Positions 1 through 41,818 of a DNA stretch of 41,818 nt are shown in pieces (the first letter of the stretch is position 1; the number at the start of each line of letters is the position of its first letter). The position numbers and the translations under genes were made by a program. This DNA is from Candidatus Omnitrophota bacterium. GTDB taxonomy: Bacteria > Omnitrophota > Gorgyraeia > Velamenicoccales > Velamenicoccaceae. The notes under the pieces were generated by a model. It was not told the DNA's origin. It did not search any database and saw nothing but the letters and a program-made list of their open reading frames with translations. The stretch lies in the NCBI GenBank assembly GCA_028717105.1, contig JAQUOM010000001.1, positions 1 through 41,818 of the forward strand. Reading direction: 5' to 3'.

Positions 1-784
1 CGCACCACAAATACGGATCGTGGAGAAAAGCCACCAATCCGTTCTTTTTCTGATAGGAGACCATGGCGTCGATCTGCCGCCTCAATAATTCCAGGCGTTC
101 CGGCCGGACCCACAAGTCCCCCCGGGGAAGAGTATGTTGCATGTCGTCCTGGGCGACGATGACCGGATGAAACACCAGGCATTCCGCTCCGGCCTCGGCC
201 GACAACGGCATCATGTCCGCCAACTCCTCCAAATTTTCATTCATGACCGTCACCCAGACGGAGATCTGCGGCCCGCCCTCCGCGGACTTCTTTGCGTCGG
301 ACAAAAGGCGCAAGGCACGCAGCGCCCTGTCGTACGCCCCGGGAAACCTTCGGATGCCGTCGTGCGTCGCCGCCGTTTTTCCGTCTAAAGAAATAGCGAT
401 ATTCTTGAGGCCCGACGCGATGACCCTGCCGGCGACCGCCTCCGTATCGATCAGGCTGCCGTTCGTCACGGCCTCGATCGCCAAACCCCGCCGGACGGCA
501 TCGGCGACAATATCAAAAATGTCCGGCCTCAGGAACGGCTCGCCGCCCGTCAAAACGACGACGCTATCGGTCCCCCACCCGGCGACCTCGTCAAAGACCC
601 TCCGGCAGACAGACCTGTCGAGCTCTTCGTTTTTCAAGACGTGTTTGACGCCGCACATCCGGCAGTTAAAATTACACGCGTGAGAAAGGCTGACAAAAAC
701 CCAGTGGGGCCTGGCCAGCGGGACGCCCAGCGCCTCCGACACGCGATAGCGGCAGCTCGTTTCAAATGCACTCAAGATGTCCAT
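1..784 (-). CDS. Radical SAM protein (partial; 3' end runs off the window)
   Basis: Not in the ORF track. Manual translation from ATG at 784 (SD AAGGAG) gives MDILSAFETSCRY...SHACNFNCRMC...LTGGEPFLRPD, with CxxxCxxC and GGEP motifs. Resembles the rSAM domains at 811 and 5743. Confidence 0.88.
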   Translation of the reverse strand, partial: MDILSAFETSCRYRVSEALGVPLARPHWVFVSLSHACNFNCRMCGVKHVLKNEELDRSVCRRVFDEVAGWGTDSVVVLTGGEPFLRPDIFDIVADAVRRGLAIEAVTNGSLIDTEAVAGRVIASGLKNIAISLDGKTAATHDGIRRFPGAYDRALRALRLLSDAKKSAEGGPQISVWVTVMNENLEELADMMPLSAEAGAECLVFHPVIVAQDDMQHTLPRGDLWVRPERLELLRRQIDAMVSYQKKNGLVAFLHDPYLWC

Positions 785-810
785 CAGGCTCCTTCAGGAC
801 GTCCGCGCGG

Positions 811-3800
811 TCAATCGCAAAAACACGGCAAAAGACACGGCGCGGCGCAGGACTTCACCCTGCTGCGGGCCGCCTCGGCCCGCGAAGAATGATAGATCGA
901 ACGCAAGGATTCTCTTTTTACATTCCCATAACAATCAAAACAGGTCGTCACATCCCCCTGCGGGGCGATCAGCATGGTCCTGGCCCCGTAAAGACAGGAC
1001 ACGTCGCCGGCGCGCAGGGCCCCCCGGAAATACTGCTTGGTCAAAAGAAGATTGTGCTCTGAATTACGCACGAGCGGCGCGTTATCTCTCTTGAAACGGA
1101 CCAGGGCATCGATGGCTTCATCCAGGACGGGCCAACGCTGTGCAGGGACCCAGTATTTCACGCTGGAAGAACGTTCCTTCATTACAAGGTTGTTGGCCAG
1201 CAGTGGCTGAAACTGGATCGAATTGACGCCGAAGGATTTGCAGAACGCCGCAAGAGACGCAAGCTCCTCGAGGTTCTCGTTCAAAATAATCGAAATCGTG
1301 TTGACGTTGACGGCGGCGGCGCGTTTTTTAAGCCCTGAAAGCAATGTCAGCCCTCTGACCGTCCTGGCGAAACACCCCGGGGTGCCGCGGATGTCGTCGT
1401 GAATCTGCGGGCTTACGGCATCCAGGGAGATGCTTAAGGAAACGAACCCGGCAGTCAGGTAAGGCGCGAGCCGGGCCAAAAAAACCTCGTCCAAAAGGAT
1501 GCCGTTGGACAGGATGCCGATAGGATACCGTATTTTTTTTGCGTGGTCGCAGATTTCCCAGATATCCGGCCTCAGGAAAGGCTCTCCGCCGGAAAGAGCG
1601 AAACCGGCGACCCCCCATTGCTTGGCCTGCAGGATTAAAGCCTTGACGTCGCGCGTTGTCAATTCCTGGCGGCTGGCGTTGTGACGGATATCGCAGATGT
1701 TGCAGCTCAGATTACAGCGGTGCGTTGCATCGAAAATGATCAGTTCGGGCCGGACCCTCTTTCCTTTTTCCCCGGCGCAGCCGGCATCTGCGCCGGTCAT
1801 CCTTGCCGCGGCGATCTTTTTATACTCAACGATGTTGCCCAGGATATAGACGGCCTTGTGCAAGGCAAAGAACGCAAATATCTTGCCTTTCTCAAAGAAC
1901 GAAAGTCCTTTGCGGACCCGCGCCAGGCGCCGGCCCATGACATAAGAGAACCGCGGGATCTTCAAGGCGTTGACGATCGTGGCCCCGCAGAAAGACAACG
2001 GTCCCCGCGCATCCAATTCTTTGAGCAACGGCAAGTCCCTGTGGAGATACTGGGCGCGGTAATTGCCCCGGCCATAGCGGTAGGCCTGCCTCAGGAACGA
2101 AAACAGCGTCGGATGACAATCGTGAAAAATCTCGATATCGGGCTTATAAACAAAATGATGCCCGTTTTTGAAAAGCCGCCAGAAAAATTCAAGGTCCTCC
2201 CCTCCGGCCGTGGAAAAAGACGCATCGAACCTTTCTCCGTTCAGGCGTTCTTTTTTCAGCGAGACATTGCAGGTAGGAAAGAAGATGACACGCGGCTCGC
2301 CGTCAACAGACGCCTCCATGGCCCCGTCGCTCAAAAACTGGCTGACGAGCGCCTTTGTCTTGCCGGGATGGACCCGGCTCAAACCCCCGACGGCGGACGC
2401 CGCGCCTTCCGCCTCGTGGGCATCGACCATCTTTCTTACCCAGTCCCTCGCCGAAATGCAATCATCGTCGGTAAACGCGATGATTCTGCCCCGCGCGTGA
2501 CTGAGCCCCAGATTCCTGGCGGCCGCCGGGCCCCTGGAAGACTGCAGCAGGTAATGCAGGTTGTTTTTCTGACGGGCAAGAGCCTCCAGCATCGGCCGCG
2601 TCCCGTCGGTTGAGCCGTCGTCGACAACAATGATCTCGTACCGGTCTGAAGGGTAATCCTGGCCGAGGAGGGCGTCGAGGCAACGGCGCAGCCGGTCCCG
2701 GCGTTGACGGGTCGGAATAATAACAGATATATCTTTTTCGGGCCCATCGGCCAGGCGCGCGGAACTTCGCGCATTCTGCATCTGCGCGATCCGGTCGCGG
2801 ACCAGGGCGCCTTTGACGGAATCGCCGGCCCGTTGACCGGCCCGGACATAATAAGCCAGCGCCTCTTCGTAACGGCCGCAACGGGCCTCCTCCTCAGCCA
2901 GAAAGACATCATAATCCGCGAGGCCAAAAAAGGCCTCTCCGTTGTCGCCGCAGGCGCGGACATAAAAATCCATGGTTTCTAACCGCGTTGCAAGCGTATT
3001 GTTGTCCCGCATCGAGACCCACCGCGCCGGATTCTGGTCCTCGGAACAAGCGATGCCGAATTGTTCCCTGTGTTCATACAAAAGCGATCCCTTCACCAGG
3101 GCCAGAGGGTGATAATGGACCCCGTCGATGGACCTCTTGTTGCGCCGCAAAAATGCAGCTGTCTCAAGGACATCCTTTCGGGTCTCGCCGGGAAAACCGA
3201 TCACGATATTGACGTTCGTGCGGATACCCGCGGCCTTCGTGTCCCGCAAGACCCGTTCGGCGAGCAACGGATCGAACCCTTTGCCCATCTTACGCAGCAT
3301 GCGGCGGCTGGCGTGCTCCAATCCATAACTCACATGAGACCATCCGGCCTTTTTGAGCCGGGCGATAAAAGGCGCCGTCATTTCTTTGCGGATCAGCCCC
3401 TGGCCGCCCCACGTCACGCCCAGGTTGCGGCGGGCGAGGAGATCGCACAAGGCCTCAAGCATCGGGATGTCGCCGTTGAAAAGGGAATCGTTGAAGAAAA
3501 ACGATCTCACGGAAGGATGGCGCGATATCTGATGCGTCATTTCCGCGAAAACGTGGTCCGCGCTGCGCGACCTGTAGACCCCCCACAGGCGTGACTCGGC
3601 ACAAAAAAGGCAGGCATTCAGGCATCCGCGGCTCGTCGATAAAGGAAGCAGCTTCTCTGTATAGGATACCAGGTCGAAATCAGAATAATCGGCGAACGGC
3701 AAACTATCCAACGCCGCAGGCGCCGGGGCGCCGGGCAGGCTGACGATAGAACCTTCTGTGCACACGGCCGCGCCGGGCAGCGGGACGATCCGGCGGGTCC

Positions 3801-4296
3801 GGGCGGCAGAATCCATCATCCCGATAAAAACCTCTTCGCCTTCCCAGAAACACACGGCGTTGACAAAAGGATAGCGGTCCAGGAGGCCGGCGCCGCATTC
3901 ATTCTTGAAGCAATGAGGGCCGCCGCATACGATCAGGGACTGCGGCGTTCTCCTTTTGACCTCTTCGGCCAAAACCATCGCAAAAACGCTGTTGAGGCCG
4001 GTCAGGGTGAAACCGATAACATCGGCGCCATAGCCGGCGATCTCCTCGACGCATTGTTCGACGAAAGAATGATGCTTGGCAATGACCGCGCGTGCGTAAG
4101 ATTCGTCATACCAATCCGTCGGCTTTTCATACAATGCCTCTTCGCCGCGACGGCACAGATAACGATAAAAACGGATGTTCGCATCCAGGCAACGAACATC
4201 GAAACCCTTTGCCCTGCCGACGGCTTTAAGAAGGGCGATATTGTAAGGCGGACTCAAGACGCCCCAACAAGGGGCCTGGACCAATAGCGTTTTCAT
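811..4296 (-). CDS. Multidomain fusion: B12-binding radical SAM + short TPR-like helix pair + GT2 glycosyltransferase + second radical SAM with Cys-rich (Twitch/SPASM-like) tail
   Basis: N-terminal B12-rSAM (CGGPH, WEGE, RGCLNACLFC). GT2 (ISVIIPT, VVDDGSTD, GPAAARNLG, FTDDDC, GGED). C-terminal rSAM (CNLSCNIC, SGGEP, CLYG..CFDC..CAAPCLLPC). Start at ATG 4296, or TTG 4323. Confidence 0.88.
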   Translation of the reverse strand: MKTLLVQAPCWGVLSPPYNIALLKAVGRAKGFDVRCLDANIRFYRYLCRRGEEALYEKPTDWYDESYARAVIAKHHSFVEQCVEEIAGYGADVIGFTLTGLNSVFAMVLAEEVKRRTPQSLIVCGGPHCFKNECGAGLLDRYPFVNAVCFWEGEEVFIGMMDSAARTRRIVPLPGAAVCTEGSIVSLPGAPAPAALDSLPFADYSDFDLVSYTEKLLPLSTSRGCLNACLFCAESRLWGVYRSRSADHVFAEMTHQISRHPSVRSFFFNDSLFNGDIPMLEALCDLLARRNLGVTWGGQGLIRKEMTAPFIARLKKAGWSHVSYGLEHASRRMLRKMGKGFDPLLAERVLRDTKAAGIRTNVNIVIGFPGETRKDVLETAAFLRRNKRSIDGVHYHPLALVKGSLLYEHREQFGIACSEDQNPARWVSMRDNNTLATRLETMDFYVRACGDNGEAFFGLADYDVFLAEEEARCGRYEEALAYYVRAGQRAGDSVKGALVRDRIAQMQNARSSARLADGPEKDISVIIPTRQRRDRLRRCLDALLGQDYPSDRYEIIVVDDGSTDGTRPMLEALARQKNNLHYLLQSSRGPAAARNLGLSHARGRIIAFTDDDCISARDWVRKMVDAHEAEGAASAVGGLSRVHPGKTKALVSQFLSDGAMEASVDGEPRVIFFPTCNVSLKKERLNGERFDASFSTAGGEDLEFFWRLFKNGHHFVYKPDIEIFHDCHPTLFSFLRQAYRYGRGNYRAQYLHRDLPLLKELDARGPLSFCGATIVNALKIPRFSYVMGRRLARVRKGLSFFEKGKIFAFFALHKAVYILGNIVEYKKIAAARMTGADAGCAGEKGKRVRPELIIFDATHRCNLSCNICDIRHNASRQELTTRDVKALILQAKQWGVAGFALSGGEPFLRPDIWEICDHAKKIRYPIGILSNGILLDEVFLARLAPYLTAGFVSLSISLDAVSPQIHDDIRGTPGCFARTVRGLTLLSGLKKRAAAVNVNTISIILNENLEELASLAAFCKSFGVNSIQFQPLLANNLVMKERSSSVKYWVPAQRWPVLDEAIDALVRFKRDNAPLVRNSEHNLLLTKQYFRGALRAGDVSCLYGARTMLIAPQGDVTTCFDCYGNVKRESLRSIYHSSRAEAARSRVKSCAAPCLLPCFCD

Positions 4297-4319
4297 GTTC
4301 AAGAGATGTCCCCTGTAAA

Positions 4320-5753
4320 TCAATACTGCACTTCACAATCATAATGACGGTGGACCTGGCGCGCCACGTCGCGGAAACGCAGTAACCGCTCTTTTCTGAT
4401 CTCCGGCGTGCTGTGCCTGCTATGCCATCCGTCGTCGTGAAACGTAATCCCGTATTCTTGAGGATGCGTCCCGAGGTAAGAATCGTCCTCGACATGGCAC
4501 CCTGTCACCTGGTCGAAGCAATCGATCGCCGACGCATGAGCCCTGATAAAATCCAGCGTCATCAGAAAATCGTCTTCCGTCTCGGTGGGATAACCAATCA
4601 TGAAAAAACAGTTAACGCCGATCCCCGCCCGGCGCGTATCCCGTATCACGCGCGAAATGGTCCTTAGGTCGGCGTTCTTTCTCATATCGCGCAAAACCCG
4701 CGGAGAACCGCTCTCGACGCCGTAGGCCAGGCTGACGCAGCCGGCCCGCCTCATCTTGCCCAGGAGTTTCGGCGTCATCTCTTTGCGCGCGCACGCCTTT
4801 GCCGACCAAAGAACGCGCAGGTCCAGCCGGATCAAATCGTCGCAAAGACGGTCCAGCCGCCGGATGTCGCCGTTGAAGGTGGAATCGACAATCTCAAACT
4901 GGTCGCGGCCGTATGCGGCGCGCAAAAAAAGGGCCTGCCGGATGACGGCGCCCGCCGACTGGAAACGATAGGACGTCCAAAGGGGGCTGTCCGCGCAAAA
5001 GGTACACCGGTTCACGCATCCGCGGCTCGTGACCAAAGGAAGGGAAGCCGCCGCATACCCCTCAAGCGCGTAATCCCCGTAATCCGGCGGCGGCAAGAGG
5101 TCCAGGTCGACCCACGACGAACGTCGCGGCGCCGTCTCCATCCGGCCGTCGCGAAAACAGATAGCGCCGGGTATCGCAGAAAGTCCTTTTCGCGCTTTCA
5201 CGGCCGCGAGGATCTCGCCCATCGACGGCTCTCCCTCCCCTTCGACAAGAACATCAAAAACCCCGCCGCGGACCAGACCGGGATGAAGGGACGCCGCAGC
5301 GGCGCCTTTTTTTTCCATGACCTTGCGGTATCTTCTCGCCTCCGGCCCTCCGCCCACAATGACGCAATCCGGGCAGCGCTCTTTGAGACGCCCGGCTATG
5401 ACGAAACTCGCGTTCACGGTCGACATATACAGGGAAAACCCGACGACCGACGGAGAATAAAAAAGGATGTCGTCAACCCACGCATCGATATGAGGATTCA
5501 TGAGCGGCAGGATCTCGCGCTCGAAGGACACCGGGAGGATAAAATGCTCCGGATAATTCAAGTCCCAGTAGATTTTTTGCGTGGCGATGGCGTGGAGGCG
5601 TTCGTTTAAATCCAGGCACACCGCGCTCCATCCTGAGGCCGCAAGAGAACTCTTGATCTGGCTGATGCCCACAGGAGGATGCAGGACCCCCCAGCCCGGT
5701 GCCACGACCAGGACGGCGTCCGCCTTCGCTGCAAGACGTTCGCTAAAAGACAT
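4320..5753 (-). CDS. B12-binding domain radical SAM protein
   Basis: VGGGPE, GEGE, SRGCVNRCTFC, GVESGS, MIGYPTET motifs. ATG 5753 preceded by CAGGAGG. Confidence 0.9.
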   Translation of the reverse strand: MSFSERLAAKADAVLVVAPGWGVLHPPVGISQIKSSLAASGWSAVCLDLNERLHAIATQKIYWDLNYPEHFILPVSFEREILPLMNPHIDAWVDDILFYSPSVVGFSLYMSTVNASFVIAGRLKERCPDCVIVGGGPEARRYRKVMEKKGAAAASLHPGLVRGGVFDVLVEGEGEPSMGEILAAVKARKGLSAIPGAICFRDGRMETAPRRSSWVDLDLLPPPDYGDYALEGYAAASLPLVTSRGCVNRCTFCADSPLWTSYRFQSAGAVIRQALFLRAAYGRDQFEIVDSTFNGDIRRLDRLCDDLIRLDLRVLWSAKACARKEMTPKLLGKMRRAGCVSLAYGVESGSPRVLRDMRKNADLRTISRVIRDTRRAGIGVNCFFMIGYPTETEDDFLMTLDFIRAHASAIDCFDQVTGCHVEDDSYLGTHPQEYGITFHDDGWHSRHSTPEIRKERLLRFRDVARQVHRHYDCEVQY

Positions 5754-6879
5754 GGGCCTCCTGCCGTTCAAAAATCCTGCGCTTCTCAAAAAAGTCTTTG
5801 AGCTCGATAAATCCGTCCCGATAAGAACACCACTGAAGACACGGGGCAGCGCACCGGCGGATCAGCCGGCGATAGGACCGCGCCTTACCGGAAAACCAGA
5901 GCCGCTGCAGGGAATCGCGCGCCACGTCGCCGAAGTTCGCTTCGAACCGTTCCTGATTGACGCAGAAATAAAGCCGTCCCTCCTGCACGATCTGGAGGCG
6001 GTTGTATCCCGCATAACAGGGCATATCGGCCGGCCTCATCTTGCCGCTGAAATACTTCTTCATGAGATCCAATTGCCAGATCCCGTTGGCGATGCGCGCG
6101 TAATGGCCGCGGGACCTGCGTTTGTAGGCGATCAGTTTATCGAGGGCATCGGACAAAACGCCCAGGCGCGCCGGAGGCAGCAACCCCGGAGCAGGCCCCG
6201 AACGCTGTGTCTGGTCGATATTGTTGGGGACGACGGGCTGAAACATGACCCTCTCAACGCCCAGAGAGACACAGAGATCGACGACATCGCTTAATTCCTC
6301 CAGGTTGTCGTCCATAACGGTGCAAACACACACGAGGCGAGGCGACGGACGCCCGGCATCGCGCTTCATTTTTTCGAGAAGCGCGATATTCTCCTTGATG
6401 CGGGACAGGACGTTCTCGCCGCGGATCCTGCGAAAGGTCTCTTCGGTCGCGGCGTCGATGGAAATACTGAGCCAGTCCACACCCGACTCCAGGCAGCGGC
6501 CGATCGCTTCACGCCCCAATAAAACACCGTTGGTCACGACGACAGGGCTCAACCCTGCCTTCTTAGCGTCGGCAACGAGATCAAAAAGGTCCGGTCTCAA
6601 CAGGGGCTCGCCCCCGATGAAAAGGATGCTCTTGACGCCGAGCTGCCGCGTCTCGGCAATGATCTTGCGGAATGTCCCTGAATCAATCTCGACCTGCCGG
6701 CCCTGCGCCTTCAAAGAACGCTCCTGTGCGTGCATCTGGCACATCTTGCAGCGCAGATTACAGCTGAAACTGAAATTGACCTGGACGGTGTCCGGCGGCA
6801 ATAAAGGATAATCAATCCGGCGCGAAAGCCAGAATAAAAAATTCTTTGCGGCGAGTTTCAAGAGATATTTCCGGTCCAT
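5743..6879 (-). CDS. Radical SAM protein with Twitch/SPASM-like C-terminus
   Basis: CNLRCKMC, GGEPLLR, VTNG, C-terminal CYAG..C..CAAPCLQWC. ATG 6879 preceded by GGAGGAGG. Confidence 0.9.
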   Translation of the reverse strand: MDRKYLLKLAAKNFLFWLSRRIDYPLLPPDTVQVNFSFSCNLRCKMCQMHAQERSLKAQGRQVEIDSGTFRKIIAETRQLGVKSILFIGGEPLLRPDLFDLVADAKKAGLSPVVVTNGVLLGREAIGRCLESGVDWLSISIDAATEETFRRIRGENVLSRIKENIALLEKMKRDAGRPSPRLVCVCTVMDDNLEELSDVVDLCVSLGVERVMFQPVVPNNIDQTQRSGPAPGLLPPARLGVLSDALDKLIAYKRRSRGHYARIANGIWQLDLMKKYFSGKMRPADMPCYAGYNRLQIVQEGRLYFCVNQERFEANFGDVARDSLQRLWFSGKARSYRRLIRRCAAPCLQWCSYRDGFIELKDFFEKRRIFERQEAHVF

Positions 6880-6898
6880 CCTGCCTCCTCCTGCACGC

Positions 6899-9625
6899 TC
6901 AATCCTGCAAGACAATCTTCCCCCGACACACCAGACGAAAACCGTTCTTCCAAACCGAAGGCGGCTCGTGCGAAAAACGCAGGACACGCCCCCGGTGATA
7001 GACATCTGAATTGACCACGGCCAGTGCGCCTTCCTTGCCGTCCGCGGCGCACGTAAAGACAACCGAAGGACAAAGACGCCCCAGACAGGACGCGGCTTTG
7101 ACGCCGACAAAGGCGCGGGCAGGATCATACCCGTTACGGGCCGCCCACAATTCCTCCCATTCATCGTCGAGGACGTCTTTAAATTCAGGAAAAACCCCTT
7201 CGGCCTCATGGGAAAACCACTGACGGTAACTTTCAGAAAGCATCACGTTCGTCTGGAAACGTTCCGGCCGCAAGGCGGCCGTGGCTTCGGTGGTCACCGC
7301 GAAGGCCAGGGCCCGGCGATCGATCGCCGAAATCTCCCAGAATTGCCTGACGGGCACATGGAGCCAGGTCCCCGCACACCGCAGGACGCCCTGAGGACTA
7401 CGCTCGTACTTCCAGAAGGCCGATGAGACAGAATCATGCCATCGGCCGTCGACACGGAGCGACGCATAGAGCGCCAGCCCCTTGGATAACGGGACCCCGT
7501 CCTGGAATAACCGGCCACGGCCCTCGGCGCACTCCAGGCGCAGACGGCCCGTCTCCAAACCGGCCGCAACGGTATAAGGCCCCGGGCGCCGCCCTTCCTG
7601 AAAATGCCACGCCAGATCAAAACACGGCTGGCGGCCGGGCGGCAGCAGGCGCTCGTTCTCCGGCGGAACCTTGATCACGCGCAGGATACGGCCTTTATGG
7701 AAAAAATCGCTATTGAGGATCTTGGCAAACGTGCCTTTTTGCGGCGCGAAAGACACGGCGACGGCAGGAAGAGCGCCGACGGGGTCATAGACGCCGATCG
7801 TACCGGCAGGCAGGCATTTCTGAAGGATATCGCATTCATGCGAAACAAAGGCCGCCGGGAAATCTCCCCGGACGTCGTCGCAAAACCAATGGGTATATTC
7901 CGGACGGCAGAGGCAAAGCATATTGAGTTCATCAAGATGCACGGCCTTCTCGATATCCAACGAGACTCTCCAGAAAAAAGAATCCGCGCCGTTTTTGACG
8001 AACTCCCAAACCTGCGTCAAGGCCAAACCCTCCCACCGTCCTCGCGCGACCAGGCGATCCGAGCCCTCTTTGGACACCTCCCACCGGGCCGCGCCGGAAG
8101 AATACCATGTGCCGTCGACGCGCATCGAAGTATAAACATGCTGGCCCGTCGTCAGAAGCGCCTCTTTGCCATAGAGCATCATCCTGCCCCCTCGGCAGAC
8201 GAGCGCTCCTTCCTGCCCTGAAAGATTGTAACTCTCGAACACATCCTGTGTCCTTCGGGCGGCCCGGCCCATCCCAACGCGCAGGCGTCCCGCAAAAGAC
8301 ACATGGGTCCGCGCAACCCCCTCCTGGCTGCCCCGCACAGGAAAAATCCGATACTGCAAGATGCGGCCCGGCTCAGGATAAGCGGCATTGATGATATAAG
8401 GATGACTCAACGGGCCGTCGTCGGCCTGCTCGAAAACAACGGCGGGCAGACTTGCCGCAGGCTCTTCTTCAACAGCCAGGCACTTCATGCCTGCGGCCTC
8501 TCCCGACAAGACCTGTCCGTCTTTCTTCTCCGCATCGACGTCGGGAAAAGGTCCGCTTCTTTCCGGCGTCACCCAGGACCGATACGCCTTGTTCAGCAGG
8601 ACATTGACGTAGGCCTCCCCCAACCCGAGGGACTCATCAGCCTCCAGAGAAATGTCCCAAAGGAGCGTGCCGTCCGGCATGATCTGCGCGCTCCAGCGCT
8701 GCACCCAGGTCTTCTGATAAGATGTCCCTGTCGCGATGAGCCGGTCGTCCGCTTCCAGGCGCACGTCCCACTCCGCCTGCGACGAACTCACCCAGGCATC
8801 CCCCAGGAGAAAAACAACATGGCCGCCGGCGCCCGACGTGAGCATTTCTTCTTTCCAGAAAATGAAAATCCGCCCCTTGTTAAACACAACGCGCAAAGGC
8901 CCTCTCTCCAGGGTCCCGACGGATTCCTGGGGGCCGCGAAGACGGCTATACAATGGAACAACCTTCGGGCAGGGGCCGTCCATGATCAGGCGCCCCTCTT
9001 TGAGCAAGATGGCCCGGCGGCAAAGACGGCGCAGCATCTGCATGTCGTGCGTCACCAGCAAAATCGTCTTGCCCCGTTCCTTGATCTCCAGAATCTTCCG
9101 GGCGCACTTCGCCTGGAACGCTTCATCGCCGACAGCCAGGATGTCGTCGATTAAGAGGACGTCGGGATCTATATGGATCGCGACGGAAAAAGCCAGGCGC
9201 GCGAACATCCCCTGGGAATAACATTTGACGGGCGCGTGGATAAACCGTCCCAAACCTGCAAAATCGACGATCCCCTGATACCGCCTCTGCGTCTCCCGGG
9301 GATCGAGGCCGAAAAGCCCGGCGTTCAACATAATATTTTCCTGGCCCGTGAGCTCCAGCTGAAAACCGGCCCCAAGCTCCAGAAGGCCGGTGACCCGGCC
9401 CGCCACGCGGACCTCGCCCCTGTCCGGCTTGAGCATACCCGCGAGGACCTTGAGTAATGTGGACTTCCCGGAACCGTTCTCTCCGATAATACCGAGGACT
9501 TCACCTTCGGAAACCTCCAGGTCGAGCGCCCTTAAGGCCCAAAAATTCTCCCAAACGGTCTTGTCTTCAGTGACAAACCTGATCCGGTATTTTTCCCAGA
9601 CATCCCGGCATTGAATAACGACCAT
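6899..9625 (-). CDS. wzt: Wzt/TagH-type polysaccharide ABC transporter ATP-binding protein with a very long, three-repeat C-terminal extension
   Basis: Walker A GENGSGKST, LELGAGF..LTGQENI, YSQGM signature, LLIDDILAVGD, VTHD. Directly downstream of the wzm-like permease. Confidence 0.88.
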   Translation of the reverse strand: MVVIQCRDVWEKYRIRFVTEDKTVWENFWALRALDLEVSEGEVLGIIGENGSGKSTLLKVLAGMLKPDRGEVRVAGRVTGLLELGAGFQLELTGQENIMLNAGLFGLDPRETQRRYQGIVDFAGLGRFIHAPVKCYSQGMFARLAFSVAIHIDPDVLLIDDILAVGDEAFQAKCARKILEIKERGKTILLVTHDMQMLRRLCRRAILLKEGRLIMDGPCPKVVPLYSRLRGPQESVGTLERGPLRVVFNKGRIFIFWKEEMLTSGAGGHVVFLLGDAWVSSSQAEWDVRLEADDRLIATGTSYQKTWVQRWSAQIMPDGTLLWDISLEADESLGLGEAYVNVLLNKAYRSWVTPERSGPFPDVDAEKKDGQVLSGEAAGMKCLAVEEEPAASLPAVVFEQADDGPLSHPYIINAAYPEPGRILQYRIFPVRGSQEGVARTHVSFAGRLRVGMGRAARRTQDVFESYNLSGQEGALVCRGGRMMLYGKEALLTTGQHVYTSMRVDGTWYSSGAARWEVSKEGSDRLVARGRWEGLALTQVWEFVKNGADSFFWRVSLDIEKAVHLDELNMLCLCRPEYTHWFCDDVRGDFPAAFVSHECDILQKCLPAGTIGVYDPVGALPAVAVSFAPQKGTFAKILNSDFFHKGRILRVIKVPPENERLLPPGRQPCFDLAWHFQEGRRPGPYTVAAGLETGRLRLECAEGRGRLFQDGVPLSKGLALYASLRVDGRWHDSVSSAFWKYERSPQGVLRCAGTWLHVPVRQFWEISAIDRRALAFAVTTEATAALRPERFQTNVMLSESYRQWFSHEAEGVFPEFKDVLDDEWEELWAARNGYDPARAFVGVKAASCLGRLCPSVVFTCAADGKEGALAVVNSDVYHRGRVLRFSHEPPSVWKNGFRLVCRGKIVLQD

Positions 9626-9626
9626 A

Positions 9627-10406
9627 TCAGATCCGTTTCAGAAGTTGAGGTTCAAACCGCCAAAAAATCCCCGCACCGCAACACAGGCTGCCCAGCGACC
9701 ACAGGACAACCTGCACAAAAACAAAAAGGTCCGGAACGCGGCCGAAAAAAAGAACGTCGCGGTAAAATGTGATAAAACCGGCCATGGGATTCATAACGCA
9801 GATCCACCGCAGGCCTTCGGGGATCATATCCGCAGAATAGAAAACCGGCGTCACCCACATCCAGAACATGAAGACGATGTCCAAAAGATGGCCGACGTCG
9901 CGGCAGAACACGTGGACAACCGAGAACAAAAGCCCCAGGCCGGCCGTGAAGACAAGAAACAGCAGCGAGACGAAGACGAACAAAAAAAACAACGGCAGGA
10001 CCCGCGGATTGAAATAGAGAAAAAGAGGGAGAAAAAACAGCCAGCCGATCAGGTAATTCAGAAAATGCGACAGGACGCAGGACGCGGGCAGCGTTTCCCT
10101 GGGGAGCCGAAATTGACGCAGGATATTCTGCTGGGACAAAAAGATCCGGGTCGCTTCGGATAATGCCGAGACAAAAAACATCCACGGAAACATCCCTGCC
10201 AGGACAAAAAGAGGAAAATCCCGCATCCGGACGTTAAAGATGGCCGTGAAGGCAAACACGACGCCCATAGTCAACAGGATCGGATTAAAGACGGCGAGCG
10301 AAATCCCCAGGACCGATCCGGCATAACGGACTTTCAGCTGCTTGACGGCCATGTCCAAAAAAACATGCCGGTAGCGGTAAAAATCTGCGATCTTGTCTTT
10401 GATCAC
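9627..10406 (-). CDS. wzm: Wzm/TagG-type ABC-2 polysaccharide export permease
   Basis: LKVRYAGSVLG, FCRDVGH, TPVFYS and MNPM motifs; about 6 TM segments. Probable GTG start at 10406. Confidence 0.9.
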   Translation of the reverse strand: MIKDKIADFYRYRHVFLDMAVKQLKVRYAGSVLGISLAVFNPILLTMGVVFAFTAIFNVRMRDFPLFVLAGMFPWMFFVSALSEATRIFLSQQNILRQFRLPRETLPASCVLSHFLNYLIGWLFFLPLFLYFNPRVLPLFFLFVFVSLLFLVFTAGLGLLFSVVHVFCRDVGHLLDIVFMFWMWVTPVFYSADMIPEGLRWICVMNPMAGFITFYRDVLFFGRVPDLFVFVQVVLWSLGSLCCGAGIFWRFEPQLLKRI

Positions 10407-10440
10407 CGCGATCTCGCTTCTTCTTTTGTGTAATCCGTCT

Positions 10441-11745
10441 TTAGCCGCCGTGATGCAACCGGCCGGCCAGTTCCCGGCCTTCGCGCAGGACGTCCTCCAT
10501 GGACGCATAGCGCCAGGCACCGTAGCGGCCCGCGCCGATGATGCCGTGTCTCGCCAAAAACGAAAGGACCGTCTGACGCGCCGACGCGTAGGCGCGGTCA
10601 TAAACCGGATAGCCGTAGACGATATCCTGGGTATCCATAAAAGAGACGGCTTTGCCCGCCGGCAAAAGGCCGGCCGCCGCTAAATCCCGCAATATCTTCT
10701 TCCTGAGCTGTCCCGGATGCGGCGGCCTGCCCGGCCGATAGGCGACTTCGAGAGAAACGGCATGGCGCGGCCGCCGGGCCTTTGAGACGGAGCGGCCGAG
10801 GGGAAAACCGGCCCGGAAAAAAGAAACATCCCTTTCGGGAAAATAAATCCAATGACAAAAACGGGGCGGCCTGCCTTCAATCCCCAGGTTCAGGTTCAGG
10901 ATGGAATTCCATTTCAGGCGGCGCAGAGCGGCCTCAACGGCCCGCGGGAGCTCCGTCATCAACGACAAGAGCTCCGGCAGGGGAATCGTCAAAACCAGCG
11001 TATCGTACGCTTCCCTGGCGCCAGACGCCAGCCGGACTTCTCTTTTCTTGAAATCGACGGCCCGGATGGCGCAGTGCGTAAAGACGCGCCGAAGCGGAGC
11101 GGCCAGGACCCGGGGCAATTCTTCGACGCCTCCGGCCTGCGGATACCAGAAAATATGATTATATCCCCACGCCTTCTTCTCCGGCCGGCCGGCGCCGGAA
11201 ATAATCTCCCGCAAGGGGGCGGCCGGGATCACGTCTTTCGCCCAGGCCGACGTCAATGTCCGTAAAGGGACTGCCCAGAATTTGGCATTGTAAGGTATCA
11301 AAAAATGCCTCGCAATGCCACGGCCGAATGTCTCTCTGGCCCAGGCGACAAAACCCTCGGCGTCGCCCGGCCTTTTCTTCTTTAAGGCGTCTCGCACGCC
11401 GGCCAGGCACTCCTCGACAACATCGTCCGGCATCTGCCGGAAATGCACCTGAAAAGGATAGGGGCTGTAACGGCCGAATGCGTAAAACAGCGCTTCCCTC
11501 TTGTAGCGCGTCAGGCGCCGTCCCAGGAGATGTTTAACGAGGGCGCCCGTCGAAGGGTCTTTGAAATGGAAGACGTGGCCGCCTGCATCGAAGACAAACC
11601 CGCCGACCCGGCGCGAACGGCACAGGCCGCCGACCCTCGCCTCCTTTTCGAACACAACAGGGTCCTGCCCCCGGCGATGGAGATGCCACGCCAGGCTCAA
11701 GCCTGTCAAACCGGCCCCTGCGATGACGATTTTTTTATAAGCCAT
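10441..11745 (-). CDS. FAD-dependent oxidoreductase (UDP-galactopyranose mutase-like / HemY-like family)
   Basis: IAGAGLTGL dinucleotide-binding motif, GGLCRS, FDAGGH, PYNAKFW, YGYPVY, GRYGAWRY. Polysaccharide-locus context. ATG at 11745. Confidence 0.8.
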   Translation of the reverse strand: MAYKKIVIAGAGLTGLSLAWHLHRRGQDPVVFEKEARVGGLCRSRRVGGFVFDAGGHVFHFKDPSTGALVKHLLGRRLTRYKREALFYAFGRYSPYPFQVHFRQMPDDVVEECLAGVRDALKKKRPGDAEGFVAWARETFGRGIARHFLIPYNAKFWAVPLRTLTSAWAKDVIPAAPLREIISGAGRPEKKAWGYNHIFWYPQAGGVEELPRVLAAPLRRVFTHCAIRAVDFKKREVRLASGAREAYDTLVLTIPLPELLSLMTELPRAVEAALRRLKWNSILNLNLGIEGRPPRFCHWIYFPERDVSFFRAGFPLGRSVSKARRPRHAVSLEVAYRPGRPPHPGQLRKKILRDLAAAGLLPAGKAVSFMDTQDIVYGYPVYDRAYASARQTVLSFLARHGIIGAGRYGAWRYASMEDVLREGRELAGRLHHGG

Positions 11746-11746
11746 A

Positions 11747-12730
11747 TCACGAAAAATGGGCAGCCTTCTTGCCGACGGCCAAGCTTGCCGACACAGCGCA
11801 GGCGACGGCCGAAAATCCAACGAGGCCCGACCCGGCGTGCCGGAACAAAAAGGCGCACGCCCCCCATAAAAAACACAAGCCCAGACAGACAAGAAGCACG
11901 CGCTGTTTGGAAAAACCGAGGCCGAGCAGCCTCAGACCCAAATGATCGGGGCTTTTATGAAAAGGATGAATGCCGCGGCGCAGGCGCATGCCCACCAGAT
12001 ATACCGTATCAAAAACGAAGAAACCGACGACGAGCAGAGGCGATGCCAAGCCCGTCCCCGTGCCCTCCGGCGCATAGGCGACCAGGAGGGCCAGGGCCCC
12101 CAGAAGGAACCCGATATAATGGCTGCCGGAATTGCCCATGTACATCCTGGCCGGCGGCCAGTTGAAGAGCAAAAAACCGGCCAGGGAAGCGGCCAGCATC
12201 GCGCACAAGAGAGCGGCGGCCGGCTGCGCCGGGCGCAGAGACAATGCGGCGAACCCAAGACACGCGAGCCCGGCCGAGACCCCCGCCAACCCATCCATGA
12301 CATCCAGAAGGTTCAAGGCATTGATCATCCACAGCATCCAGATGCCGGCCGCCAGAAAATCCAACGTGCCTTTCAACATAATGATGCCGGTCCGGGCCGC
12401 CAGAAAACACCACGCCGCGACGAAAACGATCTCAAAAACCAGTTTCTTTAACGCAGAAAAATTTTTCAGATCGTCGACAAACCCGAACAGGGCGATCCCG
12501 GCGGCCGGGATAAAAAGCCCCTTCCAAAACACGGCCGGCTGGGCCGCAGGAACGCGAAGGACGAAGGCCGCCGACAAAAATGCAACGGTAAGAACAACAC
12601 CGCCGGCGCACGGAACGCCGTTCACCGCCAGAAACCCGTATTTCAAGAAAACCCGGCGCAACACGAACGCCAGGACGACAGCAAAACAAAACGCCATCCC
12701 TGAAGACACTAAAAAATCGCCTATCTTCAT
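11747..12730 (-). CDS. WecA/TagO-like polyprenyl-phosphate HexNAc-1-phosphate transferase (MraY family)
   Basis: Highly hydrophobic. GFVDD, NALNLLDVMDGLA, FNWPPARMYMGNSG and HL near the C-terminus. Confidence 0.85.
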   Translation of the reverse strand: MKIGDFLVSSGMAFCFAVVLAFVLRRVFLKYGFLAVNGVPCAGGVVLTVAFLSAAFVLRVPAAQPAVFWKGLFIPAAGIALFGFVDDLKNFSALKKLVFEIVFVAAWCFLAARTGIIMLKGTLDFLAAGIWMLWMINALNLLDVMDGLAGVSAGLACLGFAALSLRPAQPAAALLCAMLAASLAGFLLFNWPPARMYMGNSGSHYIGFLLGALALLVAYAPEGTGTGLASPLLVVGFFVFDTVYLVGMRLRRGIHPFHKSPDHLGLRLLGLGFSKQRVLLVCLGLCFLWGACAFLFRHAGSGLVGFSAVACAVSASLAVGKKAAHFS

Positions 12731-12742
12731 CCGTGGACGCTC

Positions 12743-13879
12743 CTAAACAAGACCCTCGTATAAACGGCCGACGGCCTCTGTCGTACGGTGCAGCAGAAAA
12801 TTTTCACCCAGCGACCCGGCGGCCGCAGAACCTAACCGCTCCCGGCTCTCGCCGTCTCTCAAAAGAGACAACAATACGTCTCTCATCTTGTCGATATCTC
12901 CCACCGGGACAAGATGACCGTTCCGCCCTTCCACCACGACGTCCCGGACACCTCCCGTATCCGTCACCACGACGGGTTTCCTGGAAACCATCGCCTCAAG
13001 GACCGAAACAGGGAGCCCTTCCCAGTGCGACGTCAGCACAAAGACATCGAGCGCCTTCAAAAAACGGACGATATCCCTGCGCCAACCAAGCAAAAAGACA
13101 TCCTCGGCCAAACCCAACCGTTCCCTCATCCGCAGAACCTCGCTTTTAAGCCCTCCGTCTCCGACGAGAAGAAACTTCACGCCCGGGGCCAGCGGTTTGA
13201 CCGCATGCGCCAACATCAGGAAATCCTGCGGCGCCTTCTGCTTTTTGAGGCATGCGATACTGCCGACCAAAAGAACGTCTTCGTCGAACCCCAGCTCTTT
13301 TTTCAAAGAATTATCCCCGCATTCCCTTCTGAACCTCCCCGGGTCGATCCCGCAGGGAATCAGGGCATATTGCTCAGGCTTGCCGATGCCGCGTTCGATC
13401 CCCCGGCCCAGGTCACAGGACGAAACAACGATGATCTTATCGGTGATCTTCGCCGTCCATCGCTCGAGGCGTTCAAAAAAATCTCGCACCCAACCGGGCT
13501 GGCCGTCGCAAAAACTCCAGCCGTGGACCGTGTGCACGACGGCGCTCGTTACGGCCGCCCTGGCCGCCCATCGCCCGAGGATTCCGGCCTTGGAACTATG
13601 CGTGTGCACGATATCGATGGCGTGTTTTCGGATAAAAAAAACCATCTCGCAAAAAACCATGACATCACGCCAAAGGCACAAAGGACGGTCCAGGAACTTC
13701 GAAAAGACGACCCGCAGGCCCGGGATCGAAGACGCCTCTGAACACAACATCCCGTCTGCGGACGTGAACAAGAAGATATTGTAGCGTTCCTGGCCCAGCC
13801 CCCGGATCAGGTCCAAAAGATGCTTCTGGGCCCCTCCCAGCTCAAGCTTCGTAACAATATAGAGCAGATTCTTTTTCAT
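12743..13879 (-). CDS. Glycosyltransferase family 4
   Basis: LGGAQ, HTHSSKAG, HTVHG, EGLPVSVLEAM (EX7E). Confidence 0.93.
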   Translation of the reverse strand: MKKNLLYIVTKLELGGAQKHLLDLIRGLGQERYNIFLFTSADGMLCSEASSIPGLRVVFSKFLDRPLCLWRDVMVFCEMVFFIRKHAIDIVHTHSSKAGILGRWAARAAVTSAVVHTVHGWSFCDGQPGWVRDFFERLERWTAKITDKIIVVSSCDLGRGIERGIGKPEQYALIPCGIDPGRFRRECGDNSLKKELGFDEDVLLVGSIACLKKQKAPQDFLMLAHAVKPLAPGVKFLLVGDGGLKSEVLRMRERLGLAEDVFLLGWRRDIVRFLKALDVFVLTSHWEGLPVSVLEAMVSRKPVVVTDTGGVRDVVVEGRNGHLVPVGDIDKMRDVLLSLLRDGESRERLGSAAAGSLGENFLLHRTTEAVGRLYEGLV

Positions 13880-14097
13880 GAACAGCGGGCTATCCTACAA
13901 AGGATCCGAACACTAAAACAGGCACGCTCTGTCAATCCGCATGGGGCCATCGGCATGGCAAGAATTCGACCCTTACAGAGCACAAGACCGTTGCTTTTGG
14001 AAAGGAAAACAATTGCAGGTGAAGAAAGTTAACGTCCTCATATAAAAAGGATTATGACAATGCGCTCCGTATCTTCCTTCTGTGTTTTTCGATTTTG

Positions 14098-14126
14098 ATT
14101 ATACAACCTGCCCCCGTTCTTTTCAA
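14098..14126 (-). promoter_or_regulatory. Sigma70-type promoter for the polysaccharide operon
   Basis: Minus strand TTGAAA-17 nt-TATAAT in the AT-richer divergent intergenic region. Confidence 0.6.
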
Positions 14127-14255
14127 GGCTTTCCTGTTCCTCTTTCGGCCTGCCGAAAATCTTGTCATTTCGACGAGAAAAAGCAACGGCGGAACGGGCG
14201 CGGCACATCTCTTACGGCACGTTTTTTAACGGCCGGTCCGGCCCTCAATATTTGC

Positions 14256-14284
14256 TTGCTTAAACGTTCGGCTGGCTGTATGCT
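14256..14284 (+). promoter_or_regulatory. Possible sigma70-type promoter for the plus-strand gene at 14341
   Basis: TTGCTT-17 nt-TATGCT ending about 56 nt upstream of the ATG. Confidence 0.4.
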
Positions 14285-14340
14285 TTTTCTAAGAATCATG
14301 GGCCGGCCGGTATCGTGCCGGTCTTTAGCTGGGGATCAAG

Positions 14341-14991
14341 ATGAAAACATTCCTTTGCCTCTGTCTGGGTCTATTGGTCGCGGCTGACTGCATGGCTGAA
14401 ACCGTCGTTAAACTCAAAAACGGCAAGGTCGTGCGCGGAGACCTGATCGAAGACACCGAAAGCTACGTCAAGATCAATATCGACGGGGTTGACCTGACCT
14501 ATTGGAAAGATGAGATCGAGGGCTTCGATGCCGGCGCTCAAATGCCGGCAGCTTCAGGGGCCGCAGGCCAGGACGCGGCAGCCGGAGATATCCAGAAAGC
14601 CCTCGTTAGTTTCCTGGGCGCCCTCCAATCCAATGATACGAAGACGGCGCTGGGCCTCATTTCCAAAAGTTTCCTCTTTGAAGGCAAAAACAACAATATC
14701 CTCAATTACGACGGCTTCAAGGAACAGCTGGAGAACATGGCCCAGAGACGCACCCAGACGAAAGCGAAGATTAAAATCGGCAACATCGTCGTGCAATCTC
14801 TGGTCATGGAGTCCGATGACAAAGCCCGGGTCGCGATCCAGTATGAACAAGAGACCATGCAGCCCCGTTTTTCCCAGCGCATCATCCAGGAGAAAAAGCA
14901 CGAAGCGGTCCTGTCAAGAGAGGAAGGATCGTGGAAAATATCCCAATGGCCGCCGCTTGCAAAAAAAGGAAGGAAAAAAACCGCTCCATAA
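14341..14991 (+). CDS. Exported hypothetical protein (signal peptide, small beta domain, NTF2-like C-terminal domain)
   Basis: Signal peptide MKTFLCLCLGLLVAADCMA; motif VKLKNGKVVRGDLIE; C-terminal ...LSREEGSWKI is typical of NTF2-like folds. The only credible plus-strand gene. Confidence 0.75.
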   Translation: MKTFLCLCLGLLVAADCMAETVVKLKNGKVVRGDLIEDTESYVKINIDGVDLTYWKDEIEGFDAGAQMPAASGAAGQDAAAGDIQKALVSFLGALQSNDTKTALGLISKSFLFEGKNNNILNYDGFKEQLENMAQRRTQTKAKIKIGNIVVQSLVMESDDKARVAIQYEQETMQPRFSQRIIQEKKHEAVLSREEGSWKISQWPPLAKKGRKKTAP

Positions 14992-15019
14992 GCCTCTCAC
15001 CCTGACGCCCCCGCCGACC

Positions 15020-16414
15020 CTACCAATATCCTGCCTTCCTTAGCTTTCGTTTCAGCTCGTCGGAAAGTGCGATCTCGCAAATCAGGCCGTCCTGGTCCCT
15101 GGCCCCCTGGCGCCAGATCAAAAACTGTTGTAATAGGCCGGCACGCACGCCGGCCTCGCGCGCAACACGATCCCTCGTTTCTCCCGGATCCCTTCTGAGA
15201 TCATATAATGCACTCGCCCCGGGGGAACGCACCAGTTTCCAGCCGTCATCCCGCACGATAGCCCATTTTTCAAAAGAAGCCTCCGAGCAGACAAAAGCGC
15301 GGCGCAAAACGTTCTGCGGATATCTGATCAGGGAGACAAGGCTTTGGCCTTGCAGGCCGTCGTCGACAACCAGGCCCGCCAGGTCCAAGAGGGTCGGCGC
15401 AACATCCGCCTGGGCCGCAAGAGACGCGATCCTTCGGCCGTCCGACGGAATCCCGGGCCCCCGTAAGACGAGCGGAATATGAATGACCTCCTGATAAAGA
15501 TTCTGGTTCCCAAACCTGTCGAAGGTGCCGCGCTCTCCCAGCTCTTCGCCGTGGTCGCCAAGGACAACGATAATCGTCGTCTCATAAAGACCGAGCCTCT
15601 TGAGTTCCCCGATCAAAACCCCCAGCGATGCGTCAAAAGACCTGAGCGCGCCGTCGTAACGGGCGCGGATATGGTCAAGGTCCCCGCGATCCAAAAATAC
15701 CTGCCGGCCGCCGTAAGACAACGCGAGCCCCTTGATCTTTTTGAGTGTCTCATAGCCCAGCTCGGCATCACGGAAAACCCCCTCATAGGAAGGGTCAAAA
15801 AAATCTCCGAGAGAAACACGATAGGGTGGATGCATATCATAGGTATGTAAAAAAAGAAAAAACCTTCCCCGCCGGCGGGCTGCCATCCATCGGACCGCCT
15901 CCGGCAAGATATCGGCAAAAGAACCCGCGGGGCGGTCTTCGTATTCGAAGATGCGATACACATCGAACCCCCTGTCGAGCCCATAAACGCCGAGCGTGTC
16001 TAATCCACACGCAAAAGCCGCTGTCGCATACCCTTGAGCCTTAAAGAATTCGGCCATCGTTTTTTCATCGGGTTTCAATTTCAGGCGGCGCGAATCCACC
16101 TGGTGGGCGCAGACGTATTGCGAGGTAAAAACAGTAACGAGATTGGGAAGAGTCCAGTGCGAGGCGGCGACGGCCCGCTCAAAAACCACCCCTTCCCGGG
16201 CCAGCCGGTCCAGATGGGGCGACGTCTCGCGGCCGTAACCATAACACCCAAGGTGGTCCGCGCGCAAGGCGTTAACCATAACGACCAGGACGTTGGGCCC
16301 TTCGGACGTATCGCCCGAGGCCGCCGGGGCTTGGGCCGCGGCGAGGAAAAAAGCGCAGCAGGCCGACAAAAAAATAATCGGCGCAATGCTAATAAACCGA
16401 CCCGAGCTCGTCAA
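15020..16414 (-). CDS. Sulfatase-like (alkaline phosphatase superfamily) exported protein
   Basis: NALRADHLGCYGY, SHWTLPN, DMHPPY, GDHGEE, WKL..LYDLRRDPGE. Start approximate (TTG 16414). Confidence 0.85.
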   Translation of the reverse strand: MTSSGRFISIAPIIFLSACCAFFLAAAQAPAASGDTSEGPNVLVVMVNALRADHLGCYGYGRETSPHLDRLAREGVVFERAVAASHWTLPNLVTVFTSQYVCAHQVDSRRLKLKPDEKTMAEFFKAQGYATAAFACGLDTLGVYGLDRGFDVYRIFEYEDRPAGSFADILPEAVRWMAARRRGRFFLFLHTYDMHPPYRVSLGDFFDPSYEGVFRDAELGYETLKKIKGLALSYGGRQVFLDRGDLDHIRARYDGALRSFDASLGVLIGELKRLGLYETTIIVVLGDHGEELGERGTFDRFGNQNLYQEVIHIPLVLRGPGIPSDGRRIASLAAQADVAPTLLDLAGLVVDDGLQGQSLVSLIRYPQNVLRRAFVCSEASFEKWAIVRDDGWKLVRSPGASALYDLRRDPGETRDRVAREAGVRAGLLQQFLIWRQGARDQDGLICEIALSDELKRKLRKAGYW

Positions 16415-17861
16415 GCATCGCCGCTTCCACCCGCGCAGGGCCGCGTCCCGCGAGATTCCGTTTTTCTTTTGGATCTTCTCTGAGATCATAAAGCTCGAAG
16501 CCGCTTTCCCGCGGCAAAGAAATAATGGCATAGTTATGCATCTGTACTGTCGCCGGCCAGGGCCGGGACCGGTCCGGGTCCATCTTGAAAAAATTCCCTA
16601 TGAGCTTCCAGGCGGTTGTCCTGACCATGACAACCCTGTTTTCAATCCCTTCTTTTTCGCTCTCGCCCAAGAGGCATTCGGCATACGCAAACGGCCGCGC
16701 ACCCTCCTTTTCCCGGCCCTCGATCAGGGGGACCAGGCTCCTGCCGTCCCTGGGGACTTCATCCCTGACGCCGAGAAAATCCAGAACAGTCGGGAAAACG
16801 TCGATCATCTGGACCTGGCTCTTGATACGCACGCCTCGACGTTCCAGCCCCGGGTGCACGATGATCAAGGGCACGCGTACTTCTTCGTCGTGAAGGCTGA
16901 AGCCATGAAGAAACATGGGGCCGCGATCACCCAATATCTCTCCGTGATCGGACAAAAGAACAATGATCGTCTTGCCGAGCAGGCCCCGCTCTTCCAGCGC
17001 GCGCACAAAGGTGCCGACATACCCATCCGCATATTTGATCCCGCCGTCGTAATGCGCGACGATGTGCCGCATCTCCCGGCGGGTCCGGGTAAAATTATTC
17101 TTATGAAAAGAGGGGTTCGCCGACGAAAGATATTCGTCGTCCAGGCGGCCGCGATAGGAAGGATCGAAAAAGTTCTCTTCGGGCGATTCATAGGGCTCAT
17201 GGATATCGTTAGCGTGAAGAAAAACAAAAAACTTCCGGTCGGCGTGCTTCCCGATCCAGTCAAGGGCTTGCGGCAGGGTCTTCTCAAATGACGGCTCCCG
17301 GTCAGAGGGTAACGCGTCTCCGGCATCCCCGTAACAATAATCTTCAAAACCCTGGCCGAGGCCGAATCGGGGATCAAGCTGGAGGGCATTGTAGATGAAT
17401 GCCGCCGTGGCGTAACCGTTCTGCTTCAATATCTCCGCCAATGTCAACTCTTCCTGCGACAAGCAGCGCTCGATACGGTCAACCTTGTGTTTATGGACAT
17501 ATTTCGAAACAAACAACGATGCGTGGCTGGGCAGGGTAAAACTGGACGGCGCGATCGCCCATTCGAAGAGGATGCCGCGGCGCGCCAGGGCGTCGATATG
17601 AGGGCTCGTGTCCCTGGAATAACCGTAACAACCCAGATGGTCGGCGCGCAGGGTATCTAAAAGAATGAAAACCAGGTTATACGGCCCGCCCTTGCCGGCG
17701 TCTTTGCGTACGGGCGCCTCCCGGGCAAAACAACAACGAGCGGCGGCGCTTAAAAAAAACACCCCGATCAAAACGGCTGCCTGCCGCTTCGGGAAGCGCG
17801 GCCGGAACCGCTGCCCGCCGCCGGCGCCGCCCCTAGAAACCCTTGTCTTTTCTGTGATCAC
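16389..17861 (-). CDS. Sulfatase-like (alkaline phosphatase superfamily) exported protein
   Basis: DTLRADHLGCYGY, SSFTLPSH, DIHEPY, SDHGE, LYDLREDPKE. Start approximate (GTG 17861). Confidence 0.85.
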   Translation of the reverse strand: MITEKTRVSRGGAGGGQRFRPRFPKRQAAVLIGVFFLSAAARCCFAREAPVRKDAGKGGPYNLVFILLDTLRADHLGCYGYSRDTSPHIDALARRGILFEWAIAPSSFTLPSHASLFVSKYVHKHKVDRIERCLSQEELTLAEILKQNGYATAAFIYNALQLDPRFGLGQGFEDYCYGDAGDALPSDREPSFEKTLPQALDWIGKHADRKFFVFLHANDIHEPYESPEENFFDPSYRGRLDDEYLSSANPSFHKNNFTRTRREMRHIVAHYDGGIKYADGYVGTFVRALEERGLLGKTIIVLLSDHGEILGDRGPMFLHGFSLHDEEVRVPLIIVHPGLERRGVRIKSQVQMIDVFPTVLDFLGVRDEVPRDGRSLVPLIEGREKEGARPFAYAECLLGESEKEGIENRVVMVRTTAWKLIGNFFKMDPDRSRPWPATVQMHNYAIISLPRESGFELYDLREDPKEKRNLAGRGPARVEAAMLDELGSVY

Positions 17862-17902
17862 GAACCGCCCCGTTCCTGCCGCATCCCTTGACAAGACCTG
17901 CT

Positions 17903-19822
17903 TCACCAATATCCTTCTTGCCGAAGCCTCTCTTTGGCCTCCTCGGACAAGATGACGGTATTGTCCGGGTCTTCGCGGACCACTTCCCGGCGCCACACCT
18001 GCAAGGCCTGGGTCAGCTGGTAAACGACCTCCGGATGCTGCAAGGCCACGTCGTCTTCCTGGAACAGGTCCTCGCGGTAGCGGTAGAGCCGGCACCCCTG
18101 GCTTTCAGAAAACATTTTCCATCCGGGAGTCAACACCACCCATTCCCGCGGGGCCAGCCTTGAGAAAAAGCGATCTTCGGCGGCCGGCGCCCTCTTTCCT
18201 TCTGCCGGCGGCGCGGCAACCCCTGCGGCGGCCAGGAGCCCTTCGTCCCGCAGTCCCTGATGGACAGCTTCAGCCCAAACCTCGTTCCCTTTTTCGCTCA
18301 GCCGCAAATAGAGATCGGGATGAAAAAGAGCGTCCTGATCGGAGGCCTTGTTGAACGCCTCGTAGACGTTGATCATGGGGATCTGAAGCTGACGGCAGGC
18401 ATCCTCAATGATGAGGACCTGATCAAAAAAAGTAGCCATGTTTTCAACAAGAAAAACGAACTTGTATTTTTTAGAAACCTCTGCGATCCGCTCCAGATTG
18501 TATTTCATCTGCGCGCCGAAAATGAGATAACCGTCGGGAAGCATCACGTCCTGGGCTGCCCCCTTGGCCTTGAGAGATTTTTTGATGCGTTCGATGAAAT
18601 TCCAGGGCTTGGCCTTTTCCCGGTAGAAGATCTCCGCCCGCCGGGGAATAGGCGCACCCGCCGTCCTGGCGCAGAGAAGCGTTTTATCTTTCTGCGCGGC
18701 CAGGACCGCCTCGTAAAAATCAAGACGGATCAAATGGTCCAGCCACTCCGGCGTCAGGGAAAAACAAGCCTGGATGACGGCGGCAGCCTGCTCGTAATCT
18801 CCGGCGAGCGCATGCTTGTCGGAAAGGGCCAGCGGCCGCTGAAGAGCAAACGCCCCGTCGTCTTGGGTCCGCACCAGCTTCTCGATAGTATTCCGGACCC
18901 CTGAAATAAATCCCGGGTCTGCCGCCATCATGCGCTTCTGGGTCTCCAGGGCCTGAGGGTATCGCCCCAGGGAGATCTCATACCAGAAAAGGTCGGCGTA
19001 ATATTCTCCCCTGCCGGGATCTCTTTTGACCGCCTCTTCCATATACTGCGCGGCAGGCCCGTAGAGCCCCTGATCGGCGAGGACGCGGGCAAACTCGACG
19101 AGATCGCCGACCGCCGGCGCGCCTTCGCTGAACTTTCTGTTGAAATGACGTATCCGTGTCGCATAAATACCGTCCATTTCGTCGGCCAAAGAACGCACGG
19201 CAAAGATTTCCTGGGGCAGGGTTTCCATGGGCTTTCCCCTGACGGCATCGGCGAAGATCTCCGCGATCTGATAGACTTTCGAGGCATGGATGACCCTCTC
19301 AAAATGCAGCTTCAACCGGCCCCACGGCGACAGATATTCCCTGGCGGACAATAAAAGGTTCTTATCGTGCTTCTCAACCCTTTCGTTCACGTTAAAAATG
19401 ATGATATCGGGACGATACCGGCGGACGATGGTGTCAAGATGATAGACGAAATGGGAAAGATTCTTGCCTCGCATGCCTCCGTTAAAAACCACGAAAGAAT
19501 TCCCGGGATAGGCACGCTCGAGGATCCGGCGCAGGAGACTCGGATAGGCGTCTTGCGGATCGACACCGACGCCGGTCGTATAACAGTTGCCCAAACAGAG
19601 GATGCGGACCGCGCCGGGCCTCTCGGCCGACACGGCGGGATTTTTCTTGCGGGCTTCCCCGAAGGCCTGCAGGCCAAAAGCCGCCAGGCGCAGACCGGCC
19701 TCCAGGAGGATCCAGGAGAAAACAATCCCTAAAAGGACATAGGCCGCCTTGGCCGCGCCGTAACGCGCCGCGTGCGCCCAGCCCGCGCGGTCCGAAGGTA
19801 AAAAAGAAAAAAGCTTTTTCAT
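17903..19822 (-). CDS. Membrane-anchored SGNH-like protein with TPR insertion and a sulfatase-like C-terminal tail
   Basis: N-terminal TM ending LEAGLRL; block I-like ILCLGNCYTTG; VFNGG; RYRPDIIIF; TPR-like helices; block V-like LFHPDLYLRLSEKGN. Confidence 0.7.
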   Translation of the reverse strand: MKKLFSFLPSDRAGWAHAARYGAAKAAYVLLGIVFSWILLEAGLRLAAFGLQAFGEARKKNPAVSAERPGAVRILCLGNCYTTGVGVDPQDAYPSLLRRILERAYPGNSFVVFNGGMRGKNLSHFVYHLDTIVRRYRPDIIIFNVNERVEKHDKNLLLSAREYLSPWGRLKLHFERVIHASKVYQIAEIFADAVRGKPMETLPQEIFAVRSLADEMDGIYATRIRHFNRKFSEGAPAVGDLVEFARVLADQGLYGPAAQYMEEAVKRDPGRGEYYADLFWYEISLGRYPQALETQKRMMAADPGFISGVRNTIEKLVRTQDDGAFALQRPLALSDKHALAGDYEQAAAVIQACFSLTPEWLDHLIRLDFYEAVLAAQKDKTLLCARTAGAPIPRRAEIFYREKAKPWNFIERIKKSLKAKGAAQDVMLPDGYLIFGAQMKYNLERIAEVSKKYKFVFLVENMATFFDQVLIIEDACRQLQIPMINVYEAFNKASDQDALFHPDLYLRLSEKGNEVWAEAVHQGLRDEGLLAAAGVAAPPAEGKRAPAAEDRFFSRLAPREWVVLTPGWKMFSESQGCRLYRYREDLFQEDDVALQHPEVVYQLTQALQVWRREVVREDPDNTVILSEEAKERLRQEGYW

Positions 19823-21219
19823 CAGCGGCCTCCCCGCTTATCCCCGAACCCCAGATAACAACGCCGGAACTCAGCGACCAGTTTATCGCGAACCCCGGAT
19901 TCTTCCGGGAACAGATTATGACGCTCTGCCGGATCCGTCGAAAGATCGAATAGCACAAAAACAGGATAATCGAACCGGACAAAACGGGCGATGAGCTTTC
20001 TGCTGCCCCACCTGACGGCAAAAATACACTGCCACAACGACTCGGAGTTGCGCGGATTCGAGCTGGCGGCATAAACGAACCTCTCAGGGATACGGCCCTT
20101 TCCCTCCAGATACGGACGCAAGCTCAGGCCCCGCGCGTCTTTTTTTGGCGGGAGGCCCAAACAGTCTAATATCGTCGGCACGATATCGACGGATTGGGCC
20201 GGCCCGTCGATCCGGCGCCCCCCGGCCTTCAATCCCGGATGGACAATAATCAGGGGGATACGGACAGACTCCTGATAGGGATCGACGCAGGAATTGTTAA
20301 ACAAGGTACCGTGATCCAGGAGGTCGACGCCGTGGTCCGCCGTGACGATCAGAATAGTCTCTTCCCACAGTCCTCTCTCCTTCAACGCCGCCGCCAACCT
20401 GCCGATATAGCCGTCTACGGTGAAGACCGACGCATCATAATGGGCCCTGATATGCTCGATGTCCTTCTGCCTTAAAACCGTACAGCCTTCCTCGTTCGCA
20501 CAGAACGAATAACCCCAGAGCTCCTTTCTCAAAGGCAAGTCCAGAACCATCTTGTCGACAACGCCGTGATAATCCCGATCGAACATGTTTTCATCCTGGT
20601 CCCCCTTCTGGGCGTGCAGAGGAGCGTGGGCATCGTTAATATGCAAGAGGAGAAAAAATTTTTCGTTGCGATGGGCATCGACCCACTCCACGACGCGCGG
20701 AAAGAATTCCGAGATGTGCGCTTCCGGCTGGGGCCATACCGTCTTGATGAAAGGGACATCTTCGTAATGGTTAAAACCCTGATAAAAATTAAAACGCCGG
20801 TTCATGTGGACATTGGAGGTAAAGGCCCCTGTCTCATAACCGAAGATCTTGAGGATCTCCGCAATGGTCAGCTCTCCTTCGGGAAGGCTGAGCCGGTCGT
20901 TGATGACCTTGTGTTCGAAGACATAACGGGAGGTCAAAAGCGACGCAAAACTCGGCAGGGTCCAGGTCGCCTGGGAGGTCACGTCAAGAAAAAGCACGCC
21001 TTCCTGGGCCAAAGCATCGATGGCGGCGCTGGTCGGCCGGCTGTACCCGTAACACCCTAGATGATCCGGCCGCAGGGAGTCGATGACGACGAGAATAACG
21101 TTATAGGGTTTCTTGGGCGCGGCCCCTGCCTCGGGAACGATACAGGCCGCCCAAAAAAAGATACCCGCCGCGATGACGCTTCTTGTTGCGCAAAAAAACC
21201 GCCTCTTTTTCTGTAGCAT
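19822..21219 (-). CDS. Sulfatase-like (alkaline phosphatase superfamily) exported protein
   Basis: DSLRPDHLGCYGY, ATWTLPSF, DAHAP, ADHG, FDLSTDPAE. ATG 21219 preceded by GGGAGAG, then a signal peptide. Confidence 0.87.
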   Translation of the reverse strand: MLQKKRRFFCATRSVIAAGIFFWAACIVPEAGAAPKKPYNVILVVIDSLRPDHLGCYGYSRPTSAAIDALAQEGVLFLDVTSQATWTLPSFASLLTSRYVFEHKVINDRLSLPEGELTIAEILKIFGYETGAFTSNVHMNRRFNFYQGFNHYEDVPFIKTVWPQPEAHISEFFPRVVEWVDAHRNEKFFLLLHINDAHAPLHAQKGDQDENMFDRDYHGVVDKMVLDLPLRKELWGYSFCANEEGCTVLRQKDIEHIRAHYDASVFTVDGYIGRLAAALKERGLWEETILIVTADHGVDLLDHGTLFNNSCVDPYQESVRIPLIIVHPGLKAGGRRIDGPAQSVDIVPTILDCLGLPPKKDARGLSLRPYLEGKGRIPERFVYAASSNPRNSESLWQCIFAVRWGSRKLIARFVRFDYPVFVLFDLSTDPAERHNLFPEESGVRDKLVAEFRRCYLGFGDKRGGR

Positions 21220-21256
21220 CTTCTCTCCCTTGCCGTCCCGCCCTAAAACACCGGCA

Positions 21257-21430
21257 TCAAAACAAGCTGTAAAGAAATGCCGTCCTTTCATAACGCATCG
21301 CATACAAAACAGCATAAAGCCCGATCAATAAAGCCAGAAGTAACGACGTGAGCCACCATGTTTTCTGGGCCCAGATCTGCCGGACCGCGCGCCGGACAAA
21401 CGAAACACACGCCTGGATCCGCTGCCTCAT
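21257..21430 (-). CDS. 57-aa single-TM peptide ending FLYSLF (DltX-like / DUF5989-like acyl-shuttle candidate)
   Basis: Not in the ORF track. Translation: MRQRIQACVSFVRRAVRQIWAQKTWWLTSLLLALLIGLYAVLYAMRYERTAFLYSLF. Its ATG overlaps the TGA of the adenylation gene (ATGA). Confidence 0.8.
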   Translation of the reverse strand: MRQRIQACVSFVRRAVRQIWAQKTWWLTSLLLALLIGLYAVLYAMRYERTAFLYSLF

Positions 21431-23049
21431 AATCCCTCCTTCTCCATCAGGGCTTGCCGATCGACTTTGCCGGTGGATGTGCGCGGCAAAGAATCCCTGA
21501 ACTCAAAATCGTCCGGCACCATATAAGACGGCAAGTGGCGCAGGCAATAATTCCTCATCTCTTCTTCGCCAAAAGCGGCGTTTTTCGCCGCGACCAAAAC
21601 AGCCCTGATCCGCTTCCCCCCATCCCCTCCGTCGACAAAACACAGACAGGCCTGGCCTATGGCCGGATGGCGATAAAGGACGGATTCGATCTCGCCGAGC
21701 TCGATACGGTATCCCCGCTGTTTGATCATGCCGTCGCGCCGGCCGCGCAGGACAAAATTTCCGTCTTCATCCTCAACGGCCATATCACCGGTCTTAAAAA
21801 ATCTCTCCTGCGGCGCCGGCGTGATCCCGCGGACAAAGGCCCTCTCTGTCTTCTGCGGGTCGTCCCAATAGCCCTCCATCAGGGTCGGACCGGCCACATA
21901 CAATTCTCCTGTCTCGCCGGCCCGGACAGACCCGCGTTTCTCGTCGAGGAGGAAAACCTTGTCTCCGCAACACGGCCTGCCGATCGCAAGAGCGGCGCCG
22001 GGCGGCCGCGGGCGTTCGACACGATGGTACATGCACACATTGGTCTCGGTAGGCCCGTAAAGATTATAAAAAACGGCATGCGGCGCCAGGCGCATCCACT
22101 GATCCAGATATTTGTCCGCAAAGACCTCTCCGGCGAACAGGATCCTGTTCAATGCGCTTAAGTCCCTCGTTTCCAGGCGGCCATGAAGAGCCATCTGGAC
22201 GAGGGGATGTGGCACGGAATACCACACGCTGATCCGCTCCTGTTCCAAAAATTCGGCCAGAGAGGACGGAAAAGCCGAAAGACCCGCAGGGACAAGACAG
22301 AGGCACGCGCCGGCCTTGGCGGTGACGAAAACATCGAAAATGGAAATATCAAAATGGAGGGGCGCGTGGGATGCAACGCGGTCTGCTTCGGAGACGCCGA
22401 AACACGAATGGGCCCAGTCAACAAAAGCCAGGGCGGCCCGGTGCGAGATAACGACCCCTTTCGGCCGGCCCGTCGATCCCGATGTATAAAGAATATAGGC
22501 CGTATCATTTTCTGATCGGCGCGGGGCGCCTGCCGGGGTCTCTGCGGCCCCGGAAACCCCGTTGTCCGGGACGGCTAAAATCTGAATACCGCACCCTTCG
22601 GACCGGCGAAGCATATCCGGCGCGGGCGTGCCTAACGTAAAAATGAACCGGGGATTTTTCTGGCGACGGGCGGCCTCCATCAAGCCCTCCAGTTTTTGGC
22701 ACGACGTCACGACCGCATCAAGACGGCAATCCTCGATGATGCAAGACAGACGGATGGCGGGATCCATGGGATCCAAAGGAACATAACAGGCCCCAGCCTT
22801 GAGGATCCCGAAAACAGCAACAACGGCCGGCGGCGACTTTTCGACAAAAATGCCGATACGGCTGTTCTCGCCTAAACCCCGCCCGCGCAAGGCGCATGCC
22901 AGGCGTCCGCTAAGAAGATCCAGCTCGCCATAAGACATCTCCTGGCCGCGAAATCTCAAAGCCGCGGCTTCGGGACGGGCCTGGACCGAACCTTTAAGGA
23001 CATCTTCCAGGCGGCGGACTTCCTTGTCTTTACGGAGCTGTTTCACCAT
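21427..23049 (-). CDS. Stand-alone amino-acid adenylation enzyme, proline--carrier protein ligase-like (PltF/RedM/CloN4/AnaC type)
   Basis: YILYTSGSTGRPKG, HFDISIFD, WYSVP, LFAGEV, NLYGPTETNVC, KTGD, GYRIELGEIE, TGKVDR. Probable ATG at 23049. Confidence 0.88.
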   Translation of the reverse strand: MVKQLRKDKEVRRLEDVLKGSVQARPEAAALRFRGQEMSYGELDLLSGRLACALRGRGLGENSRIGIFVEKSPPAVVAVFGILKAGACYVPLDPMDPAIRLSCIIEDCRLDAVVTSCQKLEGLMEAARRQKNPRFIFTLGTPAPDMLRRSEGCGIQILAVPDNGVSGAAETPAGAPRRSENDTAYILYTSGSTGRPKGVVISHRAALAFVDWAHSCFGVSEADRVASHAPLHFDISIFDVFVTAKAGACLCLVPAGLSAFPSSLAEFLEQERISVWYSVPHPLVQMALHGRLETRDLSALNRILFAGEVFADKYLDQWMRLAPHAVFYNLYGPTETNVCMYHRVERPRPPGAALAIGRPCCGDKVFLLDEKRGSVRAGETGELYVAGPTLMEGYWDDPQKTERAFVRGITPAPQERFFKTGDMAVEDEDGNFVLRGRRDGMIKQRGYRIELGEIESVLYRHPAIGQACLCFVDGGDGGKRIRAVLVAAKNAAFGEEEMRNYCLRHLPSYMVPDDFEFRDSLPRTSTGKVDRQALMEKEGL

Positions 23050-23059
23050 GTTTTGGGTT

Positions 23060-24214
23060 CTAAAACTGGAGGAGCCCTTCAAAACCGGCCACCATATCCA
23101 GGAGGACCTCGGAGGTGCCGGAATACAACGTACTGGCCAAGGCGTCCCGCAACTCGCGCTCAACACCCGACTCCGTCATATAGCCATACGCGCCGTAGAT
23201 CTGGAGGAGGTCCCGGCAATGACGAACATAGGTTTCGCTTAAAGAAATTTTGGCCATCGCCGCTTCCAGAACACAAGAAGCCCCGGCGTCTTGGCGTGCT
23301 GCAGCCCGGTACAACAACAACCGGCTCTCTTCCAGATCAATTCTCATCCGCGCGATTCTGTGCGTCAGGGATTGGCGTTTGCTCAAAGCAACGCCGCCGA
23401 TCTTCCTGGCCGAGACAAAACGGCGGCATTCCTCAAGCAAGCGTTCCCTGATACCGATACTATTGGCCAGGATAAAGGTCCTCTCCTGTTCCATGATCGC
23501 CTGGAAGACGACGGCCCCGTTCCCTTCGCGGCCGACAATATTCTCTTTGGGAACACGGCAGTCGCAGAAAGACACATCCGCCATCGGGCTGGTCCTGAGC
23601 CCCATTTTTTCGACGGCCGCGCCGACGCTCAAGCCCGGCGTGTTTCTCTCGACGAGAAAACACGTCAGGCCGCAAAATTTCGTGCCGCGGCCCGTGCGTG
23701 CCAGGACAATAAAAATATCGGCGACCGGGGCGTTCGTCACGAAAGCCTTGCTGCCGTTAAAAACATAGGACGCCCCCTCGGGCCTGGCTGTCGTCTTGAG
23801 GCCGAAAACATCCGACCCCGATTCAGATTCTGTCGCTGCCAAAGCGCCGACAAGAGACCCGTTGCCCAGGCCTTTAAGGAACCGCGTCTTCTGCCGCGGC
23901 GTTCCAAAACGGTATATCGGCCCCACACATCCCCAGAGATGGGCATTGATGGAAAACAAAAGTCCATTATCCCTGGCCCCGACGCCCATGCCTTCCAGCA
24001 CGGCGGTCATGTCGAGGGCCCCCAGAGACAAGCCGCCGTAGCGGCGCGGCAGAAACATTCCCTGGAGACCAAAATCCGCGCACGCCTGCCATCCGTCGCG
24101 GGAAAACACGCCCGACCTGTCGTTCTCCTCTGTGTCATAGCGCAGTTTTCCCGAGGCAAACCGGACCGCGGCCTCTTTAAGCTCCTGTCGTTTCTTTGAC
24201 CAAAAAGGATTCAT
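23060..24214 (-). CDS. Acyl-CoA dehydrogenase family, prolyl-carrier-protein dehydrogenase-like (PltE/RedW/CloN3/AnaB type)
   Basis: DNGLLFSINAHLWGC, TESESGSD, NGSKAFVTN, KMGLRTSP, EQERTFILA, YGAYGY, YSGTSE. ATG 24214 overlaps the upstream stop (ATGA). Confidence 0.88.
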   Translation of the reverse strand: MNPFWSKKRQELKEAAVRFASGKLRYDTEENDRSGVFSRDGWQACADFGLQGMFLPRRYGGLSLGALDMTAVLEGMGVGARDNGLLFSINAHLWGCVGPIYRFGTPRQKTRFLKGLGNGSLVGALAATESESGSDVFGLKTTARPEGASYVFNGSKAFVTNAPVADIFIVLARTGRGTKFCGLTCFLVERNTPGLSVGAAVEKMGLRTSPMADVSFCDCRVPKENIVGREGNGAVVFQAIMEQERTFILANSIGIRERLLEECRRFVSARKIGGVALSKRQSLTHRIARMRIDLEESRLLLYRAAARQDAGASCVLEAAMAKISLSETYVRHCRDLLQIYGAYGYMTESGVERELRDALASTLYSGTSEVLLDMVAGFEGLLQF

Positions 24215-25182
24215 GAGCGTGGACATGGGGTATGTTTCTTTTCTACGCGGGCAAAAAGCTCTGAACAAAAAAGACAGCGTTCGCAAACGCCGTCGCACGA
24301 CCATTTTTTCTCAAGCAATCCCTCCAGCTCCCTGTTAGGGACAATAAACAACGCCGCCAGAGGGGAGTCGAACAGCTGGATGTAATTTCCTTCGAACCGT
24401 CCTTCGGCATAGGCGCGAACCCGTGAAATCAGGTCTTCGACGGGAACAAGCCGCCCGACGATCTTGTAATCATCGACCAGCCCCTCATAAAAATGCAAGT
24501 CCTCGGGGCGGATGACCGTATTAGCCAATAGCAAGTACGGATCCCGAAGATAAACCTTCTTGCATGCGGCATGGTAATCCATTTCTTCGTTCGAATGGGC
24601 GTAATGGCTGTGATGGAACCTGCGCCACGGGCAATCCCTCAGGCACGGTTCATTCACGAGGATCCTCACCCTGGCTGCACAGAGCGCCTGTTTGATCTGC
24701 CGCAGCCGGGCGGGAACCATATTGACGTTGATGGAGACCGCGATCACATCGGCACCCAGTTTTTCATAATAGCGCGCGGCCTGGGGCGTGGTAATTTCGC
24801 AGATCGTCGAAGCCGTGATCCTCATGTCCGTCTCCGACCGCACCATATCCATCAGGAACGGATGGCTGACGACGACACGGTCGACCCCGGCGGCGTCGAG
24901 ATCTCGGAGGTAGGCCCTGATCCCATGCCACCACTCAGTCCGGGACTTGGCCTGAAGACCACAGGGGGCGTTGAGGGCCACCTCGAATTCAACATTCCCG
25001 GCATGGGCCGCCTCGATCTGAGGCGCCAGAGACTCCAGGGAATCGGCATACTGCGGCCGGCCTCCGGCGATCTTGCCGGCGAGACCGCCCGTGTAGACAG
25101 ACGTCACCTGCGCGCAGGAATCCAGAATCCTGCGCAAGTCCTCGAGCCGGCCGCTGTAACCGACCACGAACCCTTTTTTCAT
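24211..25182 (-). CDS. Peptidase U32 family Fe-S protein
   Basis: GGRP, LNAPC, STIC, LVNEPCLRDCPWR, IRPEDL, KIVGR, C-terminal CDGVCERCLFC. Confidence 0.78.
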   Translation of the reverse strand: MKKGFVVGYSGRLEDLRRILDSCAQVTSVYTGGLAGKIAGGRPQYADSLESLAPQIEAAHAGNVEFEVALNAPCGLQAKSRTEWWHGIRAYLRDLDAAGVDRVVVSHPFLMDMVRSETDMRITASTICEITTPQAARYYEKLGADVIAVSINVNMVPARLRQIKQALCAARVRILVNEPCLRDCPWRRFHHSHYAHSNEEMDYHAACKKVYLRDPYLLLANTVIRPEDLHFYEGLVDDYKIVGRLVPVEDLISRVRAYAEGRFEGNYIQLFDSPLAALFIVPNRELEGLLEKKWSCDGVCERCLFCSELFARVEKKHTPCPRS

Positions 25183-25421
25183 GCGGCCTTCCTCTGTTTC
25201 TTCCTGACCACGCCGGCGATCTTGGACAACGTATCGAAATTCGTTATCGTGATCTCGCTCATGTCGACAGAAACCCCAAACCGCTTCTCCAAAAAGGCCA
25301 GAAGCAAAATAAACCTCATGGAATCAAGGACACCCGTCTCAAATAAAGGGGTATCGTTACCGAATCCCGCCGGGGGCTTCCCGAAACTTGTTTCAATAAA
25401 ATCTCTGATCTGATCTTCCAT
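25179..25421 (-). CDS. Acyl/peptidyl carrier protein (DltC/PltL-like)
   Basis: 80 aa; GVLDSM phosphopantetheine site; NFDTL motif; SD AGAGGAG before ATG 25421. Confidence 0.9.
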   Translation of the reverse strand: MEDQIRDFIETSFGKPPAGFGNDTPLFETGVLDSMRFILLLAFLEKRFGVSVDMSEITITNFDTLSKIAGVVRKKQRKAA

Positions 25422-25446
25422 GTCGCCGCTCCTCTGTGTGATGTGT

Positions 25447-25475
25447 ATTCTATCAACGTTCCCGGGGGGTGTCAA
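25447..25475 (-). promoter_or_regulatory. Near-consensus sigma70 promoter upstream of the ACP gene
   Basis: Minus strand TTGACA-17 nt-TAGAAT with extended TGn. The -35 box is flanked by an inverted repeat GGGGGGT/ACCCCCC (25464-25482). Confidence 0.7.
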
Positions 25476-25532
25476 ACCCCCCTCATGCGCTTCGTCGGAA
25501 TGCGCCGGCCGCAAACAAGCCTCCAGGCGGCC

Positions 25533-26747
25533 TCACCAGGATAACGGCCCTGAGCCGGCCGCAGGAGAGGCAGAAAACATGCGGCGCGCAATAACGACGA
25601 ATTGTTCGAACTCAACCTGGAACAGGATCATCCCGAAACTGACGAACGTAAAGGTCAAGAACACGGCGAAAGGGCCCAGCCAGGGAGCCTGTGTCACCCG
25701 CAGAAGAAAAGGGTGTTTTCTTTTGATATCCTGAAAAAAAGACCACGCCAGGAGGCCTGACCCGTGATACACCCCCAGAAGAAAAAAACTCATAGAGAAC
25801 CTGTGCCACATCATCGAAGCGACCAGCGTGGCGACGATCCCTATCTCCATCTTGATGCGGGAAGCCCTGTAGCCGAACAAAGGCAGGAAAAAATAATCCC
25901 GCAGCCAGCTGTAGAGCGTGATGTGCCAGCTGCGCCAAAAAAGGGCGATATTCTTTTTCAAAAACGGCGCGTTGAAATTTTCGGAAATCTTGTAACCAAA
26001 GAGGCGCGCGCTCCCGATGGCCATGTCGGTATACCCTGAGAAATCCGCGTAAACCTGGATGGCGGCCCCGTACATGGCGCCGACGAGGACCCAGCGGGGG
26101 TACTCGTCGGGAGACTGGAAAACGGGCACCACAAAAGTCCTCAGGACGTCGGCCACAAAGGCTTTCTTGACGACGCCCCGGACCATGCGGTAGAGTCCCG
26201 CCTGAACGCCGGCTAAAGAAACCGCTGTTCCGGCGTGCGCCTGCCCCCAGAAAGAACCGAACCGCTCCAGAGGGCCGGCCGGGAATGTAGGAAAAAAAAC
26301 AAGGTAGTGCAAAAAACCAACGGGGGAAGACGGGGGCATGGCATGGCGATAACACTCGACGAGATAATGGATCAGACGGAAGATCGTAAAGGATATCCCG
26401 AGCGGAAGGACAAACTCCTGAGCCCATGACGTCCAGACGCTGCCCTGATACACACTTCGCTGGAAAACTTTATAGGCACAAAGCGACCCGACCAGAAGAA
26501 ATAAAACAGCAAGAAATGCGGGGAGTTTCCGCCGGCGGTCTGTTTCCAGCGACAAGCTTCTGCCGATGTAAAAAACGGCCAGGCCGGCGGCGATGAGGAA
26601 CAACGCATAGAAGGCCGCGCTGGCAGAGATAAAAACAAGGCTGCAAAAGAAAAGAAAAAGGACCCGGTAACGGCCAGGGACGATCGTCCCGTATGCCAGG
26701 GCGGAAACCGCCAACAATAAAAGATAAACCGGGCTTAAAAACGACAC
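25533..26747 (-). CDS. MBOAT family O-acyltransferase (DltB/AlgI-like)
   Basis: LPLGISFTIF, FFPTFPAGP, YADFSGYTDMAIG, ENFNAPF, FWRSWHITL..WLRDY, MMWH (catalytic His position). Confidence 0.93.
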   Translation of the reverse strand: MSFLSPVYLLLLAVSALAYGTIVPGRYRVLFLFFCSLVFISASAAFYALFLIAAGLAVFYIGRSLSLETDRRRKLPAFLAVLFLLVGSLCAYKVFQRSVYQGSVWTSWAQEFVLPLGISFTIFRLIHYLVECYRHAMPPSSPVGFLHYLVFFPTFPAGPLERFGSFWGQAHAGTAVSLAGVQAGLYRMVRGVVKKAFVADVLRTFVVPVFQSPDEYPRWVLVGAMYGAAIQVYADFSGYTDMAIGSARLFGYKISENFNAPFLKKNIALFWRSWHITLYSWLRDYFFLPLFGYRASRIKMEIGIVATLVASMMWHRFSMSFFLLGVYHGSGLLAWSFFQDIKRKHPFLLRVTQAPWLGPFAVFLTFTFVSFGMILFQVEFEQFVVIARRMFSASPAAGSGPLSW

Positions 26748-26790
26748 GATGGTTCATCTCCTCTCGGGGGGCGCGCGCCAAAGCGTGATC

Positions 26791-28734
26791 TTAACGGTCC
26801 GTTCCCGTGCGCAGCGCCTCCATCCACGCCAATAATTTCTCTTCCATTTCTCCGGCCCGCCGGGGCTCTGCATCGACCAGATTGTCCTTTTCCAACGGGT
26901 CCCGGGTAAGATGATAAAGCTCTCTCTCTTGTGTGTCGAGAGAATAAATGAACTTCCATCCGTCGGGGCACCTCACGGAACGTTTAAAATACTGAAACAG
27001 GTAGTCCGTCTCGCTGTAGGCATCAAGCGCCAAAAACTCCCCCCGCATCATGGGGCGCAGGCTTGTGCCCTGCATCTGCCGTCGGAGCGCTTCGTCGACA
27101 TCCGCCCCAACAAGATCCAGGACCGTCGGCATGATGTCAATGGTCCGGACCTGGCCGGCGACGCGGCCGCCTTTCTCTCCGGGGACCCTGATGACCAGAG
27201 GAACCCGGATCAGCTCCTCATAAAGGCTGAACCCGTGATCGAACCTGCCGTGCTCATAAAATTCATTGCCGGAACCCGAAGAAAAAACGACGATGCTCTT
27301 CTGCATCAGGCCGAGTTTTTTGAGTTTTTCAAAAAAAGCCCCCAGCTTCTCGTCGGCCTCATAGAGCTTCGCATCATACCAGGCCCTCCAGAACGCGACG
27401 TCTTCGGCATCCAGAGAAAGCCGCCCCTGTTCAAGGCTGAGATCTCTCAAGGCCCAGTATTCATGCGGTGTGCCGCGATACGTTCCGCGATAGCGGGGGT
27501 CCGCGAACCTGTTGTTGAAACCCCGAGGGAGCGGATGGCGGCCGTGCACATCATAACCCTGGATAAACACAAAAAATTTCCGGTCCTTGTGCTTTTTGAT
27601 CCAGGCCTCGGCCCTGGGCAAAACCGCGTCCAGCCCGTTAAAGACACCCTCATCATAATAGGTATCGAACCCAAGGTCATAGCCGAACTCACGGCCCATG
27701 CCGGCGCCGCCCGTAAAGCCGGCTGTCAAATACCCGTTATTCTTTAAAACCTGCGCCAAGGTCGCCGCCGAAGGAGACAAGACCCTCATATCGGCGATCA
27801 CCTGGTCGTGCTCGGTGTAGGTCATATACTTGTTGCGCAGTTTATGCTGAGACGGATAAAGCGACGTGAACCACGACATAAAGGCAGGCAGGGTCCAGCT
27901 CGACGGACTCACGGCGTCCTGAAAGAGAAAAGAATCTTCCGCGAACGCATCGAGATGCGGCGTCGTATCCCTTGCATACCCATAGGCGCCGACGTGGCCG
28001 GCCCCCAACGGCTCAAGACCGATGATAATGACATTCAACGGGGCCGCCGCCTCTCGCTTTTCCCGCTGTTTGCCAAAAGAAGGCCGGGCTTGCGGACAGG
28101 CGGCAGGCGTCCGGCGCGCTCCGGAAACGGAAAACGTACCCATGATCCCCAAGGCCTCCTCCAAGACAAATTCCTCTCTGGGGATAAACAATTCGATACG
28201 ATAAAGCGTCCTTCGGGGTGCGCTGTAAACAAAAGCGAGGACGGCCCGATACACGGCCAATTCGTCGACGCAAACGCCATAGGTCAGCCGCGCCGTTCCA
28301 TAAAGAAGGTAAAGAGGCACGGAGACGCCGTCGGCTTGGAACCGGGTCTCTTGCGGTTTAAATTCAGGCGGGCACTCGATGGTTTGGGAGACAACGCCCG
28401 GGTAAGGAGAAACGTGGCGCCGATAAAGGGACGTGATGACGTAGAGGGATTCTTCGACCTGCCGGCGCGCCGGCGCAGCGTCCAGGCCCTCCGTGGCCTC
28501 GATCTTCATCACCCTGCCGTTGTGTTTGGCCAGGATGGTCCGGAACGCATCGCGCCTGAAGACGTCTTTCTCGACGGTAAAACCCGCGGCCCCCTCCATC
28601 CGGACCCCCGCCTCTTCTAAAACGGAGACGAGCGAACGCGGCGGGCCCGCCTGAATTCTTTGAGATAAGCCGTTCAGAAAAAAGAAGGCGGCACAGACAA
28701 GAATGACGGTTCGTTTCACACGATGCTCACTCAA
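26791..28734 (-). CDS. Sulfatase-like exported protein with an extra N-terminal domain
   Basis: HVGAYGY, SSWTLPAF, DVH, HGFSLYEE, GWKFI, LYHLTRDPLE. About 200-aa unrecognised N-terminal region. Start approximate (TTG 28734 after GGAGGAG). Confidence 0.83.
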   Translation of the reverse strand: MSEHRVKRTVILVCAAFFFLNGLSQRIQAGPPRSLVSVLEEAGVRMEGAAGFTVEKDVFRRDAFRTILAKHNGRVMKIEATEGLDAAPARRQVEESLYVITSLYRRHVSPYPGVVSQTIECPPEFKPQETRFQADGVSVPLYLLYGTARLTYGVCVDELAVYRAVLAFVYSAPRRTLYRIELFIPREEFVLEEALGIMGTFSVSGARRTPAACPQARPSFGKQREKREAAAPLNVIIIGLEPLGAGHVGAYGYARDTTPHLDAFAEDSFLFQDAVSPSSWTLPAFMSWFTSLYPSQHKLRNKYMTYTEHDQVIADMRVLSPSAATLAQVLKNNGYLTAGFTGGAGMGREFGYDLGFDTYYDEGVFNGLDAVLPRAEAWIKKHKDRKFFVFIQGYDVHGRHPLPRGFNNRFADPRYRGTYRGTPHEYWALRDLSLEQGRLSLDAEDVAFWRAWYDAKLYEADEKLGAFFEKLKKLGLMQKSIVVFSSGSGNEFYEHGRFDHGFSLYEELIRVPLVIRVPGEKGGRVAGQVRTIDIMPTVLDLVGADVDEALRRQMQGTSLRPMMRGEFLALDAYSETDYLFQYFKRSVRCPDGWKFIYSLDTQERELYHLTRDPLEKDNLVDAEPRRAGEMEEKLLAWMEALRTGTDR

Positions 28735-30769
28735 AGATCTCCTCCACGACGCGGCCCTCGACAAAGCCGGGGATCTTGACGCCCAAAAGCCTCATGATCG
28801 TCGGATATTGGTCGACCATCTTGATGGGTTTTTTTAATGCGTAATTCTTCTTTACTCCCGGCCCGACGATGACAAAGGGTGTCCACATGGCCTGCGTCGT
28901 CTGCGCCACGATGGCCTGTTTGTATCCGGTGACAAGGGGCACGCTAAAGACGGCCTTGTCCTGGCTCATCTCTTCGTTCCATCCAAAACCCGGCGCATTG
29001 GCGACAACCAGGTCGCCCACCCTGTCAGGCGGCAAATCCCAAAAACCCTCGGCGTCTTCCCACCGAACAACCTTCGCAAGAGGCTTTCTGCCGTGTTCAT
29101 CTCTCATCTTTTCCAAAATCTTGATGACGCGGCGGCGCAAGATCTCGTAGGCAGGGCCGCTGTCCCTCTTCCAGGGTCCGGACAGACCCCGGGAATGAAT
29201 ATAAATATTGTCCATCTTGAGAAAAATAACCCTGGAGCGCTCCCAATCAATCACCGGTTCGCCTGTTTCCTGGTTAACAGAGAACACGAGGAGCCCTTCT
29301 TTGGCAAAGAGATTGTTCAGGTTCACATATTGCTCCAGCGGCGCGGCCCCATGATCTGAACTCAAAACGACAAGCGTTGAGGGATCGGCGCGCCGGAGAT
29401 ATTCCCCCAAAACAGCGTCGATCTCTTGATACATCTTCAAGACCTCTTCCCATAACGCCTGCCGTTGTTCTTCGGAGACCTCATGGTATCGCGCGCTCAA
29501 AGGGTCGATAAACCCCAGCCACCACCGGCTCGTCAACATCTGGTTGGGCGTATAAGGATCCTGGATAAAAACATCCGGGCGATACGTTTCCAGGATGAAC
29601 CTTGCGGCATGTCTGTGCCACTCCCAGGACATCTGCGCCTCTTCTAAAAATGTTTTCTTGTCTTCGGGGTAATACACAAGCTGCGCAGGAAAGTTGTCCA
29701 CGAAATCGACCATGGGGCCGGCACCGGCGATGAGTTCATCGGCAACGAAAGAAGGTTTGACGATCAGGCGGTTCAGGTTGTTGTAGACGCAGCGGATCCG
29801 GAAAAACCCTCCTTGCTGCGCGTCGTCCATGTCGAGCGCGATAATCTTGATCTTCACATGAGAAGCCACATCCTGGTCCTGCGAGCGCAAGACAATAGGA
29901 AGCCAGGGAGTCCATTGGCCCTGGGCAAGATCTGCCAGATGGATCTTTTTGTCCAGAGAAAAGACGACGCGGTCATACCGGACCTTCCCGTCATCGCGCG
30001 TGTCATAAAAATAAACGAAAATCGCGGCCCCCCACCCTGTCATCTGCGCCTCCAGCGGCGGGCTCGATGATCGCGGCGCGCCGGACCATCCGGCAGCGGG
30101 CCGGACTTCGATATACCGTGTCAGCTCCGGACCCATGAAAAACATGCGGACCGACCGCCCCTGCTTCCTGCGCGCGGACAGATCGCCCCGTGACTGGAAA
30201 TTGATCGCATGAAAATCGGCCCCCCAACCGCCCCATCGGCCGCGGATTGTGAACCCTTCGTCGAGTTCCGGCGGCGTCGAACCGGGAATGGAAAGCAAGA
30301 CCACGCTTTTGCCTGCTTCCTCTAAGGTCGTCCAGATCGCCGGCACCTTCCGGGCGACAGAGCTGAATCCCGTGACAGCCACACCGTCCAGCGTCCGGCC
30401 CTCCACGTGCATGGGGCCGTCGGCAACGCCGTGCGTCTTGGGATAAGCCCCTGTCAGGAGGGTCGCAAAGTTCACCGGCGTATGAGAAGGGAAATTCGGG
30501 ATGCAGTAACCGTAGGCGCCCTCCTCCATCATGCGCTTGATGTGCGGCAATTTTCCTTCGCGGGCCCATTTGAAAACATTGAAAACAACGGGTTCGGCCC
30601 TCATGCCGTCGGGGATGAACCAATACAGCTTTTGGGCCTTCGGCCCGTCGGGATCCGGCGCCTGCCTGGCCCCGACGCGCGCGACCAGCGGCGCAACAAA
30701 AGACAAGACCGCAAGGCACGACAAAAAGACAACAAATTTCCGGAGTTTTTTCTTCGGATCGTCAGACAT
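28727..30769 (-). CDS. Alkaline phosphatase superfamily protein (nucleotide pyrophosphatase/phosphodiesterase-like)
   Basis: N-terminal TM, FIPDGMR, PSHTPVNFATLLTG (Thr nucleophile position), SSDHG, VDQYPT. Confidence 0.85.
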   Translation of the reverse strand: MSDDPKKKLRKFVVFLSCLAVLSFVAPLVARVGARQAPDPDGPKAQKLYWFIPDGMRAEPVVFNVFKWAREGKLPHIKRMMEEGAYGYCIPNFPSHTPVNFATLLTGAYPKTHGVADGPMHVEGRTLDGVAVTGFSSVARKVPAIWTTLEEAGKSVVLLSIPGSTPPELDEGFTIRGRWGGWGADFHAINFQSRGDLSARRKQGRSVRMFFMGPELTRYIEVRPAAGWSGAPRSSSPPLEAQMTGWGAAIFVYFYDTRDDGKVRYDRVVFSLDKKIHLADLAQGQWTPWLPIVLRSQDQDVASHVKIKIIALDMDDAQQGGFFRIRCVYNNLNRLIVKPSFVADELIAGAGPMVDFVDNFPAQLVYYPEDKKTFLEEAQMSWEWHRHAARFILETYRPDVFIQDPYTPNQMLTSRWWLGFIDPLSARYHEVSEEQRQALWEEVLKMYQEIDAVLGEYLRRADPSTLVVLSSDHGAAPLEQYVNLNNLFAKEGLLVFSVNQETGEPVIDWERSRVIFLKMDNIYIHSRGLSGPWKRDSGPAYEILRRRVIKILEKMRDEHGRKPLAKVVRWEDAEGFWDLPPDRVGDLVVANAPGFGWNEEMSQDKAVFSVPLVTGYKQAIVAQTTQAMWTPFVIVGPGVKKNYALKKPIKMVDQYPTIMRLLGVKIPGFVEGRVVEEIFE

Positions 30770-30778
30770 GCGGAAAAA

Positions 30779-31609
30779 TCACTCCTTCTCTCTGTATTTG
30801 ATCTGGCTGATCTCGGCGCGCCTGAAATTCATCTGGCCCTCCCCGCCGCCCTCGAAATACAGGCGCATGACCACCCCACGGGTGTTCTCGGCCAGGATGC
30901 GCCCTTCGAAGATCAGGCCGTTGCGTAAAATAACGGTATCGAGGCTTTCGGGTTTCGTCACGATCTTGATGTGTTTCAACTGGCTGAGTTTCGGGCGGAT
31001 GACGCTCTGATAGGTCAGGCGGTAAAGGACAACGGCGGCGGACAGGACGGCGAAAGTCACGGCCCAAAAAACCGCGATGCGCCTGAACTTCAAAAAACCG
31101 ATGCGGCTGTAAAGGGTCGTGCGGTTGCGGCCCGTCTTTTTGGAAAAATACAACGCCTCATCGGCCTTCTGGATCAAACCGCCGAGCGTCTCTGTATCGC
31201 TGGGGAACCCTGCGATCCCGCAGCTGACCGTCACACGATAGAAACGGTTTTCATACAGGCACGGCCGATGATGCAGGTTGTAGTGGCACTGGTGAAAGAT
31301 CTGGCAGGCTTCTTTGGGGTTTTTCCCGGGAAAAACGACAACGAATTCATCGCCGCCGTAACGGAATAAATGACACGACCCTTCAAAAAACGTCAAGCGC
31401 AAAGTCGAGGTAGCGTACTTGAGGATCTCGTCGCCGAAAGGATGGCCGTATCGGTCATTAAAATTCTTGAAACGGTCGACATCAATCAGGGCAAGGGAAA
31501 ATCCCCGCCCGTGCGTTTTGGCTTGCAGGGCAAGGTCATGCAGCAAAGGTTCGAGGGCCTCTCTCTGGGTAAAACCGGTGAGGCTGTCTTTGGGGAGTTG
31601 GTCCGGCAT
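30779..31609 (-). CDS. GGDEF diguanylate cyclase with C-terminal TM helix and extracytoplasmic domain
   Basis: DSLTG, DVDRFKNFND.YGH..GD, RYGGDEF, ADEALY..K..GRN. Probable ATG at 31609. Confidence 0.9.
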   Translation of the reverse strand: MPDQLPKDSLTGFTQREALEPLLHDLALQAKTHGRGFSLALIDVDRFKNFNDRYGHPFGDEILKYATSTLRLTFFEGSCHLFRYGGDEFVVVFPGKNPKEACQIFHQCHYNLHHRPCLYENRFYRVTVSCGIAGFPSDTETLGGLIQKADEALYFSKKTGRNRTTLYSRIGFLKFRRIAVFWAVTFAVLSAAVVLYRLTYQSVIRPKLSQLKHIKIVTKPESLDTVILRNGLIFEGRILAENTRGVVMRLYFEGGGEGQMNFRRAEISQIKYREKE

Positions 31610-31778
31610 GATCCACGGGAAAGCTAAAACCAGAGGCACCCGCCGCCTGCACGCATCTGCCTGCACAACGACGGCCGGCGCTAAAAAAGCTCAAAACCCG
31701 GCCGCCGGAGCCCGGACACGCCGCGCCGAAGAGCGTATCTTTCGCTAAGCCCCTGCGCCCGCCGGGCACGACGGCATC

Positions 31779-31925
31779 TCACCAGGCGTTATCCCGCATC
31801 CACTGGTCTGCGTTCTTGATGTCGCGGCCTACACCTTTGACTGTTTCGCAACCCAGGCAGGTGACCATCAACACCAACGCGCAGGCCAAAAGGATCAGGC
31901 GTCTGAAATCCCTTCGCGTCTTCAT
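31779..31925 (-). CDS. 48-aa entericidin EcnA/B-like lipoprotein
   Basis: Not in the ORF track. Translation: MKTRRDFRRLILLACALVLMVTCLGCETVKGVGRDIKNADQWMRDNAW. Lipobox CLGC followed by ETVKGVGRDI. ATGA overlap with the gltX stop. Confidence 0.75.
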   Translation of the reverse strand: MKTRRDFRRLILLACALVLMVTCLGCETVKGVGRDIKNADQWMRDNAW

Positions 31926-33226
31926 ACGGGTCTGTGTTTGTAAAGTTGTATGGCGCGCTCCATTCTTTCCACGGTCCTCTCGCGGCCCAGGACCGCAATC
32001 AACTCGAACATGCCCGGCCCGACGGTTTTGCCGCTGAGGGCCGCGCGGAGAGGATGGATCAACTGTTTCGTCGTCAATCCAAGCTCTTCGGCAACCTGCC
32101 GGAAGACCCGTTCGATCTCCGCGGCGCTGAAATCGGACATCCCGGCAAAACGGTCTTTGAGGGTCCCGAAAGCACCGCTCAAATCCTGCGCCAAAAATTT
32201 CTCTTTGGCGTGAACGTCAAACTCCACGTCCTTGACAAAGAAAGGTTTCATCGCATCCGCCAACTCTCCAAGCGTTTGCGCACGTTCTGTGAATAATTGT
32301 AATACATTGCCCGTAAATTTACCATCAAAATTGTTGTCGGCGATGAGGTTGCGATCCTTTAGAAAAGGCACGATGAGCTCCGTCAGCTTGCCGGCGCCGC
32401 ATGTCTTGATATACTGGCTGTTAAGCCATAAGAGTTTGTTCATGTCGAACGTCGCGGCCGTCTTGTTGGCATCGCAAATATCGAATTTTGCGACCGCGTC
32501 TTTCAGGGAGATGATTTCCTGGTTGTTCCCGGGCGACCAGCCCAGGAGCATCAGGTAATTCACCAGGGCTTCGGACAAAAATCCCATCGACCTGTATTCG
32601 CTGATGGCCGTGGCCCCGGCGCGCTTGGACATGCGTCCGCCGCCCGCACCCAGGATCATGGGGATGTGCGCGAAACGCGGCAAAGAATACCCCAGGGCCT
32701 CGTACAAGACGACCTGTTTGGGGGTATTGGAGATATGGTCGTCCCCGCGGATAATATGCGTAATCCCCATCGCCGCGTCATCGACCACACAGGCAAAATT
32801 ATAGGTCGGCGACTGATCGGACTTGATCAGGACCTGATCTTTAATGAGCCCCGTATCGAACGTGATCCTGCCGTGGATCATGTCGTCGATCTCCGCCGTC
32901 TTTTGCGGCATCCTGAAGATCACGGCCCCTGATCCGTCCTCGGCCAGATACGCCCGGCCCTCTTCTAAAAGCTTTTTGGCTATCCCGCGATACACGTCAA
33001 AACGCTGGCTCTGGTAATGCAACTCATCCCAATCCAGGCCCAGCCAGGCCAGGCTGAAAAGGATCTCATCGAGATATTCCTTTTTTGAACGCGACTGGTC
33101 GGTATCTTCGATGCGCAGGATAAAAGAACCGCCTTTCGCGCGCGCATAGAGCCAGTTAAACAGGCACGTCCGCGCGCCGCCGATATGCAAAAAGCCCGTC
33201 GGACTCGGGGCAAATCTCACCTTCAT
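31922..33226 (-). CDS. gltX: Glutamate--tRNA ligase
   Basis: VRFAPSPTGFLHIGG, LRIEDTD, IIRGDDH, RMSKR, LRAALSG..GP. SD AGAGGAG before ATG 33226. Confidence 0.96.
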   Translation of the reverse strand: MKVRFAPSPTGFLHIGGARTCLFNWLYARAKGGSFILRIEDTDQSRSKKEYLDEILFSLAWLGLDWDELHYQSQRFDVYRGIAKKLLEEGRAYLAEDGSGAVIFRMPQKTAEIDDMIHGRITFDTGLIKDQVLIKSDQSPTYNFACVVDDAAMGITHIIRGDDHISNTPKQVVLYEALGYSLPRFAHIPMILGAGGGRMSKRAGATAISEYRSMGFLSEALVNYLMLLGWSPGNNQEIISLKDAVAKFDICDANKTAATFDMNKLLWLNSQYIKTCGAGKLTELIVPFLKDRNLIADNNFDGKFTGNVLQLFTERAQTLGELADAMKPFFVKDVEFDVHAKEKFLAQDLSGAFGTLKDRFAGMSDFSAAEIERVFRQVAEELGLTTKQLIHPLRAALSGKTVGPGMFELIAVLGRERTVERMERAIQLYKHRPV

Positions 33227-33333
33227 TTGCTGACTCCTCTTCTTAGGCGTCCAAAAGGCAAGGCGATGAGCCATCTTTTTTACTCATCGCGCCATCATGG
33301 AACGCCTTGTTTGCCTGACAGCTTGGCGTCTTG

Positions 33334-33888
33334 TTATTTGGCGCCTGGAGCGGCCTTCTGTGCGAAAAAAAAGCCCTCTTCCAGGGCTTTCTTGTTGACG
33401 GCGATCAGGTTCGGCCTGTGAGCCAGGACTTCTTCGATGGCCTGTTCCATTGTAGGCAGGGCGATGATCTTTTTCAAGCCCAAATACACGCCGATGGCGA
33501 CCGTATTGGCCACCTTCTCCAGCCCGAGGTCTCGGGCCATCTGCGTTAAGGGGACATTGACGACTCTCAGGCGGCGCGATGTCCCCGCGCACTGCGCCAG
33601 GGTCTCGTTGACAAGCAGAAGCCCCTTGGGCCGCAAGGCCGTACGAAAGCGTTTCAGCGAAGGATCGTTCATGATGATCAGGGAATCGGCCCTCTCCACC
33701 ATCGGAGAGGCGATTGGCCCGTCGGAGATCACGACCATGCAATGCGCCGTGCCGCCGCGGACCTCTGCGCCATACGACGGAAGCCATGTGGCGTTCTTGC
33801 CTTCGCGCAGCGCCGACATGGCCAGGACCTTCCCCATGGCCATGATGCCCTGTCCGCCGAACCCCGCACAAATGATCTTCTCGGTCAT
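33334..33888 (-). CDS. 2-oxoacid:ferredoxin oxidoreductase gamma subunit
   Basis: [33 protein letters not shown]. Confidence 0.93.
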
Positions 33889-33981
33889 GCGATCAACTCC
33901 CGTTATCCTGCGCCCGGAAAAAAGCCGCCGGCCTGGCTGCCCGCTTGTCTTCGACAGGCAGGCGGACGTACCGGCGGAACT

Positions 33982-34734
33982 TCACCTTACCGCCCTCACC
34001 AGCGTCATCCGCATGGAATCAAAAATATCGCCATCCTTCCATTGCACGTCGTGGATCCTTTTGAAAACGTCCGAGGCCTTCAGATACGCCTCCCTGATCT
34101 TCTCTTTGTCTTCTTCGGCAAGCACGCCGTGGTCGATCCAGCGATTAACGGATTCTCGCGTAATATACTCCATAACCTCTATGTTTGTAAAGGCGTTTCT
34201 GTTCAGGGATTCGGGGATGTCCTGCGGCAGAAAAAAATTCTTGCGCGCCGGATTACGGAGCTTCTGAATCAAGAACGTCTCCTCCCGGTCTTCCGGGCCG
34301 TACGCCGTCAAGTGGCAAAAGACAGCCCGGCCGCCAGGCTTCAAGACCCGGTGGACCTCGGCGACGACACGATCCACCTCCATGAACTGCAGCCCCTGGC
34401 GGCACACGCAGGCGTCGAACTCCCCGTCCTTAAAAGGAAGGCGCTCCGCCGGGCTCAGGACGATTTCATCGACGCAGCCCCGGGCCTGGCACACCATATC
34501 CGGACAGATGTCCAGGCCGACGACACGGCCCACCCGCCCGAGAAATGCCCGGGAAATTTTTCCTGTTCCGACCGCAATATCAAGGACAGTATCCTCCGGC
34601 CCGGCCGACGCCGCCTCCCGGATCTTGGCGATCAAGGCCGGATCCTCCACCCATGCCGAAGAACCATTATATCGGCCGGCGCGTTTCATGAAATGGATCG
34701 CCACATTGTCCGGCGCTGCGCCGTTACTCTCCAT
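33982..34734 (-). CDS. Class I SAM-dependent methyltransferase
   Basis: [30 protein letters not shown]. Paralogous to 37696-38469. Confidence 0.88.
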
Positions 34735-36136
34735 AATGCCCTTCCCGTTCTTTGGTCATCTTCCAGATCTCGTGGAAATAATGCCGAAGGGTCTCTTCTT
34801 TGACGTCCGTGAGATTGATGATCTCATCATCGTGGTCGCTGACCCGGCGGCGGGATAACATCTTCAAAAACCCGGGGATGTCCGCGATCTTCCCGGTTCC
34901 AACGGCGTGGTGATACAGGCTCGTGCCGGGGAACGGAACCAGATATTTCACCAACGGCAGGAATTTTTCTTCTTTGATGAAATCCAGCATCTTGCGCAGG
35001 GATGCCTCTGTCTCGCCGTACAACCCGACGATAAAAAGCCCCCGGGCCGCCAAACCGCCCTCCCGGGCCAGCCGCACGGCACGGCGGATGTCGGCCAGCT
35101 TGATATTTTTCCTGTTCTGGTCCAGAATCTCCTGGTCGCAGGATTCGATCCCGAACCATACCCCCAGGCAACCCGTCTCCTTGAGCGTTTCCACCCAGGC
35201 CTTGCTAACCTTCTGCACCCGCGCGAAACAGTGGTATTGGACGTCGTGGGCCTTCAGGATCCGGCAGATCTGGATCGCGCGCGGCTCGTTCACATTAAAG
35301 GTCAGATCATTAAGCCAGGTATAATCGAACTGCGTCGCTTTTTTCAAATGGGCCACTTCTTCTTCAAACCTTTTGATGCTTTTCAAACGAAGCGCCGGGA
35401 TCGTCTTAAAACAGAAAGAACACTCATGAGGACAGCCGCGCATCGAAGAGATCAAAATCTGCCCGTTCTTAACGATGCTCTCGCAATGAGGCCAGATCGT
35501 ATAATCCAGGAACGGGAGGTGGTCGAGATCCTTGATCTGCGGCCTCGGCGAGTTGACCCGGACCCGGCCGTTGTCACGAAAAGCCATTCCCTTGATGCGG
35601 CCCAGGTCCATGGCCGGGTCCCGGACATACGCTTCCAGGAATTCAATAAGCGTCAACTCGCCTTCGCCGATGACCGCGCAATCTGCCGATGTCTGCTGCA
35701 ACATGACCTCCGGCAGGGACGTCACGAGCGGCCCGCCTAAAAAAACCAGTTTGTGCGGGTAGCGTTCCTTGAGCGCGCGCGTGATATCCTGCAAAAAAAC
35801 AAACGAGTCGCAATAGGTCGCGATCCCGATCATGTCGGCGCTCGCCGCCTCTTCCAAGACCCGCTGGTCCGAATTTTCCGGCCAGCGGCAGTCCACGACC
35901 TTTAAAGAAAAACCCATCTTCTTGACGAGCGTCGCGATATACGTGAATCCTTCAAAGGGCCCTCTCACCAGGAATTCCCTTCCCGGCGTAGGAACCTGCG
36001 GCGAAGGGGGAACGATCAAAATCACCTTCTCGCGGCGCGACGGGGCTGCGGCCGCAAGAGAAATGTCCTTAAGGCGCTCCTCCTGCGGATCTGTCGCGCC
36101 GGAATAGTCATAATGGCATGGTGGCAGGTGGCTCAT
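34724..36136 (-). CDS. B12-binding domain radical SAM protein
   Basis: LGGPL, IGEGE, RGCPHECSFC, GIES, FIVGL.GET. Probable ATG at 36136. Confidence 0.9.
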   Translation of the reverse strand: MSHLPPCHYDYSGATDPQEERLKDISLAAAAPSRREKVILIVPPSPQVPTPGREFLVRGPFEGFTYIATLVKKMGFSLKVVDCRWPENSDQRVLEEAASADMIGIATYCDSFVFLQDITRALKERYPHKLVFLGGPLVTSLPEVMLQQTSADCAVIGEGELTLIEFLEAYVRDPAMDLGRIKGMAFRDNGRVRVNSPRPQIKDLDHLPFLDYTIWPHCESIVKNGQILISSMRGCPHECSFCFKTIPALRLKSIKRFEEEVAHLKKATQFDYTWLNDLTFNVNEPRAIQICRILKAHDVQYHCFARVQKVSKAWVETLKETGCLGVWFGIESCDQEILDQNRKNIKLADIRRAVRLAREGGLAARGLFIVGLYGETEASLRKMLDFIKEEKFLPLVKYLVPFPGTSLYHHAVGTGKIADIPGFLKMLSRRRVSDHDDEIINLTDVKEETLRHYFHEIWKMTKEREGHYGE

Positions 36137-36156
36137 CTTCAGTGTGTCACGCCCCC

Positions 36157-37653
36157 TCACGAGCAACGAACGATGTTTGTTTCCCTCAAAGCCCCTCTTC
36201 TTGCCGCGGAAGGGCCGCGGTTTTTGAATTTTTCCGGTTTTGACAGAAACCGGTTGACCGGATTCCAGTATTCATAAGGCCTCATCTCGATCTGGCGATT
36301 GATGGTGCGATAAGCCCGGCGCAACGCGCTCTCGGAAATATCGTTAAAAAGGAGGATCTCGTCGTCGGCAACGGAGCGCTCCCGCGAAAGAAAATACAAG
36401 TGTTCCAGCTCGTCCTTGATCAGGCCTCTTTTGAGGGCATCCTCATACAGGGGAGTGCCTGGAAGGGCCGACATATATTTGACCCGCGTCACTTCTTTAA
36501 ACCTCCGGCAGAAATCGATCGTGCGCTTCAGGCTCTCCCGGGTCTCGCCGGGAGCGCCGATAATAAAGAGCCCCCCCACCTTCAATCCGGCCTGCCGTGT
36601 CAAGGCGATGGCCCGGACGATCGCCTGCGCGGAGACCTTCTTGCGGAAATACTCCAGGATCTTTTTCGTGATCGACTCAAAACCGTACATGACGATATCG
36701 CATCCACACTCCCGCATATGTTCCAGGACGGCCCGATCGATGCCGTCGACGCGGGTAAAACAACTCCAGCGGAAATCTATCCCCCGGAAAGCCCCGTCCA
36801 TCAACCGATGAATGCGTTCTTTGGAATCGACGAAAGTCAAATCGCTCCACCAGGCATATCTGTACTTGTATTTCTTGAGGGCTATAAGTTCGCGGCGAAC
36901 CCTTGCCGCGGATTTGTAACGCAAAACCGGCATCGCCCGAAAACAAAAAGTACACGCCCCGGGGCATCCGCGGCTCGACGTCATAAAAATTTCGGGGACC
37001 TCGCCGGTCCGGCGGACATGCGGCCACACCGAAAAGTCCTGGATCGGCACGGCGTCGAGATCGCGCATCTGGGGCCGCCGGGAATTCAAAACCGCGCGGC
37101 CGTCAGGGCCTCTCCAGGCCAACCCCTTGACCTCAGAAGGAAGCAGCGCTCCTTTTCTCTTCATCAGGCAATCCGCCAATTCGATCGTCGTCAACTCGCC
37201 TTCGCCGATGACCGCATAATCCGCCGCCGTATGTTCCATAAGCAGGCGCGGGACGGACGACACCAAAGGCCCGCCGAGAACGACCGGCCGCGCCGGAACT
37301 TCCGCCTTGGCGATCTCCACGACGCGCCTGACGAACGGAAAACTATCTTCATAGGTCGCGATGGCAACCAGATCGATATGTTTTAGGGGCCCGCCCGCGA
37401 GCGCTTCGGGATTAAAATTGTCTCTCTGATCGAACAGGACCACATCCAGCCCCAGTCCCCGAAAGACCGCGGCGATGACAGAAGGGCCCTCAAAAGGAGC
37501 GCGATGGACAAACTCCCATCCCCGGGGCACCACAAAAGGAGACGGCGGCACGATCAACCCGACCTTCATCCCGTGTTCAACCTTGAAACGGGTCTTCCGG
37601 GCGATCTTCGCCAGCCGGCCATATGTATCTGATCGACGGGAAGATGATGTCAT
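36157..37653 (-). CDS. B12-binding domain radical SAM protein
   Basis: LGGPL, IGEGE, SRGCPGACTFC, GFES, FIIGAPGET. Alternative start at 37569. Paralogous to the downstream neighbour. Confidence 0.9.
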   Translation of the reverse strand: MTSSSRRSDTYGRLAKIARKTRFKVEHGMKVGLIVPPSPFVVPRGWEFVHRAPFEGPSVIAAVFRGLGLDVVLFDQRDNFNPEALAGGPLKHIDLVAIATYEDSFPFVRRVVEIAKAEVPARPVVLGGPLVSSVPRLLMEHTAADYAVIGEGELTTIELADCLMKRKGALLPSEVKGLAWRGPDGRAVLNSRRPQMRDLDAVPIQDFSVWPHVRRTGEVPEIFMTSSRGCPGACTFCFRAMPVLRYKSAARVRRELIALKKYKYRYAWWSDLTFVDSKERIHRLMDGAFRGIDFRWSCFTRVDGIDRAVLEHMRECGCDIVMYGFESITKKILEYFRKKVSAQAIVRAIALTRQAGLKVGGLFIIGAPGETRESLKRTIDFCRRFKEVTRVKYMSALPGTPLYEDALKRGLIKDELEHLYFLSRERSVADDEILLFNDISESALRRAYRTINRQIEMRPYEYWNPVNRFLSKPEKFKNRGPSAARRGALRETNIVRCS

Positions 37654-37695
37654 CGTTTTTACGAACGGCCGGCGCGGCTAAAAAACCGCCCGGGC

Positions 37696-38469
37696 TCAAC
37701 CTTTATCTTGGGGATGGAACACTGTTTTTAAAACGACCCAATTCCAATCTTCCAGGACTTCGCCGTCCGTTACCTGGACATCATGCCAGGACTTGTAAAC
37801 GGCCGGCGCATTTTTCACCAGATCGACGACCTGCGCGCGGACGCCGGCATTCAGTTCAGGGGCGCAGCGCATCCACTGGGTCACCGACTCCCGGACCCTG
37901 AACTCCTGCGTTGCGACAACAGAAAACCCGGCCCGATTCAAGACCTCGACCAGTTCCTGGGCCGTGTAGAATTCCAAAAGCAGGGGTTGTTTAACGTGAT
38001 GTATCTTGGAGAGCCATCCGGCGTCCTCGCCGCAAAAAGGGACCGTCAGGCTCAAGATAAACGTTCCGCCCGGCACAAGGACGCGGGCAATCTCCGCAAG
38101 GACCTTCGGGACGTTCAGGAACTGGAATGACTGCCGGCAGACAACCAGCTGAAAATTCCCGGACGCGAAAGGCATGGCCTCGGCGGCGCCTGTCGAAACC
38201 GGAAAATAACGGGAAGAAACCGCGGCCATCTCGCCGCAAAGGTCCAGCCCTTTTACCGCCCAGCCCGCGGCCTTCAACGCGCGCCCCACCTGCCCCGTGC
38301 CGCAGCACAAATCCAGGGCTTCCCCGCCAGGAGGACCCGCTGCCTCGACGTGGGCGCGGATCAGCCGGGCATCGCAGACCCAGTTCGCAGAAACCTCAAA
38401 ATCTTCCGCCCGGGCGGCAAACTGGCCTTTGATCCTTTCCCCAAAAATCCCCGCATCATTCTGGTCCAA
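37696..38469 (-). CDS. Class I SAM-dependent methyltransferase
   Basis: LDLCCGTG, GLDLC, AEAMPF, CRQS, RVLVPGG. Confidence 0.88.
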   Translation of the reverse strand: MDQNDAGIFGERIKGQFAARAEDFEVSANWVCDARLIRAHVEAAGPPGGEALDLCCGTGQVGRALKAAGWAVKGLDLCGEMAAVSSRYFPVSTGAAEAMPFASGNFQLVVCRQSFQFLNVPKVLAEIARVLVPGGTFILSLTVPFCGEDAGWLSKIHHVKQPLLLEFYTAQELVEVLNRAGFSVVATQEFRVRESVTQWMRCAPELNAGVRAQVVDLVKNAPAVYKSWHDVQVTDGEVLEDWNWVVLKTVFHPQDKG

Positions 38470-38481
38470 AACTCCTCCGGA

Positions 38482-39402
38482 TCACCTTTTCCCAAGAAGG
38501 CAGGCGTGCCGCCTTTTCATGGATGCCACGCCCAGGGCCCCCAGGATCTGCCGGACGCATTCGTCTTCGCTTTGGTGTTCGGTATCGACGGCAATATCCG
38601 CATCCGGGGGTTCCTCGAACGGCGCAGAGACCCCCGTGAAATCGGTGATCTCGCCCTTCCGCGCTCTTTTATACATGCCTTTCACGTCCCTGGCCTCGCA
38701 GGCCTGCAGGCCGCATTTGACATAGACCAGTTTGAAATTTCCGATGATCTTTTTGACCAGCGCGCGATATTCATTCATGGGGGACAAGAAGCTCGCGATG
38801 ACAAAATTGCCGTTATCGTTGAAGAGCTTGGCGACGTGCGCGATGCGGCGCAGGTTCTCCTTCCTGTCTTCGGGAGAAAATCCCAAATCGGCATTAAGGG
38901 CATGACGCACGTCATCGGCATCAAGGTGAACGGTCTTAAAACCGCGGTTATCCAGCTCCAATTTCAGCTTCTTGGACAATGTCGTCTTGCCGGAACAGGG
39001 CAAGCCGGTCAACCAAAGCGTCGTTCGCAAGAGCTTAATGTATTCGGCGACTTCCGGCGGGACGTTGTCATCTTTGCCCGCCCGGACGTTCGTCCCGGAA
39101 ATATTCCCGATTTCCGAAGGGGGCTCGACAAAATTGACGTCATAGCCCACGTTTCTGCCGATATTGATGCTCTTGATGTCCGGGATGACGACGACATCCA
39201 CCTTGTCGGCATAGACCCTCTTGATCATCTCCGCCCTCTGCTCGGCGGTATAAGGATTTTGGGGAGATATCTCCGTGTCCCGGATGGCCACACAAACGTG
39301 TTCGCCCTTGGCCACGGCCTCATCGATCAAAAACTTGTGCCCCTTGTGAAAAGGCTGCCATCTGCCGATAAACAAAGCATATCTTTTATGTCCGTTGTAC
39401 AT
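38482..39402 (-). CDS. cysC: Adenylyl-sulfate kinase fused to an N-terminal HxGH nucleotidyltransferase domain
   Basis: N-terminal GRWQPFHKGH and ISGTNVR. C-terminal WLTGLPCSGKTT, LGFS.EDR.ENLRR, RDVKGMY, FTGVSAPFEEP. SD GGAGG. Confidence 0.9.
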   Translation of the reverse strand: MYNGHKRYALFIGRWQPFHKGHKFLIDEAVAKGEHVCVAIRDTEISPQNPYTAEQRAEMIKRVYADKVDVVVIPDIKSINIGRNVGYDVNFVEPPSEIGNISGTNVRAGKDDNVPPEVAEYIKLLRTTLWLTGLPCSGKTTLSKKLKLELDNRGFKTVHLDADDVRHALNADLGFSPEDRKENLRRIAHVAKLFNDNGNFVIASFLSPMNEYRALVKKIIGNFKLVYVKCGLQACEARDVKGMYKRARKGEITDFTGVSAPFEEPPDADIAVDTEHQSEDECVRQILGALGVASMKRRHACLLGKR

Positions 39403-39511
39403 GACCCGACCTCCCCGGATGCGCGAAGAAATATCTCAACGACGCTTTCTCATTATTATATACGACATTCGCAATCTCATGATCCAAATTTTAAGGAATT
39501 CTGCCGCGGGA

Positions 39512-40390
39512 TTAAAGACGCCTTGCGATCACCCCTGCGGCGCACGCCAACCCGCCTGCGGCCCGGACAAACTGAGAAACCGGCACTTCGGCCTCAACCG
39601 TCAGGCCGGCTTGTTCATACATCCTGCGGGTCGCAGGACAGCCCGCCGGCATGATGATCCGGCGCGGGGCCGTTACCACCACATTCAGGGCCTGCCGCAG
39701 GGCGACTTCCCTCGTCTCGCGAACAGGGATAACATCGACCTTGTTCTTCTTCAAAAGACGGAGGATCTCCCCGTCCACTAAAGCCTCCCTGACAAACGCC
39801 AGATCCGGCGCCACACGCTGGACAGCGCCCAAAAGATGCCGCGTCCTTTTCGGCGCGGGAACATGCACGCCATCAACGCGCTGGCGCGCCAAAACCTCTT
39901 TGACCTGGCGGAATCCTTCCCGGTTCGTCCTTCTGCCGACCCCGATCACTACCAGCCGGTCGTTAACCCACAGCGCATCAGCGCCCTCAAATGTCCCGCC
40001 CCCTGCCACGCTATAAAGGACCGGAACGCCAAGCGCCCGTAACGCCCCGGCGGCATAGATCACTTCGTCCCGCCTGACGCGCAAAGACATCCGCGAAAGA
40101 ATGCATCCGCGCGGCGTCATAAAAAAAAGATCCCTCGTAAACATGATATTGAACAAGGCAAGACGTTCCCCTGCCTGCCCGGGCCGGACACGGATAAAAA
40201 AGGTTTTGATCCCCAGTCGTCGATATGTTTTTACGAGCCTGCCGTATTCCCGCTTCAGGGTCGCCTCGTGAAGCGCCTTGAGATGAAGGACCCGGCGCGG
40301 ATGAACGGCGCCCGCCGCGCACGAGCGAGGCTTCGCCAGAAGCACGGCCTTTAACATCCCGTATTCCGAATCAGCGCCGAACGGCAGCAT
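39512..40390 (-). CDS. Amidinotransferase / arginine deiminase / DDAH (pentein) family protein
   Basis: SEYGML, FTRD, FEGAD, RTN, HL, GGLAC (catalytic Cys position). ATG 40390 overlaps the upstream TAA. Confidence 0.85.
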   Translation of the reverse strand: MLPFGADSEYGMLKAVLLAKPRSCAAGAVHPRRVLHLKALHEATLKREYGRLVKTYRRLGIKTFFIRVRPGQAGERLALFNIMFTRDLFFMTPRGCILSRMSLRVRRDEVIYAAGALRALGVPVLYSVAGGGTFEGADALWVNDRLVVIGVGRRTNREGFRQVKEVLARQRVDGVHVPAPKRTRHLLGAVQRVAPDLAFVREALVDGEILRLLKKNKVDVIPVRETREVALRQALNVVVTAPRRIIMPAGCPATRRMYEQAGLTVEAEVPVSQFVRAAGGLACAAGVIARRL

Positions 40391-41793
40391 TATAACCACT
40401 CCTCTTTATGTCGAATGTCATAACCCAGGGCGCCGCTGATCTCGGCGACATCGGGAAGGCCGCACAAGGGTTGGATCATCTCCCGGCGTTTTTTCCAGCG
40501 GTAATGCTCCGGCGGTCGCGTCGCCTGGACCACGGGAAGTTTATCTAACTTCAGGTCTCCGGCGGACGCGGCGCCAAACCCCAAAAAGTCCAACAAGGCC
40601 TTTAATGCGCGTGAACGTGTCCTCGCGTCCCTGGTCACATCTTCGTGCCTGACGCGCAAAAAATCAGCGCCCGATGCGCGGACATATTCCAATATGGCCC
40701 TGTTCGACGCCAGCCATTGGAACGCACAAACTTCTTGAAGAGAATCCCGGACATGGTCCTGCCACCCGGGCGGCAGATCGTATTTCCACCACCACCGGCC
40801 CCAGGCAAAACGGTCGGAATAACCGGTGATCTCAAGCCCCCGCGGGATCACTGAACGCACCGTCGCGTCCGCCGCGCGGAGGTTGCGGGAAAAAAATCCA
40901 TGGTGCCGCCATCCGTCGTAGAGGCCGTTGACGGAAGCGGCGGGGTTTCTCGTCAAATGGATGATCTTGATGTCCGCATTCGGAAACATCACGGACATAA
41001 AAGGCATGCGATAAGAATCCGTCGACGTTTTCAACAACAGCGTCCGCTCCCTCAAGTCGGCGGCATTTGTTTTTTTCCGCGGTGCAAGGAGAATGAACGG
41101 CGGCTCTTCGATCATCCCGGTCTTATGAGGCGGGCCTGCGGGGATTTTTAACCCCGGAAACCTTTTTTTTATCAGGGCGGCGGGGAGATCGTAATAAGCA
41201 GGGTGAACGCCCCGGTATTTGCCGGCGAGGACACCCAAAAGATCCAGATAGAATTCTTCAACGACAAAAGACCGCCGCCTGCGGGAAAACCCCAGGGCCC
41301 TGAGAATGTCCGTGCGCAACGCCTCGGGACGAAAGCCGGCCTGCGGCCACTGCAAAATAAGACGCAGGCACAGATCGTCGACGTATTGTTCAAAGACCTG
41401 TTCGTCGTTCCAGATGTCGCGCGGAGACGCCGCCGTGGAAAGATCGCTCAACAGGTCATCCGACAACCCCCCCGGGCACTGCCCGGGACGCAGGAACGCC
41501 GGCGGTATCTCATCAGAGGCGTTCGTGTCGGCCGACAAACCGTTGAGCTTGTAGAACGGCGTGATCTCTCCGCTCGGGGCATAACAGCAGGGGTGTCTGC
41601 GCAAAATCGAAAACAATAAGCTGGAACCGCTCCGGGGGCCGGCCAGGATGACGGCGACCTTCCGGACACGGGCCAGAGACGACGCCCCGCCCGGCAGGCG
41701 CCGGTTGTTCTTTCGGATGCGATCGAAAACAGCCCGCCTGAAATCGCGGACCCTTCGGATCTGATCGGTTTGCCGTTCGGCCAAGGTCACCAT
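40390..41793 (-). CDS. PAPS-dependent sulfotransferase family protein
   Basis: 5'-PSB motif AGPRSGSSLL, LLKT, 3'-PB motif IIHLTRNPAAS, VRHED. Confidence 0.8.
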   Translation of the reverse strand: MVTLAERQTDQIRRVRDFRRAVFDRIRKNNRRLPGGASSLARVRKVAVILAGPRSGSSLLFSILRRHPCCYAPSGEITPFYKLNGLSADTNASDEIPPAFLRPGQCPGGLSDDLLSDLSTAASPRDIWNDEQVFEQYVDDLCLRLILQWPQAGFRPEALRTDILRALGFSRRRRSFVVEEFYLDLLGVLAGKYRGVHPAYYDLPAALIKKRFPGLKIPAGPPHKTGMIEEPPFILLAPRKKTNAADLRERTLLLKTSTDSYRMPFMSVMFPNADIKIIHLTRNPAASVNGLYDGWRHHGFFSRNLRAADATVRSVIPRGLEITGYSDRFAWGRWWWKYDLPPGWQDHVRDSLQEVCAFQWLASNRAILEYVRASGADFLRVRHEDVTRDARTRSRALKALLDFLGFGAASAGDLKLDKLPVVQATRPPEHYRWKKRREMIQPLCGLPDVAEISGALGYDIRHKEEWL

Positions 41794-41818
41794 CGTGGCA
41801 TCGCCCGTCGGACCCTGA

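Follow-up and report, generated by a model that had tools for sequence, protein, structure and literature searches.

A Dlt-like MBOAT relay joined to a proline-to-pyrrole carrier cassette in Candidatus Omnitrophota: a candidate system for pyrrolyl decoration of a surface glycan

In the genome of a Candidatus Omnitrophota bacterium we found genes predicted to activate and oxidise proline on a carrier protein in one co-oriented set with the genes of a Dlt-like acyl relay. Proline-oxidation enzymes make the pyrrole building block of antibiotics, and the Dlt relay puts D-alanine on Gram-positive cell walls. The reading that we favour, with slightly better than even confidence, is that proline would be turned into a pyrrole-2-carbonyl unit on the carrier, possibly hydroxylated by a U32-family protein, and exported via the MBOAT, Tyr54 of a small membrane peptide and Cys80 of an SGNH-fold protein to a surface glycan. 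The window, that is the whole stretch of DNA analysed, comprises 41,818 nt (assembly GCA_028717105.1, contig JAQUOM010000001.1, positions 1 to 41,818).

Table 1. Features of the locus, with their positions in the window and the evidence used for assignment
Feature	Position	Strand	Evidence
MBOAT, short DltB type, 404 aa, His315, without fused FxYxxF tail	25533..26747	-	Pfam MBOAT 1e-16
Sigma-70-like promoter match TTGACA-17-TAGAAT, extended -10, in the MBOAT-carrier gap	25447..25475	-	11/12 match
Carrier protein, 80 aa, attachment Ser in GVLDSM	25179..25421	-	PP-binding 3.5e-9
U32-family protein, likely Fe-S, candidate tailoring oxidase/hydroxylase	24211..25182	-	Pfam U32 5e-11
Prolyl-carrier dehydrogenase, PltE/RedW/PigA/Bmp3/AnaB type, Glu244	23060..24214	-	PDB and NCBIfam matches
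Stand-alone PltF-type adenylation (A) enzyme, code DIFYLALVCK	21427..23049	-	Pocket-region search, code extraction
Membrane peptide, 57 aa, DltX/DUF5989-like, ending F-L-Y54-S-L-F, predicted acyl shuttle	21257..21430	-	
Sulfatase-fold protein, WTLP, Thr at nucleophile position	19822..21219	-	Pfam Sulfatase
SGNH-fold protein, membrane-anchored, TPR insert, Cys80, Arg507, sulfatase-like tail	17903..19822	-	AlphaFold model and structural alignment
Two more sulfatase-fold genes	15020..17903	-	Pfam
GT4, WecA-like initiating transferase, flavin oxidoreductase, Wzm, Wzt (candidate acceptor-glycan genes)	6899..13879	-	Pfam, NCBIfam

As the initial annotation had described, the genes follow one another in the same orientation, from 26747 down to 17903 on the minus strand, and the motifs it had listed (WYSVP, LFAGE, GPTETNVC, GLLFSINAHLW and ExER, here EQER) were all found in the translations. 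The ATGA overlaps said to join most of the genes are present at three of the five junctions of the six core genes; the MBOAT and carrier genes are instead separated by 111 nt and the dehydrogenase and A genes by 10 nt. The promoter-type sequence in the first of these gaps is a lead only, because 13 such sites occur in 19.5 kb compared with 8.1 +/- 3.0 in shuffled sequences. No tRNA was found in the window. Single contigs from two runs bridge positions 13145-27781 and 15002-29578; both runs belong to one study and one of them may be the origin of the analysed DNA. A run from a second study covers the region of the locus piecewise. It seems to us very improbable that the module is a non-working island, recently shuffled and in decay: the cassette was not found in the four genomes of the same genus that were searched, the MBOAT sits on a long branch in the tree and the SGNH triad is altered, but all cassette genes have intact reading frames, the assembled contigs list no frameshift within the cassette, the SGNH changes are common to a subfamily and the catalytic residues of the remaining enzymes are kept.

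The A enzyme had been proposed to be of the proline type of PltF, RedM and AnaC rather than of the DltA type, and its specificity code bears this out. At the positions of the GrsA scheme, which we take to apply here, it matches PltF (DLLYLALVCK) in 8 of 10 residues and DltA (DLMVLCTVAK) in 4 of 10, so that a D-alanine-type code is absent; PigI reads DLFYIAWVCK in the alignments. When the pocket region was used as query, PltF came first with 116.5 bits, 46 bits ahead, followed by PigI (70.2) and the best DltA (59.1). The most frequent code among linked A domains is DLFYLALVCK (31 cases). Scores with the two NCBIfam DltA models stay below the cut-offs (275 of 476 and 260 of 560 bits), and so does that of the carrier, for which the start codon downstream of an AGAGGAG site was picked, with the DltC model (39.5 of 68). 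Judged by its specificity code, the A enzyme is strongly predicted to adenylate L-proline and to load it onto the carrier.

The flavin dehydrogenase would then oxidise the prolyl-S-carrier. Its suggested kinship to PltE and AnaB was upheld: it lies closest to AnaB, Bmp3 and PigA and retains the catalytic Glu. Among PDB entries AnaB (4IRN) is the best match with 339.5 bits, a margin of 63 bits, before 6CXT (276) and PigA (270), while the next acyl-CoA dehydrogenase reaches 241; with the NCBIfam models for PigA (354 of 500) and RedW (348 of 650) the scores remain under the cut-off. All top matches in both collections are prolyl-carrier enzymes. AnaB is a two-electron enzyme. Its rank as top match nevertheless leaves the product unfixed, because AnaB, Bmp3, PltE and RedW have the same catalytic Glu, and RedW, PltE and Bmp3 are described in the available part of a preprint as performing four-electron oxidation (bioRxiv 2024.01.24.577118). 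From this comparison the product is most likely the four-electron pyrrolyl-S-carrier. We regard it as doubtful that the exported unit is a two-electron pyrroline-carboxyl group, as made by AnaB, or plain prolyl, which would bring the system nearer to the aminoacylation of Dlt. The margin of AnaB and the lack of a halogenase in the window that would mark a pyrrole intermediate speak for this, but besides the common Glu a halogenase family is present in 13 of 80 related dehydrogenase loci, the MBOAT loci L028, L044 and L085 included, and such halogenases act on pyrrolyl-carriers. On chemical reasoning a pyrroline ester is moreover expected to be unstable outside the cell.

A cysteine-rich U32 gene is located within the cassette. 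Among 67 aligned homologues C180, C184, C207 and a C-terminal CxxxCxxCxxC are invariant and E178 nearly so, and the Pfam U32 score is above the cut-off. To our knowledge no U32 protein acts on a carrier-bound substrate. The combination of Glu and Cys in the U32 core resembles the Fe-S hydroxylation proteins of the RlhA/UbiU type, with E161, C169 and C176 given for RlhA in the accessible text of PMC5727448, whereas the protein described here falls in a subfamily of its own, whose members are about 320 aa long and have the additional CxxxCxxCxxC. A precedent for oxygenating carrier-bound proline is the ChmG/H N-hydroxypyrrole pathway (bioRxiv 2024.01.24.577118), although ChmG is a flavin enzyme. 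The U32 protein might hydroxylate the ring without O2 or aid the second oxidation. It is optional to the cassette, since the 7 other linked loci (see below) have no U32 gene nearby. Close homologues were not found in 400 genomes of the phylum (best E 3e-35) or in plasmids, and none at E 1e-80 was found in 351 genomes of the phylum of G423, in a search that had no positive control and so carries no weight. The sole hint of a second pairing of U32 and dehydrogenase is a 27,973-base contig listed for both P0005 and P0124.

The MBOAT scores 165 bits with the NCBIfam dltB model (cut-off 375). Its W314-H315 is invariant in 22 clade members and no FxYxxF is present at its C-terminus. This motif instead ends the separate peptide, in which F52 and Y54 are invariant across 17 aligned peptides, a set chosen by this very motif. 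With Pfam DUF5989 (PF19451) the peptide gives a weak full-length match (E 0.038, 14.5 bits against a cut-off of 27); Pfam DltX does not match it and weakly matches the peptide of L011 (E 0.0015). Of the 25,515 stop-to-stop segments of at least 35 aa in the genome, 5 have FxYxxF at their end; as judged by eye, this peptide is the only one in which a hydrophobic stretch precedes the motif. The peptide is predicted to bind the MBOAT: the modelled complex obtained a score of 0.67, a mark reached by 116 of 157 solved pairs and 2 of 215 mismatched pairs, and the best of three controls 0.00. Runs agreed in at least 95% of contacts with partner pLDDT of at least 73, and the predicted interface takes in MBOAT residues 314-316 and peptide residues 49-55. 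The alignments used were built by us, and the pass may mirror the likeness to DltB/DltX. The FXYXXF shuttle mechanism is described in the portion of PMC12148441 available to us. By analogy to DltB/DltX and PatA, and in line with the predicted complex, His315 would transfer the acyl group through the inner membrane onto Tyr54.

The membrane-anchored SGNH-like protein announced downstream is there as far as fold and position are concerned, but it has no DltD-type catalytic Ser and His: Cys80 replaces Ser and Arg507 replaces His. It is the only SGNH-like gene product found in the genome. Foldseek returned only TPR matches for the AlphaFold model (pLDDT 77.5), and VIA-align recovered the SGNH fold (2VPT, Z 17.6, rmsd 2.4, 176 aligned residues). 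Likewise, a word-index search gave no homologues and a full HMMER search found them. By motif match, Cys occupies the nucleophile position in 29 of the best 150 matches, and Arg stands for His in 23 of the 27 aligned subfamily rows covering block V. We rejected simple decay of the gene, the substitutions being common to a subfamily. An adaptation to pyrrole was also rejected: the Cys/Arg pair is present in G338, which has a different cassette, and it is no such adaptation because the SGNH proteins of other proline-linked loci are His-type and, where read, Ser-type. The Cys-SGNH gene accompanies the relay, not the proline genes. The sulfatase-fold gene at 19822..21219 also travels with the relay; its product is 41% identical to that of the gene immediately before the shuttle peptide in G338, where two sulfatase-like genes also trail the Cys-SGNH gene.

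In the last and weakest step Cys80 would accept the acyl group as a thioester and hand it to a glycan in the periplasm or on the surface. The WecA/GT4/Wzm/Wzt genes nearby may make this glycan, as their proximity suggests. TviD, a Cys-nucleophile SGNH/TPR glycan O-acetyltransferase of the Vi capsule, compares well by description in fold, nucleophile, TPRs and polysaccharide substrate; unlike the protein studied here it retains His and has C-terminal TPRs, and no MBOAT partner is mentioned in the sections of PMC8760489 at hand. Our literature search found no precedent for Arg in place of the SGNH catalytic His. It is conceivable, though we think it unlikely, that relay and donor work as proposed and the Cys/Arg protein is a non-catalytic scaffold, with Tyr54 passing the acyl group to a lipid, a protein or a small secreted molecule, directly or via one of the Thr-type sulfatase-fold proteins. 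The prevalence of Arg at the His position fits this, as do the sulfatase-fold genes that flank the SGNH gene both in this locus and in G338, the sulfatase-like SGNH tail and the two of eight linked loci without nearby glycan genes (L011 and L012, in the flanks retrieved). On the other hand, the conservation of Cys over a divergent subfamily suggests chemistry, His501 of a His-Pro motif common in the subfamily, six residues ahead of Arg507, could stand in as base, and glycosyltransferases flank five of the eight loci.

The predicted linkage of the dehydrogenase to an MBOAT and a YxxF peptide was recovered in genome searches: at 7 further loci a member of its clade lies together with this MBOAT and a shuttle peptide. 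All 8 short-MBOAT-linked dehydrogenases form one clade (SH-like 99, FastTree, 92 rows), and every one of the 8 loci, which come from at least three phyla, couples it to the MBOAT; two pairs of close kin reduce these to about 6 lineages. A shuttle-type peptide is present in all eight and a proline-code A domain in six. The 24 best short-MBOAT metagenome loci contain a carrier gene in 22 and a separate FxYxxF peptide in 15 cases, and none of the other 56 MBOAT loci gave a carrier match. None of 60 close relatives has an orthologue of the dehydrogenase, 26 of them having generic acyl-CoA dehydrogenases only (31-35% identity), and two of 400 phylum genomes have one: G186 with the full cassette and G288 with carrier, dehydrogenase and A genes, where no MBOAT was found. 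Related MBOATs accompany other donor enzymes; in the sister relay of G338, radical-SAM and ligase genes take the place of the proline cassette. The donor cassette thus looks swappable.

In agreement with the initial annotation, neither Pfam nor NCBIfam revealed a PKS, condensation or halogenase gene among the 30 main ORFs of the window. A condensation domain was not found in the genome either, which is about 93% complete. On another contig (C98) there is a type II PKS-like set in which two KS and a carrier are accompanied by two cyclases and an MFS exporter. The pyrrolyl-carrier could in principle prime this set or a missing synthase, with the MBOAT as bystander, and the incompleteness of the genome leaves some room for it; we consider this a far-fetched explanation, as C98 has its own carrier, the clade is tied to MBOATs throughout, and the 7 other loci gave no KS match by tblastn with the genome's own FabF. 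Counted against export of a pyrrolyl unit to a surface glycan, which we continue to prefer, were AnaB as closest solved relative, the NCBIfam scores, the Arg507 without precedent found, the set on C98, the flanks of L011 and L012 and the small number of lineages.

The locus shares with DltXABCD of Firmicutes a stand-alone A enzyme, a carrier, a short MBOAT without fused tail, a separate FXYXXF microprotein and a membrane-anchored SGNH-fold protein, following the accessible part of PMC12148441. It differs in the proline code, the additional dehydrogenase and U32 protein, the Cys/Arg and TPR insert of the SGNH protein, Dlt NCBIfam scores that are all below cut-off, and a host that is probably diderm without teichoic acid. 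With the PltF/L/E, RedM/O/W, PigI/G/A, Bmp4/1/3 and AnaC/D/B trios it has the A-domain pocket, the carrier and the dehydrogenase with catalytic Glu in common; unlike these it adjoins an MBOAT relay and contains no PKS, NRPS or KSIII-like acceptor. PatA/PatB and AlgI/J O-acetylation follow the same logic of MBOAT, Tyr shuttle and SGNH protein in diderms, but take acyl-CoA and have a fused shuttle. Pathways other than Dlt are stated, in the text of PMC12148441 available, to have neither carrier nor DltX-like microprotein, and the presence of both outside Dlt contradicts this. A literature search, mainly of papers outside subscription journals, found none that describes a proline/pyrrole MBOAT system or a pyrrole decoration of a surface sugar polymer. 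New here are the Cys80/Arg507 SGNH-fold protein of a conserved subfamily and the cysteine-rich U32 protein inside the cassette.

A bolder version, which we rate as improbable, would make the relay a platform for exchangeable natural-product-type donors, with an O2-free hydroxypyrrole made by the U32 protein and a Tyr ester passed as Cys thioester, by a Cys/Arg SGNH protein of undescribed catalytic type, to the surface glycan. If the favoured reading is true, a natural-product starter pathway is used for heteroaromatic acyl decoration of the bacterial envelope. This would widen MBOAT/Tyr-shuttle chemistry past acetyl and D-alanyl groups and account for many prolyl-dehydrogenase clusters without a PKS, an MBOAT being present in 24 of the 80 loci that were sampled. 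Two enzyme questions are open to in vitro study, one on the Cys/Arg SGNH subfamily and one on the U32 protein linked to the carrier. More speculatively, a swappable cassette suggests a means of surface variation in uncultured bacteria, for example against phages or predators.

The window is an entire contig of a 1.6 Mb genome that is 93% complete and also encodes a PPTase and an ETF pair. The genes considered here are listed in the table below; ATGA overlaps occur at three of the five junctions of the core genes. The 111-nt gap 5' of the carrier gene holds a near-consensus promoter match, which is only a lead given the counts of such sites (13 found, 8.1 expected). Landfill metagenomes of two studies hold DNA near-identical to the window region. 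The cassette is contained in full in each of two contigs of roughly 14.6 kb; both belong to one study, and one run is possibly the source of the window DNA.

Genes of the putative proline cassette and its neighbors
Feature	Position	Strand
MBOAT	26747-25533	minus
carrier	25421-25179	minus
U32 protein	25182-24211	minus
acyl-CoA-dehydrogenase-family enzyme	24214-23060	minus
stand-alone A enzyme	23049-21427	minus
57-aa peptide, C-terminal FLYSLF	21430-21257	minus
sulfatase-fold gene, after the peptide		minus
SGNH/TPR gene, after the sulfatase-fold gene		minus

A search with the pocket region of the A enzyme placed PltF first (116.5 bits), ahead of PigI (70.2) and the best DltA (59.1). With positions assigned by the GrsA scheme, its ten-residue code is DIFYLALVCK, and in the alignments eight of the ten positions are identical in PltF, seven in PigI and four in DltA. 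The dehydrogenase matches AnaB (339.5 bits), 6CXT/Bmp3 (276) and PigA (270), with ordinary acyl-CoA dehydrogenases behind (241); the top-scoring NCBIfam models are PigA and RedW, both under cut-off. Two named close homologues of the dehydrogenase are labelled Omnitrophota, which is probably also the lineage of the host. Glu244 is shared by all 30 sequences of an alignment. RedW, PltE and Bmp3 convert carrier-bound proline to pyrrole and share this Glu with AnaB (bioRxiv 2024.01.24.577118), so pyrrole and pyrroline are not separable by sequence. In five Verrucomicrobiota loci (L020, L021, L036, L043, L048) a prolyl-type dehydrogenase is followed by ETF subunits, with an Fe-S oxidoreductase in four.

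We analyzed the linkage to MBOATs in GTDB genomes, using the best 80 of at least 584 dehydrogenase loci. An MBOAT lies in the fetched flank of 24 of these best 80: three (L011-L013) have the short type found in the window and 21 a divergent type, frequently SGNH-fused, counted with a profile built from 10 of those same 21. A KS match to a FabF query, which may miss distant synthases, was found in only three of the best 80. Scanning metagenomes for the short MBOAT yielded 24 close loci, at E 1e-89 or better, along with 56 less close ones. A carrier gene accompanies the MBOAT in 22 of the close loci, many of which lie on short contigs, and a separate FxYxxF peptide does so in 15. None of the 56 less close loci gave a carrier match, and in 54 the motif ending lies just downstream, as would be expected of a fused tail. 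In a 92-row tree, a single clade (SH-like 99) unites the dehydrogenases encoded next to a short MBOAT, namely those of the window, L011, L012, L013, L091, L093, L112 and L114; these eight include two pairs of close kin. All eight loci have a shuttle-type peptide, the L013 copy ending FKYQGY, and six have a proline-code A domain.

For the U32 protein we found 70 homologues, nearly all 43-59% identical; C180, C184, C207 and a C-terminal CxxxCxxCxxC are invariant in 67 aligned homologues. In RlhA, a Glu and Cys residues of the U32 domain are required for Fe-S- and prephenate-dependent hydroxylation (PMC5727448). Since none of the seven other linked loci gave a U32 match within the fetched loci, the protein is an optional component or a passenger.

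The Tyr of FXYXXF bears the acyl group in DltX and PatA (PMC12148441). The predicted MBOAT-peptide complex scored 0.67 (best control 0.00). Of 157 solved pairs, 116 attain this mark, as do 2 of 215 mismatched ones; these counts apply only roughly because own alignments were used. Contacts agreed to at least 95% between runs, partner pLDDT was at least 73, and the interface takes in MBOAT residues 314-316 and peptide residues 49-55 and 57; the prediction may score through likeness to DltB/DltX. Shuttle peptides form a gradient from DltX-like (L011) to DUF5989-like (window, G338, L152:2316-2480), with L208:12386-12538, L069, L070, L072 and L082 also compared. DUF5989 may be a Tyr shuttle as well, because true DUF5989 peptides adjoin SGNH and carbamoyltransferase genes.

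The dehydrogenase is present in only three of the 24 close metagenome loci; among the rest are loci with a 585-aa AMP ligase, sometimes accompanied by a methyltransferase, loci with a radical-SAM-ligase fusion or a B12 radical SAM enzyme, and loci where nothing is visible. In the MBOAT tree proline cassettes occupy four separate placements, and the window protein pairs as sister with its counterpart in G338, another genome of the phylum (support 98/94; flagged for long branch and odd composition). Both share a tail of a sulfatase (41% identity), a similar peptide (FIYSLF-ending in G338), a Cys/Arg SGNH protein and two more sulfatases, whereas the donor side of G338 consists of a B12 radical SAM enzyme, a carrier and a radical-SAM-ligase fusion. 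The window thus has a G338-type relay bearing a proline cassette, with exchange possible in either direction. The radical-SAM-AMP-ligase fusion is an alternative donor cassette in the same MBOAT clade (L103:11435-13879, L110:11463-13895, L208:8319-10757).

The SGNH-fold protein (model against 2VPT: Z 17.6, rmsd 2.4, 176 aligned) bears an N-terminal helix and an inserted TPR region. In block I, GNC takes the place of GDS, and in block V Arg that of His. By motif match, G-x-C occurs in 29 of the best 150 matches (block I located in 124), and the Arg in 23 of the 27 rows of the top-30 alignment that extend over block V. The best Cys-type matches among 400 genomes are in G338 and G374, each of which also encodes a short-clade MBOAT; the distance is 6.4 kb in G338, while in G374 the MBOAT lies on a separate small contig. 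Other proline-cassette loci have His-type SGNH proteins. TviD, a Cys-SGNH protein able to acylate polysaccharide, retains His (PMC8760489), unlike the window protein; the Cys/Arg protein is the weakest and most unusual link of the proposed relay. Five sulfatase/alkaline-phosphatase-fold genes flank the cassette (15020-30769), four with [WF]TLP and Thr at the sulfatase Cys/Ser position; their products may be transferases, not hydrolases.

The acceptor is likely some glycan. Genes for GT4, WecA-like, Wzm and Wzt proteins are found 4-11 kb downstream, and the glycan they would make is an unproven candidate. Glycosyltransferases occur in the fetched flanks of five of the eight linked loci; those of L011 and L012 contained none, and that of L013 only a sugar dehydratase. 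No condensation domain was found in the 93%-complete genome. A type II PKS-like set on another, short contig of this genome (G000:C98:1-5805; two KS, carrier, two cyclases, MFS exporter) could use the pathway instead, but it has a carrier of its own, making this a weak alternative to a glycan acceptor.

Further genes accompany the locus. Wzt (6899-9625) has about 650 C-terminal residues without Pfam match, and 811-4323 encodes fused B12 radical SAM, GT2 and radical SAM/SPASM domains (1170 aa). Upstream, 33982-41793 encodes two methyltransferases, two B12 radical SAM enzymes, a nucleotidyltransferase-APS kinase fusion, an amidinotransferase/deiminase-fold protein and a sulfotransferase, which suggests a sulfated, methylated product. 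In many Acidobacteriota a dehydrogenase-A-carrier trio lies within polysaccharide clusters of the Wzz/export/sugar-transferase kind that have further A domains and no MBOAT (L024, L025, L051, L053, L057, L059, L061, L064, L066, L075 and similar; condensation domain in L064), which may be another route to glycans bearing pyrrole.

By analogy, the system would be Dlt-like in working, yet not a Dlt member, since neither the substrate code nor the SGNH Ser/His positions agree with Dlt. Its donor half is a trio of the PltF/L/E type, but without the synthase. We found no description of a proline/pyrrole MBOAT system in the accessible literature, most subscription papers lying outside reach. The window locus adds three things: the cassette exchange relative to G338, an SGNH subfamily with Cys/Arg, and a U32 gene inserted in the cassette.
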